DNA of 64,000 bases from an uncultured Acetatifactor sp. (GTDB lineage: Bacteria > Bacillota > Clostridia > Lachnospirales > Lachnospiraceae): contig CANQEH010000013.1 in NCBI GenBank assembly GCA_947594835.1, positions 8,838 to 72,837 of the forward strand, in the 5' to 3' direction. The translations under genes were made by a program, and so were the position numbers. The notes beneath the pieces were generated by a model that was given only the letters and a program-made list of their open reading frames with translations, had not been told where the DNA came from and did not search any database. Positions 1 to 64,000 of this stretch are shown here, one piece after another (position 1 is the stretch's first letter; the number at the start of each line of letters is the position of its first letter).

Positions 1-2223
1 TAATTCTTCCCGGCTCTCCACCTCAAAGGTGGTCTGCAGCGTGGCCATGCCCTGCTTGTTGGTGCGGGTGTTGACGGACAGGATATTGATGTTTTTCTCT
101 GTCAGCGCCTTGGAGATGTCCGCCAGCAGGCCGCTTCTGTCATTGGCGAAAATATTGATCTCCGCCACATATTTCCCCTCCTGGTTCTCCGGCATCTGCC
201 ACTCCGCGTCAATCAGCCGCGCCCGCTCTAACTCCGGCAGGTTCATGATGTTGACACAGTCTGTCCGATGGATGGAGATGCCGCGTCCTCTGGTCACAAA
301 GCCCACGATCTCGTCCCCGGGCACGGGGGAGCAGCACTTGGAAAATCGCACGGAGAGATCCGTGATCCCTTTGACCACAATGCCCCCCGTGCTCTTTCGG
401 GAGAGCATCCTGGCCTGGTTGGCCGCCCCGGCCTCCGAGATGCTCTTTAGCACCTCCTCGTTGGTCATCTGCCGCCTGTGATCCCTCTCGTACAGCTCCA
501 GCATCTTGTTGACGAGCTGGCCCTCTTTGAGTGCCCCGTGGCCCATAGCCGCCATCACCGCATCCCAGTCCCGGAAACCGTACTTGCGCATGACCGCGTC
601 CATATATTCCGGCTTCATCAGTTCGGAAAGGTTGATGGATTTTAGCTTGCAGTAGGACGCCATCAGTTCCTTGCCCTTGACGATGTTGTCCTCTTTCAGC
701 TCGTTCTTAAACCACTGGTTGATCTTGTTCTTCGCCTGGGTGCTCTTGACGATCTTTAACCAGTCCCGGCTGGGGCCCTTGGAGTTCTGGGAGGTGATGA
801 TCTCAATGCGGTCGCCGTTCTTGATCACATAGTCGATGGTCACCAGCTTGCCGTTGACCCTGGCGCCCACCATCTTATTGCCCACCGCCGAGTGGATGCT
901 GTAAGCAAAATCGATGGGCGTGGAGCCCGCGGGCAAGTTTTTCACTTCCCCGGTGGGGGTAAAGCAGTACACATTGTCCGCAAACAGATCCAGATCGTTT
1001 TTCAACAGGTTCATAAACTCCCTGTTGTCGGACATATCCTGCTGCCACTCCAGGATCTGGCGCAGCCACACCAGCTTTTCTTCCTCCTGGCCCTCCACCC
1101 GCTTCCCGTCGGAGGCCTCCTTGTATTTCCAGTGGGCGGCGATACCGTATTCCGCCGCCTTGTGCATCTCAAAGGTGCGGATCTGGATCTCAAAGGGCTG
1201 TCCCGTGCTGCCGATCAGGGTGGTGTGCAGGGACTGGTACATATTGGCCTTCGGCATGGCGATATAGTCTTTGAAACGGCCCGGTATGGGCTTATACATC
1301 TCGTGGATGACGCCCAGCGCCGCATAGCAGTCCTTCACCGTGTCCACGATGATGCGCACCGCAAACAGATCGTAGATCTGGTCTAAGGTCTTGCCCTGGT
1401 TGACCATCTTTTTGTAAATGCTGAAAAAATGCTTCACCCGGCCGTCGATCTTGGCCTGGATGCCCGCATTTTCGATGTGCTCCCGCACTTCGTCCACAAT
1501 GCTCTGGATATATTTCTCCCGGACGCTCTTGCGCACGGCGATGCGCTCCACCAGATCGTAATACACATCCGGGTGGAGATATTTTAAGGAGAGGTCGTCC
1601 AGCTCCGTCTTGATCTTGCTGATGCCCAGCCTGTGGGCGATGGGGCAGTAGATCTCCAGGGTCTCCCTGGCGATCCGCTGCTGGCTCTCCGGCTTCTGGT
1701 ATTTCAACGTGCGCATATTGTGGAGCCGGTCAGCCAGCTTGATGAGGATGACGCGTATGTCCTTTGCCATGGCGAGAAACATCTTGCGCAGGTTTTCCGC
1801 CTGCATTTCCAGCTTGGCGTCAGACTGCTCGATGCTTTCCGACAGGGGAATCTTCTCCAGCTTCGTCACCCCGTCCACCAGAAGGGCCACGTCCTCCCCG
1901 AACTCCCGCACCAGGTCTTCTTCCGTCATGGCGGTGTCCTCCACCACGTCGTGCAAAAGGCCCGCCACGATCGTCTCTTTGTCCAGCTCCAGATCCGCCA
2001 GAATAATGGCCACGTTCAGAGGATGGACGATATAGGGCTCCCCGGATTTGCGCCGCTGATCCTTGTGGGCCTGGCTGGCCACATGGTACGCCTTCTCGAT
2101 CATGGAGATATCGTCGCTGGGATGATATCTGCGCACATGAGAGATCAGCTCCTGATACAGTTCTTCCGGATTTAAAAATTCCTGGGATCCACTTATTTTG
2201 CCGTCGTCAAAAATGACATCCAT
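1..2223 (-). CDS. relA: bifunctional (p)ppGpp synthetase/hydrolase, RelA/SpoT family; C-terminal end cut by window edge
   Basis: Absent from the ORF track because no stop lies inside the window. My reverse translation from ATG 2223-2221 (GGGAGG SD upstream) reads MDVIFDDGKISGSQEF...HKDQRRKSGEPYIVHPLNVAIILADLELDKETIVAGLLHDVVEDT (HD hydrolase motif). This is followed by a synthetase region, a TGS-like segment (TPTGEVKNLPAGSTPIDFAYSIHSAVGN) and an ACT-like end (NDRSGLLADISKALTEKNINILSVNTRT). The frame is open for 741 codons down to position 1. Confidence 0.93.
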   Translation of the reverse strand, partial: MDVIFDDGKISGSQEFLNPEELYQELISHVRRYHPSDDISMIEKAYHVASQAHKDQRRKSGEPYIVHPLNVAIILADLELDKETIVAGLLHDVVEDTAMTEEDLVREFGEDVALLVDGVTKLEKIPLSESIEQSDAKLEMQAENLRKMFLAMAKDIRVILIKLADRLHNMRTLKYQKPESQQRIARETLEIYCPIAHRLGISKIKTELDDLSLKYLHPDVYYDLVERIAVRKSVREKYIQSIVDEVREHIENAGIQAKIDGRVKHFFSIYKKMVNQGKTLDQIYDLFAVRIIVDTVKDCYAALGVIHEMYKPIPGRFKDYIAMPKANMYQSLHTTLIGSTGQPFEIQIRTFEMHKAAEYGIAAHWKYKEASDGKRVEGQEEEKLVWLRQILEWQQDMSDNREFMNLLKNDLDLFADNVYCFTPTGEVKNLPAGSTPIDFAYSIHSAVGNKMVGARVNGKLVTIDYVIKNGDRIEIITSQNSKGPSRDWLKIVKSTQAKNKINQWFKNELKEDNIVKGKELMASYCKLKSINLSELMKPEYMDAVMRKYGFRDWDAVMAAMGHGALKEGQLVNKMLELYERDHRRQMTNEEVLKSISEAGAANQARMLSRKSTGGIVVKGITDLSVRFSKCCSPVPGDEIVGFVTRGRGISIHRTDCVNIMNLPELERARLIDAEWQMPENQEGKYVAEINIFANDRSGLLADISKALTEKNINILSVNTRTNKQGMATLQTTFEVESREEL

Positions 2224-2321
2224 GTATCCTCCCATTCTGCCGCTTGCGTCGGCTTCCGGCGGGCATTGCGCCCGTCCGGCCGGCCCTGGCTTGGTGTCAC
2301 AGGCCGCCCCCGCTTTTTACA

Positions 2322-2846
2322 TCACTTGCCCGGATAGCTGATGGCCGCTTCCAGACGATAGTCTTTCAGGCGCTCCCTGCCCTTTAACCCGGCAAGCTCG
2401 ATCAGCACCACGACGCCCACCACCTGGCCGCCCAGGCTCTCGATCAGCTTGATCATGGCCTCCGTGGTGCCGCCGGTGGCGATCAGATCGTCCACGATCA
2501 GCACCTTCTGGCCGGGCTGGATGCTGTCCTTGTGCATTTCGATGGTGGCCTGGCCATATTCCAGATCATAGGAAATGGAAACGGTCTCCCGGGGCAGCTT
2601 TCCCGCCTTGCGGATCAGGACAAAAGGCTTTTTGTTGTTGTAGGCAATGGGCGTTCCAAAGATGAATCCCCTGGATTCCGGCCCTGCCACCACGTCGTAG
2701 TCCAAATCCTTTATCTTCTCCTGCATGGTGTCCACCGCCAGCTGCAGCCCATCCGCATCCTGCAGGACGCTGGTCACGTCCCTGAAAATAATTCCCTCCT
2801 CGGGAAAATCGGGAATGCTGAGTACATAATCCTCTAGTTTTTTCAT
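2322..2846 (-). CDS. apt: adenine phosphoribosyltransferase
   Basis: Track ORF 2322..2939 trimmed to the internal ATG at 2846, which is preceded by GGAG. Product MKKLEDYVLSIPDFPEEGIIFRDVTSVLQD... with PRTase motif VLIVDDLIATGGT. Confidence 0.93.
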   Translation of the reverse strand: MKKLEDYVLSIPDFPEEGIIFRDVTSVLQDADGLQLAVDTMQEKIKDLDYDVVAGPESRGFIFGTPIAYNNKKPFVLIRKAGKLPRETVSISYDLEYGQATIEMHKDSIQPGQKVLIVDDLIATGGTTEAMIKLIESLGGQVVGVVVLIELAGLKGRERLKDYRLEAAISYPGK

Positions 2847-2953
2847 ATTCATCTCCATTCCGGAGCGTTCTCGCGACGGGGCGACGCGAATCTCAAATTC
2901 GCGTCTGCCATCAGGGCAATTTGTGACGCTCCAGCACAAATTGCCGTGTAAAC

Positions 2954-2977
2954 AATAAGCTATCGAGCTTATTTTTT
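2954..2977. terminator. hairpin AATAAGCT-atcg-AGCTTATT flanked by A/T runs; likely terminator of the CBS gene (bidirectional shape)
   Basis: 8-bp perfect stem 2954-2961/2966-2973. T-run on the plus side; UUGUUU on the minus side about 40 nt after the stop at 3017. Confidence 0.4.
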
Positions 2978-3016
2978 ACACTGTTTCCTCCTTCTCTCCG
3001 CGCTGCCCCAGGCCGC

Positions 3017-3469
3017 CTACTGCCTGCGCCGCTCTCTATGCGCCGCCCCGCCCTGGGGTGCGGCCGTTTGCCTGATAAAGTGATCCAGAATCACGCTTCT
3101 CGTGACAATTCCGATGAAGACGCTCCTGTCGTCTATCACAGGGACGAAACTCTGCTGCCTGATCAGCTCTAAAAGGCTCTCCATGGTCATATCAATACAG
3201 GCCGGCTTTATCTTCCCGCACTGGATGATCTCACGGACCGTCGTCCGCTCCAGCCGCTTTGCCGTGCCCTCTACCTTCCGATCGCAGTAAAAAGCGTTCC
3301 AGAGAAAATCCCCCTCGCTGATGACCCCCACATACCGGTCTTCCACGTCGATCACCGGAATGGCGGAAAAACCGCTCCGGTGCAGGCGCTCCAGGCCCTG
3401 CTTTAAGGTCATCCGGTCCTGCAGATAGGACACCTCCTCCTTGGGCAGAAGAAAAGACGCTATGTTCAC
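3017..3469 (-). CDS. stand-alone CBS-pair protein, DarB/CbpB (YkuL)-like
   Basis: 150-aa ORF made only of two CBS modules. SGFSAIPVID and FIGIVTRSVILDHF resemble the TGYTAIPVLD / FEGIFTRRVVLKEL segments I recall from B. subtilis YkuL. Confidence 0.75.
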   Translation of the reverse strand: MNIASFLLPKEEVSYLQDRMTLKQGLERLHRSGFSAIPVIDVEDRYVGVISEGDFLWNAFYCDRKVEGTAKRLERTTVREIIQCGKIKPACIDMTMESLLELIRQQSFVPVIDDRSVFIGIVTRSVILDHFIRQTAAPQGGAAHRERRRQ

Positions 3470-3561
3470 TGGGCAGCTCCTTCCTGCCGGATCTACCGGC
3501 GTTTGGCTCCACTGTCTATATACGCAGACACGGCAGAGCCCTCCCTGCCGTGTCCGTCATC

Positions 3562-4065
3562 CTACTTCTTTCCGCAGCACTTTTTATATTTTTTGCCGCT
3601 TCCGCAAGGGCAGGGATCGTTGGGATAAACCTTTGCATCCTTCACGATGGTAGTGGAAGATTTCTGCTCCTTGTAGAGCCGCTTTCTGGTCTCCTGGTCA
3701 AAAATGGCGTCCCATTCCTCCAGGCCGTACAGCCAGTCCGCATCGGCAGCCACCATGTTTTTGTACAGCAGCTCCTTGTCAAACCCAAGGTTTACCTCCG
3801 TGTCCTCCTCCATCTCCTCGATGGGGTTTTGTTCCTTGAGGCTGTCGTTTATGCCGTCCAAAAAACCGGTCATCGTCAGCACCGGCACGCCGAACCGCTC
3901 GGCCAGCTCCTTCACCGTGCCCTTCACCACCTGCTCCGGCTCCTTCAACAGCTCGGCGTAAATGTCCTTCTCCTGCTGGAAATAGGCCGACCAGATCTTC
4001 TTCAGCTTGTCCTGTCCCGCCGTCTCGTCATAGGCGATCTTTTTCCATTCCTCTAATAATGCCAT
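3562..4065 (-). CDS. SEC-C motif domain protein
   Basis: Track ORF trimmed to ATG 4065 (GGAGGATGG SD). C-terminal metal-binding SEC-C motif [17 protein letters not shown]. Confidence 0.8.
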
Positions 4066-4289
4066 AGTATTTCCATCCTCCTGCTTTCCGCCGCGGACTT
4101 TGTCCCGGCACACGGCGCAGCCATGCGCTATTGTATGTAAGTATATAACAAATTCGCATATTAAACAATATTTCCGGGGAACAATTTTAGGATTTTTTTC
4201 AGAAGACGGCGTTGTAAAACGTCCGTCTGAATGATATGATGAGTCTGTAACAAAAAAGCCGTCCCAAGACGTCACAGGGGGAACTGCAG

Positions 4290-4562
4290 ATGGAATCTTC
4301 CGAAAAAAAGCCTTCCGAAAAAAAGAAAATCACTTCAAAACAGGTGGTGGCCCTGGCGGGCGTCGCCCTGCTTCTGCTTCTGTATCTGGCCGCCCTCATC
4401 GCCGCACTGGCCGACCGCACCGCCTCCGGCAAATGGTTCCAGCTCTGTATCTATGCCACCGTTGCGGTTCCCATCCTGATCTGGGTCTACACCTGGATCT
4501 ACGGGAAGCTCACCGGGCGCCACACCATCGCAGACGGGAAGCCCCCGGAGGAAAAACCGTGA
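4290..4562 (+). CDS. small membrane protein (two predicted TM helices), unknown function
   Basis: 90-aa ORF with a lysine-rich N-terminus followed by [23 protein letters not shown] and [18 protein letters not shown]. It is the only sensible ORF in this gap. Confidence 0.55.
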
Positions 4563-4575
4563 CGGCGTCTTCTTT

Positions 4576-5178
4576 TTACCCTACGCCCAGCAGGGCCAGT
4601 TCCCGTTCGACCTGATCTTTTGTCTGGAACACGATGCCTGCAAACCCTTCTGCCCGGGACGCCTGCACATTCTCTTCCAGATCGTCTATAAAGACGCACT
4701 CGGCGGCCTTCAGCCCATAGCGGGACAAAAGCAGCCGGTAGATGGCCGGATCCGGCTTGACCAGCTTCTCCTGAAAGGAGAGGATGCCGCCGTCCGTATA
4801 CGGAAGAAAGGCGAGCGCGTCCGCGCACTCCTTATATGCCTTGGCGGAAAAATTGGACAAAAAGTAAACGCCGTATCCCTCTTTCTTCAGGGCACAGATC
4901 CAGGGGATCGCGTATTCCCGGGGCGTCACCAGATCGTGGATATCGCCGAAGGCTTCCCTGAGCTCCCGCTCAATGGCCGGATCCAGGCTGATGAATTTCT
5001 GCATCACCGTCTCCTCATCCCACGCGCCCCTGTCTATCTCTTTCCAGTAGGGGCCGGACACGGAGGCCCGGGCAATCCGGGCGATCATCTCCCTGTCGTA
5101 CCCCTTATCCTGTAAAAATTCCTTCCAACGGTAATCTGTCAGTACATTCCCGATGTCGAACACAATATTTTTGATCAT
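4576..5178 (-). CDS. HAD superfamily (subfamily IA-like) hydrolase
   Basis: N-terminal motif I in the form IVFDIGNVL, and FIDD near the C-terminus. The start overlaps the purA stop (ATGA). Confidence 0.8.
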   Translation of the reverse strand: MIKNIVFDIGNVLTDYRWKEFLQDKGYDREMIARIARASVSGPYWKEIDRGAWDEETVMQKFISLDPAIERELREAFGDIHDLVTPREYAIPWICALKKEGYGVYFLSNFSAKAYKECADALAFLPYTDGGILSFQEKLVKPDPAIYRLLLSRYGLKAAECVFIDDLEENVQASRAEGFAGIVFQTKDQVERELALLGVG

Positions 5179-6473
5179 ACCTGCTTTTTTAAGCTGCTCT
5201 CCCTGTAAATGATATCCTCCCGGCTGGGGCCGTTGCTGATCATGGTGATGGGATAGCCGAGCTTCTCCTCGATAAACTCTATATAATTCCGGCAGTTGTG
5301 GGGCAGTTCCTCGTACTTTCTGATGCCCCGGATCTGGCAGTTCCAGCCGGGCAGTTTCTCAAAGACGGGCTTTGCCCTCTCCAGCCTGGTGGTCACAGGG
5401 AAATCGGTGGTCACTTCCCCGTCGATCTCATACCCGACGCAGACAGGGATCTCCTCCAGATACCCCAGCACATCCAGCACCGTAAACGCCACGTCCGTGG
5501 TGCCCTGAAGCCTGCAGCCATACTTAGATGCCACGCAGTCAAACCATCCCACTCTCCTGGGCCGTCCTGTGGTCGCGCCGTACTCGCCGCCGTCGCCGCC
5601 CCTGCGGCGCAGCTCCTCCGCCTCCTCCCCGGACAGCTCGGAGACAAAAGCCCCCGCGCCCACCGCCGAGGAATATGCCTTGCACACCGTGACAATCTGA
5701 CGGATCTCGTAGGGAGGAATCCCCGCGCCGATAGCGCCGTAAGCCGCCAGGGTGGAAGAAGAAGTCACCATGGGGTAGATGCCGTGGTCGGGATCCTTTA
5801 AGGTGCCAAGCTGCCCCTCCAGCAGCACGGTCTTCCCCTCTTTCAGCGCCTGATCCAAAAAGGCGGACACGTCGCACACATAGGGCGCTATCATCTCCCG
5901 ATACCCGTGCAGCGTCTCAAGCAGCTCCTCCGGGACGATCTGGGGCTTGTGGTACAGATGCTCCAGCAGCACGTTTTTCAGCGCGCAGACCCGCTCCACT
6001 TTCTCCCGCAGCGTCTCCTCGTCAAAGAGTTCGCTGACCTGAAAGCCGATCTTGGCATATTTGTCGGAATAAAAGGGAGCGATGCCGGACTTGGTGGAGC
6101 CGAAAGATTTTCCGCCCAGCCTTTCCTCCTCATATTGGTCAAACAGGATGTGATAGGGCATGACGATCTGCGCCCGGTCGGACACCAGTATCTTCGGGGC
6201 AGGCACATCCCGCTCCACGATGGACTGTATTTCCTGCATGAGCTTGGGGATATCCAATGCCACGCCGTTTCCGATCACGCTGGTGATATGCTGGTAAAAC
6301 ACGCCGGAGGGCAGAGTGTGCAGCGCAAACTTGCCGTAGCTGTTCACAATGGTGTGGCCCGCGTTGGCCCCGCCCTGGAAGCGCACCACAATATCCGCTT
6401 CCTGCGCCATCATGTCCGTGATCTTTCCCTTTCCTTCGTCGCCCCAGTTGGCTCCTACGATTGCCTTGACCAT
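5175..6473 (-). CDS. purA: adenylosuccinate synthetase
   Basis: MVKAIVGANWGDEGKGKITD P-loop and full-length 432 aa. GAGGAAATAAG SD, with TTTACT-17-TATACT promoter-like hexamers at about 6515-6545. Confidence 0.95.
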   Translation of the reverse strand: MVKAIVGANWGDEGKGKITDMMAQEADIVVRFQGGANAGHTIVNSYGKFALHTLPSGVFYQHITSVIGNGVALDIPKLMQEIQSIVERDVPAPKILVSDRAQIVMPYHILFDQYEEERLGGKSFGSTKSGIAPFYSDKYAKIGFQVSELFDEETLREKVERVCALKNVLLEHLYHKPQIVPEELLETLHGYREMIAPYVCDVSAFLDQALKEGKTVLLEGQLGTLKDPDHGIYPMVTSSSTLAAYGAIGAGIPPYEIRQIVTVCKAYSSAVGAGAFVSELSGEEAEELRRRGGDGGEYGATTGRPRRVGWFDCVASKYGCRLQGTTDVAFTVLDVLGYLEEIPVCVGYEIDGEVTTDFPVTTRLERAKPVFEKLPGWNCQIRGIRKYEELPHNCRNYIEFIEEKLGYPITMISNGPSREDIIYRESSLKKQV

Positions 6474-6574
6474 CTTATTTCCTCATTTCTGCGCCGTCTA
6501 TCGCGCACAGCGCAATATAAGTATAATATAAAATTCCCCATAAGTAAATCGAAAAATAATCTGAATCAAAGCAT

Positions 6575-6638
6575 CCAAAATTGAAATTTTAAATTCCACT
6601 CTCAAATCCTCTGGTGGAATTTAAAATTTCAATTTTGG
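6575..6638. repeat. perfect 25-bp inverted repeat (CCAAAATTGAAATTTTAAATTCCAC / 14-nt loop / reverse complement)
   Basis: Arms 6575-6599 and 6614-6638 are exact reverse complements. It sits exactly at the GC-rich to AT-rich composition switch upstream of purA. Confidence 0.9.
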
Positions 6639-6663
6639 GCAAGATTTTATTTGCTGTCATATC

Positions 6664-6691
6664 TTGCAAAACTCTGTCACTATGGTAGAAT
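6664..6691 (+). promoter_or_regulatory. sigma-A-type promoter, TTGCAA-16 nt-TGgTAGAAT (extended -10)
   Basis: Hexamers at 6664-6669 and 6686-6691, with TG one nt upstream of the -10. Confidence 0.5.
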
Positions 6692-6782
6692 ATATATGGG
6701 TGTTACCAAAACGGGTAGCGGTTCGCCTTTTGCCAAAATGAGTACATTTTGAGAACTTCCTGTATCGAAGGAGGGGATACAT

Positions 6783-6815
6783 ATGGAAAATACAGTGAAA
6801 GGTAAGTACCATTGA
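6783..6815 (+). CDS. 10-codon leader ORF MENTVKGKYH, stop overlapping the next start (TGATG)
   Basis: AAGGAGG sits 7 nt upstream of the ATG at 6783. TGA 6813-6815 overlaps ATG 6815-6817. Confidence 0.25.
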   Translation: MENTVKGKYH

Positions 6816-6946
6816 TGTTCGGAATGATTTTGGAACTTGTCGGTATGGTAGTGACAGTTATCAGCATCGTCGTCACTACAATCAGTATCCGACAAACCAG
6901 AACAAATAAAAGGCATCAAAAAAGCAACCGCGCCGACCAAAGTTAG
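6815..6946 (+). CDS. 43-aa hydrophobic/basic peptide, candidate type I toxin or small membrane protein
   Basis: MFGMILELVGMVVTVISIVVTTISIRQTRTNKRHQKSNRADQS gives one TM-length hydrophobic stretch and then a basic tail. The stop codon is embedded in an intrinsic terminator. Below the 60-aa track cutoff. Confidence 0.45.
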   Translation: MFGMILELVGMVVTVISIVVTTISIRQTRTNKRHQKSNRADQS

Positions 6947-6957
6947 GTTGCTTTTTT
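6918..6957. terminator. bidirectional intrinsic terminator AAAAAAGCAACC-loop-GGTTGCTTTTTT
   Basis: GCAACC/GGTTGC core extended by A6/T6. The shape serves transcripts from both strands. Confidence 0.7.
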
Positions 6958-7011
6958 GATTTGCAACTATCAACTGAGGCGAACCGTTGCTTTACGGTAA
7001 CACCTTTTCTA
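6918..7011 (-). ncRNA. predicted ~90-nt antisense RNA overlapping the 3' end of the 43-aa ORF
   Basis: Bounded by the minus-strand promoter at 7018-7046 and the shared terminator. No convincing ORF or SD inside. Confidence 0.3.
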
Positions 7012-7017
7012 TGAATT

Positions 7018-7046
7018 ATATTAGCACTGTTCAGCACTTCCGTCAA
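7018..7046 (-). promoter_or_regulatory. sigma-A-type promoter, TTGACG-17 nt-TGcTAATAT (extended -10), firing leftwards
   Basis: The reverse complement of 7041-7046 is TTGACG. The reverse complement of 7018-7023 is TAATAT, preceded by TGc. Confidence 0.5.
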
Positions 7047-7071
7047 CATTTTTTCTCATGCAAAATTTCTA

Positions 7072-7088
7072 CCAAAATTGAAATTTTA
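7072..7088. repeat. third copy (17 nt, direct) of the left arm of the 6575 inverted repeat
   Basis: CCAAAATTGAAATTTTA is identical to 6575-6591. Confidence 0.8.
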
Positions 7089-7302
7089 TTGGTATAAAAA
7101 CAAGCACTACTTATATAAGGAGATATGTTCTTTGCTATATCTCATTGTATAATCTCTATATAGAATAGGGCACCTCCCGTCCCGTCTTTGGTAGTTAACG
7201 CCAGATTTTTTAGGAGCAAAACCAGCATAGATCTCTTCCAAATGCCCATATATTCGGGCTTTTTTTAGCTTAAGATTCTGCGAAACAACAAAGTTCCATG
7301 TA

Positions 7303-8279
7303 TCACTCTTCTAATACCACCGGGCAGCCATCATAAAGCTCATTATCACTATATGCAATGACTCTTTCCGTTGCCGGGAGATTACCCTCTGCTGCTGCAA
7401 GACTATCATTTCTATCCAACAAAGTTACATCTCTCTTTGCAGCTACATAAGTATTTCCCAGGATTCCCTGCCGCTCTTCCAATACATATACAAAGCATTC
7501 CCATTTTCCATGTGCAGTGCATCAGCGGGCAGACAGGCTTGATATGACTTCCCACCCCATTCCAAAGAAAATGTAACTTCAGGCACATATTGTTCTATTG
7601 TCTCAATTTCAACAATACACCTGCATTTTGAATCTCTCTGAGTGCACTCCGTCAACTTTCCCTGCAGAACCATACTCCCCACAGTTACATTCACATCCGT
7701 GCCGAGTAATTTATCCACATTGTCATAATATCCGGAAAACTCACCTATAACCGATATCTCCCCCATTCCAATGGTTACAGCCTCCTCCCCAACACTGACA
7801 ACCCAGCCATCTGCTTTGGCAAAAACACTTCCCTCCTGTTCATGTAACTGTTTCAGCAAATCTATATCTTTTTGCAAAATACTGATGCGGGAGCGCAATA
7901 TTTCTCCGTATTTTTCATTTGCAACCTGAGACAAAAGAAAATAATACTCCAACAGTTTTAGTTCCTTTTCTGCCAGTTCTTCTTCCAGTGAAGCTGCGTT
8001 ATATTGATATAACGCATCTGTGCTTTTTACCCGGTCTCCCTCTTCCACAAGATAAGAATCTATGGATAGCCCCTCCACACAACCAATCTGGGCTGTTTCT
8101 TCAAAGCTGATCTGACCTGTTCCGATAATTTCATGTGTAATATAATCTTTATGGGGATATACAAAACTGACCACAGGTGTATTATGCTCTCTCTGATACC
8201 AAATGTGGATTGTCAGGACAGTCATTACTCCCCAAAACAACATCCCAGCTAATATATAAATCTTTTCCCTTTTTTTCAT
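7303..8279 (-). pseudogene. HlyD-family efflux adaptor (membrane fusion protein), frameshifted near 7482-7490
   Basis: Track ORF 7443..8279 has an N-terminal TM helix, a lipoyl-like segment VEEGDRVKSTDALYQY and a coiled coil. The conserved C-terminal end VYVLEERQGILGNTYVAAKRDVTLLDRNDSLAAAEGNLPATERVIAYSDNELYDGCPVVLEE continues in another frame down to the stop at 7303-7305. Confidence 0.7.
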
Positions 8280-8293
8280 AGCATCCCCTTATC

Positions 8294-9139
8294 CTATCCC
8301 TTTAAACCCGTATTTGCTATGCCTTCTTCCATCAAGTCATGCCCAAGCACAAAAATCAGAAGTGTTGGTATCAAAATAATAACGGACGCCGCTAAAGCGA
8401 TTCCTGCATTTTCTTTTGTAATATTGGGTAAATAAAGAGACACCGGCCATTTTGAGCGTTGCTGCAAAAAAGTCATAGGGGCTTCGATGGCATTCCAATA
8501 CTCAATAAAACTTAAAATAACAGCAGCTCCAATTCCCTGCTTTCCCAAAGGCAATCCTACCTGAAAGAATATACAGGCTTCTGCTGCACCATCCAATCTG
8601 GCGGCTTCCAACAGTTCATCCGGCACAGCTTTCAAAAAACGTGTCATGATAAAAACCGGAAAAGCCGCAAATACGCCAGGTAATATGATGGAAAAATGCG
8701 TATCTACCATATTCAGATGATAAAGTGTTAAATATTCCGGAACCATCAATACCTGAAAAGGTATCAGCATGAGGATGATATATAGTCCAAACAGATAGTC
8801 GATCCATTTCACTTTCCATTTGGCAAAAGCCCATGCAGCAGGAACCCCGATTACGATTTGTCCCACTACAATACAGATCACCTGCCCCACAGAATTCCAG
8901 AACATAACAAAAAATTCAAAAGTGCGTAAAAGCAATTCTTTAAAATTGCCTGCGCTAAAATAATATGGCAGGATTGGAACACTGGCATACCCTGTACTCC
9001 CCTGCAAAACTCCTCCAAAACTAATCCTGATCTCTTCGCCTTTCATAAAAGAACACACAACGACTATAAAGATTGGTTCTAACATGAACCATACAAGCAA
9101 CAATGTTCCCACAAAGGCCAGTCCATTTTTTCTTCTCAT
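8294..9139 (-). CDS. carbohydrate ABC transporter permease (MalG-like)
   Basis: Trimmed to ATG 9139 (MRRKNGLAFVGTLLLVWF...). Contains the EAA-type loop LEAARLDGA. Confidence 0.85.
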   Translation of the reverse strand: MRRKNGLAFVGTLLLVWFMLEPIFIVVVCSFMKGEEIRISFGGVLQGSTGYASVPILPYYFSAGNFKELLLRTFEFFVMFWNSVGQVICIVVGQIVIGVPAAWAFAKWKVKWIDYLFGLYIILMLIPFQVLMVPEYLTLYHLNMVDTHFSIILPGVFAAFPVFIMTRFLKAVPDELLEAARLDGAAEACIFFQVGLPLGKQGIGAAVILSFIEYWNAIEAPMTFLQQRSKWPVSLYLPNITKENAGIALAASVIILIPTLLIFVLGHDLMEEGIANTGLKG

Positions 9140-9153
9140 ACAATCATCTTTCC

Positions 9154-10032
9154 TTATGAATAAACACCTTTGTCCAACGCTTTTTGAAATAAAAGGGCTG
9201 ACAAACTGACGACAATCATGACTAATACAGCCGCCGCACATAAATGTTCCAATTTGAGGTCTGCCAGCCAATGATTAAATAAATGCTGAATCAAATAAAT
9301 GCTCTGGTCAGGATATTCTCCTGCAATCAGATACACCTCCCGGAAAGCTTTAAAAGCATTGAGCAGCGACAGAATAACAATCACGCTGCCATATGGTAAT
9401 ATACACGGCCATGTAATATAACGAAACTGCATGAATCTGTCTGCACCATCCATGTCAGCTGCCTCATAAATGCATCGGTCTATGCTATTGAATGCGGCCG
9501 CCCACAATATGACATCATATCCAATATTTCTCCATACATAAGTTATCACCAACACTCCAAATGCCCACTTACTGTTGAGGAAGTCAACGCCCCCGGCAAA
9601 ACCGCCTGTTAATTTATCCAAAAGCCCATATCTGCTAAACATAAGTTTCCATACCAAAACAATGCTTGCTACTGGAATCGCCATAGGTATTAACATAACT
9701 GTTTTTCTGATATCATCCTTCTTCTTACTGACGAAATATGCTGCCAAAAGCGAAAAAAAGAGCAAGACAGGAATGCAGGTTCCCAAAAATAAAATCGTAT
9801 TTTTCACTGCCAGTTGAAAAGACGGATTACCAATAACGCTGATATAATTTTGGAATCCTGCAAATGCTTTTGTAGTGTTATTTGCAAATGACCGCTTGAA
9901 CATCTCTGCCATAGGAATGACATGAAAAACAGCCACTCCAACGATACTCGGCAAAAGCATCCAAAACCCCCATGTATTATTCCTGAAGATATAAGTCCAC
10001 TTCGTTTGCGATTTCCTGTACGGCAGTTTCAA
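9154..10032 (-). CDS. sugar ABC transporter permease (MalF-like)
   Basis: Six-TM pattern and the EAA loop YEAADMDGADRFMQFRYIT. Confidence 0.85.
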   Translation of the reverse strand: MKLPYRKSQTKWTYIFRNNTWGFWMLLPSIVGVAVFHVIPMAEMFKRSFANNTTKAFAGFQNYISVIGNPSFQLAVKNTILFLGTCIPVLLFFSLLAAYFVSKKKDDIRKTVMLIPMAIPVASIVLVWKLMFSRYGLLDKLTGGFAGGVDFLNSKWAFGVLVITYVWRNIGYDVILWAAAFNSIDRCIYEAADMDGADRFMQFRYITWPCILPYGSVIVILSLLNAFKAFREVYLIAGEYPDQSIYLIQHLFNHWLADLKLEHLCAAAVLVMIVVSLSALLFQKALDKGVYS

Positions 10033-11782
10033 GCGTAACCTCTCCTTTCAAATATGCGGCCGCAGACACTTCCAATCGTTGTCTGACAACCTGATCACAT
10101 ACGACTGGAGTTTTCAACGACAAAATTTCTTCATACAGTCTGTTTCTGGATGCCGCATCCGGCCATTTATAATTTATCTGTATTCCGGTATCAGGATCAC
10201 CGGTAGCGCCGCCTCTGTCACTGTCAGTGTCTCTCCATTTCTCAAGAGCTGACAGGCTTACCGGAAATCCTCCATGCCGGTATTCCGTCTCCTGAACTTC
10301 ATAGGAAAGCGCTGTCTTTACAAATTCTATCGCCAGTTCTTTTTGCCCGCTTGCTTTATACACTCCCAAAAGACCATACGGTTCAAATAAATTCTGATAG
10401 ACCGCATAATTTCCTTTCAGTTTAGCAAATGCAATCATTTCTGTAGCTTCGTCGTCAATCATTCCCTTCATTGTGCAGACCGCCAGAGACACCTGCCCGT
10501 ATGCTAACCTTCTGGGTGAATGCGAAGAATCAAAATCCGTGATCTCAACCGCATTTACGGAATCCGATATTTTCTTCATATCCTCCAAAAACATCCTAAG
10601 GCTGTCCTGATCAATGTGGTTTTCATTCACTATGCTGTTGATATAAAAAGGCAAAAAGCTTTCAATCACTGTTTCGTATGATTCTGAACCTTCCACAAAA
10701 TAGGGTGGTTCTGCCTGATTGGCATAATCAGCCAGGCTGCTTAAACTGCTGCTCCTGTTCATAACATCTTGTGTCCCAATGATAATAGGCAAACCGACTC
10801 TGGCTGGAACCGCATATATTTCTCCGCCACTCTCATAAGCAGTCTGTATATTAGGAATCACATCTGTTTCAGAAAGCATCCCGGATAAATCTTCTAAAAT
10901 TCCCCTATCCACATAGGAATCCATCGGCAGACCATCCAAAACAAAAATGTCAGGGCCATTTCCTGCTGCAATACGCGCATTCAAAGTGCGCACCAGATCG
11001 CTTTCCGTCACCGCGCCCTCTGCGCTTTCTGCCGCCTCATAGACAATATCTATATCCGGATGTTTTAATCCAAACTCGCTGACCGCTGTTCTGATCAGCT
11101 CATTATCATATAACCCATAAATTGTCAGCTGATGCCCATCCGTGCTGACGAGTGATGAGTTATCCTTTCCGTCACCCTGCTGATATTGTACAAGCCTTCC
11201 ACTCGTCTGATCCCGGTTCGTAAATAAAATATATATCGTTCCATCCTTTTCCTCAAACCACAGCGGAAAATATGCAGCATTTGAGAGCATTGTCTGCTCC
11301 GCAGCAACTACGGTCACACACTTTTCACTCTCCCTGTCTATTTCTATAATTCCCAAATCTCCAACCAAAAAGATACGATTCTCCACATTCATAAAAATCT
11401 GAGGCACATTCTGGTATTGTTTTGTCAGCAGTATTTCTTTTTCGATATTCTTTTGTTCCACATTATACAGGTAAACCCCCGTATTTCCATCATTATACCG
11501 TGCAGCATACTTACCATATCCTGAAAGAGCATATGCTTCTCCACCGTTAAAACTGTCTGTCAGCTCTCCATTTCTATGAATCTGGCAAGTTCCGTCACTT
11601 AGCATAGCTGCGACTGTATCCTTAGACAATACAGCTATTTTATTCACCACAGGATAATGATCCTCGTTTTCTGCTTTATGCCAGCCTTGCATATCTATTT
11701 CCCACTTTGCAACTTCCGATAACCATAACCCTGCGCGATACTTGACAGATACTGCTTCATATTGGTTATCTGCGCCTTTCAC
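9977..11782 (-). CDS. extracellular solute-binding-protein-like protein with an extra N-terminal domain; no recognisable signal peptide, GTG start, possibly defective
   Basis: The C-terminal ~380 aa look like family-1 sugar SBPs (GPDIFVLDGLP...). The first ~210 aa are an unrelated beta-rich region. A strong SD + ATG at 11823 opens a 14-codon ORF in another frame whose TGA overlaps the GTG. Confidence 0.6.
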   Translation of the reverse strand: MKGADNQYEAVSVKYRAGLWLSEVAKWEIDMQGWHKAENEDHYPVVNKIAVLSKDTVAAMLSDGTCQIHRNGELTDSFNGGEAYALSGYGKYAARYNDGNTGVYLYNVEQKNIEKEILLTKQYQNVPQIFMNVENRIFLVGDLGIIEIDRESEKCVTVVAAEQTMLSNAAYFPLWFEEKDGTIYILFTNRDQTSGRLVQYQQGDGKDNSSLVSTDGHQLTIYGLYDNELIRTAVSEFGLKHPDIDIVYEAAESAEGAVTESDLVRTLNARIAAGNGPDIFVLDGLPMDSYVDRGILEDLSGMLSETDVIPNIQTAYESGGEIYAVPARVGLPIIIGTQDVMNRSSSLSSLADYANQAEPPYFVEGSESYETVIESFLPFYINSIVNENHIDQDSLRMFLEDMKKISDSVNAVEITDFDSSHSPRRLAYGQVSLAVCTMKGMIDDEATEMIAFAKLKGNYAVYQNLFEPYGLLGVYKASGQKELAIEFVKTALSYEVQETEYRHGGFPVSLSALEKWRDTDSDRGGATGDPDTGIQINYKWPDAASRNRLYEEILSLKTPVVCDQVVRQRLEVSAAAYLKGEVTLETAVQEIANEVDLYLQE

Positions 11783-11851
11783 CGCTCTCGGATACTTGGA
11801 ACTTTCCTAACCTTTTCCTCCATTTTCGGGCCTCCTTTCAAGATGATTTTC

Positions 11852-13465
11852 CTACTTTCCTTTTGCTATTTTACGAGGATACCATTTTTGAAACCATGCG
11901 GTAAATATCCCCATGATTGCTGGAAGAATTAAATTTATCATTCCAACATAACTTCCTGCGTCGGTGCCCATCATAAAATATGTCCAAATCGATGTTACTA
12001 AGTAGAGAATACCCCATGCAGCAGTCAAGATACGGTTGGTAGTAATAAACATAGGGTTTTTCAAGGCTTTTTCTCCGCCATAATCATTCATAGAATATTC
12101 TGCGGAGAGAGGTATTTTGAAACAGGCAGATATGCTCCACATCATACCAAATGCTAAATAAGACAATGGCATTATAGTAACAGCCGACAAGTTGATAAGC
12201 AGCAACATTGAAAATATGCTTACCAATGCGCCGGAAATTACATCATAAACTGTTTTTTTGTTTTTATAAAACAGCAAAGGTAATAAGCAGCAAACAAAAA
12301 TGCTGATCATACTTCCCCAAAAAATATGTATATTGGCAGCTATCCAAAATACAATCCAGGGGATCAAAACATAACGCATATCTGTTTTTCCTTTTGGTGT
12401 TGACTGATCTTTTGTTCTATCTGCGTTTTGGTGTCGTCCAAAATATTCGTCCCATTTCAGCATTAAGTCAAAATCGCCTTCGACAGAATATAAATGTTTC
12501 ATTAAAGCGTCAGAGCCTTCTATTTCTCCGGCAGCAATCGACTGCCATACAGAAAAAGGCGTATGAATTACCGTTGCTGGTTTTTCGTTAAATTTTTCAA
12601 CAACACGGCTTTCCGTTTTCCCCAGGATAATACGATAGTGCTTTCCGATGTCTGTATAATCCATATCAAAGATTATGTCTGTTCCGCGATACGCTGCCGG
12701 ATTATAAAGTGCAGCCATCTGCTTGGTAAAGGTTAATGAAAAATCTTCCTTTTCGCCTGTCTGTGTGATCCCCCAGCTTGCGTCTGCCATGTGTTCGAAA
12801 ACATCTCTCGGAAATAACAGTTCCTGTAGTTTTGCATTTGTTTCTGCTTTTATACCGCCGGAAACATACTCGTGCCCTGCCTGTCGAACAACCGCCAAAT
12901 ATTCTTCTGTACGGTTTGATAATTCTTGTACGCTGAATAGTGCGCCTTCTCCACAAAATAAGGCAGCATAGTTCCCTTTGCCGTAAATCCTGTCAAATTG
13001 TGCTGTTACGCTATCGTAATTTGATTTTGCCGTATAAAATCCGCAAGTAGAGATTAAAACGTTTTTCTTTCCACTCATATCATATCTTGCAGGGTGACCG
13101 CCGCTTTCTGCATTAGAGAGCATGAAAGGCAGAGTGAGAGGAAGCTGTCGATCTATTACTGTTTTGAGCTTGCCTGGCAAACTGAAATAATATAATGGGA
13201 AACTCCAAATTGTGAGATCAGCCCATAATAACTTTTCAAGAACTATTTGCATATCATCGTAAATACAGCATTTTCCGGGAGTGGTTTTCCAACAGGAAAA
13301 ACACCCAAGGCAAGAGTGAATATCCATCTGCGCAATATTAAGCCTTTCCATTTCAGGCAGGCACTCTTTCTGGGCATAGCAAATTCCCTCCAAAAAAGCG
13401 TTAGCAAGCCGAAGCGTATTGCTGCGTTCACCCTTTGGGCTTCCATTGATTAAAAGGATATTCAT
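11852..13465 (-). CDS. flavodoxin-fold NAD(P)H-dependent oxidoreductase fused to an SCP2-like segment and a C-terminal multi-TM domain
   Basis: Trimmed to the ATG at 13465 (GGAGGA SD). MNILLINGSPKGERSNT plus a CLGCFSCW...PGKC cysteine cluster, then SVEGDFDLMLKWDEYFG, then 4-5 hydrophobic helices. Confidence 0.75.
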   Translation of the reverse strand: MNILLINGSPKGERSNTLRLANAFLEGICYAQKECLPEMERLNIAQMDIHSCLGCFSCWKTTPGKCCIYDDMQIVLEKLLWADLTIWSFPLYYFSLPGKLKTVIDRQLPLTLPFMLSNAESGGHPARYDMSGKKNVLISTCGFYTAKSNYDSVTAQFDRIYGKGNYAALFCGEGALFSVQELSNRTEEYLAVVRQAGHEYVSGGIKAETNAKLQELLFPRDVFEHMADASWGITQTGEKEDFSLTFTKQMAALYNPAAYRGTDIIFDMDYTDIGKHYRIILGKTESRVVEKFNEKPATVIHTPFSVWQSIAAGEIEGSDALMKHLYSVEGDFDLMLKWDEYFGRHQNADRTKDQSTPKGKTDMRYVLIPWIVFWIAANIHIFWGSMISIFVCCLLPLLFYKNKKTVYDVISGALVSIFSMLLLINLSAVTIMPLSYLAFGMMWSISACFKIPLSAEYSMNDYGGEKALKNPMFITTNRILTAAWGILYLVTSIWTYFMMGTDAGSYVGMINLILPAIMGIFTAWFQKWYPRKIAKGK

Positions 13466-13467
13466 TT

Positions 13468-14013
13468 TCATTCCTCCATATTTTCCAAAAGGTGCATACA
13501 GTGTTCGATCCATTCCAGATACATTTGTGTATATCTCTTTCCAAAGTCAGCTGTCATTTGCCAAAATACCGCACTTTTTTTGTCGGGTATCATTTCCTGA
13601 TACGATGTAATAGAAGCGTCTGTCTGTTGGAGAGCCTTTGAGCCAATGCGGTATTTATCGTTAAGTTGTTTGAAAAAATCCAAGCTGCTTGAAATGGGCA
13701 ATTCACCCATAAAAAAAATTTTCATTAAAGTTGGAGAACGCATATCAATATTTACATCCGGGCTCCTTAACCAACGCAGCAACTCTTCTCGTCCTTCTTC
13801 TGTAATGGAACAGATATTTTTATTTGGTTTGCCCGATTGTTCAACAGTATGTTTTACAATCCATTTATTTTTTTCTAAGACAATAAGTTCACGATAAATC
13901 TGGCTGGTTTGCGCAGGCCAAAAGAATTTAAGTGAACTTTCAAAGGCTTCTCGAATTTCGTAGCCAGTCATATCCCCATAGTTTAGTAATCCCAATATTC
14001 CATGTTTAAGCAT
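13468..14013 (-). CDS. PadR family transcriptional regulator
   Basis: MLKHGILGLLNYGDMTGYEIREAF...QIYRELIVLEKNKWI is a typical PadR winged helix. Trimmed to ATG 14013 behind AAGGAG. Confidence 0.9.
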   Translation of the reverse strand: MLKHGILGLLNYGDMTGYEIREAFESSLKFFWPAQTSQIYRELIVLEKNKWIVKHTVEQSGKPNKNICSITEEGREELLRWLRSPDVNIDMRSPTLMKIFFMGELPISSSLDFFKQLNDKYRIGSKALQQTDASITSYQEMIPDKKSAVFWQMTADFGKRYTQMYLEWIEHCMHLLENMEE

Positions 14014-14041
14014 AACGAGGCTTTCTCCTTTCACAGATTAT

Positions 14042-14088
14042 ATATTCAACAAGTGGAATATAAATATTCTATTCCACTTGTTGAATAT
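14042..14088. promoter_or_regulatory. 19-bp perfect inverted repeat (ATATTCAACAAGTGGAATA-N9-TATTCCACTTGTTGAATAT), probable PadR operator
   Basis: Arms 14042-14060 and 14070-14088 are exact reverse complements, immediately upstream of the padR start. Confidence 0.6.
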
Positions 14089-14207
14089 TGTCAAGTGTAG
14101 ATGCTGCCTTCTGGCGGAAGTATGTTGCACGATGGCGGCTCTGATGATAAAATAAGGGTATAGATGGAGGCGTTACTCCGTCAGTTTCATACAGGGAGGG
14201 ATGGAGC

Positions 14208-15275
14208 ATGGATCCATCTGGTCAGAGGGAACGCGCAAATGTTCCCGAAAAGAAAAAAACAGCCACCATTGCGGTGCCGAGCGAGATCGCACAGAACATG
14301 AAGGTGGCAGATGAAGACGCCAGTTTTCGGTATGATGAGTCGGCGCGGAATTTTGTGGCGGAGAAACCGGTTCTGGCATATATTTTGAAAAGCGCACTTG
14401 ACGAATATGCGCCATACACAGTGCAGGAAATTGCCGAACAGTTTATCGAGGGGAAGCCAGAGATAAAAAGAGCGGCAGTCCATCCAGATCATCCGAATAA
14501 AAAGAGTGACGCCGAGATCATGAGCGGGGACGCCAGGATAGAAGGGCTCCCCACCGCCGATAAATCCCAAAGGGATGGTACGGTTTATTATGATATCCGC
14601 TTTCTTGCGGTGCTACCGTCAAGCGGCGATCTGGTTGAAATATTTGTCAATGTGGAGATTCAGAATGACGATACCCCTGGTTATCCGATCCCGAAACGCG
14701 GCATTTACTATGCGGCAAGAATGATTTCTTCCCAGCGTGGAACCATATTTAAGGATCAGGAATACGGCAAAATTAAAAAGGTGGTATCGATCTGGATCTG
14801 TGAAGATACGGCTTCCTTCCGATCCGATACCATCAACAGATACTCTTTTACGGAAAAATGTGTAAGAGGGGATTTCCACGAGGAGAAAATGGACTATGAC
14901 CTGATGACAGTAGTGGTGCTGCGGCTGGGGAGCAAGGGCGAGACCAGTGAGGACAACGCCATCCGGCTGCTCAGCAAAATGTTTTCCACAGAACTCAGCT
15001 ATGAAGAAAAAATGGATACACTACAAAATGAATTTCGGATCAGTGTGAACAGGGAAATCAGCGAGGAGGTGCTAAACGTGTGTAATTTAAGTACAGGGGT
15101 TTATAATAAGGGGTATAATTCGGGCCTTTCCGCAGGTGAAATGAAAAAGGCCCGCGAGACAGCATATCGCCTCAGGGACAAGGGCATACCTGTGGAAGAG
15201 ATTGCTGATATGATCGCGGTCGGGCTGGATACGATTCAGAAATGGTTTGCCGAGCGCGAAAAGCAGCTTGTATAA
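14208..15275 (+). CDS. PD-(D/E)XK nuclease family transposase-like protein (Rpn / TIGR01784-like)
   Basis: The core YYDIRF...VEIFVNVEIQNDDTPGYPIPKRGIYYAARMIS matches the D...(E/Q)xQ...YY pattern I recall for this family. The C-terminal helical tail is typical. Confidence 0.7.
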   Translation: MDPSGQRERANVPEKKKTATIAVPSEIAQNMKVADEDASFRYDESARNFVAEKPVLAYILKSALDEYAPYTVQEIAEQFIEGKPEIKRAAVHPDHPNKKSDAEIMSGDARIEGLPTADKSQRDGTVYYDIRFLAVLPSSGDLVEIFVNVEIQNDDTPGYPIPKRGIYYAARMISSQRGTIFKDQEYGKIKKVVSIWICEDTASFRSDTINRYSFTEKCVRGDFHEEKMDYDLMTVVVLRLGSKGETSEDNAIRLLSKMFSTELSYEEKMDTLQNEFRISVNREISEEVLNVCNLSTGVYNKGYNSGLSAGEMKKARETAYRLRDKGIPVEEIADMIAVGLDTIQKWFAEREKQLV

Positions 15276-15318
15276 ATTTTACTGAAAGAATCAGCCGACT
15301 ACTCATACAAAACAAAAG

Positions 15319-15855
15319 TCAAATATCCTCCAAAACAATCCAGTACCGCTCCAGATCAATGTCCTCATCCGGTTCGTGGACGGTACATTCGTACACGCCT
15401 CCGTTGGCCAGGATGGTGCGGCGGCTGGCCGGATTGTCCGGCTCACAGGAGATCAACACCTTGTCCAGGCCAATCTCCCGGCAGAAGGGCAGGGTCAGGC
15501 GGAGCATCTCCTTTGCATACCCCTTCCGGCGCTCACTGGGTCGTGTGGAGTAGCCAATGTGTCCTGCGTATTTTTCCAGGTATTCGTTGAAATAATGCCG
15601 CACCTGAATCATAGCAACCACCTTGCCGTCCGATTCCCGGACAGCGAGAAACTGGGTTGCCTGCACCTTGCCCGCCGGAACCGTCGCCGGATCCATATAG
15701 CTGGTTACATCCGCCAGCCATTCCGCCGGATTTTCAGCCCGCCTCAAGGGGCCGCAGCCGTCCATGCCGCTGTCCGATTCCAGGCATTCCTGGCGGTAAG
15801 CCCATACCTCATCCAGATATTCCTCGGCAGGCGTCACCAATCGGATGGTATCCAT
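15319..15855 (-). CDS. GNAT family N-acetyltransferase
   Basis: ...IGYSTRPSERRKGYAKEML... is acetyl-CoA-binding motif A-like. The start could instead be the upstream ATG at 15900. Confidence 0.8.
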   Translation of the reverse strand: MDTIRLVTPAEEYLDEVWAYRQECLESDSGMDGCGPLRRAENPAEWLADVTSYMDPATVPAGKVQATQFLAVRESDGKVVAMIQVRHYFNEYLEKYAGHIGYSTRPSERRKGYAKEMLRLTLPFCREIGLDKVLISCEPDNPASRRTILANGGVYECTVHEPDEDIDLERYWIVLEDI

Positions 15856-15989
15856 ACAGTTTCCAGTTTCCCCTGTCCTTTGCCCTCTTTCCTTTATCAT
15901 CGCTTCCCAAAACCTCCCAAACGCCGATTCTGCCAGACCGGTGCCTCCCTGTTTTTGCTTCTCATGATATCACCCCCTGTCAGATAGCG

Positions 15990-16763
15990 TCAATGTTCTT
16001 TCTTTGCAAGATATAAATCTATGGTATCATAAATATTGATCGTACCGCCCGCTTCGTTGACGGCCCGCCGCATTTCTGACTCGAAGGCCTCCTTTCGCGC
16101 TGGATGGAGCGCCCTGTGATCCGAGTAGGTATTCAATAAATGAATGTATTCGTCTGTATCCAGTGTCCTCACACGTTTGTATAATCGATACTCCACGTTT
16201 TCAAATCCATGCCGTACCAGCTCCTGCGCCATCACCATGCAGTCCGCTTCCCCAAACTCCTTTTGTTTTTTGCCGGAAGGCCTGAAGTGATTGTACACTT
16301 TTTGACTTGCGGCATTGCCCGGATCATCCCTGCGATTGGGGAAAGGGTGATTCCAAAACAAGGCAATGCTGCCGCCCTTTTTTAAAGCTTTCATGATTTT
16401 AGGATAGGCTTCCTCCTTTGGCAGCCAGTGAAACGCAGTAGCGCAGTATATTAAGTCGCAACTGTTTTCTTCCACGGGACAAGACATAAAATCCATATTG
16501 ATGACCTGAAAATTGCTGTACTCTTTATATTTTCCCGCCACAAATGCACTCAGATTTTCCCCCAGCTCAATCCCGGTTACCTGACAGCCCAACTGAAGAA
16601 ACGGCAAGGTGGCCTGCCCAGTTCCAATGCCGATTTCAACCAATCTGCTGCCCGATTTGATTTGAGAATATGAGATGACATCTTCAAACAGCAGCTGTGG
16701 GTATCCCGGCCGATATTTATCATAATTCGCAGCGTCTTCGTCAAAGCTCACCCGTAACTCCAT
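15990..16763 (-). CDS. class I SAM-dependent methyltransferase
   Basis: Trimmed to ATG 16763 (GGAGGGACGGAGG SD). Motif I LVEIGIGTGQAT. Confidence 0.85.
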   Translation of the reverse strand: MELRVSFDEDAANYDKYRPGYPQLLFEDVISYSQIKSGSRLVEIGIGTGQATLPFLQLGCQVTGIELGENLSAFVAGKYKEYSNFQVINMDFMSCPVEENSCDLIYCATAFHWLPKEEAYPKIMKALKKGGSIALFWNHPFPNRRDDPGNAASQKVYNHFRPSGKKQKEFGEADCMVMAQELVRHGFENVEYRLYKRVRTLDTDEYIHLLNTYSDHRALHPARKEAFESEMRRAVNEAGGTINIYDTIDLYLAKKEH

Positions 16764-16871
16764 CCTCCGTCCCTCCTCTCTCCTGCCGAATGGATCAGAG
16801 AGCCGCACAGAATAAGGTTTTGATGCAGCCGTCCAGGTTTTCCGCCAAAAAACATCGGATACAAGATGCAT

Positions 16872-17933
16872 TTAACGCTCTCGCTCTATTTCTGCAATTT
16901 GATGGACAATCTCAGAAAAACCTTCTGAATCAGATTCCAGTAGCCCATGCGTCATATTTTGCATCAGAAACATCCGTTTATACGGCGCATTTACTTCGTC
17001 AAAATATTCCTGTGCCAGTTGATAATTTGTCTGATAATCTTTGTCGCCGTTTATGTTATAAAAAGGTACTTCATAGTCCACTTTACCCTTCAGAGAAAAA
17101 CTTGCAAATTCCTCAGAAGGATAAAAATCCAGATAAGCGCTCATCTCTGTGCGGAGGAATTGAATCCAGTCGGCAACGGAATAATACGGGTTAAAAATAA
17201 CCGCTGAAATCAAATTGTAATCTGCACCGTTCGCCATCCTGTCATAGCCATATTTTTGCATAATCGTGTTTTTCACAGAAAAATGTTCTGCCGTAGGATT
17301 GTCCGGTGTCAACTGGTTTACCAGACGCAACATTTCCTCATCGTTTTGCGCCCATAGATACGCTTCCTGCTGGAAGGCCTGTTCATTTTCCAGGCAATCG
17401 ACGAATTGGCCCGCTCCGATAAAACACTCATAATATTCCGGATATTCCAGCACCAGATTTGCACCGTATATGCTTCCCCACGAATGCCCTAAAATGGTCA
17501 ATTTATCTTTCGAGAGATAATCCAGCACATACTCCGTAACTTTTTTCCCATCCGATAAAAACAAATCTTTTGTCAAAGCAGTATCATTCTGCTCCGGATC
17601 ATAGCTTTTCCCGCAATTGCGCTGATCCCAGGTCACTATCGTGTATACATCCGCCCATTTTCTTGTGATCACATAATCAAAATAGCTTGTGGATGAGCCA
17701 GGCCCTCCGTGTAAATATAATAAAACCGGATTATCGATATCTTTCCCATAAATGCTGATCCACTGCTTTGTGCCGTTCACATCAAGATACATCGACTCAT
17801 TGATGCCTCCTGCGGGGGATTGCCTGCGGACCGCTTGCCCGATTGCCCTCACCAAAAAGAACACTGTGACGAAAGACAAGACCAGCACTGCCGCCCATTT
17901 CATCGCTCTAAAGATTCTGCACTTTTTCTTCAT
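16872..17933 (-). CDS. membrane-anchored alpha/beta hydrolase (proline iminopeptidase-like)
   Basis: Trimmed to ATG 17933 (GGAAGGAAG SD). N-terminal TM helix, oxyanion-type LHGGPG and nucleophile elbow GHSWGS. Confidence 0.85.
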   Translation of the reverse strand: MKKKCRIFRAMKWAAVLVLSFVTVFFLVRAIGQAVRRQSPAGGINESMYLDVNGTKQWISIYGKDIDNPVLLYLHGGPGSSTSYFDYVITRKWADVYTIVTWDQRNCGKSYDPEQNDTALTKDLFLSDGKKVTEYVLDYLSKDKLTILGHSWGSIYGANLVLEYPEYYECFIGAGQFVDCLENEQAFQQEAYLWAQNDEEMLRLVNQLTPDNPTAEHFSVKNTIMQKYGYDRMANGADYNLISAVIFNPYYSVADWIQFLRTEMSAYLDFYPSEEFASFSLKGKVDYEVPFYNINGDKDYQTNYQLAQEYFDEVNAPYKRMFLMQNMTHGLLESDSEGFSEIVHQIAEIERER

Positions 17934-18129
17934 CTGCTTCCTTCCGAATCCCGGTGGATTCCACAAACGCATACCTGACGCTCATTATACACCCAAATCA
18001 TGAAAAAAGCTACCGCCGTCCACCCAATGCCCCCCGGCGCCTCTCACACCCCTCCCCCGCCCCTTCCCCTTGCAATTTTTCATCCGGGAGCGTACAATAA
18101 AGGCAAAGAATGCTTCCGGGAGGCATACA

Positions 18130-20028
18130 ATGTATCGCAGGAAAAGACTAGGCGTTTTCGTGTCACATATCTATGGCGATTACCAGCGCAGGCTCTGCGC
18201 CGGGATCATCCGCAGGGCAAAGGAATACGGGTATCAGGTGGAGATCTTCACCTCCAACGACGGGGAGGACGTAGGCGATTACGGCCTGGGGGAGTACAGT
18301 CTTTTACACATCCCCGACCTCAACCGCTGCGACGGCGTCATCCTGGCCTCCAGCACCTACCTTCTGACAGAGATGGCGGAAAAGATCAAGGAGATGCTGC
18401 AGGAGCAGTTTCGCGGCCCCGTCATCGCCATTGAACAGAACAGTTCCCCCTTCCCCCGGGTGGCCTTAGAAAACAACAGCCCCGTCAAGGATCTGGTGCT
18501 GCACCTGGGCAGGGTGCACGGCTACACCAGGATGCTCTACCTGGGCAACCAGAACTACCCAGACTTTAGCTCCCTGCGCCGGGATTTCTTTCTGGAGGGC
18601 CTCTCTGCCCTGGGGCTGCCCGCGGAGGGCTGTGTCCTGACCTGCGACGGCACCCAGCAGGGCATCTCCTCCGCCCTGTCCGCTGTGCTGGAACAAAACC
18701 CCCTCCCCCAGGCCATCGTCTGCTATAACGACGCCCTGGCGCTGGATGTGATCGGCTTTCTCCGGGCCCGGGGCGTCCGCGTCCCCGGGCAGGTGGCGGT
18801 GACCGGCCTGGACACCCTCGCTTTCGGCCAGCAGACCTCCCCGGTGCTGACCTCCGTCACCTTTCCCATCCAAACGCTGGGAGAGACGGCGGTGGAACTG
18901 TTTTTCTCCGCCTCAAAGGGCGAGACCGTCCCCCCTGTGACCTATGTGTACGCCTCCCCCAGCATCGGCGCCTCCTGCGGCTGCAGCGTAAACGCCCCGG
19001 ACGCCTACGCTTACGCCCGTTTTCTGGACAAGGCCATCGTCCGCCGGGAGACGGAACTGATCCAGAACATGAATATGGCCGCCAACCTGCAGGGGGTGGA
19101 CGACCTGGACAAGGGTATGGATCTGATCGCGGACTTTGTGAAGAAACTGCCCCACTGCCGCCAGTTCTACTTGTGTCTCTACGACGGCTGGGATCGGATG
19201 CCGGGACGTCTGCAGGAGTTCTTTCCCTCCGGGGAACCTCAGGGCTCCGACACCGTCCTCTTAAAGCTTGCCATCAAGGACGGCAGACGGCTGCCGGAAT
19301 GTACCTTCCCCCGCCGCAGCACCCTGCCGGACTATCTCTATGAGGACGGCAGTTCCTTCCTCTACGCCTCCCTGTTCTTCGCCGGACAGCACTTCGGCTA
19401 CCTGGCCCTCTCCTTCGACGGGGATACGGTTGGATATGACTTTGCCTTCGTCTCCTGGCTCTTTAATGTGAACAATATGTTGAAGAGCCTCTGCGACAAA
19501 AAGAATCTCGGACTTTTGGCAGACAGGCTGGAAGCCCTTTACACCAGGGACGAACTGACCGGGCTGATGAACCGGCAGGGCTTTGGCCGGGCTGCCGCCC
19601 CGGTCTTTGAGCAGGCCGTGGCAGACAAAAAGACAATCTGCGCCATGATGTTTGACCTGGACGGCTTAAAGCACATCAACGACGCCTACGGCCACCCGGA
19701 GGGAGATTTTGCCATCCGGGTGCTGGCCCGTGCCCTGAAAAACTCTGTGGAGGAAACCTGTCTCTGCGCCCGGCAGGGGGGAGACGAATTCCAGCTTCTG
19801 GTTCCGGACTGCGACGGGCAGGCCGCCGCACAGATCCTTGAGAAAGTGCAGAAATATCTGGACAATTACAACCGCCTCCACACCAAGGAATATCTGGTGC
19901 AGGCCAGCGGCGGATACAGCGCCCGCGTCCCCCAAAGCCCGGCAGAGCTCTCCGAGATGTTCCGGGAGGCGGATCGGGAGATGTACCGCATGAAACAAAA
20001 GCATCAGGAAGCCTCAGCCCTTAAATAG
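18130..20028 (+). CDS. diguanylate cyclase with N-terminal LacI/RbsB-type (periplasmic-binding-protein type I) sugar-binding fold, no HTH, no TM
   Basis: Trimmed to ATG 18130 (GGGAGG SD). The N-terminus RLGVFVSHIYGDYQRRLCAGIIRRAKEYGY...CYNDALALDV is PBP-I-like. The C-terminus has DELTGLMNRQGF...DLDGLKHINDAYGHPEGD...RQGGDEFQLL (intact GGDEF). Confidence 0.85.
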   Translation: MYRRKRLGVFVSHIYGDYQRRLCAGIIRRAKEYGYQVEIFTSNDGEDVGDYGLGEYSLLHIPDLNRCDGVILASSTYLLTEMAEKIKEMLQEQFRGPVIAIEQNSSPFPRVALENNSPVKDLVLHLGRVHGYTRMLYLGNQNYPDFSSLRRDFFLEGLSALGLPAEGCVLTCDGTQQGISSALSAVLEQNPLPQAIVCYNDALALDVIGFLRARGVRVPGQVAVTGLDTLAFGQQTSPVLTSVTFPIQTLGETAVELFFSASKGETVPPVTYVYASPSIGASCGCSVNAPDAYAYARFLDKAIVRRETELIQNMNMAANLQGVDDLDKGMDLIADFVKKLPHCRQFYLCLYDGWDRMPGRLQEFFPSGEPQGSDTVLLKLAIKDGRRLPECTFPRRSTLPDYLYEDGSSFLYASLFFAGQHFGYLALSFDGDTVGYDFAFVSWLFNVNNMLKSLCDKKNLGLLADRLEALYTRDELTGLMNRQGFGRAAAPVFEQAVADKKTICAMMFDLDGLKHINDAYGHPEGDFAIRVLARALKNSVEETCLCARQGGDEFQLLVPDCDGQAAAQILEKVQKYLDNYNRLHTKEYLVQASGGYSARVPQSPAELSEMFREADREMYRMKQKHQEASALK

Positions 20029-21474
20029 GGCGTTTTTCCGATACTCAGTGGGCGACACGCCGCAGGACGCCTTAAAGATCTTCATAAAATGCTTCTCGTT
20101 TTCGTATCCCACTTTCGCGCTGATGTCCACCACCTTCATATCCGTCTCCTCCAGAAGCCGCTTGGCCTCCTGGAGCCGGATGTCCTTTAAGTAATTCACA
20201 AAATTGCTCCCTGTATACTGCTTGAACACATAGGAAAACAGGGAGTAATTCATGGAGATGTGGTTGCTCACCACCGCCATGTTTAAATCCTTGTCGAAAT
20301 TTTCCTGGATATAGTCCACCGCCTGTTTGATCTTCTGCCTGTTCTTGTAATCGTCAAACCGGCTGTTGACCGTCTCTCCAAAATCCGTCAGCCACCCGGT
20401 CATCTCCGCCGCATACTCCTCCATGCAGGGATAGCGGTACAAATCGTAATACCCTTCCACCTCCCGCTCATCCACCTTCAAAATGCCCGCGTAGGTGCTT
20501 CGGATGCCGTCCAGCAGCATCCGCATCCCGTTTTCAAAGACCTGGGGCGCATAGGCTCCAAGGGAAGCGTTCTTAAAGATGCGGCCCAGCTGTCTTAGGC
20601 CCTCCTCATACTTGTCCGTGCCGAGAAGCTGTACGATCTGCTGGATGGAACTCTCCTCCAGAGCCACCCCCCCGGACCTGCCTGTGACCATCTCCGAATA
20701 GGCCACCGCGTGTTTATTCAGGAAAAAGGCCTCCCTGCGGGCGTCGTCCGCCTGGCTGCAGGCCTGCTTGAGCGTCTCAAGCCCTCTCCAGGGGCCGCTT
20801 GTCCCCACATACCGCCCGGGGAGCTCCTCCCTTAACAGGATGGGCAGATGGCGCTCCGAGACCAGATAATATTCCCTTCCCTCTACACCGCTTAGGTAGA
20901 TGTAGGGAGCCCCGTCTTCCGCCTCTGTCTCTCCCCCGGTGTCCCTGGCGCACACCGCATAAAAGTTCCCCCCGAAAAAGCTCCCTTCATACTGCTGGAT
21001 TAAAAGCTCCTTTTCCTCCTGGGGCAGATTGTCGTTTAAGATGGCGTATTTTAACTGCTGGCAGCCCAGGGAATAATCCGCCCGGCGGCTCTCCTGCCCG
21101 GCGGCGATCTCCCCGTCCAGCCTTTGCAGGATCTCCTTTACCTTTTCCCGATCCACCGGCTTTAACAGGTATTCCCGCACGCCGCCCCGCAGCATCTCCA
21201 CCGCGTAGGAAAAGTCGTCGTAGCCGCTGACCGCCACCGTCAGCGGTTTTACGGGCAGCTCCTGCATGGCTTTCACCAGCGCGATCCCGTCCATCTTCGG
21301 CATCCGGATGTCCGTGAACATCACGTCCACCTTCTGCGTCTTTAAGATCTCCAGCGCCGCCTCCCCGTTGCTGCACTCTAAGATATTCTCCACCGGGACG
21401 CCGCTCCGCTGCACCATCACCCGCAGCCCCTGCCGGATCAGCTTCTCATCTTCCACGATCAACAAGGTGTTCAT
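20014..21474 (-). CDS. response regulator, REC + AraC-type HTH (YesN-like)
   Basis: MNTLLIVEDEKLIRQGL...DVMFTDIRMPKMDG, with a C-terminal AraC HTH (VGYENEKHFMKIFKASCGVSPTEYRK). Confidence 0.92.
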   Translation of the reverse strand: MNTLLIVEDEKLIRQGLRVMVQRSGVPVENILECSNGEAALEILKTQKVDVMFTDIRMPKMDGIALVKAMQELPVKPLTVAVSGYDDFSYAVEMLRGGVREYLLKPVDREKVKEILQRLDGEIAAGQESRRADYSLGCQQLKYAILNDNLPQEEKELLIQQYEGSFFGGNFYAVCARDTGGETEAEDGAPYIYLSGVEGREYYLVSERHLPILLREELPGRYVGTSGPWRGLETLKQACSQADDARREAFFLNKHAVAYSEMVTGRSGGVALEESSIQQIVQLLGTDKYEEGLRQLGRIFKNASLGAYAPQVFENGMRMLLDGIRSTYAGILKVDEREVEGYYDLYRYPCMEEYAAEMTGWLTDFGETVNSRFDDYKNRQKIKQAVDYIQENFDKDLNMAVVSNHISMNYSLFSYVFKQYTGSNFVNYLKDIRLQEAKRLLEETDMKVVDISAKVGYENEKHFMKIFKASCGVSPTEYRKNALFKG

Positions 21475-23281
21475 CTGTCTGCCCTCCCTCTGTCATCGTC
21501 CTCATGGGGATCCGCACCATGATCTTGGTGTAAAGCCCCAGCCTGGACGCGATCTCTATCCCGTATTTTTCCCCAAAATTCATTTTGATGCGGTCCTGCA
21601 CATTCTTCAGCCCGATGCCGTTGCCCGAGCCGCCGGAGGTCTCGATCTCCCCGTTGATCTTGCGGTACAGGTTTTCCACTTCCTCGCCGCTCATCCCCCG
21701 GCCCGCGTCCGTGATCTCGATGATACAGTCCTCCCCGTCCCGGATCCCCTTCACATAGATGCTGGTGTCCTCCGCAATCTGCTCGATACCGTGGTAGATG
21801 GCATTTTCCACGATGGGCTGCAGGGACATCTTGGGAATCTCCTGCCTGCGGATCTCCCAGGGGATGTTTTCCGACAGATAGATCTCATAGTCGAACCGCA
21901 GATTGATCAGCTTCAGATAATTGCGGATGTACTCCATCTCCTCCTCCACCGTCACATTGCCGCTGGTCCAGTGCATACTGTACCGCAAAAGCTTTCCCAG
22001 AGCCGTGATGGCGTCCGAGATGTCGTACTTTTCGTCGATCTCCGCCATCATCTTGACAGACTCCAGCACATTGTAGATGAAGTGGGCGTTGATCTGGTTC
22101 TGCAGGGCCCGCACCTGGGTATTCTTCACCAGAAGCTCCCGCTTTAAATTGTCGTCCGTCAGGCGCTTGATGCTCACTAACATGGCGTTGATCTGTTTGC
22201 CGAGCTCCCCCATCTCGTCGCTGCCGCCCTCCGGGATCACCACCTCCAGATCCCCCTCCTGCACCTTGCGGATGGCCGTTAAGATGCGGTACAGACGGCC
22301 CAGCACGGCATTCACCGTCCGGTTGATCATATAGCCGAACAGCAGAACCAATGCAAAGCCCGCCACGATATAGACGGCCCGCTGGCGGTACACCTGTCCG
22401 ATGTTTCCGCTGATATCTTCCACCGATAAAAGCGCGCCGCCCAGCTCTTTGATGGGCTGGTACCCCGCCACCAGCTTCTGTCTGCCGCCCAGGTAGGACA
22501 CCTGCTGCCCTTCCTCCGCCTGCCGCCCGTTTAAGAGCTTCTCCGCCAGCAGGCGGTTTTTCTCCGTGTCATTTTCCTGGGAAAAATAATACTGCCCGTC
22601 TTCCGTCACAAAGCAGGCCCATTGCTCTTTTGCCTCCTCATAGACCATGGGGAACATGACGTCCATGTACATGGCTACCTCCAAAACCGCCAGAGGCTCC
22701 CCGTCGTAGGTCTCCATGGGGGTCACAAGGGATAAAAGGGCCCTTCCCTCGTTGAGCCGCCCTGCGTGTTCAAACAGGCTGTCCAGATAGCCGAACTGCC
22801 AGCCGAAAAAATCCTCCTGCCCCGCCCAGGCAAGGTTTTTCATCCGGCTGCTGCGATAGAGGATGGGCATCATCTCCTGTAAGCTGTCGCTGTCCACATA
22901 CACCCGGGTCTGGTACAGAGCGGAATTGTTGTTCACCATCCGCTCTAAGGAGGCCACGTCCTGATTGTAAAAGTCCAAAAGCTCCTGGGTGGTGTATTCC
23001 TCCCCGTCCTTCACGGCGTTTAAGAGATCCGACAGGGCGTGGTCGCTTAAGAAAAACTGGGTGGACATATTGATGGTCTCCACATTGCCCGCCGCCCGCT
23101 CGTATGCCTCGCTCAGCCGGTAGCCCATGGCGTCCATCCGCTCCTGTATCACGTTGTCCTCCATGCTTCGGAACAGCCATCCCCCCAGCGCCACCATGGG
23201 GATCAGCACAAAGCAAAGGGAGATCAGCGTAAACTTCGTATTCAGTTTCTGCCCGTCAAACCATTCCTTGATCCGCTTCAC
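21446..23281 (-). CDS. sensor histidine kinase, YesM-like (two TM, HAMP, His_kinase/HATPase)
   Basis: ALQNQINAHFIYNVLES histidine box and GIGLKNVQDRI G2-box. The extracytoplasmic domain lies between two TM helices. Confidence 0.92.
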   Translation of the reverse strand: MKRIKEWFDGQKLNTKFTLISLCFVLIPMVALGGWLFRSMEDNVIQERMDAMGYRLSEAYERAAGNVETINMSTQFFLSDHALSDLLNAVKDGEEYTTQELLDFYNQDVASLERMVNNNSALYQTRVYVDSDSLQEMMPILYRSSRMKNLAWAGQEDFFGWQFGYLDSLFEHAGRLNEGRALLSLVTPMETYDGEPLAVLEVAMYMDVMFPMVYEEAKEQWACFVTEDGQYYFSQENDTEKNRLLAEKLLNGRQAEEGQQVSYLGGRQKLVAGYQPIKELGGALLSVEDISGNIGQVYRQRAVYIVAGFALVLLFGYMINRTVNAVLGRLYRILTAIRKVQEGDLEVVIPEGGSDEMGELGKQINAMLVSIKRLTDDNLKRELLVKNTQVRALQNQINAHFIYNVLESVKMMAEIDEKYDISDAITALGKLLRYSMHWTSGNVTVEEEMEYIRNYLKLINLRFDYEIYLSENIPWEIRRQEIPKMSLQPIVENAIYHGIEQIAEDTSIYVKGIRDGEDCIIEITDAGRGMSGEEVENLYRKINGEIETSGGSGNGIGLKNVQDRIKMNFGEKYGIEIASRLGLYTKIMVRIPMRTMTEGGQTDEHLVDRGR

Positions 23282-24921
23282 CCCGTCCTCCCGGTCTGCT
23301 CGATCTTAAGCCGCTCCTTCAGTTCCCGCATCTGGCGGGTGCTCTCCTCCAACACCAGGCCGTACCCCAAATCCTCCCGCTGTTCTAAAAATTCCGCAAA
23401 GATCCGGTCAAATTCCTCCTCGGTGGGCGCTAAGAGCAGCCTTGGCAGCACCCGGCTCCAAAGCTCCTTTACCTTCATGTCCGCCTCGCCGGCCTCGGTG
23501 TTTCTGTCAAAGCTGAACTCGTACTGGCCCAGGTAATGGCTGTATGGATACGTCCACTCCTCCAGCTGCCCGTTGGGGGGCGAAAGGGGCTGACGCCACT
23601 CTAACTGTCTGGCATTGTCCTGGAGCATCCAATAGGTGTTGTCCGCGCCGTAGATTTCGTTGTAGGTCTCCCTGTCCGTCTGTAAAAGCTCCTGGACTTC
23701 GGGCCGCACCAGGGGATGTCCGTCCACCATGTCGTAGGTGACGCCCTCCACGCCCAGATAAGTGAGCATCTGCCCCTGGTCGCTCATCAGGTAGGAGAGC
23801 AGCCGGATGGCCCGGTCCGGGTGCTCACAGTTTTTGGAGATCAGGGTCACCGTCCAGCCGTTGATGCCGGAACCCGGCAGCACAGGGTCGTCCCCGGCGC
23901 TGTTTTTCGGCCCGTCCACCGCCATGTAGATCTTGTTCGGATCTTTGGCGTAGAGCGCCGCCTGCTGATCCGCCATATCCGTCCGCTGGTACAGCATACA
24001 GAAATACTGCCCCCGTTCCAGCTTTTCCTCCATCTGCACCCGCTGGTCGATAAAGATATCCTCCTTGAGATACCCCTCCGCCCCCAGGGTCCGGAAAGCC
24101 TTCAGCCAGGTGATGTAGTCCGGGTCCGTGTACCTGTCCAGATACACCCCGTCCTTTTCGTAGGGCACCGCCAGAAAATTCTGCAGATACTGGTCAAAGG
24201 AGACGCAGCCCGTGCTGTTGAACACATGGGAGCCCACGGGGATCAGTGGATACCCGTCCACCTCGGGGTAAGCCTCCGCCGCCCGCTTCACCGTGTCGAT
24301 AAAGCCCTGTGGGGTGGTCATGTCGGGACACCCCAAAGCCTCGTAGATATCCTTTCGCACCAGAAAGGTCTGGTTGGAGGCGATGTTTTCATACTTCTCA
24401 TAGTCCTCAGGGGAGTAGGAGGAGTTGGGATAGCAGTACAGATTGCCGTCCTCCCTGGTAAACCAGGACACCACCGTGGGATCCGCCTGCTCCCAGAAGG
24501 TGACGTCGTATGCATCCGCCAGCTCATTTAAAGCGCAGACCATATCCCGGTCTATCATGGTGTCCACCGCGTTCTCCCACCAGCCCAGGGTGATCAGATC
24601 CGGCAGGGTGTCTGAGGAGATCATGGCGTTAAACTTTTCCTCCTCGTTTCCGATGGGAGTCAGGAAGCGGATGGAGACGCCCGTGTCCCGGGTGATCTGA
24701 TCCGACACCAGATTGCCGCCCCAGGGGGTCTGATACCAGGCGTAATTGATATACCAGTCCAGGGTGACGGGCTCCGGGGCCTCCTTCTCCTGGGCGTCTT
24801 GCGCCCCCTGCGCTCCCTGCCCCTCCTGCCCGCAGGATGCTCCCAGCAGGGCCGCCCCCAACAGGATGGCGAAGGCCGCCGCCTTTTTTTGTCTCCCGAA
24901 ACCGTCTCCTGCCCGCTTCAT
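23278..24921 (-). CDS. large extracellular solute-binding lipoprotein (LplA-like), co-transcribed with the sensor kinase
   Basis: Lipobox LLGASCG. 547 aa. The stop overlaps the HK start. Confidence 0.85.
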   Translation of the reverse strand: MKRAGDGFGRQKKAAAFAILLGAALLGASCGQEGQGAQGAQDAQEKEAPEPVTLDWYINYAWYQTPWGGNLVSDQITRDTGVSIRFLTPIGNEEEKFNAMISSDTLPDLITLGWWENAVDTMIDRDMVCALNELADAYDVTFWEQADPTVVSWFTREDGNLYCYPNSSYSPEDYEKYENIASNQTFLVRKDIYEALGCPDMTTPQGFIDTVKRAAEAYPEVDGYPLIPVGSHVFNSTGCVSFDQYLQNFLAVPYEKDGVYLDRYTDPDYITWLKAFRTLGAEGYLKEDIFIDQRVQMEEKLERGQYFCMLYQRTDMADQQAALYAKDPNKIYMAVDGPKNSAGDDPVLPGSGINGWTVTLISKNCEHPDRAIRLLSYLMSDQGQMLTYLGVEGVTYDMVDGHPLVRPEVQELLQTDRETYNEIYGADNTYWMLQDNARQLEWRQPLSPPNGQLEEWTYPYSHYLGQYEFSFDRNTEAGEADMKVKELWSRVLPRLLLAPTEEEFDRIFAEFLEQREDLGYGLVLEESTRQMRELKERLKIEQTGRTG

Positions 24922-24997
24922 CCTTCCGTTCCTCTCTTCCGCCTCATTTCGGCCCGTCTGCGTCCGTCTGTCCTTTTTTCAGTATATCCCCAAACAC

Positions 24998-25029
24998 GCA
25001 AAAGTGCAAGGAGGATACCCCCCTTGCAC
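24998..25029 (-). terminator. intrinsic terminator after the ABC permease genes
   Basis: GTGCAAGG..CCTTGCAC stem followed by CTTTTG on the minus strand. TATACT -10-like hexamer just downstream for the sensor operon. Confidence 0.55.
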
Positions 25030-25043
25030 GGTTTGCCTTTCTC

Positions 25044-25877
25044 TTATTCTTTCACGCTGCCCGTAGAAATACTGCTGATGATGTACTTGGAGCAGAAGCA
25101 GAACACGATCATGATGGGCACGATGGAAATCGCCAGCGCCAGGTAGATCGCGCCCTGGTTGGTGGCGATATCCTGGCTGGAGCGCAGGGAGGATACCATC
25201 ACGGGCAGGGTCAGCTTTTCGGGTTTATGGATCAGGATCAAGGGGAGCAGGTAGGAGTTCCAGTTCCCGATGAACCCGCCGATCGCCATGGTGGCCACGC
25301 CGGGCGCCATGATGGGGAACACGATGCGGTGGAAAATGTGCAGTTCCTTTGCGCCGTCGATGCGGGCCGCCTCCAGAAGGCTCATGGGCAGCACGGACAA
25401 AATGTACTGGCGCAGGAAGAACACGGTGCCGGTGGAGGCAATGGCCGGGATGATCAGGGGCACATAGGTGTCCAGCAGCCCAAGCTTCACCACCAGGTTG
25501 TAAAATCCGATCAGGCCAAGCTGGCCGGGGATCATCATGAACACCACAATGGTGTAGAAGATGATGTTCTTTCCCTTGAATTTATAGACGGCCAGAGCGT
25601 AGGCGGTCAACGCGGAAAAGTATGCCATCAGCACGGTGGCGGGCACCGCCACCTTTAAGCTGTTCCAAAAGCCCAGGAACAAGTTGAAGTAGCCGAATAC
25701 CGCCTCCCAGTTCTCCTTCAGGCTGTGGCCCGGGATCAGGGTAAAGGAGGTCATGATCTCCCGGCCGCTCCTGGTGGCGTTTACGATCATCAAAAGGAAC
25801 GGGAGCAGGCAGGTCACTGCCAGCGCAATCAGGAAAATATATAAGAGCGTCTTTTTGATCTTGAATGCCATGGTCAT
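25044..25877 (-). CDS. carbohydrate ABC transporter permease
   Basis: EAA loop LLEAARIDGAKELHIFHRIVFP; six-TM pattern. Confidence 0.9.
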   Translation of the reverse strand: MTMAFKIKKTLLYIFLIALAVTCLLPFLLMIVNATRSGREIMTSFTLIPGHSLKENWEAVFGYFNLFLGFWNSLKVAVPATVLMAYFSALTAYALAVYKFKGKNIIFYTIVVFMMIPGQLGLIGFYNLVVKLGLLDTYVPLIIPAIASTGTVFFLRQYILSVLPMSLLEAARIDGAKELHIFHRIVFPIMAPGVATMAIGGFIGNWNSYLLPLILIHKPEKLTLPVMVSSLRSSQDIATNQGAIYLALAISIVPIMIVFCFCSKYIISSISTGSVKE

Positions 25878-26788
25878 TCCTCCCCTCTGTTCATCACCTT
25901 AAACTGGATGATAGATACCGTCAGGATCATCAAAAACAGCACATAGGCGATGGCGGATGCGTAACCCATCTGTCTTGTCTCGAAGCCGAATTTGTACATA
26001 TACATGGTCACGGTCTGGGTACTGCCAAGCGGGTCTCCCTTGGTGCCGCCGCACATTAAGAAGGGCAGGTCGAACATCTGCAGGCCGCCGATCAGGGAAG
26101 TGATGCCCACATACAGAAGGATGGGCCGCAGCAGGGGCAGGGTGATCTTTCCGAAGATTTTCCATCTCCCCGCGCCGTCGATGGCGGCTGCTTCAAAGTA
26201 GTCCCGGTTGATGCCCTGGACGCCTGCCATCAGCATGATAAAGGAATTGCCGAACCAGATCCAGGACTGTATCACCGATATCACATAGGGGGCCGAGGAG
26301 GTCTGGCCCAGCCAGTTGATGGGCTCGCTGATCAGATGAGCCTTCATCAGGATCTGGTTGAAGGTGCCGAACCGCCAGTCTAACAGCGTCTGGAACAAAA
26401 ACGCCACGCTGGTCACGGCGATGATATTGGGCAGATAGAACAGGGCGCGGAAGATTCCCAGGCCCTTCATCCGATATTTCATGTCGCTGAAAATAATGGT
26501 GAGCAGAAACGCCAGGCCCAGCTGCAGCACGATGTTCACGATCCAGATATTTAAGGTATGCAGCAGCGCCTTCCAAAAGAATTTGTCCTGGAATACCCGC
26601 AAATAGTTGGTAAATCCCAAGAATTTCATGGCGCCGTAGCCCTTGTATTCCGTAAAACTGATGTGCAGGGTGCGTAGCACCGGATAGACGCTGAACACCA
26701 GAAACACAATCACAAAGGGCGCCACAAAAAGATAGGCCATGTTGTTGATGTTTCTTCTTTTCTTTTTCGCAGTCTTTGCTTTCGCCAT
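25874..26788 (-). CDS. sugar ABC transporter permease
   Basis: EAA loop YFEAAAIDGAGRWKIFGKITLP. The stop overlaps the next start. Confidence 0.9.
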   Translation of the reverse strand: MAKAKTAKKKRRNINNMAYLFVAPFVIVFLVFSVYPVLRTLHISFTEYKGYGAMKFLGFTNYLRVFQDKFFWKALLHTLNIWIVNIVLQLGLAFLLTIIFSDMKYRMKGLGIFRALFYLPNIIAVTSVAFLFQTLLDWRFGTFNQILMKAHLISEPINWLGQTSSAPYVISVIQSWIWFGNSFIMLMAGVQGINRDYFEAAAIDGAGRWKIFGKITLPLLRPILLYVGITSLIGGLQMFDLPFLMCGGTKGDPLGSTQTVTMYMYKFGFETRQMGYASAIAYVLFLMILTVSIIQFKVMNRGEE

Positions 26789-26847
26789 ACCTCTCCCAGC
26801 CTTTCTGAAGCTTATTTGCCCGTGGAATCTCTCTCCGCGGAAATCGG

Positions 26848-26872
26848 GATGGAGGGTTTATGGCCCTCCATC
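26848..26872 (-). other. intercistronic hairpin GATGGAGGG-N7-CCCTCCATC after the SBP gene
   Basis: 9-bp perfect stem between the SBP stop (26898) and the permease start (26788). This placement is typical of a partial terminator or mRNA stabiliser. Confidence 0.4.
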
Positions 26873-26897
26873 TCGCAGTGTATGCTCTTTCTTACCT

Positions 26898-28346
26898 TTA
26901 CAGTCCCAGGGAGGACAGGATGCCCTCGCGGTCGATCTCGATGTCGGGATAGGTAGCTGCTACCTCGTCAAAGAATTCGTTGATTGCCGTAACCTTGTCG
27001 GTCTGATTTTCCTTTACCTTCGTGATCGCTGCGCCCCATGAGTTGCCGATGGCAGTGTCATACTGGGTCACCTTGGAGTAGTCGATGCCCTCTGCCAGCT
27101 CCAGCCACAGCTTGTTGGTCTGCTGGTTGTAAGTAGGGTTCACATCATCTGCATGGGCTTCCAGATAAGCCACCAGGGAAGAAACGTCGCCCTGAGAGGT
27201 CTCGCCCCACCAGGTAGCGGTATCCATATCCAGGGTAGCGAACTTGATGAACTCCCAAGCCAATTCCTTGTTCTCGGAGAAGCTGCTGATGCCGAGCCAG
27301 GAACCGCCGCCGAAGCCGTATGCAGGGCCGCGGCAGATGCCCCAGTCGCCCAAGGTGTCGCCTGCGTTGTCACGCATGGTCAGAGCGCCCCAGGAAGGAA
27401 GGCCGAATGCGAATACCTCAGCGGTGTCCATCCCCTCGGTAGCTGCCGTAAAGGAATCCTTATCCCATACGTTCATGTCGTCGGTACCCCACTGGGTCTC
27501 AGCGGTCAGAATGGGAACGGGGCCGCCCATTGCCTGATACCAGGGCGCTGCCCACTGTGCAGCGTAAGCGGTCAGATCTTCCTGCCAGAGCTGTACGCAC
27601 ATATCCATGTACTCCATTCTGGAAGGGTCGATGTTTAACTTGCCGTCGATAACCCATGCGCTGTCGCCGGAGAAGTAGTTGGTCTCAGCCTCGGAAGCAA
27701 AGATGCGGTAGCCTGCATCCTTTAACTTGCGGCCTGCGTCGATAATGCTGTCATAGCTGGAGAACAGCTTGCCGATCTCCTCGGGATCGTCGCTGCCGAA
27801 CACTTCCTTTGCAATGCTCCTTCTGTAGAAGAAACCGGCGGGGCAGATCTGGTAGGAAACGGCCCTCTGGATGCCCTGCTCGTCCTTACCTACCTCAACC
27901 ATGTAGTCCACCAGCTGGTCTGCATACTGTTCAAAGTTGTAAGGCGCCTGATCCAAGTCCTCAAAGAAGCCTGCGTCAAAGAAGTCGCCCAGCATCTGAG
28001 GCTCGCCCATGATGATGTCGGGGGTGGTCTGGCCAGCGCCTAAGGCTGCCTGTACGGTGGTGGGATAGTCTGCGGGAGCGGTCACCACAACCTCCATCTC
28101 CACGCCGGGGTGCAGTTCCACAAAGCGGTCTGCAAACTGCTTCATGTCGTCTGCCAGCGCCCAGAGCACCAGCTTGCCGCTCAGTTCGCCGGAAGCCGTG
28201 GCTACATCGCCGGTAGCTGCGGTATCGCCGGAAGCGTTGTCTCCGGCAGCGCTGCCGCTGGTGTTCCCTGCATCATTGCCGCAGGCTGCCAGCGAGAATG
28301 CCATGACGCCCGCTAACATCAATGCCGTTACCTTTTTGAGCTTCAT
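26898..28346 (-). CDS. ABC transporter solute-binding lipoprotein (sugar family 1)
   Basis: MKLKKVTALMLAGVMAFSLAACGN lipobox; 482 aa. Confidence 0.9.
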   Translation of the reverse strand: MKLKKVTALMLAGVMAFSLAACGNDAGNTSGSAAGDNASGDTAATGDVATASGELSGKLVLWALADDMKQFADRFVELHPGVEMEVVVTAPADYPTTVQAALGAGQTTPDIIMGEPQMLGDFFDAGFFEDLDQAPYNFEQYADQLVDYMVEVGKDEQGIQRAVSYQICPAGFFYRRSIAKEVFGSDDPEEIGKLFSSYDSIIDAGRKLKDAGYRIFASEAETNYFSGDSAWVIDGKLNIDPSRMEYMDMCVQLWQEDLTAYAAQWAAPWYQAMGGPVPILTAETQWGTDDMNVWDKDSFTAATEGMDTAEVFAFGLPSWGALTMRDNAGDTLGDWGICRGPAYGFGGGSWLGISSFSENKELAWEFIKFATLDMDTATWWGETSQGDVSSLVAYLEAHADDVNPTYNQQTNKLWLELAEGIDYSKVTQYDTAIGNSWGAAITKVKENQTDKVTAINEFFDEVAATYPDIEIDREGILSSLGL

Positions 28347-28459
28347 AATTTTTCCTCCTTTTATGGTGAAACATTACTTGTTTCCCGTTTTTGTAATTCC
28401 ATTATATTTTCCATGCCCAGGGGATAAAATGGCTCTTTTTTTGTAAAGGTGTCATTTTT

Positions 28460-29791
28460 TTATTCATAGAGCAGGGTTTTGATGGAATGTGCCTCCACAG
28501 AGAAGAAGACGCCCTCTCCCCGCTCTCTCAGGTACACCGGAAGCGCCTTTTCCCCCCGGTTTAAAAGCACCACCGCCCGGCTGCCGTCCGGGTTTTCAAA
28601 GCCGGCTGCCTCCAGGGCGTCCGTGTAACAGGTGGATGCCACCTGCACGGCCCCCGGCTGGATATGGCGGGAAAACTGCCCGATGTAGTAATAGGAAAGC
28701 TGTCTCTCCAGGCCCCCCTGCCCGTCGCACATCATGGGCGCGGCGCAGAAATTCCCCACATGGTTGGGGCCGCCCTTTTCGTCTAAAAGCAGGTTCCAGT
28801 CAAAAAAGGCCTCCGTGCCCGCCTTCAGGTTCCCCAGCAGATCGTGGGCGTACATCTGCGCCTTTTGTACCTCCCCAAAGTCCCCGAACCGGGAATACTC
28901 CACGCACCCTTCCGTAAAGAACACCCGCTTTTCCGGGTAGGCCTTTTTCACCGCCCGGATGGCGTCAAAGTGATCCCCGGTGTACCAGTGCATGGCAACG
29001 CCGCTTGCCGCCTCCCTGCAGCCGGGCACCGAAAAGCTCTCCCTGGCCCGGTCGTACATATTTTCCTTGTTGTGATCCCAGAGAAAGATCTCCACATCCC
29101 CAAGGCCTGCCTCTTTTAAGGCCGGAGATAAGTACTGCGCCGCAAAGCGCCCCTCCTCGGAGCCGGTGTAGATGCAGGAATCCCAGCTCTGTACGGCCTC
29201 CGGCTCGTTCTGCACCGTCAGGTAGCGGACTAAAATCCCCTCCTTTTGCAGTTCCTTTAAATAGCGGACATAATACCTGGCCCAGAGGCCGTAGCACTCT
29301 TCCTTTAACTTCCCTCCGTGGTTCATCTCCCCGTTGGTCTTCATGTAAGCGGGCGGCGACCAGGGCGAGACCAAAAGCCCCAGTTCCTTTCCCCGTCTCT
29401 GGGCGGCCGCCTTTACCAGGGGCAGGATGTGCTCCCTGTCATGGCTGATGTCAAAGCTCTCCAGGGTCTGATCGCCCTCTTTTACATAGGTGTAATTGCC
29501 CAGGGCAAAATCGCAGCTGTTCATGTGCAGCCTGCCCAAGCTGTAGCGCAGGCCAGTCTCTCCAAAATACCCCTCCAGAAACGTCTCCTTCGCCTGGTCG
29601 GAAAGGCCGGCAAAGCTGACCGCCGCCGCCTCGGTGAAAGCCCCTCCGAACCCCTCTATCCGCTGTTCTTTTAATTCCGGGTAAACGTTGACCACATGGA
29701 TGAAGTCCTCCTGGGGGACGGCGGACAAGCTCTCCTCCGCCCAGTACTGCCCTTTTGCCGCGTCCGTGGTAACGGCTCTGATCTCTCTCAT
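28460..29791 (-). CDS. glycoside hydrolase family 30 (glucosylceramidase-like beta-glucosidase/beta-1,6-glucanase type), cytoplasmic
   Basis: QRIEGFGGAFTEAAA and LTVQNEPE (acid/base Glu context) are GH30 hallmarks as I recall them. No signal peptide. Confidence 0.8.
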   Translation of the reverse strand: MREIRAVTTDAAKGQYWAEESLSAVPQEDFIHVVNVYPELKEQRIEGFGGAFTEAAAVSFAGLSDQAKETFLEGYFGETGLRYSLGRLHMNSCDFALGNYTYVKEGDQTLESFDISHDREHILPLVKAAAQRRGKELGLLVSPWSPPAYMKTNGEMNHGGKLKEECYGLWARYYVRYLKELQKEGILVRYLTVQNEPEAVQSWDSCIYTGSEEGRFAAQYLSPALKEAGLGDVEIFLWDHNKENMYDRARESFSVPGCREAASGVAMHWYTGDHFDAIRAVKKAYPEKRVFFTEGCVEYSRFGDFGEVQKAQMYAHDLLGNLKAGTEAFFDWNLLLDEKGGPNHVGNFCAAPMMCDGQGGLERQLSYYYIGQFSRHIQPGAVQVASTCYTDALEAAGFENPDGSRAVVLLNRGEKALPVYLRERGEGVFFSVEAHSIKTLLYE

Positions 29792-29827
29792 GGATATCCC
29801 TCCTGTCGGTTTTGCAAGGCTGCCGCC

Positions 29828-32800
29828 CTATACCAGTTTCACATAGATGGTTTCGATCTTCCCGTCCCGCACGGCCTTTGCCGTCTCTCCTGCGAGCACG
29901 CTCTGGCAGGTCTGGAAGCTGCTTTTATCCCGATAGGTCAGCTCCATCCGCTCCACAGAGTAATTGCCGGGGAAATAGTCCCTGGTCTGGGCCGTCTCAT
30001 AGATGACCCGGGTATTGCCCAAAAGCACAGCCTCCACCCGCTTTTCTTCCCCTAACAGGTAGGCGGGCAGGGCCGGGGTTAAGGACAGGGTCAGCTCCCC
30101 GTCCTTCCAGGAAAACAGCTCCCCGAACATCATGCCCACCCACATGGAGAGAAACTCCACGGTGGAGCCGGACAGCCTTGCCACAAAGCCCCGGCCATGG
30201 CAGGACTTGTCGGGGTTTTTGCTGCTTGCCAGGAAGGAGGAATTTTCGTAAATGCTCCTGCCGTAGCGCTCCGGATCCTGGAAGGGGATAGCCGCCTTTT
30301 TAAAATCGCTGAAAAACTCCTCGTACATCCCATTTCTCAAAAGCTCCAGCAGATACTTGTACTCCATGTGCAGCCAGATGGACTCGTTCTCCAGCCAGCC
30401 GGGGGTGAATGCCTTGGCCCGCCCCAGCTCGATGGAAGCCTCCGCCAGGGAGGCGTTTACCTTGTACATCTGAAGGGGCTCGTCGTAGAGATCGCTTTCC
30501 TTGATCTTCTCATACAGCCTGCGCTTTTCCTCCTCCCTGCCCTCCAGCTTGAAGAACCGCACCGGCCCCTCTAAAAACAGCGGCACGTTTTTCTGCTCAA
30601 AGCGCAGGGGAACAATGCCCTCCCCATCCTCTGCAAACTCTTTTACCTCATAGGTAAAATAGGTGGGGCAGATGCCCTCTTTCCCTGCGGCGCAGGCTTT
30701 GCGGATGCCCGCCAGAAGCGTCTCCTGCATGGCCTGCAGCAGCTCTAGCAGCCTTCCGCTGTCCACGGAGGCCCTTGCCCCGCTGATGCCTGCAAAGGTC
30801 TTCTCCCAGTAGGCCTCCTTGGCGTCGTTTCTCAAATTCCAGAACTCCAGAAGCTCCTCTTCTTTTTGGATATCTTCCCTGCAGTGGAGGGTGATCTCCC
30901 CCATCTGCTCCAAAAATCCCGCCACCTCTGCCAGCAGTTCCATATCGGGCCGGTAGGTCTTTAACTCCCGGATGACAAACTCGACCATCCGCTCCAGCTC
31001 GTAAGTCTCGGCCATGGAGGAGCCAAACAGCCCGGGCAGGCCGTTTAGGGCGTCATACCAGCCCGGCTTGCCTCCCTCCATCTCCACGCCGCAGCCATAG
31101 GCGTCCAGGGCGGCGTACTTGGCGGCGCAGAGTAAGAGCAGCTTCTCCATCACCGTCACCTCCACCACCTCTCCCTGGCCAAAGCGGTCCCGCAGCAGCT
31201 TTTCGCCGCCCGCTTTCCTGCCCTCGTCCAGGAAATGATACTGGCGCACCCCGTTTTCCGTCTTGACATACCGCTTTTTCCGGGGCAGGATCGCCGCCTG
31301 GGAGCGGTAGAAAGTGACAGGCGTCTCAAACAGGATCTCCTTCTCCTTTTCCGGGAAGACCTTCAGATACGCTTCGATCAGATCCAGGTTATACGTCCAG
31401 TGGTCGCTCCAGTAGCCCTCGCCAAAGTCCGCGTTGACCGTGCTGTGAACCCGGCCCATCACCTGGGCGAAATACCGCTCCTCTTCCTCCACGTCCCGGA
31501 TGCCCAGTTCGTCCAGCTTTGCAAAAAACGCGCCGGGGGTGAAGGGCTCTCCCAGAAAGCCCAGAAGTTCCTCCTTCTGCTCCTGGGTAAAGCGGTCAAA
31601 GATCTCCTCCGCCGCCTCCTCCGGCAGGGTGTATGTCACCTTCTCGATGGCCAGCGGATTGTAGCCGTCCAGCTGGATCAGGCTGTAAAATTTCACGATG
31701 TTTTCTGCGCCCACATAGGGGGTAAAGAAGGCGTCGCACCTCCTGTTCTGGTTCACGTCCCGGAAATTCCCGTTGCCCTGGGAATAGTACTCGGGGAGCA
31801 TCCGGAAATAGTTGTAATCCCGCTCCAGATCCCCGTGCTTTCTGGAGTAGGCGTAAAAGATATGATCCCCGGGCAGCCGGATGGGGAATCCCCCCCGCAG
31901 CACATTGTCCATATAGGTGTAGCTGCTGTATGCGTCAAAGGCCGCATCCGCCGTCTTTGTCCCGATCACCTGGCAGAGTTCTTCCGGCAGTTTCACGGCA
32001 CGGGCAAATTTTTCTTCAAAATACGCGGGGCCGAGGCGTTTCTCCAGCAGGCGCTCCAGCAGGCGCCTGCCGCCCACCTGGCCGATGACCTCGTACAAGG
32101 TCAGGCTCTCCCCGGGCTGCAGGGTGCGCTTTGCCGCAAAGAAGCAGCAGGGATACTGGTTCGTGTCCACCTGCTGGGCCGCCAGAAAAGCGTCGTAGTC
32201 CATCCTGGAAAAGCCCACAGCCTTCTGCATGGAGCAGTCATATCCAAAGACCAGGGAGGGATCCGTCACCACCGGCAGGCGCTCTCCCGTCCCGTCGCAG
32301 GCAAACCCGTAGTTTCCCCCTGCGATAGCGGTGACGCAGGCCGTGTCCGCCATGCTGGCCCGCACCCTGAAATAGGGCACCCCGGGCATCAGCTTTTCCG
32401 CCTGCATCCAGGCCTTGGAGGTGTGCCCCATCTCCTTGACGCTGCCCATGTCCACCCCGAAGGGGATCACCACAGGCATTCCGTCCAGCACTTCCAGGGT
32501 GCAGGGCGCGCCTTTTTTGCTGCGCAGGGTCACCTTCCGCACCAGCGCTCCCGTCTTTTCCTCCGGCAGCGTGATGTAGTCTACCCGGACGTCCAGACCG
32601 TTTGCCGCATCCGTCTCCTGGATGGCAAGGCTGTTTGGCCCCACCGTCATCTGCTTTTGGGTGTCCTCCCCGGTAAAAAGCTCCAGATATCTGCCGTCCA
32701 GCCTGACAAAGGTGCGAAACCCGCGGAGGGCCGTGTGCTCATAGGACTGCTGGGCAGGGAAAAACTCCATGATGGCGTGATCCTTGTCCTCCACGCCAAA

Positions 32801-32935
32801 GCTTGCGATGCACTGGCCGCGGTTGACATAATAGCACCAGATGGGGATGCCGTGGAGCCCTGCAAGCCCCGGAAGGAAGCTGGCAAAGGCAGGCTTTTTG
32901 TCATAATCGGTAATGGTAAAGGTCATATCGGACAT
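29828..32935 (-). CDS. 1035-aa uncharacterised (alpha/alpha)6-barrel-type glycoside phosphorylase/hydrolase-like protein, distantly GH94-like
   Basis: FRDVNQNRR, GKPGWYDALNGLPG and ENESIWLHMEYKY occupy positions analogous to the RD..QD, DWND and ENG..FxH segments of GH94-type enzymes. I cannot place it in a named family. Confidence 0.5.
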   Translation of the reverse strand: MSDMTFTITDYDKKPAFASFLPGLAGLHGIPIWCYYVNRGQCIASFGVEDKDHAIMEFFPAQQSYEHTALRGFRTFVRLDGRYLELFTGEDTQKQMTVGPNSLAIQETDAANGLDVRVDYITLPEEKTGALVRKVTLRSKKGAPCTLEVLDGMPVVIPFGVDMGSVKEMGHTSKAWMQAEKLMPGVPYFRVRASMADTACVTAIAGGNYGFACDGTGERLPVVTDPSLVFGYDCSMQKAVGFSRMDYDAFLAAQQVDTNQYPCCFFAAKRTLQPGESLTLYEVIGQVGGRRLLERLLEKRLGPAYFEEKFARAVKLPEELCQVIGTKTADAAFDAYSSYTYMDNVLRGGFPIRLPGDHIFYAYSRKHGDLERDYNYFRMLPEYYSQGNGNFRDVNQNRRCDAFFTPYVGAENIVKFYSLIQLDGYNPLAIEKVTYTLPEEAAEEIFDRFTQEQKEELLGFLGEPFTPGAFFAKLDELGIRDVEEEERYFAQVMGRVHSTVNADFGEGYWSDHWTYNLDLIEAYLKVFPEKEKEILFETPVTFYRSQAAILPRKKRYVKTENGVRQYHFLDEGRKAGGEKLLRDRFGQGEVVEVTVMEKLLLLCAAKYAALDAYGCGVEMEGGKPGWYDALNGLPGLFGSSMAETYELERMVEFVIRELKTYRPDMELLAEVAGFLEQMGEITLHCREDIQKEEELLEFWNLRNDAKEAYWEKTFAGISGARASVDSGRLLELLQAMQETLLAGIRKACAAGKEGICPTYFTYEVKEFAEDGEGIVPLRFEQKNVPLFLEGPVRFFKLEGREEEKRRLYEKIKESDLYDEPLQMYKVNASLAEASIELGRAKAFTPGWLENESIWLHMEYKYLLELLRNGMYEEFFSDFKKAAIPFQDPERYGRSIYENSSFLASSKNPDKSCHGRGFVARLSGSTVEFLSMWVGMMFGELFSWKDGELTLSLTPALPAYLLGEEKRVEAVLLGNTRVIYETAQTRDYFPGNYSVERMELTYRDKSSFQTCQSVLAGETAKAVRDGKIETIYVKLV

Positions 32936-32962
32936 GATCTGTCTCCTCCTTAAGCATTGGTC

Positions 32963-35656
32963 TTATATCAATTCTGCAAAAATCTCATGCCGGGTCTCTT
33001 TGTCCAGGCCGCGCATCTGTTCCGCCGTCACGGCTGCGCCTTCCTGCTCCGGAAGCCTTGCGCCGTCCAGATAGACCGCTCCCAGACGGTATGCGCCGCA
33101 GGTTTTCCGCTCCCGGTTTTCGTACTCAATCTTTAAGCTGCGCCCGCCCCAGGTCAGCTCGATGGAGGCCCTGCCCTCCCCGTCAAACTGCTCCGCCAAA
33201 AGCTTCGGCTCCAGACACAGGGCGCCAAATTTTCCCTTCACGCCGAAGACCTCCTGAACCACGGTCAGCACATACCAGCTGGCTGCCCCGGTCAGGTAAT
33301 GGTACAGGCCCCGTCCCCTGTCGTCGAAATACTCCGGGATGCCGGGATAAATGCAGCTTACCTCAAAATCCGCCGCCTGCTCATAGAGCGTGTGCAGCGC
33401 CTTGTGCCCCTCCCCGGCAAACCCCTGCCGGTACAGGGCGTTTGCGTACATGGTCGTCATATGGGAGAACACGGCGCCGTTTTCCTTGTGGCCGTAGGCA
33501 AAGCCGAACATACGCCCCAGATCAGTCTTTAGCTCTTTAAAATCCGTGTTCAGCCGATATCCGCCCACCTCCCTGCGGTACAGATAGCGGTCTGCGCTCC
33601 TTGTGATCTTTGCGGTCTGCTCTCTCGTTGCCGTCCCGGACATGACGGCAAACACCTGGCCTGTGAGCATCATGCGCACGCCCTCTTTGGTCTTTCCCTC
33701 CACCTGCCTGCCGTGGTCGTCGTAATAGCTGTTAAACCAGCCGTCCTCCCCGTCCTCGATCCACTCCGTCTTCCGGATATGCTCCCGGATCCAGGCCGCT
33801 TTGTGCCGGAGGCTCTCTGCGGCGTCCTCCGCCCTGAGATAGCATTTTTCTCCCGACAGGGTGTGGCGGCAGCTCTCACAGTAGCTGGCAAGGAGCCTGC
33901 GCTTCTCCTCCGGGCTGTCATAGAGCTTTTCACTGTCCGAAAACAGCACCTCCATCTCCGCTGCCACCCAGAAGCCCTCCATGCCCCGCTGCGCTTTCTG
34001 CGCCTCGATGAGGGAGGCTAAGGTGTCCAGGTTTTCCGCATAGGCGGCGGTAAACGCCACGCTCTCCCCCTGATGGGCCGCCATATCCAGCGCGTCGTTC
34101 CAGTCCGCCCCCCTTAGGAGCATATGGTTGTGTCCGCCCACATCGTAAAACACCGTCAGGTTCTGCACCAGAAGATGCTCCAGCACGCTGCCCTGGTACA
34201 CGCCGCCGGAAAGATCCCGCTGCAGCGGTGCTTCCCCGGGCAGGAAATCCGGGTCTATCTGGGTGCCCCGAAAGATCTGGCCGTCCTTAAAATAGCTGTT
34301 CTCCCTGCACAAAAACTCCAGATCCCCCGTCTGGTGTATGTACTGCCCCACCGTGATGAGCGGCCAGAGTCCGTGATCCATCCAGACCCTGGTGATATGG
34401 TTTCTGTCCGCCAGAAACTCTCCCGGTCCGTTTCCGATGATGGTGGCGTTGGTGCCGTCCATGCGCACGCCGCCGAAATTGGCCAAAAGCATCTCCTTCA
34501 CCCCCTGGGGATTCAGGAGAAGCAGCGCCAGGCAGTCCTGCCACAGATCCCGCCATCCCCTGCCGCCCCGGCCATAGTCGTGATGGGGCAGAAAGGAGCA
34601 GCCGTAGATCCGCCGCAGGATGGGCTGGAAGGTCACCCAGTGCAAAAAACGGTCAAAGTCCCTGTCCCCGGTGTGGTAGTGGATGCTGACCTTCTCCTCC
34701 CAGTAAGCTTTCGTCTCCTCCAGGGCCGAGAGGGCTTTCTCTTTCGTCCCCAGGGCTTCCCGCAGCGCTTCTTCCTGCCAGGGCCCCTGGGTCAGCCCTG
34801 CAAGCAGCACATAGGAGACGCTCCCGCCGGGAGCAAGGCTCACCTGGGCAAAGCGCATGGCCCCCATGGCCTCCCGCCCCGCCGCGCTTTCGCCCGCCGG
34901 GACGCCGGGAAGACGCCCATAGACGGCCCGCGGGCAGTCGTAGCTTCCGCCCTCCCCCACAAAGTCGCCTGCAACGGGATAAAAAGCCTCCGGGGCTTCC
35001 CCGGTTCCTGTAAACCCGGCGGCAAAATAGGTGGTGTCATTGATCTGATGCCCCCTCTCGTCAAAGGAGAGGGTGGGATGCACCAGAACGCTGTGCCGGG
35101 TGGTGCAGATCCGGTGCAGCAGGGAAGTCACGTGCCTGTGATCCCGCAGGTTGTCGGCGCTGCGCCCGTAGATCGGGATGGCGCTGTAAGGCGTAAACGT
35201 CACGGGGGATACGCCGTCGTTCTGAATCGTCACCAGCAGAGCTTCCACATTGCCCTGCCGCACCGGCACGAACGCCTGGATCCGGGAGGTAAGCCCCGTC
35301 CTGGCGCTGTGCCTGACCGTCTGCTGCCACATCAGCCCCGCCGTCAGACTGCTCTCCTCCCCCTTCCCCTCCGCCCGGGCCGCCGCCTCGCTGGCGCTGG
35401 CCCCGGTGGCCGACCAGACGGATCCGTCTGAGAGCGCGCACCAGAAATTCCGGGTGCTCCTGTTGTTGTGCAGATCCTCCACGCTCACAGGCTGTAACAG
35501 GAAATGATCCTGATCCGTCTTTGCGTCGCCGCCCAAAAGCGGCGTGAACGCGCTCCGCAGGCCGTCTCCCGAAGCAATGGGAAAATACAGGCCGCTTAAC
35601 GCCTCTGGAAACGGCAGGGTAAAAGTGCCATTATCGTCCTGATAAGAGTAAGCCAT
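32963..35656 (-). CDS. GH94-like glycoside phosphorylase (cellobiose/oligoglucan phosphorylase superfamily)
   Basis: Trimmed to ATG 35656 (MAYSYQDDNGTF...). GWRDLWQDC, RGADWNDALDM and HKENGAVFSHM are motifs typical of GH94. Confidence 0.7.
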   Translation of the reverse strand: MAYSYQDDNGTFTLPFPEALSGLYFPIASGDGLRSAFTPLLGGDAKTDQDHFLLQPVSVEDLHNNRSTRNFWCALSDGSVWSATGASASEAAARAEGKGEESSLTAGLMWQQTVRHSARTGLTSRIQAFVPVRQGNVEALLVTIQNDGVSPVTFTPYSAIPIYGRSADNLRDHRHVTSLLHRICTTRHSVLVHPTLSFDERGHQINDTTYFAAGFTGTGEAPEAFYPVAGDFVGEGGSYDCPRAVYGRLPGVPAGESAAGREAMGAMRFAQVSLAPGGSVSYVLLAGLTQGPWQEEALREALGTKEKALSALEETKAYWEEKVSIHYHTGDRDFDRFLHWVTFQPILRRIYGCSFLPHHDYGRGGRGWRDLWQDCLALLLLNPQGVKEMLLANFGGVRMDGTNATIIGNGPGEFLADRNHITRVWMDHGLWPLITVGQYIHQTGDLEFLCRENSYFKDGQIFRGTQIDPDFLPGEAPLQRDLSGGVYQGSVLEHLLVQNLTVFYDVGGHNHMLLRGADWNDALDMAAHQGESVAFTAAYAENLDTLASLIEAQKAQRGMEGFWVAAEMEVLFSDSEKLYDSPEEKRRLLASYCESCRHTLSGEKCYLRAEDAAESLRHKAAWIREHIRKTEWIEDGEDGWFNSYYDDHGRQVEGKTKEGVRMMLTGQVFAVMSGTATREQTAKITRSADRYLYRREVGGYRLNTDFKELKTDLGRMFGFAYGHKENGAVFSHMTTMYANALYRQGFAGEGHKALHTLYEQAADFEVSCIYPGIPEYFDDRGRGLYHYLTGAASWYVLTVVQEVFGVKGKFGALCLEPKLLAEQFDGEGRASIELTWGGRSLKIEYENRERKTCGAYRLGAVYLDGARLPEQEGAAVTAEQMRGLDKETRHEIFAELI

Positions 35657-35729
35657 AACGCCTCGCCTTCTGCCGCACAGGCGGCACATCTGCCTCCTTG
35701 GAGACAGAATTTTTCGATACCCTTATTAT

Positions 35730-35765
35730 AAAAAAAGGCCCCCTTCCAGGAAAGGAGCCTTTTTT
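35730..35765. terminator. bidirectional intrinsic terminator (A7-GGCCCCCTTCC-a-GGAAAGGAGCC-T6)
   Basis: Near-perfect 11-bp stem with flanking A and T runs, 20 nt after the stop at 35785. Confidence 0.6.
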
Positions 35766-35784
35766 CAGAAAGAGTGCCCTTTTT

Positions 35785-37356
35785 TTAGTTTTGTAAATTT
35801 CTGGGGCCCATCTGCCCGGGATCCATCCCGCCGGGAGGCATCTCCCCAGGGCTCATCTCCCCGGGAGGCATCTCTCCTCCCATTCCTCCGGGATTCCTGC
35901 CCCCGGGGCCCATCCTGCCGTCCATGCCGTCTCCATAGATCAGCTGCTCCAACGTGATTTCCTGGGTTGTGTCCCCTGCCGTCAGAGTGTACGTCCGCCC
36001 CTGTTCCAGCTGGGGGCAGCTGACCACCACGCAGTTAAAGGCGCTCTCCGGCAGAAACTGCACCAACACCTCCCCCGTTTCGTCCGCCAGGGAAATCTCC
36101 TCTCCCGCCTGGCAGTCCGAAACCTGAAGCAGGATGGAGCCCTGGGTGGAAGCGTCCCCGAAGTTCATGGCCATCCGGCCATCCCCCGCAGCCGCCAGGA
36201 CGCCCCCTGTGATCTGCCCTGTCCCGCCGTAGTCCAGGGAGGCGTTTGCGCCGTCTTCCGGGCCGGAGACATAGGTTTCGCCCCCGGTGACCGTAAGATC
36301 CCCGTTGGAGTCAATGCCGTCGCCCGCCGCGTGGATCTTTAGCATTCCCCCGGAGATGACGATACTGGCGTCGCTTCCGCCAAAGGCCTCGCCGTTCCCC
36401 GGAAAAGCGCCAAAACCGCTCTGGTCATTTCCGCCTGCCGCGTTTAAGCCGTCGTCCGACACGTTTAAGCGGATCTCCCCGCCGGCGATCTGCACCTGGT
36501 TTCCCTCGATCCCCTCATACCCTTGCGTCACTTCCAGACAGCCGCCCAGCACGGAAGCGGAACCGTCTGCGTGGACGCCGTCGTCCTCCACGCACATCTG
36601 CAGCGTCCCACCGCTTACGGTCACATCCCCTTCACTGTTTATGCCGTCCTTTCCTGCGGTAATCCCGATCTGCCCGCCGCCCACGCGCACGCTGTCCTTT
36701 CCCTCCAGTCCGTGGCCCTTTTGGGCGGTTATTGTAAGGCTGCCGCCTGTGACTGCCAGATCGTCCTTGGTGACGACGCCGTGCCCGTCCTCTGCCGTGA
36801 CGCTTAAGCTGCCGCTGCCGTTTATGGTCAGATCACACTTGGAAAAGATGACGCCGTCGATGTTGTTTTCGTCAATGGCCACATAGCCGCCCCCTGTCAG
36901 GCTGTTTCCGGCGTCCGCTGCCAGCGTCACAAACAGCTTATCCGCGCTCTTTGCGTAAATGGCCGCGCCGCTGTGGTTGGAAATCTCCACTCCGTCCAGC
37001 ACAAGCTGTACCTTGTCCGTGTCCGCAGCTTCCACTACCACCATCCCCTCCAGACTGCCCGAGAGAAGGTAAGTTCCCTCGTCAGTGATGGTGACGGTGT
37101 TTCCTGTCACCGCCACGGAAGACCCGCTGCTTGATGCGCCGTCCCCCGTCAGTGAGATGGCGGTGCACTCCGCCGGGTCATAGCTTCCGCTTAAGTCCCT
37201 GTCCGTAAACAGCTGCGAAACATCCGGCAGGGTCTCCCCCACCGTGCCGTTCGCTGCCAGAGTGTCCGTGGCCAGGGTGTCCGTCCCCTGGGATGTCTGC
37301 TCCCCGCAGGCGGTGAGCGCAAGCGCTGCCGCCGCCAGGAGCGCCGCCTGCCTCAT
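35785..37356 (-). CDS. beta-helix carbohydrate-binding-domain lipoprotein (Cthe_2159 / DUF4353-like) with Pro/Gly/Met-rich tail
   Basis: Trimmed to the ATG giving MRQAALLAAAALALTACGE (lipobox). Repetitive ...VTITDEGTYLLSGSLEGMVVVEA...VQLVLDGVEISNHSGAAIYA... pattern typical of that family as I recall it. The upstream 46 codons of the track ORF are 18-bp repeats. Confidence 0.7.
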   Translation of the reverse strand: MRQAALLAAAALALTACGEQTSQGTDTLATDTLAANGTVGETLPDVSQLFTDRDLSGSYDPAECTAISLTGDGASSSGSSVAVTGNTVTITDEGTYLLSGSLEGMVVVEAADTDKVQLVLDGVEISNHSGAAIYAKSADKLFVTLAADAGNSLTGGGYVAIDENNIDGVIFSKCDLTINGSGSLSVTAEDGHGVVTKDDLAVTGGSLTITAQKGHGLEGKDSVRVGGGQIGITAGKDGINSEGDVTVSGGTLQMCVEDDGVHADGSASVLGGCLEVTQGYEGIEGNQVQIAGGEIRLNVSDDGLNAAGGNDQSGFGAFPGNGEAFGGSDASIVISGGMLKIHAAGDGIDSNGDLTVTGGETYVSGPEDGANASLDYGGTGQITGGVLAAAGDGRMAMNFGDASTQGSILLQVSDCQAGEEISLADETGEVLVQFLPESAFNCVVVSCPQLEQGRTYTLTAGDTTQEITLEQLIYGDGMDGRMGPGGRNPGGMGGEMPPGEMSPGEMPPGGMDPGQMGPRNLQN

Positions 37357-37378
37357 CCTGCCGCTTCCCTTTTTTTGT

Positions 37379-37432
37379 CTTTTGCCGTTTTCCTGTGTTT
37401 TTCCAGTTTCCTGTCTTTTGTCAGTTTCCTTG
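37379..37432. repeat. three tandem 18-bp repeats (CTTTTGCCGTTTTCCTGT / GTTTTTCCAGTTTCCTGT / CTTTTGTCAGTTTCCTTG) plus a degenerate fourth at 37361-37378
   Basis: Read directly; lies just upstream of the lipoprotein start codon. Confidence 0.8.
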
Positions 37433-37560
37433 CTATGTCTGCCCATCGTCTTACCGACCTCCCTGACCGCATCCATGCGCTCTCGCTTTTTCAAAGCCCC
37501 GCTGGTTCTGCGCCTGCTATGCCGTCGCTATACCGTCCGGGACTCGCTATGCCTATCCAA

Positions 37561-37620
37561 AATTTTCTATATCTGATTTGAATTTTCTATGCTGCCCTGA
37601 ACTTTCTGTACCTGCCCTGG
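37561..37620. repeat. three ~20-bp tandem units (AATTTTCTAT.../AATTTTCTATGCTGCCCTG/AACTTTCTGTACCTGCCCTGG), decaying further to 37660
   Basis: Read directly. The adjacent 37514-37553 carries three copies of (C/T)GCTAT(G/A)CC. Confidence 0.75.
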
Positions 37621-37684
37621 GCTTGCTGCACTGCCCCGGACTTTTTCAACATCTTTCGGGCTCTCCCCTGCGCCGCAGCCGCAG

Positions 37685-37770
37685 CAGGCGGTCACAGTTC
37701 GCAGCCTCGATCCCTCTCTGGGTAGGCGTGTTGCCACGCCCGTAGCCGCGCAGGCGGTCACAGTTCGCAG
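37685..37770. repeat. 20-bp exact direct repeat CAGGCGGTCACAGTTCGCAG (37685-37704 and 37751-37770)
   Basis: The second copy contains the last four codons and the stop of the DUF4956 gene. The first copy is a duplicate of that gene end 66 bp downstream. Confidence 0.9.
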
Positions 37771-38459
37771 ACCGCCGTTTCCTGCTGGCAGATGGAGATC
37801 TCCAGATTCCCGTTGCGGCAGCGGAGCTTGTCGATCAACTCCTTCTCCGCCCCGGCGTCCTTCAGCACAATGCTGTAAGTCAGCTTAAACAGGCTTCCCA
37901 GACTGGCAGTCTTTACCTGCTCCAGCGCATGGGAGCTTGTATACTCCTCCAGAATCTGGTCAAAGACGCCGGTGTAGTCCAGATCCTCCGGGATGGTGAT
38001 ATGTAGCGTCTTATGCCGCCTGGCCTGCGCTTTGCCGCCGAAGTCCAGCCGGTTGTACACCATCATCACAAGGCCGAGCAGCACCGCAAACAGCACCCCG
38101 TACCCCAGATAGCCCATGCCGTTTATCAGGCCCGTGCACATGGCCAGAAAAATCGCGCAGATCTCCTTCGCCGTGCCGGGCGCCGACCGGAAACGCACCA
38201 GGCTGAAGGTTCCCGCCACCGCCACCCCGGTGCCGATGTTCCCGTTTACCATCAGGATCACCACACACACCACCGCGGGCAGAAGCGCCAAAGTCAGAAG
38301 AAAGCTCTTGGTGCAGCGGCTCCCGACGGTGTATACGGCGGCAAGGAAAAGCCCCGCCAGCAGGGAGACCGCCAGGCAGAGAAGAAACGCCCCCGGGGAG
38401 ATGGAGGCCGCCGCCTGGGCGTCCGTGTCAAAAATTCCTCGAAACCACCTGTCAAGCAT
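37758..38459 (-). CDS. DUF4956-domain membrane protein (copy 1)
   Basis: Four-to-five TM helices with the conserved FSLVRFRSA segment and a C-terminal soluble domain. The start overlaps the VTC gene stop. Confidence 0.8.
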   Translation of the reverse strand: MLDRWFRGIFDTDAQAAASISPGAFLLCLAVSLLAGLFLAAVYTVGSRCTKSFLLTLALLPAVVCVVILMVNGNIGTGVAVAGTFSLVRFRSAPGTAKEICAIFLAMCTGLINGMGYLGYGVLFAVLLGLVMMVYNRLDFGGKAQARRHKTLHITIPEDLDYTGVFDQILEEYTSSHALEQVKTASLGSLFKLTYSIVLKDAGAEKELIDKLRCRNGNLEISICQQETAVCEL

Positions 38460-39168
38460 ATCTCTTTCCTCCTCTTTCTCTCTCCATCAAAGTGCAGTAA
38501 GCGTTCCCGTATTTGGAAAAGGAAACCTTCTGCAGCCGCTCTTTTGTCAGGATTTCCACCATCCAGAGCGGGATCCCCCCGCAGGTCTTTAACTCCATCA
38601 GGGTGCTCCCCTCCTCCAGCAGGGGTTCCCCGGCTGCCTCCTCCCCCAGGGACAGCCCAGACGCCCGCCAGAGGATGTTTTCGTCAAAGGTCACCCGGAA
38701 GCTCTCCTCCTTTTTGTCAAAGAATGCCTCCCGCTCATAGGAGAGAAAGATCTTCGGCTGAAGCGTCCCGTAAAAGGACACAAAATAATCGATCTCGTCC
38801 GTGATCTGGCTCCGTGCAGGCGCCGGAATCCGGCCTGCCAGATAGTCCTCTGCCTCCGTCTGGCGGATGCCCATACGGCGCTTGTAGACCACCGAGTTGT
38901 ACTTCTTTTTCAGCTCTATAAACACCTGATCCTGCGGGGCGGCCTTTTGATAACTGCGCACCCGCAGCTTTTCCTTGTAGACGGGATGCTCTAAAGACCT
39001 GCGGGCCAGCCGGAAGGTATCCGTGTCGTAATAGATATTGCGGATGGTGCTCCTGCCGAAGCGATCCGGCTCCATGCGCCCCTCCAGCGCCTCCATAATC
39101 TTTTGTTTCTGTGCCCCGTTCAACAGGTACTTGATTTCATACCGTTCAAACACCATCGGCGTATCCAT
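38452..39168 (-). CDS. VTC-domain (polyphosphate-polymerase-like / triphosphate tunnel fold) protein (copy 1)
   Basis: Trimmed to ATG 39168 (CAGGAGG SD). MDTPMVFERYEIKYLL (RxExK[Y/F] strand), RNIYYDT, KLRVRSY, MELK, SFSKY. The alternating charged strands are typical of VTC/CYTH tunnels. Confidence 0.8.
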   Translation of the reverse strand: MDTPMVFERYEIKYLLNGAQKQKIMEALEGRMEPDRFGRSTIRNIYYDTDTFRLARRSLEHPVYKEKLRVRSYQKAAPQDQVFIELKKKYNSVVYKRRMGIRQTEAEDYLAGRIPAPARSQITDEIDYFVSFYGTLQPKIFLSYEREAFFDKKEESFRVTFDENILWRASGLSLGEEAAGEPLLEEGSTLMELKTCGGIPLWMVEILTKERLQKVSFSKYGNAYCTLMERERGGKRYA

Positions 39169-39229
39169 AAAAACCTCCTGAAACCGCGGCAGGCTGCTGC
39201 CGCTTTTTTCTGAGATTATCCTAACACGC

Positions 39230-39249
39230 GAACCTAAAGGGAACCTTAA
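39230..39249. promoter_or_regulatory. direct repeat GAACCTAAA-N2-GAACCTTAA (11-bp spacing) at the -35 position of the VTC operon; candidate OmpR-family response-regulator site
   Basis: On the minus strand it reads TTAAGGTTCccTTTAGGTTC, 17 nt upstream of a GATAAT -10-like hexamer (39215-39220). Confidence 0.35.
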
Positions 39250-39283
39250 CCAGATTGTGAAATAAATGTGTTTTCCTGTCCCC

Positions 39284-39313
39284 TTGAAACCCCCGGGCAT
39301 CCTATGCTAGAAT
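39284..39313 (+). promoter_or_regulatory. sigma-A-type promoter TTGAAA-18 nt-TGcTAGAAT for the two-component operon
   Basis: Hexamers at 39284-39289 and 39308-39313. Confidence 0.5.
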
Positions 39314-39361
39314 GAAGCTGTCCAGGGCCCGGCCAAACCGGCCCGGGGAAAGGAGGGCTCC

Positions 39362-40039
39362 ATGCGGCTTTTGATTGCGGATGACGACCAGGATATCCTC
39401 AAGGTGCTGACGGCGCTGTTTGAGCGCAGCCACTACAGCACGGACGTGGTCTCCAACGGAAACGACGCTTACGATTACGCATCAGGCGGGAATTACGACG
39501 GTGTGATCCTGGATGTGATGATGCCCGGCATGGACGGCCTGGAAGTGCTTCGGAAATTAAGGGCGGCCGGGGTGAAGACGCCGGTGCTTTTGCTCACCGC
39601 CAAAGGGGAAGTGGAAGACAGGGTAAGCGGCCTGGACGCCGGGGCAGACGATTATCTGCCAAAGCCCTTTGCGGCTTCCGAGCTGCTGGCCCGGGTCAGG
39701 GCCATGCTCCGCAGGCGGGATCAGTACCGGGGGGACGTCCTCTCCTTTGAGGGTCTGACCCTGGATCTTGCCACTTTTGAGCTGGGATTCGGCGGCAGGC
39801 GCATCCGCCTGGTCAGCCGGGAGTTCCAGATGCTGGAGCTTTTGATGCAGTCCCCCGGCGCCCTGGTGTCCACAGAACAGTTCATGGAGCGCATCTGGGG
39901 ATGGGACTGCGAGGTGGAGCCAAGCATCGTCTGGGTCTACCTCTCTAATCTGCGGAAAAAGATAGAAAACCTGGGCGCGCCTGTGGGCATCCGGGCGGTC
40001 CGGGGCGTGGGCTACTGCCTGGAAAGGAGCGCGTCATGA
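39362..40039 (+). CDS. OmpR/PhoB-family response regulator
   Basis: MRLLIADDDQDILKVL...DVMMPGMDG...LTAKG, and a winged-helix end VRGVGYCLE. Confidence 0.93.
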   Translation: MRLLIADDDQDILKVLTALFERSHYSTDVVSNGNDAYDYASGGNYDGVILDVMMPGMDGLEVLRKLRAAGVKTPVLLLTAKGEVEDRVSGLDAGADDYLPKPFAASELLARVRAMLRRRDQYRGDVLSFEGLTLDLATFELGFGGRRIRLVSREFQMLELLMQSPGALVSTEQFMERIWGWDCEVEPSIVWVYLSNLRKKIENLGAPVGIRAVRGVGYCLERSAS

Positions 40040-41352
40040 TACCGAAGCTTCGCAGGAAATTTATCTCCATCACTGCCTGCACCCTCTTTGCCGTCCTCGT
40101 GCTGGTGGTGGGCTCCATCAACGGTATTTTCTTTTTTCAAAACACCCGCCTCCTCTCCTCCCATCTGGACGGGCTGCTTGCGGAATACGGCTCCGTCCCA
40201 AGGCCCCCCGCCGGCCTGCCGGGAGAAAAGCCTGGCCCCGCCGCGCCGAAAGAGCCCGGCCAGGCCCCCGAAGACTTCCATCTGCTGCCCCGTTTCGAGG
40301 ATCGCCTGAAAGTGCGCCCCGACGGCTGCGTGCTCTTAATGGCGTCAGACGGCTCCATCGCCGACATCCGTCAGGATAACGCAGGCCGGTATTCCCGGGA
40401 GGAGCTGGAAGCGGTGGCGGACGCTGTCCTGTCCAAAGGACGAAGCGAAGGGTGGCAGAAATATTACAAATTCCGGGTGGTCGCCGTGCAGACGCCGGAG
40501 GGGGAGTCCCAGACCCTCATCGGCCTGGTAAACGGCTCCTCCGCCCTTTACGCAGTGTTTAACGCGCTCACCGTTTCGGCCCTGATCGGCGCCCTCTGCT
40601 TTCTCCTGATCCTGTCCGTCCTGATCGTGGCCTCCGGCCGGGCGGTGCGGCCCATCGCAGAGAGCTACGCAAAGCAGAAGCAGTTTGTGACGGATGCGGG
40701 CCATGAACTCAAGACCCCTCTCACCGTCCTCTCCGCCGACAACGAACTGGCGCGGATGACCTTCGGGGACAGCGAATGGTTTGACAACATCGACAAGCAG
40801 GTGGCGCGGATGGACGGCCTGGTACGCAGCCTGATCACCCTGGCCAAAATGGATGAGGGGCAAAAGCCCGTATTCACCCGGTTTTCCTTAAGCGACGCCG
40901 CCTTCGACACCGCCAGATCCTTTGAACACTTAAGCCGCGCCAAAGGCCGGGAGCTTGCGTTAGACATTTCCGATGGGATCTTTTGCCTGGGAGACGAGTC
41001 CAGAATCCGGCAGATGATTTCTATTTTGATGGACAATGCCGTGAAATATTGCGACACAGAGGGGAAGATTTCTGTCAGCCTGCACGCCGGGAGAGGGATA
41101 CGGCTTCAGATTACCAACGATTATGCAAAGGCTTCGGAATTTGAGCCGGAAAAAGTATTTGAACGGTTTTACCGGGCAGACAAGGCCCGCACGGAACCCG
41201 GCAGTTACGGGCTTGGCCTGTCCATCGCCAGATCCATTGCCAGACAGCACAGGGGAGAGATCCGCGCAAAAGCCCTGGAGGGCTGCCGGGTGCGCTTTGA
41301 AGTGACCCTGCCCCTCACCCGGCCTGGGGACGCTGTCTCTGACCGTCGATGA
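40036..41352 (+). CDS. sensor histidine kinase (two TM, HisKA + HATPase_c)
   Basis: H-box FVTDAGHELKTPLTV, N-box ILMDNAVKY, G-box GSYGLGLSIARSIA. The start overlaps the RR stop. Confidence 0.92.
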   Translation: MIPKLRRKFISITACTLFAVLVLVVGSINGIFFFQNTRLLSSHLDGLLAEYGSVPRPPAGLPGEKPGPAAPKEPGQAPEDFHLLPRFEDRLKVRPDGCVLLMASDGSIADIRQDNAGRYSREELEAVADAVLSKGRSEGWQKYYKFRVVAVQTPEGESQTLIGLVNGSSALYAVFNALTVSALIGALCFLLILSVLIVASGRAVRPIAESYAKQKQFVTDAGHELKTPLTVLSADNELARMTFGDSEWFDNIDKQVARMDGLVRSLITLAKMDEGQKPVFTRFSLSDAAFDTARSFEHLSRAKGRELALDISDGIFCLGDESRIRQMISILMDNAVKYCDTEGKISVSLHAGRGIRLQITNDYAKASEFEPEKVFERFYRADKARTEPGSYGLGLSIARSIARQHRGEIRAKALEGCRVRFEVTLPLTRPGDAVSDRR

Positions 41353-42043
41353 CCGCTGCGATGCGCCCTCTGACCAATTCCGAGATCTCCCGGGTGGTTA
41401 AGCTGGCGTATTCCTCAAAGGGAATGGGCTTTAAAAAATGTACCTGGGTCTTTACGCTGCGCAGGGAGTTTATGCCAAAGACCTTGTAGGAGTCGATGAT
41501 GGCCACGGGGACGATGGGCGCCTTTGACCGGGTGGCGCATTGAAAGGAACCGGGCATGAACTGCTGCAGGGCGTTTCGGTTGTTGTCGTAACCGCCCTCC
41601 GGAAAAACGATGTACCGGCGGCCGTTTTTGACCTCCTCCGCAATCCGGTGGATGGTTTTTATCTGCTGTCTCATATCGTTCTTGTCCAGCCTGCTGCCCC
41701 GCACCAGATCCACAAAGGAACCGGCCAAGGGCAGCTGGGATCTGTAAGCGTCCATCACGATGGTGCAGGGCTTTTTGTGAGCGCTCATGATCCCCAGGGT
41801 ATCGTACTTTCCCTGATGGTTGGAGTACATCACATAGCCGCCCTCCTGGGGCAGAAGCTCCGTGCCGAAGGCCTCCGTCTTGATCCGCCCGTTGCGCATC
41901 ATGATACGGATACACCGCCTGGCGATCCTGTAGCATTTCTCCTCGGAATATCTGTCTGGATGCCTGGACACATAATGGGCCCTTTCCGTGTAGTACAGCA
42001 CGAAGGGCAGGGATATCAATATGACGTAACACAATCTCAGCAT
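41315..42043 (-). CDS. lysophospholipid (1-acyl-sn-glycerol-3-phosphate) acyltransferase family protein
   Basis: NHQGKYD (HX4D) and FPEGG motifs; N-terminal TM helix. The 3' end overlaps the convergent kinase gene by 38 nt. Confidence 0.85.
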   Translation of the reverse strand: MLRLCYVILISLPFVLYYTERAHYVSRHPDRYSEEKCYRIARRCIRIMMRNGRIKTEAFGTELLPQEGGYVMYSNHQGKYDTLGIMSAHKKPCTIVMDAYRSQLPLAGSFVDLVRGSRLDKNDMRQQIKTIHRIAEEVKNGRRYIVFPEGGYDNNRNALQQFMPGSFQCATRSKAPIVPVAIIDSYKVFGINSLRSVKTQVHFLKPIPFEEYASLTTREISELVRGRIAAVIDGQRQRPQAG

Positions 42044-42053
42044 CTTTTTTGTC

Positions 42054-43505
42054 CTATACGTTGATCTGAGCCTGTCTGCCCAAAAGACTCCTGTTTTCCT
42101 CCAGAATGGGAGAAATCACCTGGGCAAGATAGCGCTCTGTCTGCTCTCTGGCACAGCCCACATAGCGCTCCGGCTCCATGGATTTTTTAAGCTGCTCCAG
42201 ATCCATGTGGAAAGCGGGATCCGCCGCAATCAGCTCTAAAAGGTTGTTTTCCTTCCCCTCTGCCTTCACGTTCTTTGCCGCCTCCATGGACAGCTCGCGG
42301 ATGCGCTCATGGAGCTCCTGGCGGTTTCCGCCGTTTTTCACCGCGTCCATCATGATGTTCTCCGTTGCCATAAAGGGAAGTTCGCTCTGCAGGTGCTTTT
42401 CAATCACCTTTGGATATACCACCAGACCGTCCACCACGTTTAAGCACAGATCCAGAATCCCGTCCACCGCCAGAAATCCTTCCGGAATGGAGAGGCGCTT
42501 GTTGGCGGAGTCGTCCAGGGTGCGCTCAAACCACTGCACGGCAGAGGTGATAGCCGGGTTTAAAGCGTCCACCATCACATACCGGGCCAGGGAGGCGATC
42601 CGCTCGCTGCGCATGGGGTTGCGCTTATACGCCATGGCGGAAGAACCGATCTGGTTCTTCTCAAAGGGCTCCTCCACCTCTTTTAAGTGCTGGAGCAGAC
42701 GGATATCGTTGCTCATCTTATGGGCGGAGGCGGCGATTCCGGCCAGCACGTTGGCCACCCGGGTGTCTACCTTCCGGGAGTAGGTCTGCCCGGAGACGGG
42801 ATAGCACGCCGCAAAGCCCATCTTTTCCGCGATCATGGGGTCAATCCTGTCCACCTTTTCCTGATCCCCGTCAAACAGTTCCAGAAACGAGGCCTGGGTG
42901 CCCGTGGTTCCCTTGGAGCCCAGAAGCTTTAAGGTAGAGAGCACATAATCTAAGTCCTCCAGATCCAGGGCAAACTCCGAAAGCCAGAGAGTGGCCCGCT
43001 TTCCCACCGTGGTGGGCTGGGCCGGCTGGAAGTGGGTGAACGCCAGGGTGGGCTGTCCCGCGTACTGGCCTGCAAAGTCCGCCAGTCTGGCCATCACATT
43101 TACCAGCTTGGCCTTCACCAGCCGCAGCGCCTCCCGCATGACGATGATATCGGTGTTGTCCCCCACATAGCAGGAGGTGGCGCCCAGGTGGATGATGCCT
43201 GCGGCTTTCGGGCACTGCTGCCCGTAGGCATAGACATGGCTCATCACGTCGTGGCGGACTTCCTTTTCCCTTGCCCTGGCCACCTCGTAGTTGATGTCCT
43301 CCGCATGGGCCTTTAACTCCTGGATCTGCTCGTCCGTGATGACGGGGACGCCGTTCTGGCACAGCCCCAGTTCCTTCTCCGTCTCCGCCAGGGCGATCCA
43401 GAGCCTGCGCCAGGTTCTGAATTTCATATCCTGGGAAAAAATGTACTGCATCTCCTGGCTTGCATAGCGCTCGGAGAGAGGGCTGATATATCTGTCTGTG
43501 CGCAT
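42054..43505 (-). CDS. purB: adenylosuccinate lyase
   Basis: Fumarate-lyase signature GSSAMAYKRNPMRSE; 483 aa. Confidence 0.95.
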   Translation of the reverse strand: MRTDRYISPLSERYASQEMQYIFSQDMKFRTWRRLWIALAETEKELGLCQNGVPVITDEQIQELKAHAEDINYEVARAREKEVRHDVMSHVYAYGQQCPKAAGIIHLGATSCYVGDNTDIIVMREALRLVKAKLVNVMARLADFAGQYAGQPTLAFTHFQPAQPTTVGKRATLWLSEFALDLEDLDYVLSTLKLLGSKGTTGTQASFLELFDGDQEKVDRIDPMIAEKMGFAACYPVSGQTYSRKVDTRVANVLAGIAASAHKMSNDIRLLQHLKEVEEPFEKNQIGSSAMAYKRNPMRSERIASLARYVMVDALNPAITSAVQWFERTLDDSANKRLSIPEGFLAVDGILDLCLNVVDGLVVYPKVIEKHLQSELPFMATENIMMDAVKNGGNRQELHERIRELSMEAAKNVKAEGKENNLLELIAADPAFHMDLEQLKKSMEPERYVGCAREQTERYLAQVISPILEENRSLLGRQAQINV

Positions 43506-43520
43506 GGATCCTGCCTCCTT

Positions 43521-44978
43521 TTACTTTTCAAATTCCCCGCGGATGTCCTCCGCCGGGGGCTCTAAGGGGTAACGGCCCGTAAAGCAGCCGGTGCATATCC
43601 GCTTTTCCCCCATAATGTCGTACAGCCGCTCCAGCCGCAGATAGGCCAGCGTGTCGGTGCCGATCAGGCTGCAGATCTCCTCCACGCTCCGATTGTAGGC
43701 GATCAGCTGCTCCCTGGCCGGAACATCCGTGCCGAAGTAGCAGGGCCAGAGGAAGGGCGGGGAGCCGACCCGCATATGCACCTCTTTGGCGCCGGCATCC
43801 CGGAGCATCCGCACAATGCGGTCGGAGGTGGTGCCCCGGACGATGGAGTCGTCGATCATGATGATGCGCTTTCCCTCCACCGCCTCCCGGATGGGGTTTA
43901 ATTTTACCTGGACGCTGTTCTCCCGGTTTTTCTGTTTGGGCTTGATAAAAGTGCGGCCCACATAGGCATTTTTCACAAACGCCGTGCCGTAGGGGATGCC
44001 GGACTGGAGGGAATACCCCAGGGCGGCGCAGTTGCCGGATTCCGGCACGCCCACCACAAGATCCGCCTCCACCGGGGAGTCCATGGCCAGGTATTTCCCG
44101 GCCATCAGACGAAAATGGTAGACGCTCGTCTGATCCAGAATGCTGTCGGGGCGGGCGAAATAAATGTACTCAAACACACAGCGGGCCTGCTCTTTCTCCG
44201 GAAGGGCGTGCTCCATATAGGACGTAAGGCCCGTCTCCGGCGAGATCGTGACGATCTCCCCCGGCTGTACGTCCCGGATAAACTCTGCCCCCACCGTGTC
44301 CAGCGCACAGCTCTCGCTGGCAAGCATCCAGGTATTGTCCCGCTTGCCGATGCATAAGGGCCTAAAGCCGAAGGGATCTCTTGCGCCGATCAGCTTCCTG
44401 GGAGACATGATCACAAGGGAGTAGGCGCCTTCTAACTTCGCCATGGCCCTCCCCACCGCCTCCTCCACGGTCTTGGAGTTGAGCCGCTCCCTGGCGATGT
44501 GGTAGGCGATGACTTCGGAATCGATGGTGGTCTGGAAGATGGCGCCGGTGTATTCCAGTTCCCGCCGCAGCGCAGGCGCATTGATGAGATTGCCGTTGTG
44601 GGCAAGCCCCAAAGTTCCCTTCACATAGTTTAGCACCAAAGGCTGGGCATTCTCCCGGGTGGAGCTGCCTGCGGTGGAATAGCGCACATGGCCCACGCCG
44701 ATGTCGCCTTTAAGCTTCTCCAAATTCTCCGGGGTGAATGCCTCGTTCACCAGCCCCATGTCCTTTGAGGAGAGCACTTTCCCCTTGGGGCCGTTTGTGT
44801 CGCTGACGGCAATCCCGCAGCTTTCCTGCCCTCTGTGCTGCAGGGCTAAAAGCCCGTAGTAGATGGTAGAGGAGACGTCGCCCCCGTCAAAATCGTAGGC
44901 GCCGAAGACGCCGCACTCCTCCCGCAGCTTATCGCTTTCCTTTTGCATATCATTCCGATCGATCATGGTTTCCCTCAT
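43521..44978 (-). CDS. purF: amidophosphoribosyltransferase
   Basis: Propeptide followed by the CGVFG nucleophile; PRTase motif IIMIDDSIVRGTT. Confidence 0.95.
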   Translation of the reverse strand: MRETMIDRNDMQKESDKLREECGVFGAYDFDGGDVSSTIYYGLLALQHRGQESCGIAVSDTNGPKGKVLSSKDMGLVNEAFTPENLEKLKGDIGVGHVRYSTAGSSTRENAQPLVLNYVKGTLGLAHNGNLINAPALRRELEYTGAIFQTTIDSEVIAYHIARERLNSKTVEEAVGRAMAKLEGAYSLVIMSPRKLIGARDPFGFRPLCIGKRDNTWMLASESCALDTVGAEFIRDVQPGEIVTISPETGLTSYMEHALPEKEQARCVFEYIYFARPDSILDQTSVYHFRLMAGKYLAMDSPVEADLVVGVPESGNCAALGYSLQSGIPYGTAFVKNAYVGRTFIKPKQKNRENSVQVKLNPIREAVEGKRIIMIDDSIVRGTTSDRIVRMLRDAGAKEVHMRVGSPPFLWPCYFGTDVPAREQLIAYNRSVEEICSLIGTDTLAYLRLERLYDIMGEKRICTGCFTGRYPLEPPAEDIRGEFEK

Positions 44979-44996
44979 CTTTGCCAGACTCTTTCC

Positions 44997-45701
44997 TTAT
45001 AAGCCCAGGCGTTTGAACACCTCGTTATAGGCTTCCTCCACGTTCCCCAGATCCCTGCGGAAACGATCCTTGTCCAGCTTTTCGTTGGTGTTTACATCCC
45101 ACAGCCTGCAGGTGTCGGGAGAAGTCTCGTCCGCTAAGATGATCTGTCCGTGATAGCGGCCAAACTCGATCTTGAAGTCGATGAGCTTTATTCCGGCCTG
45201 GAGGAAGTATGCCTTCAAAACGTCATTTACCTGGAAAGCGTATTTCTTGATGGTCTCGATCTCCTCCCAGGTAGCCAGGTTAAGCGCCCTCGCAAAATAG
45301 TCGTTGATCAAGGGATCGCCCAGTTCGTCATTCTTGTAGGAGAATTCCACGGTGGGTTCTGTAAAGGGAGTTCCCTCCGGCACGCCCAGCCGCTTGGAAA
45401 AGCTGCCTGCCGCCACGTTGCGGACGATCACTTCCAGGGGGACGATCTCCACCCGCTTCACGGCGGTCTCCCGGTCGCTCAGCTCCTGGATAAAATGGGT
45501 GGGAACGCCTTCCTTTTCCAAAAGCTGGAATACATGGTTGGTCATCCTATTGTTGATGACGCCTTTTCCCACGATGGTTCCCTTCTTCTCGCCGTTAAAT
45601 GCAGTGGCGTCGTCTTTGTAGTCCACGATCAGCACGTCCGGGTCATCCGTCAGGAAAACTTTTTTTGCCTTTCCTTCGTAGAGCTGCTCCAGTTTTTTCA
45701 T
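44997..45701 (-). CDS. purC: phosphoribosylaminoimidazole-succinocarboxamide (SAICAR) synthase
   Basis: Trimmed to ATG 45701 (GGAGGAG SD). [16 protein letters not shown]... Confidence 0.95.
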
Positions 45702-45762
45702 CTTCTTCTCCTCCATTCCGTAACCTGCAAACTATGCGCCGCTTACTTTTGTGCGCTCATCC

Positions 45763-45791
45763 ATTATAACTGATACCCGCTGTGAAGTCAA
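45763..45791 (-). promoter_or_regulatory. sigma-A promoter TTGACT-17 nt-TATAAT for purCFB
   Basis: The reverse complement of 45786-45791 is TTGACT. The reverse complement of 45763-45768 is TATAAT. Confidence 0.65.
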
Positions 45792-45827
45792 TCGGGGGGC
45801 GGAGTGCGGCAAATGCTTTTGTGTGGC

Positions 45828-45906
45828 GTGTCCGGGGTTTGCATCCTGGATTTTGTGCCCAAGGGTTGTATCCGAGGTTCGCATCCGGGGTTTGTGTCTG
45901 AGTTTT
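45828..45906. repeat. array of six degenerate ~13-bp tandem repeats (G[TC][GA]TCCGGGGTTT-like) just upstream of the pur promoter
   Basis: The units are GTGTCCGGGGTTT, GCATCCTGGATTT, TGTGCCCAAGGGTT, GTATCCGAGGTTC, GCATCCGGGGTTT and GTGTCTGAGTTTT, read consecutively. Confidence 0.7.
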
Positions 45907-45983
45907 TGTTTGATTCGTGTAAATTGTTTGGAGTGACGGCCGGTTCTGCGGCGGGACGTAAAGCTGCGCCGGGCGTCCCCCTT

Positions 45984-47156
45984 CTACCCATCCTCATATT
46001 TCCCCGCCATCGCCAGAATCTCTTCGCCGTATGCGGGATAACGCTTCACGATATCCATGATCTCCCCGCGGGCTCTCCCGGCCACGCCGTCGTTGTAATC
46101 CATCTGTTTGCGCAGCGCCTGGCGGCGCAGGATCAGTTCATGGCGGATTTCCACCATCTCCCGCTTGTCCAACAGCGCTTCGGGCTGGTTCGTCCAGCGG
46201 CCCGGGTCTGCGATGTGATAATTTGACATCCTTGCCAGAAGCTGCTTCTGATAATAGTCCAGCTTGGCCTCCGCCTCCGCGTATACCTTGCGCTCCTCCT
46301 TCTCCTGCTGATACTGCTTCCAGAGCTTCTCCAACGCCTGCCCGCTCTCGGTATTGTATTTCAGGCACAGGTATTCCTGCAGGTTCTTGTTGTTCACATA
46401 TCGGATTTTTACCTTGTTCTGCAGCAGAATCAGCCGGTTCACGGCGTTGATCACCCGGTGCTTTTCCCGCTCCGCGTCCGTGTATTTGATCCAGAGCACG
46501 GTGACGGCCACTGCCGCCGCCCCGCCTGCCAGCACATATCCGATCTTGGTATTCATCTGGAAGGCAAACTGCAGCACCAAAAGCATCAGCACACAGGCTG
46601 CCAGGGCCGTCAGGAAGATAAACGCCATCCCCCGCAGGTTGTCCATCATGGTCTCCAGCTCCGTCCTGCGGTAGGCATAGGCGTGCCTTTCCCTGTCCAG
46701 CCGTTTCATATCCTCCTGCACCAGCGCGCCGTACCGCTCGCACTCCTTCAGCTTGTCGATGCCCTGCTGTATCTGGTCCTCCTGCTGCCGCAGACGGTAA
46801 TAGTCGGCATCCTTCATCCGATTCTTTTTTCCCTGATACCGCTCCCGCTCCCGGACAAAAGAAACCATCCGCCTGGCAATTCCGTTTAAGGCCTCCCGCT
46901 CCTCCTCCGGCAGGGCTTCGATCTCGTCGATGTCCGTCAGATAAGACGTCACCTGGGCATACTCGCCGCTCAACAGATCCTTTTCCCTGGCCGCGTCCGC
47001 CGCCTGCTCCAGACATTCCTCCACATACTGCCTGCGCTGGACGCTGTCGGTAAAGTCCACCTCTGAACCGTCATAGGCCACGGCGTCTTCCCAGTCCTGC
47101 CCATCACTAGCTTCCTCTGTCTTCTTCCTTCCGAACCACTTCTTCCAAAATCCCAT
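45984..47156 (-). CDS. coiled-coil membrane protein (two central TM helices), unknown function; last gene of a four-gene operon
   Basis: 390 aa. Charged heptad-like N- and C-terminal halves flank FIFLTALAACVLMLLVLQFAF and IGYVLAGGAAAVAVTVLWI. Confidence 0.75.
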   Translation of the reverse strand: MGFWKKWFGRKKTEEASDGQDWEDAVAYDGSEVDFTDSVQRRQYVEECLEQAADAAREKDLLSGEYAQVTSYLTDIDEIEALPEEEREALNGIARRMVSFVRERERYQGKKNRMKDADYYRLRQQEDQIQQGIDKLKECERYGALVQEDMKRLDRERHAYAYRRTELETMMDNLRGMAFIFLTALAACVLMLLVLQFAFQMNTKIGYVLAGGAAAVAVTVLWIKYTDAEREKHRVINAVNRLILLQNKVKIRYVNNKNLQEYLCLKYNTESGQALEKLWKQYQQEKEERKVYAEAEAKLDYYQKQLLARMSNYHIADPGRWTNQPEALLDKREMVEIRHELILRRQALRKQMDYNDGVAGRARGEIMDIVKRYPAYGEEILAMAGKYEDG

Positions 47157-47168
47157 TGCCCGCTCCCG

Positions 47169-48026
47169 TCAGTTGCCCACGCTGTTTCGATAGCCGTCCT
47201 TTAAGGCCTGGATGATCCGGTCTGCCTCCTCGTCATACTTTGACCGTTCCACGCCGCCCCGCCGCTCCCGCCTGCCGTACAAAAGGAGGTATTCCGGCTG
47301 CTTTTCCCACTCCTGTGTGAGCTTTTCCATCTCTTTTTCCAGCTCCAGGGCCTGCTCGTAATTTGCCGTCTGTTCCGCCGCAAAAGCGATATACTCCCCT
47401 TCCGTCAGCGTCATCCTCTTTGCCGCCAGATAGTCCCGGTAACAGCCCGGATCCCGGTCGGTCTGGCAGGCTTTGAAAAAGCACTCCGCCGCCCGCTCAT
47501 AGAGCATCAGGCCCGTCAGGGCCACCCCCTTGTTGTGCAGGATGGCACCAAGGCAGCCTGCCGCCGGCAGCGGCTCCCCCTTCTCCTCCGCCTCCCGCCA
47601 TTGCTCCAACAGCGCGTCGTACTCTCTGACCGCAGCCAGATATTTTTTGTTTCTGACCAGAAAGTCCACCTGGCTCTTTCTGCGCTCGATCCGGCTTAAG
47701 CCTGCCCCCTGCTTTAAGACCTGCTCCACCTCTTTCACCACGGGCTCCGGGTACATTCCCACATATCCCATGATGGTGCTCACAAAGGCGCTCAGGGAGC
47801 CCTGCCTGTGCACCAGAGGAGACAGCGCACGGGCCAGTTCCTTCAACCCGCACTCCCGCTCCATCCATCCCAGCAGCCCGTCGCTCATAAGCGACGCATC
47901 CAGCAGGAACGCATTTTCTTTCAGGCAGTAGCACAATTCCTCCATACAGTACACATTGATCTCAAGCCCCGGCACACAGTACGGCAATTTCGCATAATTT
48001 CCCACACAGACACTGACCCGCATCAT
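47169..48026 (-). CDS. hypothetical cytoplasmic protein, helical/TPR-like C-terminal half
   Basis: 285 aa. The start overlaps the upstream stop (ATGA). No recognisable catalytic motif. Confidence 0.7.
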   Translation of the reverse strand: MMRVSVCVGNYAKLPYCVPGLEINVYCMEELCYCLKENAFLLDASLMSDGLLGWMERECGLKELARALSPLVHRQGSLSAFVSTIMGYVGMYPEPVVKEVEQVLKQGAGLSRIERRKSQVDFLVRNKKYLAAVREYDALLEQWREAEEKGEPLPAAGCLGAILHNKGVALTGLMLYERAAECFFKACQTDRDPGCYRDYLAAKRMTLTEGEYIAFAAEQTANYEQALELEKEMEKLTQEWEKQPEYLLLYGRRERRGGVERSKYDEEADRIIQALKDGYRNSVGN

Positions 48027-49315
48027 GATACCCCTTCATACAATTCAATCCGTTCCTTCCAGACCCGTCTGGAAGAAGGGCGGAACTCCCCAAAGCCCAG
48101 GTCTTTGACTTCCACCGCCAGCACATTCTCCGCCTCCAGGTAAAAGTGCACCCGCACGCGCCCAATGTCCCCCGGGAAGCCCTCCAGGCTGATCCTGGCC
48201 TCTTTGCCGCATTTCCCGATGAGGGGCGTCACCCGCACTGTGATCTCACTGCCGTCCTGTACATAAAACTCTGCGGTGTGATCCGCCTCATACCAGTTGA
48301 TCCCTGCGTCCAGGGCCGCGTAATAGGACGCCTCCCCCTGCCGGAACACCTGCATCCCGATGTTTGCCTTTAACCTGTCGTTTCCCAAAAAGACGTGCGC
48401 CTTTCCCGCCGGGCTGGGATTTAACCGCTCCTGCATCCCATAGCAGGCCCCTTTCCCAAACAGGTTGTTGCCCTGGAAGACCCTGCGTCCCCTGCACAAA
48501 AATTTTAGGGAATCCTTCATCCACTCCTGTGAAAAGCCGTCCCCAATGAGGTAGACGCTCTCCACGTTCTCCCCCATCTCACTCTCCGCCAGGCGCAGGA
48601 AAGCGGCGTCCAGCTCCTGGGAGCGCTTCTGCCTTGCCCCAGGCTCCTGGGGCAGCGGCTCCCATGCGTAGAAAGGATGGGCCGTCTCACGGATAAAGGC
48701 CGCCACCGGCGTAGTCCGGCGGTTGCACTCCATCTGATATGCCCGCATACAATTTCCCCGGTAATCAAACAGCATGGAGCTTCTTGCCCAAAGCTCCCGG
48801 GGCTGGCGCAGCATATAATTGTAATAGCTCTCCGTGTGGCTCTGAAAGAACACCTTGTCCGTTTTTAAGTGGACGGCCGCCACCATCTGGTTCAGCACTT
48901 CCAGCACCCTGCCGTCCACCATCTCGCAGGTAATCATCAGCGCGCCGATGCGCTCCGTGGAAGCCGCCTGGCTCAAAAGCCCCAGACTCCTGCGGAAAAA
49001 CAGCGCTAACAGCGCCGCCGGCTCATAGCTCTCCCCCTCGATGAACACGGTTTCCCCGTCCAGGGCCTGCCCAAACAGGTTTTCTATCAGGATCCCCTGG
49101 TTTTCCTCCGCATAGCGCAGCGCTTCCTTGCCGTAAAACCACTGGTTTGCTCCCGGCCTTTTGCAGAGCACCGCAGGGATATTGTATTCCTGCGCCCCGG
49201 CCACCTGGGAGACGGTCTCCACTTCCCCGCTGTCGGAAAAGGCATAGCTGATCTGGCAGGTTTCATTGCCAAGGTCATATCCCACAATCAGTTTTTCACC
49301 GCCAAACAATGCCAT
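48023..49315 (-). CDS. hypothetical protein with Hsp70/actin (ASKHA)-fold-like N-terminus and a beta-rich C-terminal domain
   Basis: LIVGYDLGNETCQISY resembles the phosphate-1 DxG strand of Hsp70/actin ATPases. VYLIGDGFS resembles the adenosine motif. I recall similar Firmicute proteins carrying a DUF5716-type label but cannot verify that. Confidence 0.65.
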   Translation of the reverse strand: MALFGGEKLIVGYDLGNETCQISYAFSDSGEVETVSQVAGAQEYNIPAVLCKRPGANQWFYGKEALRYAEENQGILIENLFGQALDGETVFIEGESYEPAALLALFFRRSLGLLSQAASTERIGALMITCEMVDGRVLEVLNQMVAAVHLKTDKVFFQSHTESYYNYMLRQPRELWARSSMLFDYRGNCMRAYQMECNRRTTPVAAFIRETAHPFYAWEPLPQEPGARQKRSQELDAAFLRLAESEMGENVESVYLIGDGFSQEWMKDSLKFLCRGRRVFQGNNLFGKGACYGMQERLNPSPAGKAHVFLGNDRLKANIGMQVFRQGEASYYAALDAGINWYEADHTAEFYVQDGSEITVRVTPLIGKCGKEARISLEGFPGDIGRVRVHFYLEAENVLAVEVKDLGFGEFRPSSRRVWKERIELYEGVS

Positions 49316-49330
49316 GTGTCTTCTCTCCCG

Positions 49331-52300
49331 CTATTTTAACCGAAACAGATGCCCGTTTAAAAAGTCCTTCCGATAGTATTCCTCCAGCAGGTTGTCCATG
49401 GTGTCCATATCCTGCATGGAGCGGCTGATCACAATGTCGTTGATCAGCTGGAAACGGCTCTCCTGCCCGTCCATGCGGATATCGTTCTTCTGCCGGGAGC
49501 CGCTCTCCGTCAGCTGTGGCTCCTGCCCGTCCATCTCCTCTGTGATGTAATACTGTAAGGTCTCCCCGAAGAAAAGGATAAACTCCTTAAAACATACCCC
49601 GCCGTACACCTCCCGCATATACTCGGAGGTATACTCCTTCGCACCGCCGTCCCCGCTCTCAATCACATAGTGGATGCAGGCCCTGCTGCCGGGTGCGGCC
49701 CGGTATTCGATCAGCGTCTTGTCCGCCAGCTCCTGCTGTACCTGGGGCAGCCTGCTGTACGCCTGAAAGAAAGACAGGTGGATCCCCTCCGCCAGAAACT
49801 CCAGCAGGAAGTCTTCCGCCAGGCGCTGCGCCTCCTCCCCAAGGATCCCCTGATTTTCGGAACAATACTTTACAAAGGCCAGCTTGCAGACCCTCTGGAC
49901 AGGCTCCCCCCGCAGGTACATATTCTGGATCTCCTGAAACACTTCCTGTTCTGTGAGCCGCTCCTTGACAAAGTAACCATAGGCGCACTGTGCTAAAAAC
50001 GCCTCCTCCACCTCCGCCTTCGCCCCCTGGGACAAATAGTAGCGGAAGATATCCATCTTTTCCCCCACAAAGGCGCCGGTGTAAAGCATCTGCACCAGAA
50101 TCCTCTCGCTTAACTTGTAACAGTCCACGCCAAAAGAGCGGGCCGCTTTCCAGACGTCCCTCAGCCCCTTGATCCTCCCCCGGTCATACATGGCCAGATA
50201 CGCAAGCACCACGCCGTCGTACTTCCCCCGCTGGAACGCATGAACCGCCGCCGCCGTCAGCATCGGATCTTCCATCATATGATTTTTTTCCATCATGGGG
50301 CTGATCAGGCGCACCAGCACCTTGGGATCCACAAAATAGGGGCCGTAAGTGTCCAGCCACTGCCTGGCCAGCTGGTGCTGCCCCCGCATGACCATGTACT
50401 GGATCACGCTGCCCCGCTCCTCCACGGTCAGCTCCTCTGCCGGAATCCGTCCCAGAAACCCGTCCAGGGAACGCATATCGTCGGCCTCGTAATAGCAGTG
50501 CATCACCTTTAGGTACAACTCCCGCCTGAGAGCCTGCGAGGCACAGCCCGAAGCCAGCACCCGCAGGCCCCGGTCGATGCGCTCCCTCAGACTCTCCTGT
50601 TCCTCCCGTCCGGCGCCGCACAGATAGATATCAAGCGCCGGGCTCTGCTCCAGATAAGGCAGCAGAAGCCGCAGATAGTGTCCCGGGCGCATCAGCTTTT
50701 CCAGGGTATACTCTGCCGTGGGGATAAAACGATTGCCCCAGGCGTCCTCCAGCACAATGGTATATTCGCTGCCGTACAGCGCCACCCAGGCCTGGCAGTC
50801 CCCCAGCGCATATTCCGCAGGCTGCAGATTCCCGGGCTGGTACACATATACCTTTTTCAGCCTCTCGTCCTCCACCTGAATGAGATGGGCAAACAAAAGC
50901 CTGGAGAGGGGCCCGCAGGTATCCTTATTGATCATGCCGGGCTGCAGCAGCTTGTTGTACAGATCCGCCAGAGGCCGGTTGATATGCTCCCTGCGGATCT
51001 GATCCAGCACGAAATACTCCATCCTGGGCCGGTAAGCTTCCGCGATCTCCCCCAGCTTCTCCCCCTGTTGTAAGATATAATCGTACAGATAAGCCGTGTG
51101 CTCATAGTCCAGATTGTTCTGATAAGAAAAATACATCAGGACAGTCCTGGGGATTTCCTGGGGAACCTTCAGATCCAGGGACATCATATAGTACTCAAAC
51201 AGATTGGTGATGCGGAGTCTTTCGCCCACACCGGCCTGATACCAGGGAAAATACTGCTTCCCCGCCCTGCCGCCTTTGATGAGCAGGGTACAGATCTCCT
51301 GCAAAATCCGCACATCACCCTTTTTCCGATACAGCGCAGCCAGAATCCGAAACAGCGCCGGAGTAAACTCCCGCACCTTTCCCGCCAGATACAGGATCTG
51401 CTCTGTCACCTCCTGACGGATCAGCTCCTGTTTTGCCGCATACCAGAGAATCTGCTGTTCAAACCTTCCCAGCTTGCGCAAAAGCGCCGGGTTGCTGTGA
51501 AGCAGCGCGATGGCCTCGATATAGAGGATGGGACTGGTGCATCCCGTGTCAAACTGCCGCTCTAAGAACACCCATTTCCCCGCCGCCGACTTCTGGTAAT
51601 CCCGGGACAGGTACAGAAGCAGCCAGGCTGCCCGCCAGTTGGCGTCGTCCTGGCGGTAGATCTGTTCCACCTGGGCCGTCACCCGGTTCACATACTCCTC
51701 CTCCGGGTGGATCAATGTGGTTAAGTACAGATAATAAGCCGTCAACGCCTCGTCCGCATTTTTATCCCGCTCCAAAAGCTCCGCCACATGATCCAGAATC
51801 CAGCCGGCCTCGTGATACCGCTCCTCTGTGATGAGCATCTGGGCCTGCAGAAGCCGGGCGCCCGCATCGTTTTCATTCCTGTCCACCAGGCGCTCCACCA
51901 AAGCCCCCGACTCCTTCAGCCAGACGGCGGTGCTGATCTTTTTGGCGCGGAACGCCAGATAGAGGCGCATCAGCTGTACCTGGGCCCGCTTCCGCGAAAG
52001 GGCAGTCTTCCTCTGGCCGTTTCCGTCCCCGCACTGTACCGTCACCGGGATGACCAGGGACACATAACAATTGTACAGGCGGATTTCTCCGAAATTCCGG
52101 CCCTTCCGGCATCCGGCCCCATCGATAAAGACCGGCAGCCTGCAGCGGTTTCCCAAAAAATCGTCGTCAGTGATGAGCTCTTTCTCCGCAAACAAAAAGC
52201 TGCCGTTTAACTCCACGGAGAGCTGAGTAAATCCCCAGCCGTTGCGCACAATGCCGATCTCCCGCTCCGCCACGTCCCCCGGGCCGAATTCCGGCCCAAA

Positions 52301-52909
52301 CTCCAGGGCCATCTGGTCTTCCTCCAGCAGATATTCCACCTTCTGCTTTTTGTTGGCCTGGATCAGAAATTCCTCCACCTGCTGTTCCGATCCGGCATAG
52401 ACGGACAGGGCCCGGTAGGCCTCCGCATACTGGGTATCCCTGCCGGAAAAAATCCCCGCAAACCGCGGCGAGTAAAACAACTTCACCGCCTCCGCCCAGT
52501 CGGTTTTTGCCAGATTGGCAAAATGGAACAGATTTTTGATCACCCCCACGGAAGAATCCAGCGTGTCGTACTCTACGGTGGCCACAAAGGGCAGATAATA
52601 TTCCCCCTGATTGCTGATCACGGAAAAATTTCCCTTTACCACGTCGCCTTCCTCCAGGTGTTCCCCGTGGAAGCAGTAGAAAATCTCCTCCTGAGACCCC
52701 ACAAACTCTGCAGTCAGACATTCCATGCGAAGATCCGAAGACAGCACCGTGCCGTTTGCATAGACTCCCTGGGGCGCATAGAGGAAGAAAGATCCCTCGC
52801 ACTGCTCCCCCCGTTTCAGCGTGATTTCTATTTTTGAACAGGAGAAATCCAGGGATCCGTTTTCATAACAAAAATCCCCCTCCAGAATCTGATCAATGAC
52901 CTGTCCCAT
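49331..52909 (-). CDS. 1192-aa hypothetical protein: two N-terminal beta-sandwich-like modules, ~800 aa of helical repeats, C-terminal beta module
   Basis: Trimmed to the ATG at 52909 (GAGGAGAAGCGGGAGAG upstream). No signal peptide or TM helix. I recall DUF5717-type labels on similar Lachnospiraceae proteins but cannot verify that. Confidence 0.7.
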   Translation of the reverse strand: MGQVIDQILEGDFCYENGSLDFSCSKIEITLKRGEQCEGSFFLYAPQGVYANGTVLSSDLRMECLTAEFVGSQEEIFYCFHGEHLEEGDVVKGNFSVISNQGEYYLPFVATVEYDTLDSSVGVIKNLFHFANLAKTDWAEAVKLFYSPRFAGIFSGRDTQYAEAYRALSVYAGSEQQVEEFLIQANKKQKVEYLLEEDQMALEFGPEFGPGDVAEREIGIVRNGWGFTQLSVELNGSFLFAEKELITDDDFLGNRCRLPVFIDGAGCRKGRNFGEIRLYNCYVSLVIPVTVQCGDGNGQRKTALSRKRAQVQLMRLYLAFRAKKISTAVWLKESGALVERLVDRNENDAGARLLQAQMLITEERYHEAGWILDHVAELLERDKNADEALTAYYLYLTTLIHPEEEYVNRVTAQVEQIYRQDDANWRAAWLLLYLSRDYQKSAAGKWVFLERQFDTGCTSPILYIEAIALLHSNPALLRKLGRFEQQILWYAAKQELIRQEVTEQILYLAGKVREFTPALFRILAALYRKKGDVRILQEICTLLIKGGRAGKQYFPWYQAGVGERLRITNLFEYYMMSLDLKVPQEIPRTVLMYFSYQNNLDYEHTAYLYDYILQQGEKLGEIAEAYRPRMEYFVLDQIRREHINRPLADLYNKLLQPGMINKDTCGPLSRLLFAHLIQVEDERLKKVYVYQPGNLQPAEYALGDCQAWVALYGSEYTIVLEDAWGNRFIPTAEYTLEKLMRPGHYLRLLLPYLEQSPALDIYLCGAGREEQESLRERIDRGLRVLASGCASQALRRELYLKVMHCYYEADDMRSLDGFLGRIPAEELTVEERGSVIQYMVMRGQHQLARQWLDTYGPYFVDPKVLVRLISPMMEKNHMMEDPMLTAAAVHAFQRGKYDGVVLAYLAMYDRGRIKGLRDVWKAARSFGVDCYKLSERILVQMLYTGAFVGEKMDIFRYYLSQGAKAEVEEAFLAQCAYGYFVKERLTEQEVFQEIQNMYLRGEPVQRVCKLAFVKYCSENQGILGEEAQRLAEDFLLEFLAEGIHLSFFQAYSRLPQVQQELADKTLIEYRAAPGSRACIHYVIESGDGGAKEYTSEYMREVYGGVCFKEFILFFGETLQYYITEEMDGQEPQLTESGSRQKNDIRMDGQESRFQLINDIVISRSMQDMDTMDNLLEEYYRKDFLNGHLFRLK

Positions 52910-52965
52910 TCCCACTCTCCCGCTTCTCCTCTGTACCATTCATGACCCGTCCAGGCTTCTATTCC

Positions 52966-52994
52966 ATTATAGCAAACAATGGATAACAGGGCAA
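52966..52994 (-). promoter_or_regulatory. sigma-A-type promoter TTGCCC-17 nt-TATAAT for the four-gene operon
   Basis: The reverse complement of 52989-52994 is TTGCCC. The reverse complement of 52966-52971 is TATAAT. Confidence 0.5.
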
Positions 52995-53142
52995 ATCATT
53001 TCTGAGGGAGGCACCTTTTGAAAAAGGCCGCATATCTATACCATAAATGCAATACGCCGCAAAACCAAAACCACCCGCCGCGCTGCCGGAAAGCGCCGCA
53101 GCCCCGGGTGCAAGCCGCCAAAAGGCAGATCGAGAGGTAACT

Positions 53143-54414
53143 ATGCCAAACAACCAGTTAACGGCCGCCCAGGAATCCGGCGCCTCCTCAAACGGTTCCC
53201 TCAGAGTCAGCGTGACGTCGTCCCTCGGAAGGGTTCCCGTCCCAAACGCCTCTGTCACCATCTCCTACACCGGGGATCCCGGGGAGCCGCTGATGCAGCT
53301 TTCCACCGACAGCTCCGGCCAGACGCCTTCCGTGGAACTGCCCGCGCCTCCTGTGGAGCTTTCCCAGGAGCCGGAGAACGAGCTCCAGCCCTATTCGGAA
53401 TACAACATTCTGGTAACGGCGGAAGGCTATGAGCCGGTGCTCATATCCGGCTCGGAACTCTTCGCAGGGGAACTTTCCCTCCAGCCCGTCCGCCTGATGC
53501 CCCTGGAAACAGAGGCGGACGCAAACCAGATAGTGGTCATCCCCGCCCACACGCTGTTTGGGGATTACCCGCCCAAAATCCCCGAGGAGGAGATCAAGCC
53601 CATCGCGGAGACCGGGGAAATCGTCCTGAGCCGGGTGGTCATCCCGGAATATATCATTGTGCACGACGGCGTGCCAAACGACGCCACCGCCCAAAACTAC
53701 TGGGTGCGCTACCGGGACTATATCAAGAACGTGGCCTCCTGCGAGATCTACTCCACCTGGCCGGAAGCGGCGATCTACGCCAACATCCTGGCGATCATGT
53801 CCTTTACCTTAAACCGTGTCTACACGGAGTGGTACCGAAACCAAGGCTACCCTTTTACCATCACTTCCTCCACGGCCTACGACCAGAAATGGGTTTACGG
53901 CCGAAATATCTTCCAGAACATCGACAGACTGGTGGATTCGGTGTTTGCCAACTACCTCTCCCGGCCCGGCGTGCGTCAGCCCATCTTCACCTCCTACTGC
54001 GACGGACAGCGGGTCACCTGCTCGGGGTTAAGCCAATGGGGCTCCAAATACCTGGGAGACCAGGGGTATTCCGCCATTGAGATCATCCGCTATTACTACG
54101 GCAGCGATATGTATATCAACACCGCCGAGGCCATATCCGGCGTGCCCTCCTCCTACCCGGGGTACGACTTGAACATCGGCGCCTCCGGCGACAAGGTCAG
54201 GCAGCTCCAGTCACAGTTAAACCGCATCGCCCGCAACTACCCGGCCATCCCCACCGTCGCAGCGGACGGGGTCTACGGCTCCCAGACGGCGGAAGCCGTC
54301 CGCATCTTCCAGGGCATCTTCGACCTGCCCCAGACCGGCGTTACGGACTATCCCACCTGGTACGAGATATCGGAAATCTATGTTGGCGTATCGCGGATCG
54401 CAGAGCCGGGATAA
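53143..54414 (+). CDS. sleC: spore cortex-lytic enzyme SleC-like (N-terminal pre/pro region, SpoIID-like catalytic core, C-terminal peptidoglycan-binding domain)
   Basis: Trimmed to ATG 53143 (GAGAGG SD), giving 423 aa. YPPKIPEEE, VIPEYIIVHDG, EIYSTWPEAAIYANILAIMSFTLNRVYTEWYRNQGYPFTITS and the PG_binding_1-like end GVYGSQTAEAVRIFQGIFDLPQTGV match clostridial SleC as I remember it. Confidence 0.75.
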   Translation: MPNNQLTAAQESGASSNGSLRVSVTSSLGRVPVPNASVTISYTGDPGEPLMQLSTDSSGQTPSVELPAPPVELSQEPENELQPYSEYNILVTAEGYEPVLISGSELFAGELSLQPVRLMPLETEADANQIVVIPAHTLFGDYPPKIPEEEIKPIAETGEIVLSRVVIPEYIIVHDGVPNDATAQNYWVRYRDYIKNVASCEIYSTWPEAAIYANILAIMSFTLNRVYTEWYRNQGYPFTITSSTAYDQKWVYGRNIFQNIDRLVDSVFANYLSRPGVRQPIFTSYCDGQRVTCSGLSQWGSKYLGDQGYSAIEIIRYYYGSDMYINTAEAISGVPSSYPGYDLNIGASGDKVRQLQSQLNRIARNYPAIPTVAADGVYGSQTAEAVRIFQGIFDLPQTGVTDYPTWYEISEIYVGVSRIAEPG

Positions 54415-54422
54415 AGTAAAAT

Positions 54423-54447
54423 GGGCATCCTTCTTAAGAGGATGCCC
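54423..54447. terminator. hairpin GGGCATCCT-N-AGGATGCCC between convergent genes
   Basis: 9-bp perfect stem between the sleC stop (54414) and the DUF4956 stop (54474). Confidence 0.55.
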
Positions 54448-54473
54448 ACTTGATTAGAAATTCCTGCTTTCAC

Positions 54474-55148
54474 TCAGTACACCGCCTCACCGGTGTGTGC
54501 CATAACTGTGACAGAGATAACGCCTTCAACCTCATTTAACTCACTCAGCAAAGATTCGTAATCCTTTATACGTATCTCCATCAAAAAATCTACATTTTCT
54601 TTGGTCAGGTTTCTGGACTTGACAGTATAATGTCTATCATACTTTTCTACCACTTGATACACACGAGGCGCACACGCATTGCTCTTTGCGTTCACCACAA
54701 GCAACATGGACTTTCTTAATTCTGGAAAACGGTAGAAAACCAGTACAAGCACTGTTGCCCCCAGAGACAGCGCCAATGCCAATCCAGGCATTCCGGCACC
54801 ACATATGATTCCCACACTGATACTCCAAAACATGAAAATTAAATCCAGCGGATTCTTTACCGCAGTCCGAAAACGCACAATGGACAATGCACCCACCATA
54901 CCCAAAGACACTACCACACTGCTCTGAATCGCCAAGATGATTGCCGCTGTGATCACGCACATCAGAATCAAGGAAACATTAAAACCCTTGGAATAAAATG
55001 TATTGACAGTAACGACCCGATACACAAAGAAAAGATAAATTCCCAACAGTCCTGCCACAAGTAACAAAAGCGTCACTTCTTTCATGGACAAGCTGGTATT
55101 CTGAAATCCTTGCAAAAACGATTTTTTAATGACATCCTGAATGCTCAT
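54474..55148 (-). CDS. DUF4956-domain membrane protein (copy 2)
   Basis: Trimmed to ATG 55148 (AAGGAG SD). LSIVRFRTA segment and the same TM + soluble-tail layout as copy 1. Confidence 0.8.
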   Translation of the reverse strand: MSIQDVIKKSFLQGFQNTSLSMKEVTLLLLVAGLLGIYLFFVYRVVTVNTFYSKGFNVSLILMCVITAAIILAIQSSVVVSLGMVGALSIVRFRTAVKNPLDLIFMFWSISVGIICGAGMPGLALALSLGATVLVLVFYRFPELRKSMLLVVNAKSNACAPRVYQVVEKYDRHYTVKSRNLTKENVDFLMEIRIKDYESLLSELNEVEGVISVTVMAHTGEAVY

Positions 55149-55159
55149 TTTCGACTCCT

Positions 55160-55855
55160 TTACGTCATTGCGTATTTTCTGCACAGCACATATTTTGAAA
55201 AACTCGTACGGCTCATCTGCTGTCCGGCGGCCAGCAATTCTACAATAAAACTGGGCAGAATCTCATCAAATTTCACTTCCAGAAGCTGTTCCCCCATCAA
55301 AAAGATTCCTCTCCGCTCAATGGTCGGCTCCAAAAAGTGCTCTGTGCCAAATCCAGAACAAATATTTCGGTCAAAGGTAATTCTTACATTTCCAATATTG
55401 AATAGATATGGCGTCCGGGTATATTCTACCATAACTTTGGGTGTGAACAATTCCGTTCTTTGTTCCAGCAAAAACCTTTTCAAAAGTTCCTGCCCATCCT
55501 TTACATCCGAAACAGGCTTACCTTTGATCAGGCTCTCGCACTGATGCTTTGAAATTCTGCAGATTTCCTTTGCCTTCATTCCGCGAACGGAATGCTTGCA
55601 TTCCAGCTTTATCATTTCCGGGCATCCGTCATAGATACGTATGCGATATTTTTTCCGATTGTCTGTCCCATCCATCCCCTCTTGGAAACAGCAGTCATCA
55701 TATGTGTCAAAATACAGGCTCCGAATCTCGTAATTACCCTCTGGCCCCACATAGGGATCTAACCTGCACAGATGACGTATCTTATTCTCCATAAGCATAA
55801 GACTGTTTTCGTCACAAATAAATTTCCATTCATGTCGATAGCGCAGCGTTTCCAT
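55160..55855 (-). CDS. VTC-domain (polyphosphate-polymerase-like tunnel fold) protein (copy 2)
   Basis: YRHEWKFIC (RxExKF), RSLYFDT, KKYRIRIY, LLEVKFD and SFSKY are the same strand signatures as copy 1. Confidence 0.8.
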   Translation of the reverse strand: METLRYRHEWKFICDENSLMLMENKIRHLCRLDPYVGPEGNYEIRSLYFDTYDDCCFQEGMDGTDNRKKYRIRIYDGCPEMIKLECKHSVRGMKAKEICRISKHQCESLIKGKPVSDVKDGQELLKRFLLEQRTELFTPKVMVEYTRTPYLFNIGNVRITFDRNICSGFGTEHFLEPTIERRGIFLMGEQLLEVKFDEILPSFIVELLAAGQQMSRTSFSKYVLCRKYAMT

Positions 55856-55871
55856 CCTCTTTGTTTTCTCC

Positions 55872-57908
55872 TTAAGGCGTATCGGTACTTTCTGCTTCTG
55901 CCTGCTCCTGCATCATCTCCAGCCGATCGGCAAACTGGCGTATGATTTCCGAATCGACCTGTGAAGCCTCTTGTCCAGACATTGCAAGACCATTCTGCAA
56001 TAAAACATCCATTTCAATCCATTCTGATCGATAAACAGCATTTTCCAATATTGGGAGCCTGCTGTTAAATAACGCATTGCTTTCCACATTTCTCCACCCC
56101 GAAAAAATCGCAGCGTAGGTTGTAATCACAGGGGCATTTTCAAGATATTCTCCTTTTTTTACATTGTATTTTTCATAAACATTTCCTTGATAGTCCAAAA
56201 ATGTAATGGTACAATACTCTTCGCCATCCAGCCAGACATCTTCCAGATATTCTGCTTTCTGCTTCAGAAAATTGATGAGAGCATCTCTGCTTGTATCAAA
56301 ATCAGAATAATAGCCATATACACCAGGCCAGCGTATACCATCCATTTCAGCCGATTCCTTTACCACAGCGCTCGTCCGATAAATATCTGCTCCGGCCAAA
56401 TACTTAGCATAAGGCAGATATAGCTGTTGAAACTGGTCGTAAACCTGGTCTCGTACCTCCTGATATTGCATCATTTCCTGTACATAAATGCCGAAATTTC
56501 CCAACTGTCTGGGATCATCCAGCCAAAATTTCTTCGCTCCATAGCTTCCCATAGTTCTGTCATAATCCCACATAGGCCCGGAATAGATATGAGTATCTAT
56601 ACTATCACAATCCTTATAAAAATACATACTGTTTGAGACAACGTCCGGATTATGAAACATTTCTTCCATCAAATATTTTTGGATCCAGGAATCCACGTCC
56701 AGATATTCCGAAAAATGTCTGCCGGTCCCAGGATGAATTCCATCCTCCTGATGAAATGCCAGTTCCAGTTCATTAAACTGGCCACATATATACTGGGCCT
56801 GTTCTACCGTAGCAGGATTGGGGCTGACAATCTGATAGCAATTTCCACCTTCTGTCATAAACGCATTTGTTTCGTCTTCATAGATATGTGCGGGGATATG
56901 CCTCACTAAATATCCACCTGTGATATCTTTCGGATTAACCAGTCCGCTCGTTGCCTTTATTTTCCCATCCTCAGATACATACAGGGCCGCAGTATCGTAT
57001 GTATCTTGTCCGTTAATTTTTTCTGTGGCTTCCTCCAAATTTGTAATATTTAAACGTTTGTCAGATATCTCAATTTTTTCACACAAATAATAATTGCCAA
57101 CATAATCTCCATTTAAATACAGATCCACAAATCTTCCCTGAATAGACGGTACTTCCGTATAGTTTTCTGCAAAGCGAAATATTATGTCGTTCTTTATCAG
57201 GGAATCATCCAGCATATCGGCAAGCAAAATCCATTTTTCTGCCAAAGGCATATCTAAAAGCCCATATCCCTTTTCCAGCTTGATCTGATAGGACTTCTTT
57301 TCCATTTCGTAGAAAGAAGAACTGCCACGCGCCTTGATATATTCAAGTTGTCCGCAATATTCATTGTTTCCGTCTATTCCAATTAAGGCTACAGATGCCG
57401 GCTCTTTCACTTCTTTGTCTGCATGGATTCTTTCCATGCTCCCAGATGCAGTCTCAATAAAAAGGGCTGGGATTTCTGCGGACTCCAAAAAAACAATTTG
57501 TCCGGATTCCGGATCCGTGCCTTCCTGTCCAGAATAAAATTCTAATTCATACGTTTTGGAATATTCCAGATGTTCGATCACAGCATTCGAAGCCGTAAAA
57601 ATTTCCGCATCCAAGCGAACTGATGAACCTTCACCCAAATTACAGAACCTGACCTCCCAGTGATCAGAGCCTGTAGGCAGGAAAAAATAAAATACCCCCC
57701 CGTCTCCCTGCCAGATATGCAGTTTCTGAGTCCCCCCCGGAAACCCAACACTTACCTCCAATTGAGTACAAGTTTCTGCCGGAATGGAATCGACGCCATA
57801 CTTTCTGCTTGACCAGAAAAGAAAAACTGACATTGCAGCAGCCAAAGCAGCTGCACAAAGCAGAGAAGACACGATCACTGAACGTCTTTGTGACATATTC
57901 CTATCCAA
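55872..57908 (-). CDS. membrane-anchored CotH kinase family protein
   Basis: N-terminal TM helix VIVSSLLCAAALAAAMSVFLFW. CotH-type core (VDLYLNGDYVGNYYLCEKIE, GPMWDYDRTMG). The start may be the TTG at 57908 or the ATG at 57896. Confidence 0.8.
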   Translation of the reverse strand: MDRNMSQRRSVIVSSLLCAAALAAAMSVFLFWSSRKYGVDSIPAETCTQLEVSVGFPGGTQKLHIWQGDGGVFYFFLPTGSDHWEVRFCNLGEGSSVRLDAEIFTASNAVIEHLEYSKTYELEFYSGQEGTDPESGQIVFLESAEIPALFIETASGSMERIHADKEVKEPASVALIGIDGNNEYCGQLEYIKARGSSSFYEMEKKSYQIKLEKGYGLLDMPLAEKWILLADMLDDSLIKNDIIFRFAENYTEVPSIQGRFVDLYLNGDYVGNYYLCEKIEISDKRLNITNLEEATEKINGQDTYDTAALYVSEDGKIKATSGLVNPKDITGGYLVRHIPAHIYEDETNAFMTEGGNCYQIVSPNPATVEQAQYICGQFNELELAFHQEDGIHPGTGRHFSEYLDVDSWIQKYLMEEMFHNPDVVSNSMYFYKDCDSIDTHIYSGPMWDYDRTMGSYGAKKFWLDDPRQLGNFGIYVQEMMQYQEVRDQVYDQFQQLYLPYAKYLAGADIYRTSAVVKESAEMDGIRWPGVYGYYSDFDTSRDALINFLKQKAEYLEDVWLDGEEYCTITFLDYQGNVYEKYNVKKGEYLENAPVITTYAAIFSGWRNVESNALFNSRLPILENAVYRSEWIEMDVLLQNGLAMSGQEASQVDSEIIRQFADRLEMMQEQAEAESTDTP

Positions 57909-57946
57909 CTCTTTACCTGCTTCCTTTCGTTTTTAATGTCTATGAG

Positions 57947-57975
57947 AGAATAACATACTTCAATGGAAAAGTCAA
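57947..57975 (-). promoter_or_regulatory. sigma-A-type promoter TTGACT-17 nt-TATTCT for the cotH-VTC-DUF4956 operon
   Basis: The reverse complement of 57970-57975 is TTGACT. The reverse complement of 57947-57952 is TATTCT. Confidence 0.45.
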
Positions 57976-58110
57976 TTTAACCACTCTTTGGACTTTCCGT
58001 ACTACAGCTTATCTAAAAATCTGCCCATTTTTTCTTGCCTTTTCGTCTCCTCTGTAATAAAATAACAGCATTCAACATACTGCCAAAAACGTCGAAAGGA
58101 GACAGATGAC

Positions 58111-59727
58111 ATGAAATTGACAAGAACCGGGCTTGCGGCAGACCGCAGCGCTTTTCTTGCGGCGGGTTACCGCCTGCCGGACTTTGACGATGCAACTGTG
58201 CGGGCGTCTACCGCAGCCCATCCCTGCTGGATCCATTTCGGTGCAGGCAACATCTTCCGCGCCTTTCAGGCAAACATGGCGCAGGGCCTGCTGAACCGCG
58301 GCGTCCTGCAGACCGGGCTGATCGCCGCCGAAGGCTACGACTACGAGATCGTCGAAAAGAGCCTGCGCCCCCACGACGACCTGACCCTTTTGGCCACCTT
58401 AAAATCCGACGGCACCGTGGAAAAGACAGTGGTGGGCAGCATTATGGAGTCATATGTGCTGGATCGCTCCGATGAGGCGGAATATGCGCGCCTGCAGGAG
58501 ATCTTCGCCTCCCCCTCCCTGCAGATGGCCAGCTTTACCATCACGGAAAAGGGGTATGCGGTTGCCGATTCCCTGGGAAACACCCTGCCCTCCATTGCCG
58601 CAGACTTTGAAAAAGGGCCGGGCCAGGCGGACAGTTATCTGGGCAAGGTAGTCTCCCTGCTTTACCACCGCTATCAAAACGGGGCGCTGCCCATCGCCAT
58701 GGTGAGCATGGACAACTGCTCCCACAACGGCGACAAGCTCAAGGCGGCAGTCTTATCCTTTGCCGACGCCTGGTGCGGGCGCGGTCTGGCTGCGGACGGC
58801 TTTGCCGGGTATGTGAGGGATGAGTCCAAGGTTTCCTTCCCCTGGTCCATGATCGACAAGATCACGCCCAGGCCCGACAGCCGGATAGAGGCGATGTTTG
58901 CAGCCGACGGCATAGAAGACCTGGCCCCTGTCATCACCTCCAAAAATACGTATATCGCTCCTTTCGTCAACGCGGAGGAGTGTGAATACCTGGTGATAGA
59001 AGACGCCTTTCCCAACGGCAGGCCCCCTCTTGAGCAGGGCGGCGTACTGTTTACCGACCGGGCGACCGTGGACAAGGTGGAAAAGATGAAAGTCTGCACC
59101 TGTTTAAATCCCCTGCACACTGCCCTGGCCATCTTCGGCTGCCTGCTGGGCTATCAGCTGATCTGCGAGGAGATGACCGATCCCACCCTGCGCAGGCTGG
59201 TGGAAGGAATCGGCTACCGGGAGGGCCTGCCCGTGGTGACAGATCCCGGCGTCATCCACCCCGAGGATTTCATCGACCAGGTGATAAACGTCCGGCTTCC
59301 CAATCCCTTCATGCCCGACACGCCCCAGCGGATCGCCACGGACACTTCCCAGAAGCTGGGAATCCGGTTCGGCGAGACCATCAAGGCATACCAGAACTCG
59401 CCACAGCTTGACACAGCGGATCTGAAGCTGATCCCCCTGGTGTTTGCGGGATGGCTGCGCTATCTGATGGCTGTGGACGATGCGGGAAATCCCTTTTCCC
59501 CCAGCCCGGATCCCCTGCTGAAGGAGGCAGGCGCCTATGTGGCCGGCTTTTCTTTAAATGACGGCCCCAAGGATCTGGACGCGCTGGACGGCCTGCTGTG
59601 CAACGAGAAAATCTTCGGTGTGAGCCTGGCCGAAGCCGGCATGGCAGAAACGGTGAAGGGCTTCTTTGCGGAGCTGTCCCAGGGCGTGGGAGCCGTCCGG
59701 AAAACGCTGGAAAAATATGTGGGCTGA
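58111..59727 (+). CDS. mannitol dehydrogenase family oxidoreductase (fructuronate/mannonate reductase-like)
   Basis: The N-terminal Rossmann segment WIHFGAGNIFRAFQA and the 538-aa length fit the long-chain mannitol dehydrogenase family. Confidence 0.8.
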   Translation: MKLTRTGLAADRSAFLAAGYRLPDFDDATVRASTAAHPCWIHFGAGNIFRAFQANMAQGLLNRGVLQTGLIAAEGYDYEIVEKSLRPHDDLTLLATLKSDGTVEKTVVGSIMESYVLDRSDEAEYARLQEIFASPSLQMASFTITEKGYAVADSLGNTLPSIAADFEKGPGQADSYLGKVVSLLYHRYQNGALPIAMVSMDNCSHNGDKLKAAVLSFADAWCGRGLAADGFAGYVRDESKVSFPWSMIDKITPRPDSRIEAMFAADGIEDLAPVITSKNTYIAPFVNAEECEYLVIEDAFPNGRPPLEQGGVLFTDRATVDKVEKMKVCTCLNPLHTALAIFGCLLGYQLICEEMTDPTLRRLVEGIGYREGLPVVTDPGVIHPEDFIDQVINVRLPNPFMPDTPQRIATDTSQKLGIRFGETIKAYQNSPQLDTADLKLIPLVFAGWLRYLMAVDDAGNPFSPSPDPLLKEAGAYVAGFSLNDGPKDLDALDGLLCNEKIFGVSLAEAGMAETVKGFFAELSQGVGAVRKTLEKYVG

Positions 59728-59782
59728 CCCTCTCTCGAAGAGTTGGAAGAAACGTGCGCCGTCTGGCGCACAGACAAAAAGA

Positions 59783-59817
59783 CGTGTGCGGATCCCTTCC
59801 GCACACGCCTTTTTTTG
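59783..59817. terminator. bidirectional intrinsic terminator (CGTGTGCGGA-tccc-TTCCGCACACG, A5 / T7 flanks)
   Basis: Lies between the convergent stops at 59727 and 59822. Confidence 0.7.
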
Positions 59818-59821
59818 GTTT

Positions 59822-61924
59822 TTATTTTGTCAGCAGCATCATGATATCGTTGCTTCTGGCAATAAAGCGGGTCATGGCGTCCGAGGCAAGCGGTGCGTGC
59901 TGGAGCCTTGCCAGGTCATAGAGCTGTTCGCAGATCATCTCCACGTTTTCCCCTTCCTGATGCTCCATCACATACTGTACCAGCGGATGGCTGGCGTTTA
60001 AGATCAGCGTCTCGCCCTCGCCGCCGAATGTTCCCATGTCCATTCCCGGCATGGAGTACATCTTCATCATATCCTGCATCCTTCTGGTCTCCTCCGAAAG
60101 GGTGAGCACAGAGGATATTTTCTTGTTTTTCAGCTTCTCCACCTTGATGGCGATCTTGTCGTTCTTCAGCGCCTTCTTCATGATCTTGGCGATGGCCTGG
60201 GCCTGCTCCTCCATCTCCTTTAACGCCTTCTGGGAAGTCTTGGACTTCAGCGCGTCCGTCACGTCCGCGTCGATGCGCTGGAACTTAACGCCCTGGTTCT
60301 TGGCCTCCAGCTGGGAGATAAAGGGCTGGTCGATGTTGTGGGTCAGGATCACCGCGTCCATCTTGGCCGCTTTAAACATATTGATGTACTGGCTCTGCTG
60401 CCGCTCGTCGGTGACGTAGTAGATGACTTTCTCTTTCTTTTCTTCCCCGTCTTCCGGTAGGTCCTCTCCCTCTGCCTTGTCCTCTTCCTGCTCTGACGTC
60501 GGGGAGACCACTTCTGCCTCCACCTTTTCGCCGTTTTCATCCACCGCTTCCCCGGCGCTCTCTTCCTCGTCCTGGGGCTTGATGTCCAGACATTCGGGCA
60601 GCGTCAGATACTTGCCCTCCAGATTCTTAAACAGGATGTAGTCGTTCATCTTCTCGCAGAACTTGTCGTCCCGCAGGCAGCCGAACTTGATGAAGGGGCT
60701 GATGTCGTCCCAGTACTTGTCGTACTCCTCTTTTTCCGTCTTGCACATCCCGGAGAGCTTGTCCGCCACCTTCTTGGTGATATACTCGGAAATCTTCTTG
60801 ACAAAGCCGTCGTTCTGCAGGGCGCTGCGGGACACATTTAAGGGCAGATCCGGGCAGTCGATGACGCCCTTTAAGAGCAGCAAAAACTCCGGGATCACTT
60901 CCTTGATGTTGTCCGCAATGAACACCTGATTGTTGTACAGCTTGATGGTTCCCTCGATGGACTCGTACTCCATGTTGATCTTGGGGAAGTACAGGATGCC
61001 CTTTAAGTTGAAGGGATAGTCCATGTTCAGATGGATCCAGAACAGCGGCTCCTTGTAGTCCTGGAAGACCTTCCGGTAAAACTCCAGATACTCCTCTCTG
61101 GTGCAGTTGTTGGGGTGCTTCGTCCAGAGGGGCTCCGTCTCGTTCAAAAGCTCAGGGCGCCTGCGTATCTTGAGTTTCTTCGGCTCTGCCTCCTTGCCTT
61201 CCTCCCCTTCTTTCTGCTCCGGCAGGATCTCCTCCAGGACGACGTCGTCCTCTTTCTTTTCGTCCTCCCTGATGATCTGGGTCTCCTTGGTGTCCGCCTT
61301 GGACAGATAGATTTCCGTGGGCATGAAGGAACAGTACTTCTTGATCACTTCCCTGGCCTTGTACTCGTTGCAGAACTCCAGGCAGTCTTCGTTTAAAAAC
61401 AGCGTGACGGACGTGCCCACTTCCTTCCTGTCCCCTGTCTCCATGGTAAACTGGGTGCCGCCGTCGCACTCCCAATGCACCGGCTCCGCCCCCTCCTTAT
61501 AGGAGAGCGTGTCGATGTGAACCTCGTCCGCCACCATGAACGCGGAATAAAAGCCCAGACCGAAATGGCCGATGATCTGGTCGGCGCTGCTCTTGTCCTT
61601 ATATTTTTCAATGAAGTCCGTGGCCCCGGAAAAAGCGATCTGATCGATGTATTCGTCCACTTCCTCCGCCGTCATGCCCAGGCCGTTGTCGGTGAAGGTA
61701 AGGGTCTTTGCCTCCGGGTTTACCACCACGTCTATTCTGGCGCGATACCCTTCCGGCAGGGTATATTCCCCCATCATGTCCAGTTTTTTGAGCTTGGTCA
61801 CCGCATCGCATCCGTTGGAGATCAGCTCCCTGTAAAAGATGTCGTGATCGGAATACAGCCACTTCTTGATGATGGGAAAAATATTTTCGCTGTTGATGGA
61901 TAAGCTTCCAGTCTTTGCTGCCAT
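59822..61924 (-). CDS. htpG: molecular chaperone HtpG (Hsp90)
   Basis: Trimmed to ATG 61924 (AAAGGAG SD). IFPIIKKWLYSDHDIFYRELISNGCDA and GHFGLGFYSAFMVA (GHKL ATPase). Confidence 0.95.
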   Translation of the reverse strand: MAAKTGSLSINSENIFPIIKKWLYSDHDIFYRELISNGCDAVTKLKKLDMMGEYTLPEGYRARIDVVVNPEAKTLTFTDNGLGMTAEEVDEYIDQIAFSGATDFIEKYKDKSSADQIIGHFGLGFYSAFMVADEVHIDTLSYKEGAEPVHWECDGGTQFTMETGDRKEVGTSVTLFLNEDCLEFCNEYKAREVIKKYCSFMPTEIYLSKADTKETQIIREDEKKEDDVVLEEILPEQKEGEEGKEAEPKKLKIRRRPELLNETEPLWTKHPNNCTREEYLEFYRKVFQDYKEPLFWIHLNMDYPFNLKGILYFPKINMEYESIEGTIKLYNNQVFIADNIKEVIPEFLLLLKGVIDCPDLPLNVSRSALQNDGFVKKISEYITKKVADKLSGMCKTEKEEYDKYWDDISPFIKFGCLRDDKFCEKMNDYILFKNLEGKYLTLPECLDIKPQDEEESAGEAVDENGEKVEAEVVSPTSEQEEDKAEGEDLPEDGEEKKEKVIYYVTDERQQSQYINMFKAAKMDAVILTHNIDQPFISQLEAKNQGVKFQRIDADVTDALKSKTSQKALKEMEEQAQAIAKIMKKALKNDKIAIKVEKLKNKKISSVLTLSEETRRMQDMMKMYSMPGMDMGTFGGEGETLILNASHPLVQYVMEHQEGENVEMICEQLYDLARLQHAPLASDAMTRFIARSNDIMMLLTK

Positions 61925-61968
61925 TGCTACCACTCCTTTTTGATTTGATGTGACATCTGACTACATCC

Positions 61969-61996
61969 AGTTTATCACTTGTGGGACAAATGTCAA
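61969..61996 (-). promoter_or_regulatory. sigma-A promoter TTGACA-16 nt-TGaTAAACT for htpG
   Basis: The reverse complement of 61991-61996 is TTGACA. The reverse complement of 61969-61974 is TAAACT with an extended TG. Confidence 0.55.
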
Positions 61997-62003
61997 TAAA
62001 AAA

Positions 62004-62030
62004 TTAGCACTCATCTTGCACGAGTGCTAA
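62004..62030. promoter_or_regulatory. CIRCE operator (HrcA binding site), perfect consensus TTAGCACTC-N9-GAGTGCTAA
   Basis: TTAGCACTC at 62004-62012, spacer atcttgcac, GAGTGCTAA at 62022-62030. It sits 7 nt upstream of the htpG -35. Confidence 0.85.
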
Positions 62031-62088
62031 TAGCCTGCCCAAAACCGCCGAAACACGGCGTTTCCCGTCTTTCTAAAATTTTTGTGAA

Positions 62089-63138
62089 CTAGGGAAAATA
62101 CTTCTCATACACCTCAAAAAAACTGGTGGTGGAGATCCCCTCCCCGTGCGCCAGGGCCACCTGGCCCCACAGTTCTTCATTCAGGCTCTTGTCCAGAGTC
62201 TCCACAAAGGCGTCGTACTCCTGGCCGAACACCTCACGCCTGCGCTCCTCCACGATCTGCAGCTTGTTGGCGTCCGTCTGCTCCCTGTCAAACGTGTTGA
62301 TACATTTGATGATGTGGTAGCCGTCGCCGCTCTCCACCACCCGGCTGATTTCGCCTGTCTCCAGAGAAAAAGCCGCCTCCTCGAAGGCCGGATCCATCTC
62401 CCCCTTTCCGAAGGAACAGGTGATTGCGGCGTCCCCGCTGTAGCGCGAGGCAAGATCCAGGAAGTCCTGCTCTCCCGAGACGGCCATCTCCCTGATTTCC
62501 TGGGCTTTTTCGTATACCGCCGCCTTTGCGTCGTCCGTGTAATCCACCCGGTTCCCCGCGCCGTCTGTGACATAGGTGGGCAGGAAGATGTGCTGAACCG
62601 TAATGGTGCGGGCCTCGTCGTCGCTGATCTCCGGGTTGATGTCCTGAATGATATACTCATACACCTTGTCCGCCAGGGCGTACTCCTCATACATCCGGCC
62701 AAGGAGCTCCTGGCTGACTCCCGTCAGCTCCACCTCCGCCTGGCTTAAGGACTGGAAATACTCCGCCGCGGCCTGGTTTACCTTTGCCTGCTCTTTCTCG
62801 CTTAAGCCCACTTCCTTGTCCAGGGCCAGCAGATACATGGTCTTGACCTGGGCGATCCTGGCCAGCGCCATGTCCTTCACATTCTCCTCCAGGGTAACGC
62901 CGTCTAAAGACACCTCCCACACCTGGGGGCCGTACACATTCTCATACTTGTCCTGGGTGTTGATCAGATACACCATCATCTCCGGCAGCGTGCAGGCCGC
63001 GCTCCCGATCCGGAACACCTCGTCCTCTCCCAGGCCGGTGGTGAACACCACCCGGGGGCTGCCGCAGGCGCAGAGACACCCCGGAAAAAATGACAATACA
63101 AGCAGCAGGGTCAGAAAACGCCTCCCGACCCTGCCGAT
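62089..63138 (-). CDS. PrsA-like lipoprotein peptidyl-prolyl isomerase (PpiC/parvulin type); start codon uncertain
   Basis: RRFLTLLLVLSFFPGCLCACGS is a signal peptide with a lipobox. Parvulin domain (ITVQHIFLP...GEISRVVESGDGYHIIKC). The track ORF's first ~75 codons overlap ilvE and are not credible, and there is no ATG/GTG/TTG in frame near the signal peptide. Confidence 0.7.
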   Translation of the reverse strand: MGRVGRRFLTLLLVLSFFPGCLCACGSPRVVFTTGLGEDEVFRIGSAACTLPEMMVYLINTQDKYENVYGPQVWEVSLDGVTLEENVKDMALARIAQVKTMYLLALDKEVGLSEKEQAKVNQAAAEYFQSLSQAEVELTGVSQELLGRMYEEYALADKVYEYIIQDINPEISDDEARTITVQHIFLPTYVTDGAGNRVDYTDDAKAAVYEKAQEIREMAVSGEQDFLDLASRYSGDAAITCSFGKGEMDPAFEEAAFSLETGEISRVVESGDGYHIIKCINTFDREQTDANKLQIVEERRREVFGQEYDAFVETLDKSLNEELWGQVALAHGEGISTTSFFEVYEKYFP

Positions 63139-63173
63139 CCCTTTTTGATTCTTTTGTTCCCCTCTGCCGCCCC

Positions 63174-64000
63174 TCACAGGATCACATGGATCCAGCCTTC
63201 GGGCGCCTGGATGCGTCCCATCTGGATGCCGGTGAGCGTGTCGTAGAGTTTTCTGGTGACAGGCCCCATCTCCTCCATGCCGCTGGGCAGGCAGATTTCC
63301 CTGCCGTGATCTACAATCTTTCCCACAGGGGAGATGACAGCCGCGGTTCCGCACAGGCCGCACTCCGCAAAATCCTTCACCTCATCCAGGAAAACTTCCC
63401 GCTCCTCCACCGCAAGGCCCAGATATTCCTTCGCCACATGAACCAGGGAACGCCGGGTGATGGAGGGAAGGATGCTGTCGGACTTGGGAGTCACCACCTT
63501 GCCGTCCTTTGTCACAAACAAAAAGTTTGCGCCGCCGGTCTCCTCCACCTTGGTGCGAGTAGAGGGGTCAAGGTACATATTCTCGTCATAGCCCTCCTCA
63601 TGGGCGGTGACGATGGCGTGCAGGCTCATGGCGTAGTTTAAGCCAGCCTTGATGTGCCCCGTGCCATGGGGCGCCGCCCGGTCAAAGTCGCTGACCCGGA
63701 TGGTGAGGGGCTTTGCGCCGCCCTTAAAGTAAGGGCCCACGGGCGTGCAGAAAATGCGGAACTGATACTCGTCGGCGGGCTTTACCCCGATGACGGGATT
63801 GCTGCCGAACATATAGGGGCGCACATACAGCGTGGCGCCGCTGCCATAGGGGGGCACATAAGCGGCGTTTGCCGCCACGACCTCCGACACTGCCTTCACA
63901 AAGCGGTCACAGGGAAAGACCGGCATCTCCAGCCTGGCGGCGCTCTTCTCCATGCGCTCTGCGTTTAAATCGGGGCGGAATGTCACGATATGCCCGTCCT
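63174..64000 (-). CDS. ilvE: branched-chain amino acid aminotransferase, N-terminus beyond the window end
   Basis: ...DGHIVTFRPDLNAERMEKSAARLEMP..., with the frame open to position 64000. Class IV aminotransferase features (YVRPYMFGS, GTGHIKAGLNYA). Confidence 0.9.
   Translation of the reverse strand, partial: DGHIVTFRPDLNAERMEKSAARLEMPVFPCDRFVKAVSEVVAANAAYVPPYGSGATLYVRPYMFGSNPVIGVKPADEYQFRIFCTPVGPYFKGGAKPLTIRVSDFDRAAPHGTGHIKAGLNYAMSLHAIVTAHEEGYDENMYLDPSTRTKVEETGGANFLFVTKDGKVVTPKSDSILPSITRRSLVHVAKEYLGLAVEEREVFLDEVKDFAECGLCGTAAVISPVGKIVDHGREICLPSGMEEMGPVTRKLYDTLTGIQMGRIQAPEGWIHVIL

Follow-up and report, generated by a model that had tools for sequence, protein, structure and literature searches.

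The 64,000-nucleotide stretch of DNA analyzed here (the window), from a gut Lachnospiraceae-like bacterium, contains an operon of three genes on the same strand, identified from the open reading frame list and encoding a CotH-like protein, a VTC-domain protein and a DUF4956 protein. The best explanation of this operon is a conserved cell-envelope module in which VTC and DUF4956 would export a phosphoanhydride and the CotH-like protein would phosphorylate a surface polymer. This reading, with its mechanism included, is tentative, and we assign it a probability of roughly 0.4.

Reviews credit bacterial polyphosphate synthesis to PPK1 and PPK2 (PMC10657179). Even so, gut Firmicutes widely encode a Vtc4-like polymerase whose catalytic residues are all present. 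A small membrane protein and an outward-facing kinase-fold enzyme nearly always accompany it, and the trio may phosphorylate the cell surface. If the pair exports polyphosphate for CotH, this would explain how a kinase works where ATP is absent; it would also amount to a new chemical modification of bacterial surfaces and biofilm polymers and provide a function for two large uncharacterized families.

Operon architecture and predicted proteins

The open reading frames, their order and their close spacing are as the first-pass annotation had described them, with gaps of 16 and 11 nt that contain GGAG and AGGAG ribosome-binding sites, respectively. The true start of the CotH-like gene is probably the ATG at 57896, four codons past the TTG, because M5 is nearly invariant in an alignment of 18 sequences. 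The length of the DUF4956 protein equals that called on four metagenome contigs. The operon is flanked by a mannitol-dehydrogenase-family gene and by a sleC-like gene with PG_binding_1 and SpoIID-like Pfam matches. The operon had also been credited with its own promoter and with a hairpin terminator shared with sleC, and both elements were located. The promoter-like site, assigned by consensus match, owes its support as the operon promoter to its position approximately 40 to 50 nt upstream of the CotH start; the promoter scan overall found 12 sites against 7.6±2.5 expected from shuffles, which is no enrichment. The hairpin stem includes six GC pairs and lies between the DUF4956 and sleC stop codons, the two genes being convergent, and its terminator score applies to the minus strand only.

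Table 1. Features of the CotH-VTC-DUF4956 operon and of the first VTC/DUF4956 pair in the window
Feature	Position	Strand	Length, basis or remark
CotH-like gene	55872..57908	-	678 aa; TTG start at 57908; Pfam CotH, E=1e-26
VTC gene	55160..55855	-	231 aa; Pfam VTC PF09359, E=4e-34
DUF4956 gene	54474..55148	-	224 aa from ATG; Pfam PF16316, E=1e-8
Promoter-like TTGACT-17-TATTCT with TG extension	57947..57975	-	9/12 consensus matches
Hairpin, 13-bp stem, 7-nt loop, T-rich tail	54419..54451	-	Terminator scan
Predicted CotH signal-anchor helix, residues 11-31, VIVSSLLCAAALAAAMSVFLF	57816..57878	-	Preceded by R3, R8, R9; hydropathy and model
CotH kinase-fold core, residues 191-555	56244..57338	-	Pfam envelope; profile alignment to 5JD9
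CotH C-terminal Ig-like / InlB B-repeat-like domain, residues ~565-632	56013..56216	-	Foldseek; helical tail after
First VTC gene	38452..39300	-	Pfam
First DUF4956 gene	37758..38459	-	Pfam
Secreted Cthe_2159 protein	35785..37494		After first VTC/DUF4956 pair
OmpR-type response regulator and histidine kinase	39362..41352		Divergent from first VTC/DUF4956 pair

The VTC protein matched PF09359 with 118.8 bits over model positions 2-232 of 235, and its profile matched the Vtc4 structure 3G3Q (E=1e-11). Residues R7, K11, R71, R73 and E85 align with Vtc4 R196, K200, R264, R266 and E279, and residues K87, E193, K195, S220 and K221 align with Vtc4 K281, E426, K428, S457 and K458, so the tunnel residues of the polymerase are kept. 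Six of these (K11, R71, R73, E193, S220 and K221) do not vary among 28 bacterial sequences, and the Vtc4 R264A/R266A/E426N mutant is catalytically impaired (PMC9911596). No transmembrane segment was detected by hydropathy and no further Pfam domain was found, which leaves neither a fused DUF202-type channel nor an SPX domain. On the basis of these alignments, VTC is a predicted soluble cytoplasmic triphosphate-tunnel enzyme that keeps the Vtc4 residues for ATP-based phosphate polymerization.

The CotH-like protein matched PF08757 with 94.5 bits (cutoff 23.8) over model positions 1-322. Its AlphaFold model has a pLDDT of 85, and the top PDB fold match in Foldseek is B. cereus CotH (5JDA/5JD9, E=3e-13, target-normalized TM-score 0.70). 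Within the kinase core, K204/K205 (in EKKSY), D422 and D448 (of WDYD) were located and their codons checked. In profile alignments these residues correspond to EKKSY, D224 and D247 of B. cereus CotH, and D422 and D448 correspond to D228 and D251 of B. subtilis CotH, which is inactivated by D228Q and by D251A (PMC7821199). The comparison with B. subtilis CotH that had been called for thus finds the lysine kept together with both aspartates, one catalytic and one metal-binding. All 97 CotH relatives share K204, D448 and D450, and 84 of them have D422. The membrane anchor proposed earlier was likewise borne out, as three N-terminal arginines precede a single hydrophobic helix. The protein also carries an N-terminal beta domain, and its C-terminal domain matches the InlB B-repeat structure 2Y5P (weak E=0.024, TMt 0.80, probability 1.00 in Foldseek); CotH relatives bear Pfam Flg_new_2. 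An outward orientation is suggested because the arginine-rich N-terminus is followed by a single transmembrane segment, because the C-terminal domain is of B-repeat/Flg_new type and because an N-terminal hydrophobic segment is present in 95 of the 97 relatives. On hydropathy and the structure model, which are the basis of this topology, the CotH-like protein is predicted to be a type II membrane-anchored, outward-facing, kinase-fold protein with a surface-type B-repeat domain.

The DUF4956 protein exceeded the PF16316 cutoff of 30.6 bits with a score of 35 bits, and a search with it returned at least 8000 matches. Its helices span residues 22-140 and include four hydrophobic transmembrane segments and a conserved amphipathic GALSIVRFRT helix, followed at residues 148-219 by an ACT-like domain (Foldseek, E=4e-4). 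It is therefore predicted to be a four-transmembrane protein with a cytoplasmic ACT-like domain, and for its membrane part no resemblance to the yeast VTC channel or to a solved structure could be detected.

The operon had been called the second VTC/DUF4956 module of the window, and the implied first pair was found. By sequence it is a deeply diverged paralogue of the CotH-operon pair, with 20 to 22% identity and a host-like GC3 of 0.70-0.80.

Conservation of the trio and alternative explanations

A lack of the triad elsewhere had been set beforehand as a possible refutation of the proposed module; the triad proved to be conserved. Around VTC, DUF4956 was adjacent in 39 of 40 loci and CotH as well in 34 of 40; around CotH, the VTC-DUF4956 pair was adjacent in 26 of 79 loci. 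The trio occurs in both gene orders and in many genomic contexts, and up to three CotH genes can stand beside one pair. Several contexts point to polysaccharides, including pel loci (10.1101/768473), an exopolysaccharide cluster on plasmid pNP95, a glycosyltransferase/HEAT cluster found both in NELoc-2 and on a Planococcus plasmid, and loci with NeuB, a polysaccharide deacetylase and BacA nearby. No polysaccharide-synthesis genes lie next to the operon in the window. Two thirds of the CotH relatives lack a VTC-DUF4956 pair within 10 kb; an adjacent pair is therefore not strictly needed by CotH.

In the proposed mechanism, VTC would dock on DUF4956 at the inner membrane face and make polyphosphate or another phosphoanhydride from ATP. 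In the yeast complex, the exit tunnel of the TTM domain feeds a transmembrane channel (PMC9911596), and DUF4956 would be the counterpart of that channel, passing or presenting the product to the outer face. CotH, with no ATP pool outside the cell, would use this product to phosphorylate a surface polymer. Since polysaccharide-synthesis loci repeatedly harbor the trio, the substrate would more likely be an exopolysaccharide or wall glycopolymer than a protein. Several CotH paralogues may share a single VTC-DUF4956 pair. Export of polyphosphate to feed an ecto-kinase would fit the operon anatomy.

The alternative that survives best, although we consider it doubtful, is a regulatory coupling in which VTC-DUF4956, with an MgtC-like membrane domain and an ACT sensor, would control the balance of cytoplasmic polyphosphate, phosphate or cations at the membrane, while CotH would separately phosphorylate envelope or polysaccharide-secretion proteins with released ATP, the genes being co-expressed to tune exopolymer. 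In Streptococcus intermedius, deleting the CotH or the DUF4956 homologue shifted Pel levels, with effects of opposite sign, and halved aggregation in artificial sputum medium, and no aggregation phenotype was reported for the VTC deletion (PMC12345266). This pattern counts against the export mechanism, as a regulatory role would account for it no less well than channeling. Also weighing against that mechanism are the missing resemblance of the DUF4956 membrane part to the yeast channel, the CotH genes without a nearby pair and the absence of polysaccharide-synthesis genes beside the operon. The ACT-like domain suggests ligand sensing, the MgtC family is tied to ATP-synthase and phosphate regulation (PMC12345266), and the many CotH genes far from any VTC-DUF4956 pair point the same way. 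However, every polymerase residue is kept in VTC, PPK enzymes already serve bacterial cytoplasmic polyphosphate, and the near-obligate presence of CotH beside VTC-DUF4956 would be difficult to account for if the three had no direct functional connection. At its most far-reaching, the envelope-module reading would make VTC-DUF4956 a bacterial equivalent of the eukaryotic VTC machine, a third polyphosphate route beside PPK1 and PPK2 that synthesizes polyphosphate at the membrane and releases it outside the cell, with CotH using polyphosphate rather than ATP on surface glycans or proteins and one pump serving a variable CotH set; in this form we regard it as unlikely.

A function in the spore is less probable still. 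The CotH-like protein would then be a coat or cortex kinase of a spore-forming host, made in the mother cell and placed in the outer forespore membrane, with VTC-DUF4956 supplying a phosphate donor to the intermembrane space. CotH proteins are indeed a Bacillus spore-coat kinase family (PMC7821199), and the operon adjoins the sleC-like gene, an adjacency kept in several relatives. This adjacency is nevertheless convergent and confined to one clade, and the sole promoter-like match is of the sigma-70 type. The trio is also found at pel loci of non-sporulating Streptococcus and Bifidobacterium (10.1101/768473) and on the Planococcus plasmid. The predicted membrane anchor and outward topology of the CotH-like protein argue against a location in the spore coat. 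Bacillus CotH is a protein of about 360 aa and is not known to have a membrane anchor.

Composition and diversification of the locus

The GC content is 0.38-0.46 over 54.5-58.0 kb and 0.55-0.61 on either side. The GC3 values of the CotH, VTC and DUF4956 genes are 0.395, 0.478 and 0.484, respectively, compared with 0.768±0.031 (minimum 0.703) for the 29 other genes of the window, corresponding to z-scores of -9 to -12. Another AT-rich accessory island, with a transposase-like gene, lies at 6.5-18 kb of the window.

The first-pass annotation had taken the AT-rich composition as a sign of acquisition. Although the base composition is indeed strongly foreign, the order MtlDh - CotH(n) - VTC - DUF4956 - SleC - DUF5717 recurs in related Lachnospiraceae/Acetatifactor MAGs, the nearest relative has an equally low-GC CotH at the same site, and some close relatives hold CotH alone there. 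That a mobile or defense island unique to this genome was recently inserted by horizontal transfer, as the GC3 deviation and the transposase-like gene of the other AT-rich island would favor, is thus improbable; the locus lacks a tRNA, flanking direct repeats, mobility genes and any defense-system match, and a better fit is recombinational replacement at a surface locus that is conserved and diversifying. Rather than being freshly inserted, the operon occupies a conserved site as a locus that varies. It resembles an exchangeable or diversifying surface locus because a conserved site is combined with varying CotH copy number, fast CotH evolution and low GC.

CotH invasins of Mucorales have been proposed as non-catalytic surface adhesins, and the surface anchor, the Ig-like/B-repeat domain, the fast evolution and the tandem paralogues might suggest the same for the CotH-like protein, with an incidental link to VTC-DUF4956; the conservation of K204, D422, D448 and D450 and a linkage far above incidental make this highly improbable.

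Comparison with known systems

The Bacillus spore-coat Ser/Thr kinase CotH (5JD9/5JDA) shares the fold, the lysine motif and both aspartates with the CotH-like protein at only 14 to 16% identity. The protein of the window is almost twice as long, adds the membrane anchor, the N-terminal beta domain and the C-terminal B-repeat, and has a predicted location beyond the cytoplasm, in surroundings poor in ATP. The genes near its operon include none for cotB/cotG-type SKR-repeat substrates. Some Fam20 kinases phosphorylate glycans, and we know of no VTC-type partner for this family. These secretory-pathway kinases are likewise kinase-fold enzymes acting outside the cytosol, although they are eukaryotic, Golgi-lumenal and fed by imported ATP. 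CotH has been described as a distant relative of Fam20C (PMC7821199).

The eukaryotic VTC complex (Vtc4 TTM with the Vtc1/3/4 channel) has a catalytic domain of the same family with shared tunnel residues, and a genetic link likewise joins its polymerase to a small multi-pass membrane protein. In contrast, the VTC protein of the window lacks SPX and a fused DUF202-type transmembrane domain. Its partner in the membrane, DUF4956, is a distinct protein of unrelated type that carries an ACT-like domain. Coupling to translocation is putative. The MgtC/SapB/YhiD family also combines a small multi-helix membrane domain with a C-terminal ACT-like domain; the DUF4956-type domain has been called MgtC-like (PMC12345266), and one source names a 71%-identical relative "YhiD". 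However, there is no Pfam MgtC match even at E<=10 and no sequence match to solved structures, and any kinship is tentative.

The first-pass annotation knew of no characterized example of such a system, which no longer stands: besides the S. intermedius deletion phenotypes (PMC12345266), the cotH / polyphosphate-polymerase / DUF4956 trio has been described beside Gram-positive pel operons (10.1101/768473) and in C. perfringens NELoc-2 (PMC2879425), while no biochemistry on it was found in the literature searched. NELoc-2 (CP4_0463-0465) likewise combines VTC, a small membrane protein and CotH; the membrane protein is annotated as "tubulin/FtsZ", and its equivalence to DUF4956 is suggested by size, position and membrane prediction. 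The Planococcus maritimus plasmid shares the trio in a VTC-DUF4956-CotH-hypothetical-HEAT-glycosyltransferase cluster. In both clusters the order is VTC-DUF4956-CotH, followed by a HEAT-repeat protein and a GT2-type synthase that are absent from the operon of the window.

At the Gram-positive pel loci (S. intermedius SIR_1594, SIR_1593 and SIR_1592), the three families are likewise contiguous in one operon, with CotH secreted or anchored and bearing an extra Ig/FN3-type domain, and DUF4956 having four transmembrane segments and an ACT domain. The operon of the window differs as a stand-alone, co-oriented set of three genes: no pelDEADAFG and no DUF4832 hydrolase were found by the Pfam scan, which covered the ORFs at 7.4-59.7 kb except that at 47169..49315. 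This stand-alone copy without pel genes is new here. According to an mBio paper, the trio is not found outside Pel loci; the loci surveyed contradict this statement, and the trio is not confined to Pel loci. With no polysaccharide operon attached, the minimal three-gene version in the window would make a convenient heterologous construct.

Operon layout and the three encoded proteins

The window ORF list places the CotH-like, VTC and DUF4956 genes consecutively on the minus strand, in that order, with intergenic gaps of 16 and 11 nt that contain GGAG and AGGAG. Together with the Pfam matches, this confirmed the gene order, protein lengths and spacing given in the first-pass annotation. The 224-aa DUF4956 length is the same as that called on four metagenome contigs with an identical operon. 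The real CotH start is probably an ATG at 57896, four codons inside the TTG ORF, giving a predicted protein of 674 aa, since M5 is almost invariant in the homologue alignment. None of the three proteins was matched by an NCBIfam model, and an Rfam search at E≤1 across 53-59 kb identified neither a riboswitch nor a leader.

The operon had also been assigned its own promoter and a terminator shared with sleC. The promoter-like match is present, but a sigma-70-type scan of the window showed no enrichment over shuffles, so it is the position of the match that argues for a promoter. The hairpin is likewise present, and only its minus-strand reading scored as a terminator.

Features of the operon and of the first VTC-DUF4956 module (window coordinates)
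Feature	Position	Strand	Details
CotH-like gene	55872..57908	-	678 aa from TTG; Pfam CotH E=1e-26
VTC gene	55160..55855	-	231 aa; Pfam VTC E=4e-34, model covered almost whole
DUF4956 gene	from ATG 55148	-	224 aa; Pfam 35 bits against a 30.6-bit cutoff
Promoter-like TTGACT-17-TATTCT with TG extension	57975..57947	-	consensus match
Hairpin, 13-bp stem	54451..54419	-	between convergent DUF4956 and sleC-like genes
First-module VTC	38452..39300
First-module DUF4956	37758..38459

Hydropathy analysis of CotH identified one hydrophobic segment at residues 11-29, preceded by three arginines, and the AlphaFold model (pLDDT 85) shows one long helix there, with folded domains after it. Such a segment is present in 95 of 97 CotH relatives, the remaining two being truncated ORFs, in agreement with the N-terminal membrane anchor annotated initially. 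Foldseek matched the core to Bacillus cereus CotH 5JDA (E=3e-13, TMt 0.70) and residues of about 565-632 to an InlB B-repeat (TMt 0.80, weak by its E-value of 0.024), a surface-protein module present in CotH relatives as Pfam Flg_new_2. PDB sequence searches by single-sequence phmmer with CotH and VTC, and with a full-length CotH profile, gave no match; a diversified CotH core profile reached 5JD9. On this profile, the lysines of the window EKKSY motif, D422 and the first aspartate of W447-D-Y-D450 align with EKKSY, D224 and D247 of the B. cereus protein. From their 23-residue spacing, B. cereus D224 and D247 can be equated with D228 and D251 of B. subtilis CotH, the positions altered in the published inactive alleles D228Q and D251A (PMC7821199). 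K204, D448 and D450 are invariant in all 97 relatives and D422 is kept in 84. On the basis of the N-terminal anchor, the CotH fold and the kept catalytic residues, the protein is apparently a CotH-fold enzyme competent for catalysis and exposed on the outer side of the membrane.

The VTC protein is predicted to be soluble from hydropathy and contains neither an SPX domain nor a transmembrane domain. A profile of 28 VTC sequences matches the Vtc4 catalytic domain (3G3Q, E=1e-11). Ten residues invariant in these sequences (R7, K11, R71, R73, E85, K87, E193, K195, S220 and K221) align in order with Vtc4 R196, K200, R264, R266, E279, K281, E426, K428, S457 and K458. The role of K200 is reportedly treated in the 2009 Vtc4 structure paper. 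The Vtc4 variant R264A/R266A/E426N is the catalytically impaired mutant used for cryo-EM (PMC9911596).

DUF4956 shows four hydrophobic segments by hydropathy. Its model, built from low-diversity database homologues and of moderate confidence (pLDDT 75), contains five helices in residues 22-140, one of them an amphipathic, almost invariant GALSIVRFRT helix, followed by a beta-alpha-beta-beta-alpha-beta domain that resembles ACT domains (Foldseek, 3IBW, E=4e-4). The membrane part had no Foldseek match, the sequence profile found no solved relative in the PDB, and Pfam at E≤10 gave no link to MgtC. The family is large (at least 8000 significant matches, all candidates scored) and highly conserved, with 70-86% identity among the best 120 matches. 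The motif G-A-L-S-I-V-R-F-R-T-A-x-K (residues 86-98; window 54729-55085) is invariant or nearly so in both deeply diverged DUF4956 paralogues of the window; this basic patch on an amphipathic helix in the membrane region is a candidate polyanion-contact site.

Conservation of the trio and the first VTC-DUF4956 module

The triad proved to be conserved from both sides. In a CotH-side scan with one genome per species, VTC and/or DUF4956 lay beside CotH in 26 of 79 loci, among them those of all close relatives whose match is full length and whose contig runs on past CotH. A VTC-side survey of 40 metagenome loci with at least 3.2 kb on either side of VTC found DUF4956 adjoining VTC in 39, CotH in 34 (30 recognized with the clade HMM, a further four with Pfam) and the Cthe_2159 family in place of CotH in two. 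Both trio gene orders occur, in unrelated contexts, and CotH is commonly present as tandem paralogues, as many as three of which accompany one VTC-DUF4956 pair. The pair almost always has CotH adjoining it, whereas CotH itself is often alone, an asymmetry suggesting that the pair serves CotH and not the reverse.

At one locus (L091, 3774-11413), two full trios in opposite orders, VTC-DUF4956-CotH and then CotH-VTC-DUF4956, lie directly downstream of NeuB, polysaccharide deacetylase and BacA (undecaprenyl-diphosphatase) genes. Three human faecal virome contigs labeled 'UNVERIFIED Bacteriophage sp.' (MT837266, MT838813 and MT836222) carry VTC-DUF4956, one of them also CotH; phage carriage was set aside, as these probably represent bacterial carry-over in the virome preparation.

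The separate first VTC-DUF4956 module reported initially is real. It shares only 20-22% identity with the second module and its GC3 is host-like. An OmpR-type response regulator and a histidine kinase are encoded divergently from the pair, and a secreted Cthe_2159 protein (beta-helix, carbohydrate-binding) follows the pair in CotH's place (window 35785-41352). Cthe_2159 also accompanies VTC-DUF4956 at two metagenome loci, L152 and L155; the extracytoplasmic partner of the pair is therefore of at least two alternative kinds.

Base composition and history of the site

The marked AT-richness of the operon is evident: GC is 0.38-0.46 against 0.55-0.61 on the flanks, and GC3 of its genes is 0.395, 0.478 and 0.484 against 0.768±0.031 for 29 other window genes (z = -9 to -12). 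The simple acquisition drawn from this composition is not upheld, because the same site is filled in relatives, the nearest of which has an equally low-GC CotH, and mobility marks are lacking. The order mannitol-dehydrogenase-family gene, CotH (one to three copies), VTC, DUF4956, sleC-like, DUF5717 recurs in four Lachnospiraceae/Acetatifactor MAG loci (L005, L006, L007 and L084), and CotH stands alone at the syntenic site in two other relatives (L085/86 and L087). The site is a copy-number-variable locus: relatives have anything between a single CotH by itself and three CotH paralogues with VTC and DUF4956 interspersed among them (L084 5101-12767; L085 10001-11947; L087 113-2146). Identity to the window proteins is 74-82% for the flanks, 73-84% for DUF4956 and only 50-55% for CotH and VTC. 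Module composition in most relatives is near flank level or modestly lower; the nearest relative, L087 (SleC 81.5%, CotH 66%), shows the same anomaly as the window, with a CotH GC3 of 0.43 against 0.68-0.73 for its neighbors. Neither a tRNA, flanking direct or inverted repeats nor a mobility gene was detected around the operon. The site is conserved while its content varies, its exposed protein evolves fast and its GC is low, which is the pattern of O-antigen and capsule loci. On the basis of these same features, with low GC that persists, exchange by flank recombination fits better than a one-off insertion.

A second, larger AT-rich stretch (window 6500-18000; GC 0.39-0.47, GC3 0.35-0.54 for most genes) encodes an ABC sugar-type transporter, a flavodoxin-like/SCP2 protein, a PadR regulator, a PDDEXK_2 transposase-like gene, a GNAT, a methyltransferase and an alpha/beta hydrolase. 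It probably represents an accessory island with no connection to the trio. The DUF5717 (1202 aa)/DUF5716_C gene pair (window 47169-52939) keeps its place beside the sleC-like gene in every syntenic relative (L084-L087), often along with genes for a GntR regulator and an ABC ATPase. A 1035-aa ORF without a Pfam family (window 29828-32935) sits between GH30 and GH94-like genes in a sugar-utilization cluster that includes an AraC-type two-component system and an ABC transporter of its own.

Proposed mechanism and described counterparts

The mechanism builds on the operon, on a predicted outward-facing enzyme of CotH fold and on a cytoplasmic Vtc4-like tunnel enzyme, with the active site of the former and the polymerase residues of the latter intact. 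To these are added the four-TM ACT-domain partner beside VTC in 39/40 loci, the strong three-way linkage and the recurrent polysaccharide contexts. VTC would make polyP at the membrane, DUF4956 would stand in for the yeast channel, and CotH would take the exported polymer as phosphodonor for a surface glycopolymer or protein. We consider this the best single account, with a probability of about 0.4; its polyP-as-donor step is, taken by itself, unlikely. Joint action of the three products on the envelope is much more likely than the full mechanism and can be held with good confidence. The initial proposal of phosphate-polymer delivery to an outward kinase-fold CotH is reasonable, and survives every test run here. 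Weak points of the mechanism are that the Streptococcus intermedius VTC deletion was silent, with aggregation retained (PMC12345266), that DUF4956 resembles no known channel, and that many CotH genes have no adjacent VTC-DUF4956 pair; a second pair in the same genome makes supply in trans possible.

Regulatory coupling of the three products without donor channelling is somewhat unlikely. A spore-specific role is suggested by the sleC adjacency, but the trio also occurs in non-sporulators, which makes this role improbable. To a similar degree we doubt a recent mobile or defence island, given the synteny and the missing boundaries: the mobile form was rejected for want of a tRNA and of flanking direct or inverted repeats, and the defence form because PADLOC gave no defence-system match. 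That CotH is a non-catalytic adhesin is very improbable, as its catalytic residues are invariant.

The first-pass statement that no example had been characterized needs correcting, as the trio is already described (10.1101/768473, PMC2879425, PMC12345266). On pNP95, a RefSeq plasmid of Pseudobutyrivibrio xylanivorans, genes for a CotH kinase family protein, a polyphosphate polymerase domain-containing protein and DUF4956 lie within an exopolysaccharide cluster with GT2, GT4, acyltransferases and pyruvyl transferases. A Planococcus plasmid has the order VTC-DUF4956-CotH-hypothetical-HEAT-glycosyltransferase, the layout of Clostridium perfringens NELoc-2 (PMC2879425). Whitfield et al. (10.1101/768473) described streptococcal, clostridial and bifidobacterial loci in which cotH, polyP polymerase, DUF4956 and DUF4832 genes directly adjoin pelDEADAFG. 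In S. intermedius, deletion of the CotH homologue lowered Pel and that of the DUF4956 homologue raised it, and with either deletion less than half of the aggregation remained in artificial sputum medium (PMC12345266). According to the authors of that study, the trio could not be located beyond Pel loci; contrary to this, it does occur outside them, in the surveyed loci and in the window. Unlike the Gram-positive Pel loci, the window copy is stand-alone, with no pel gene among the Pfam-scanned ORFs (7.4-59.7 kb), and is a further, minimal member of this already described gene trio.
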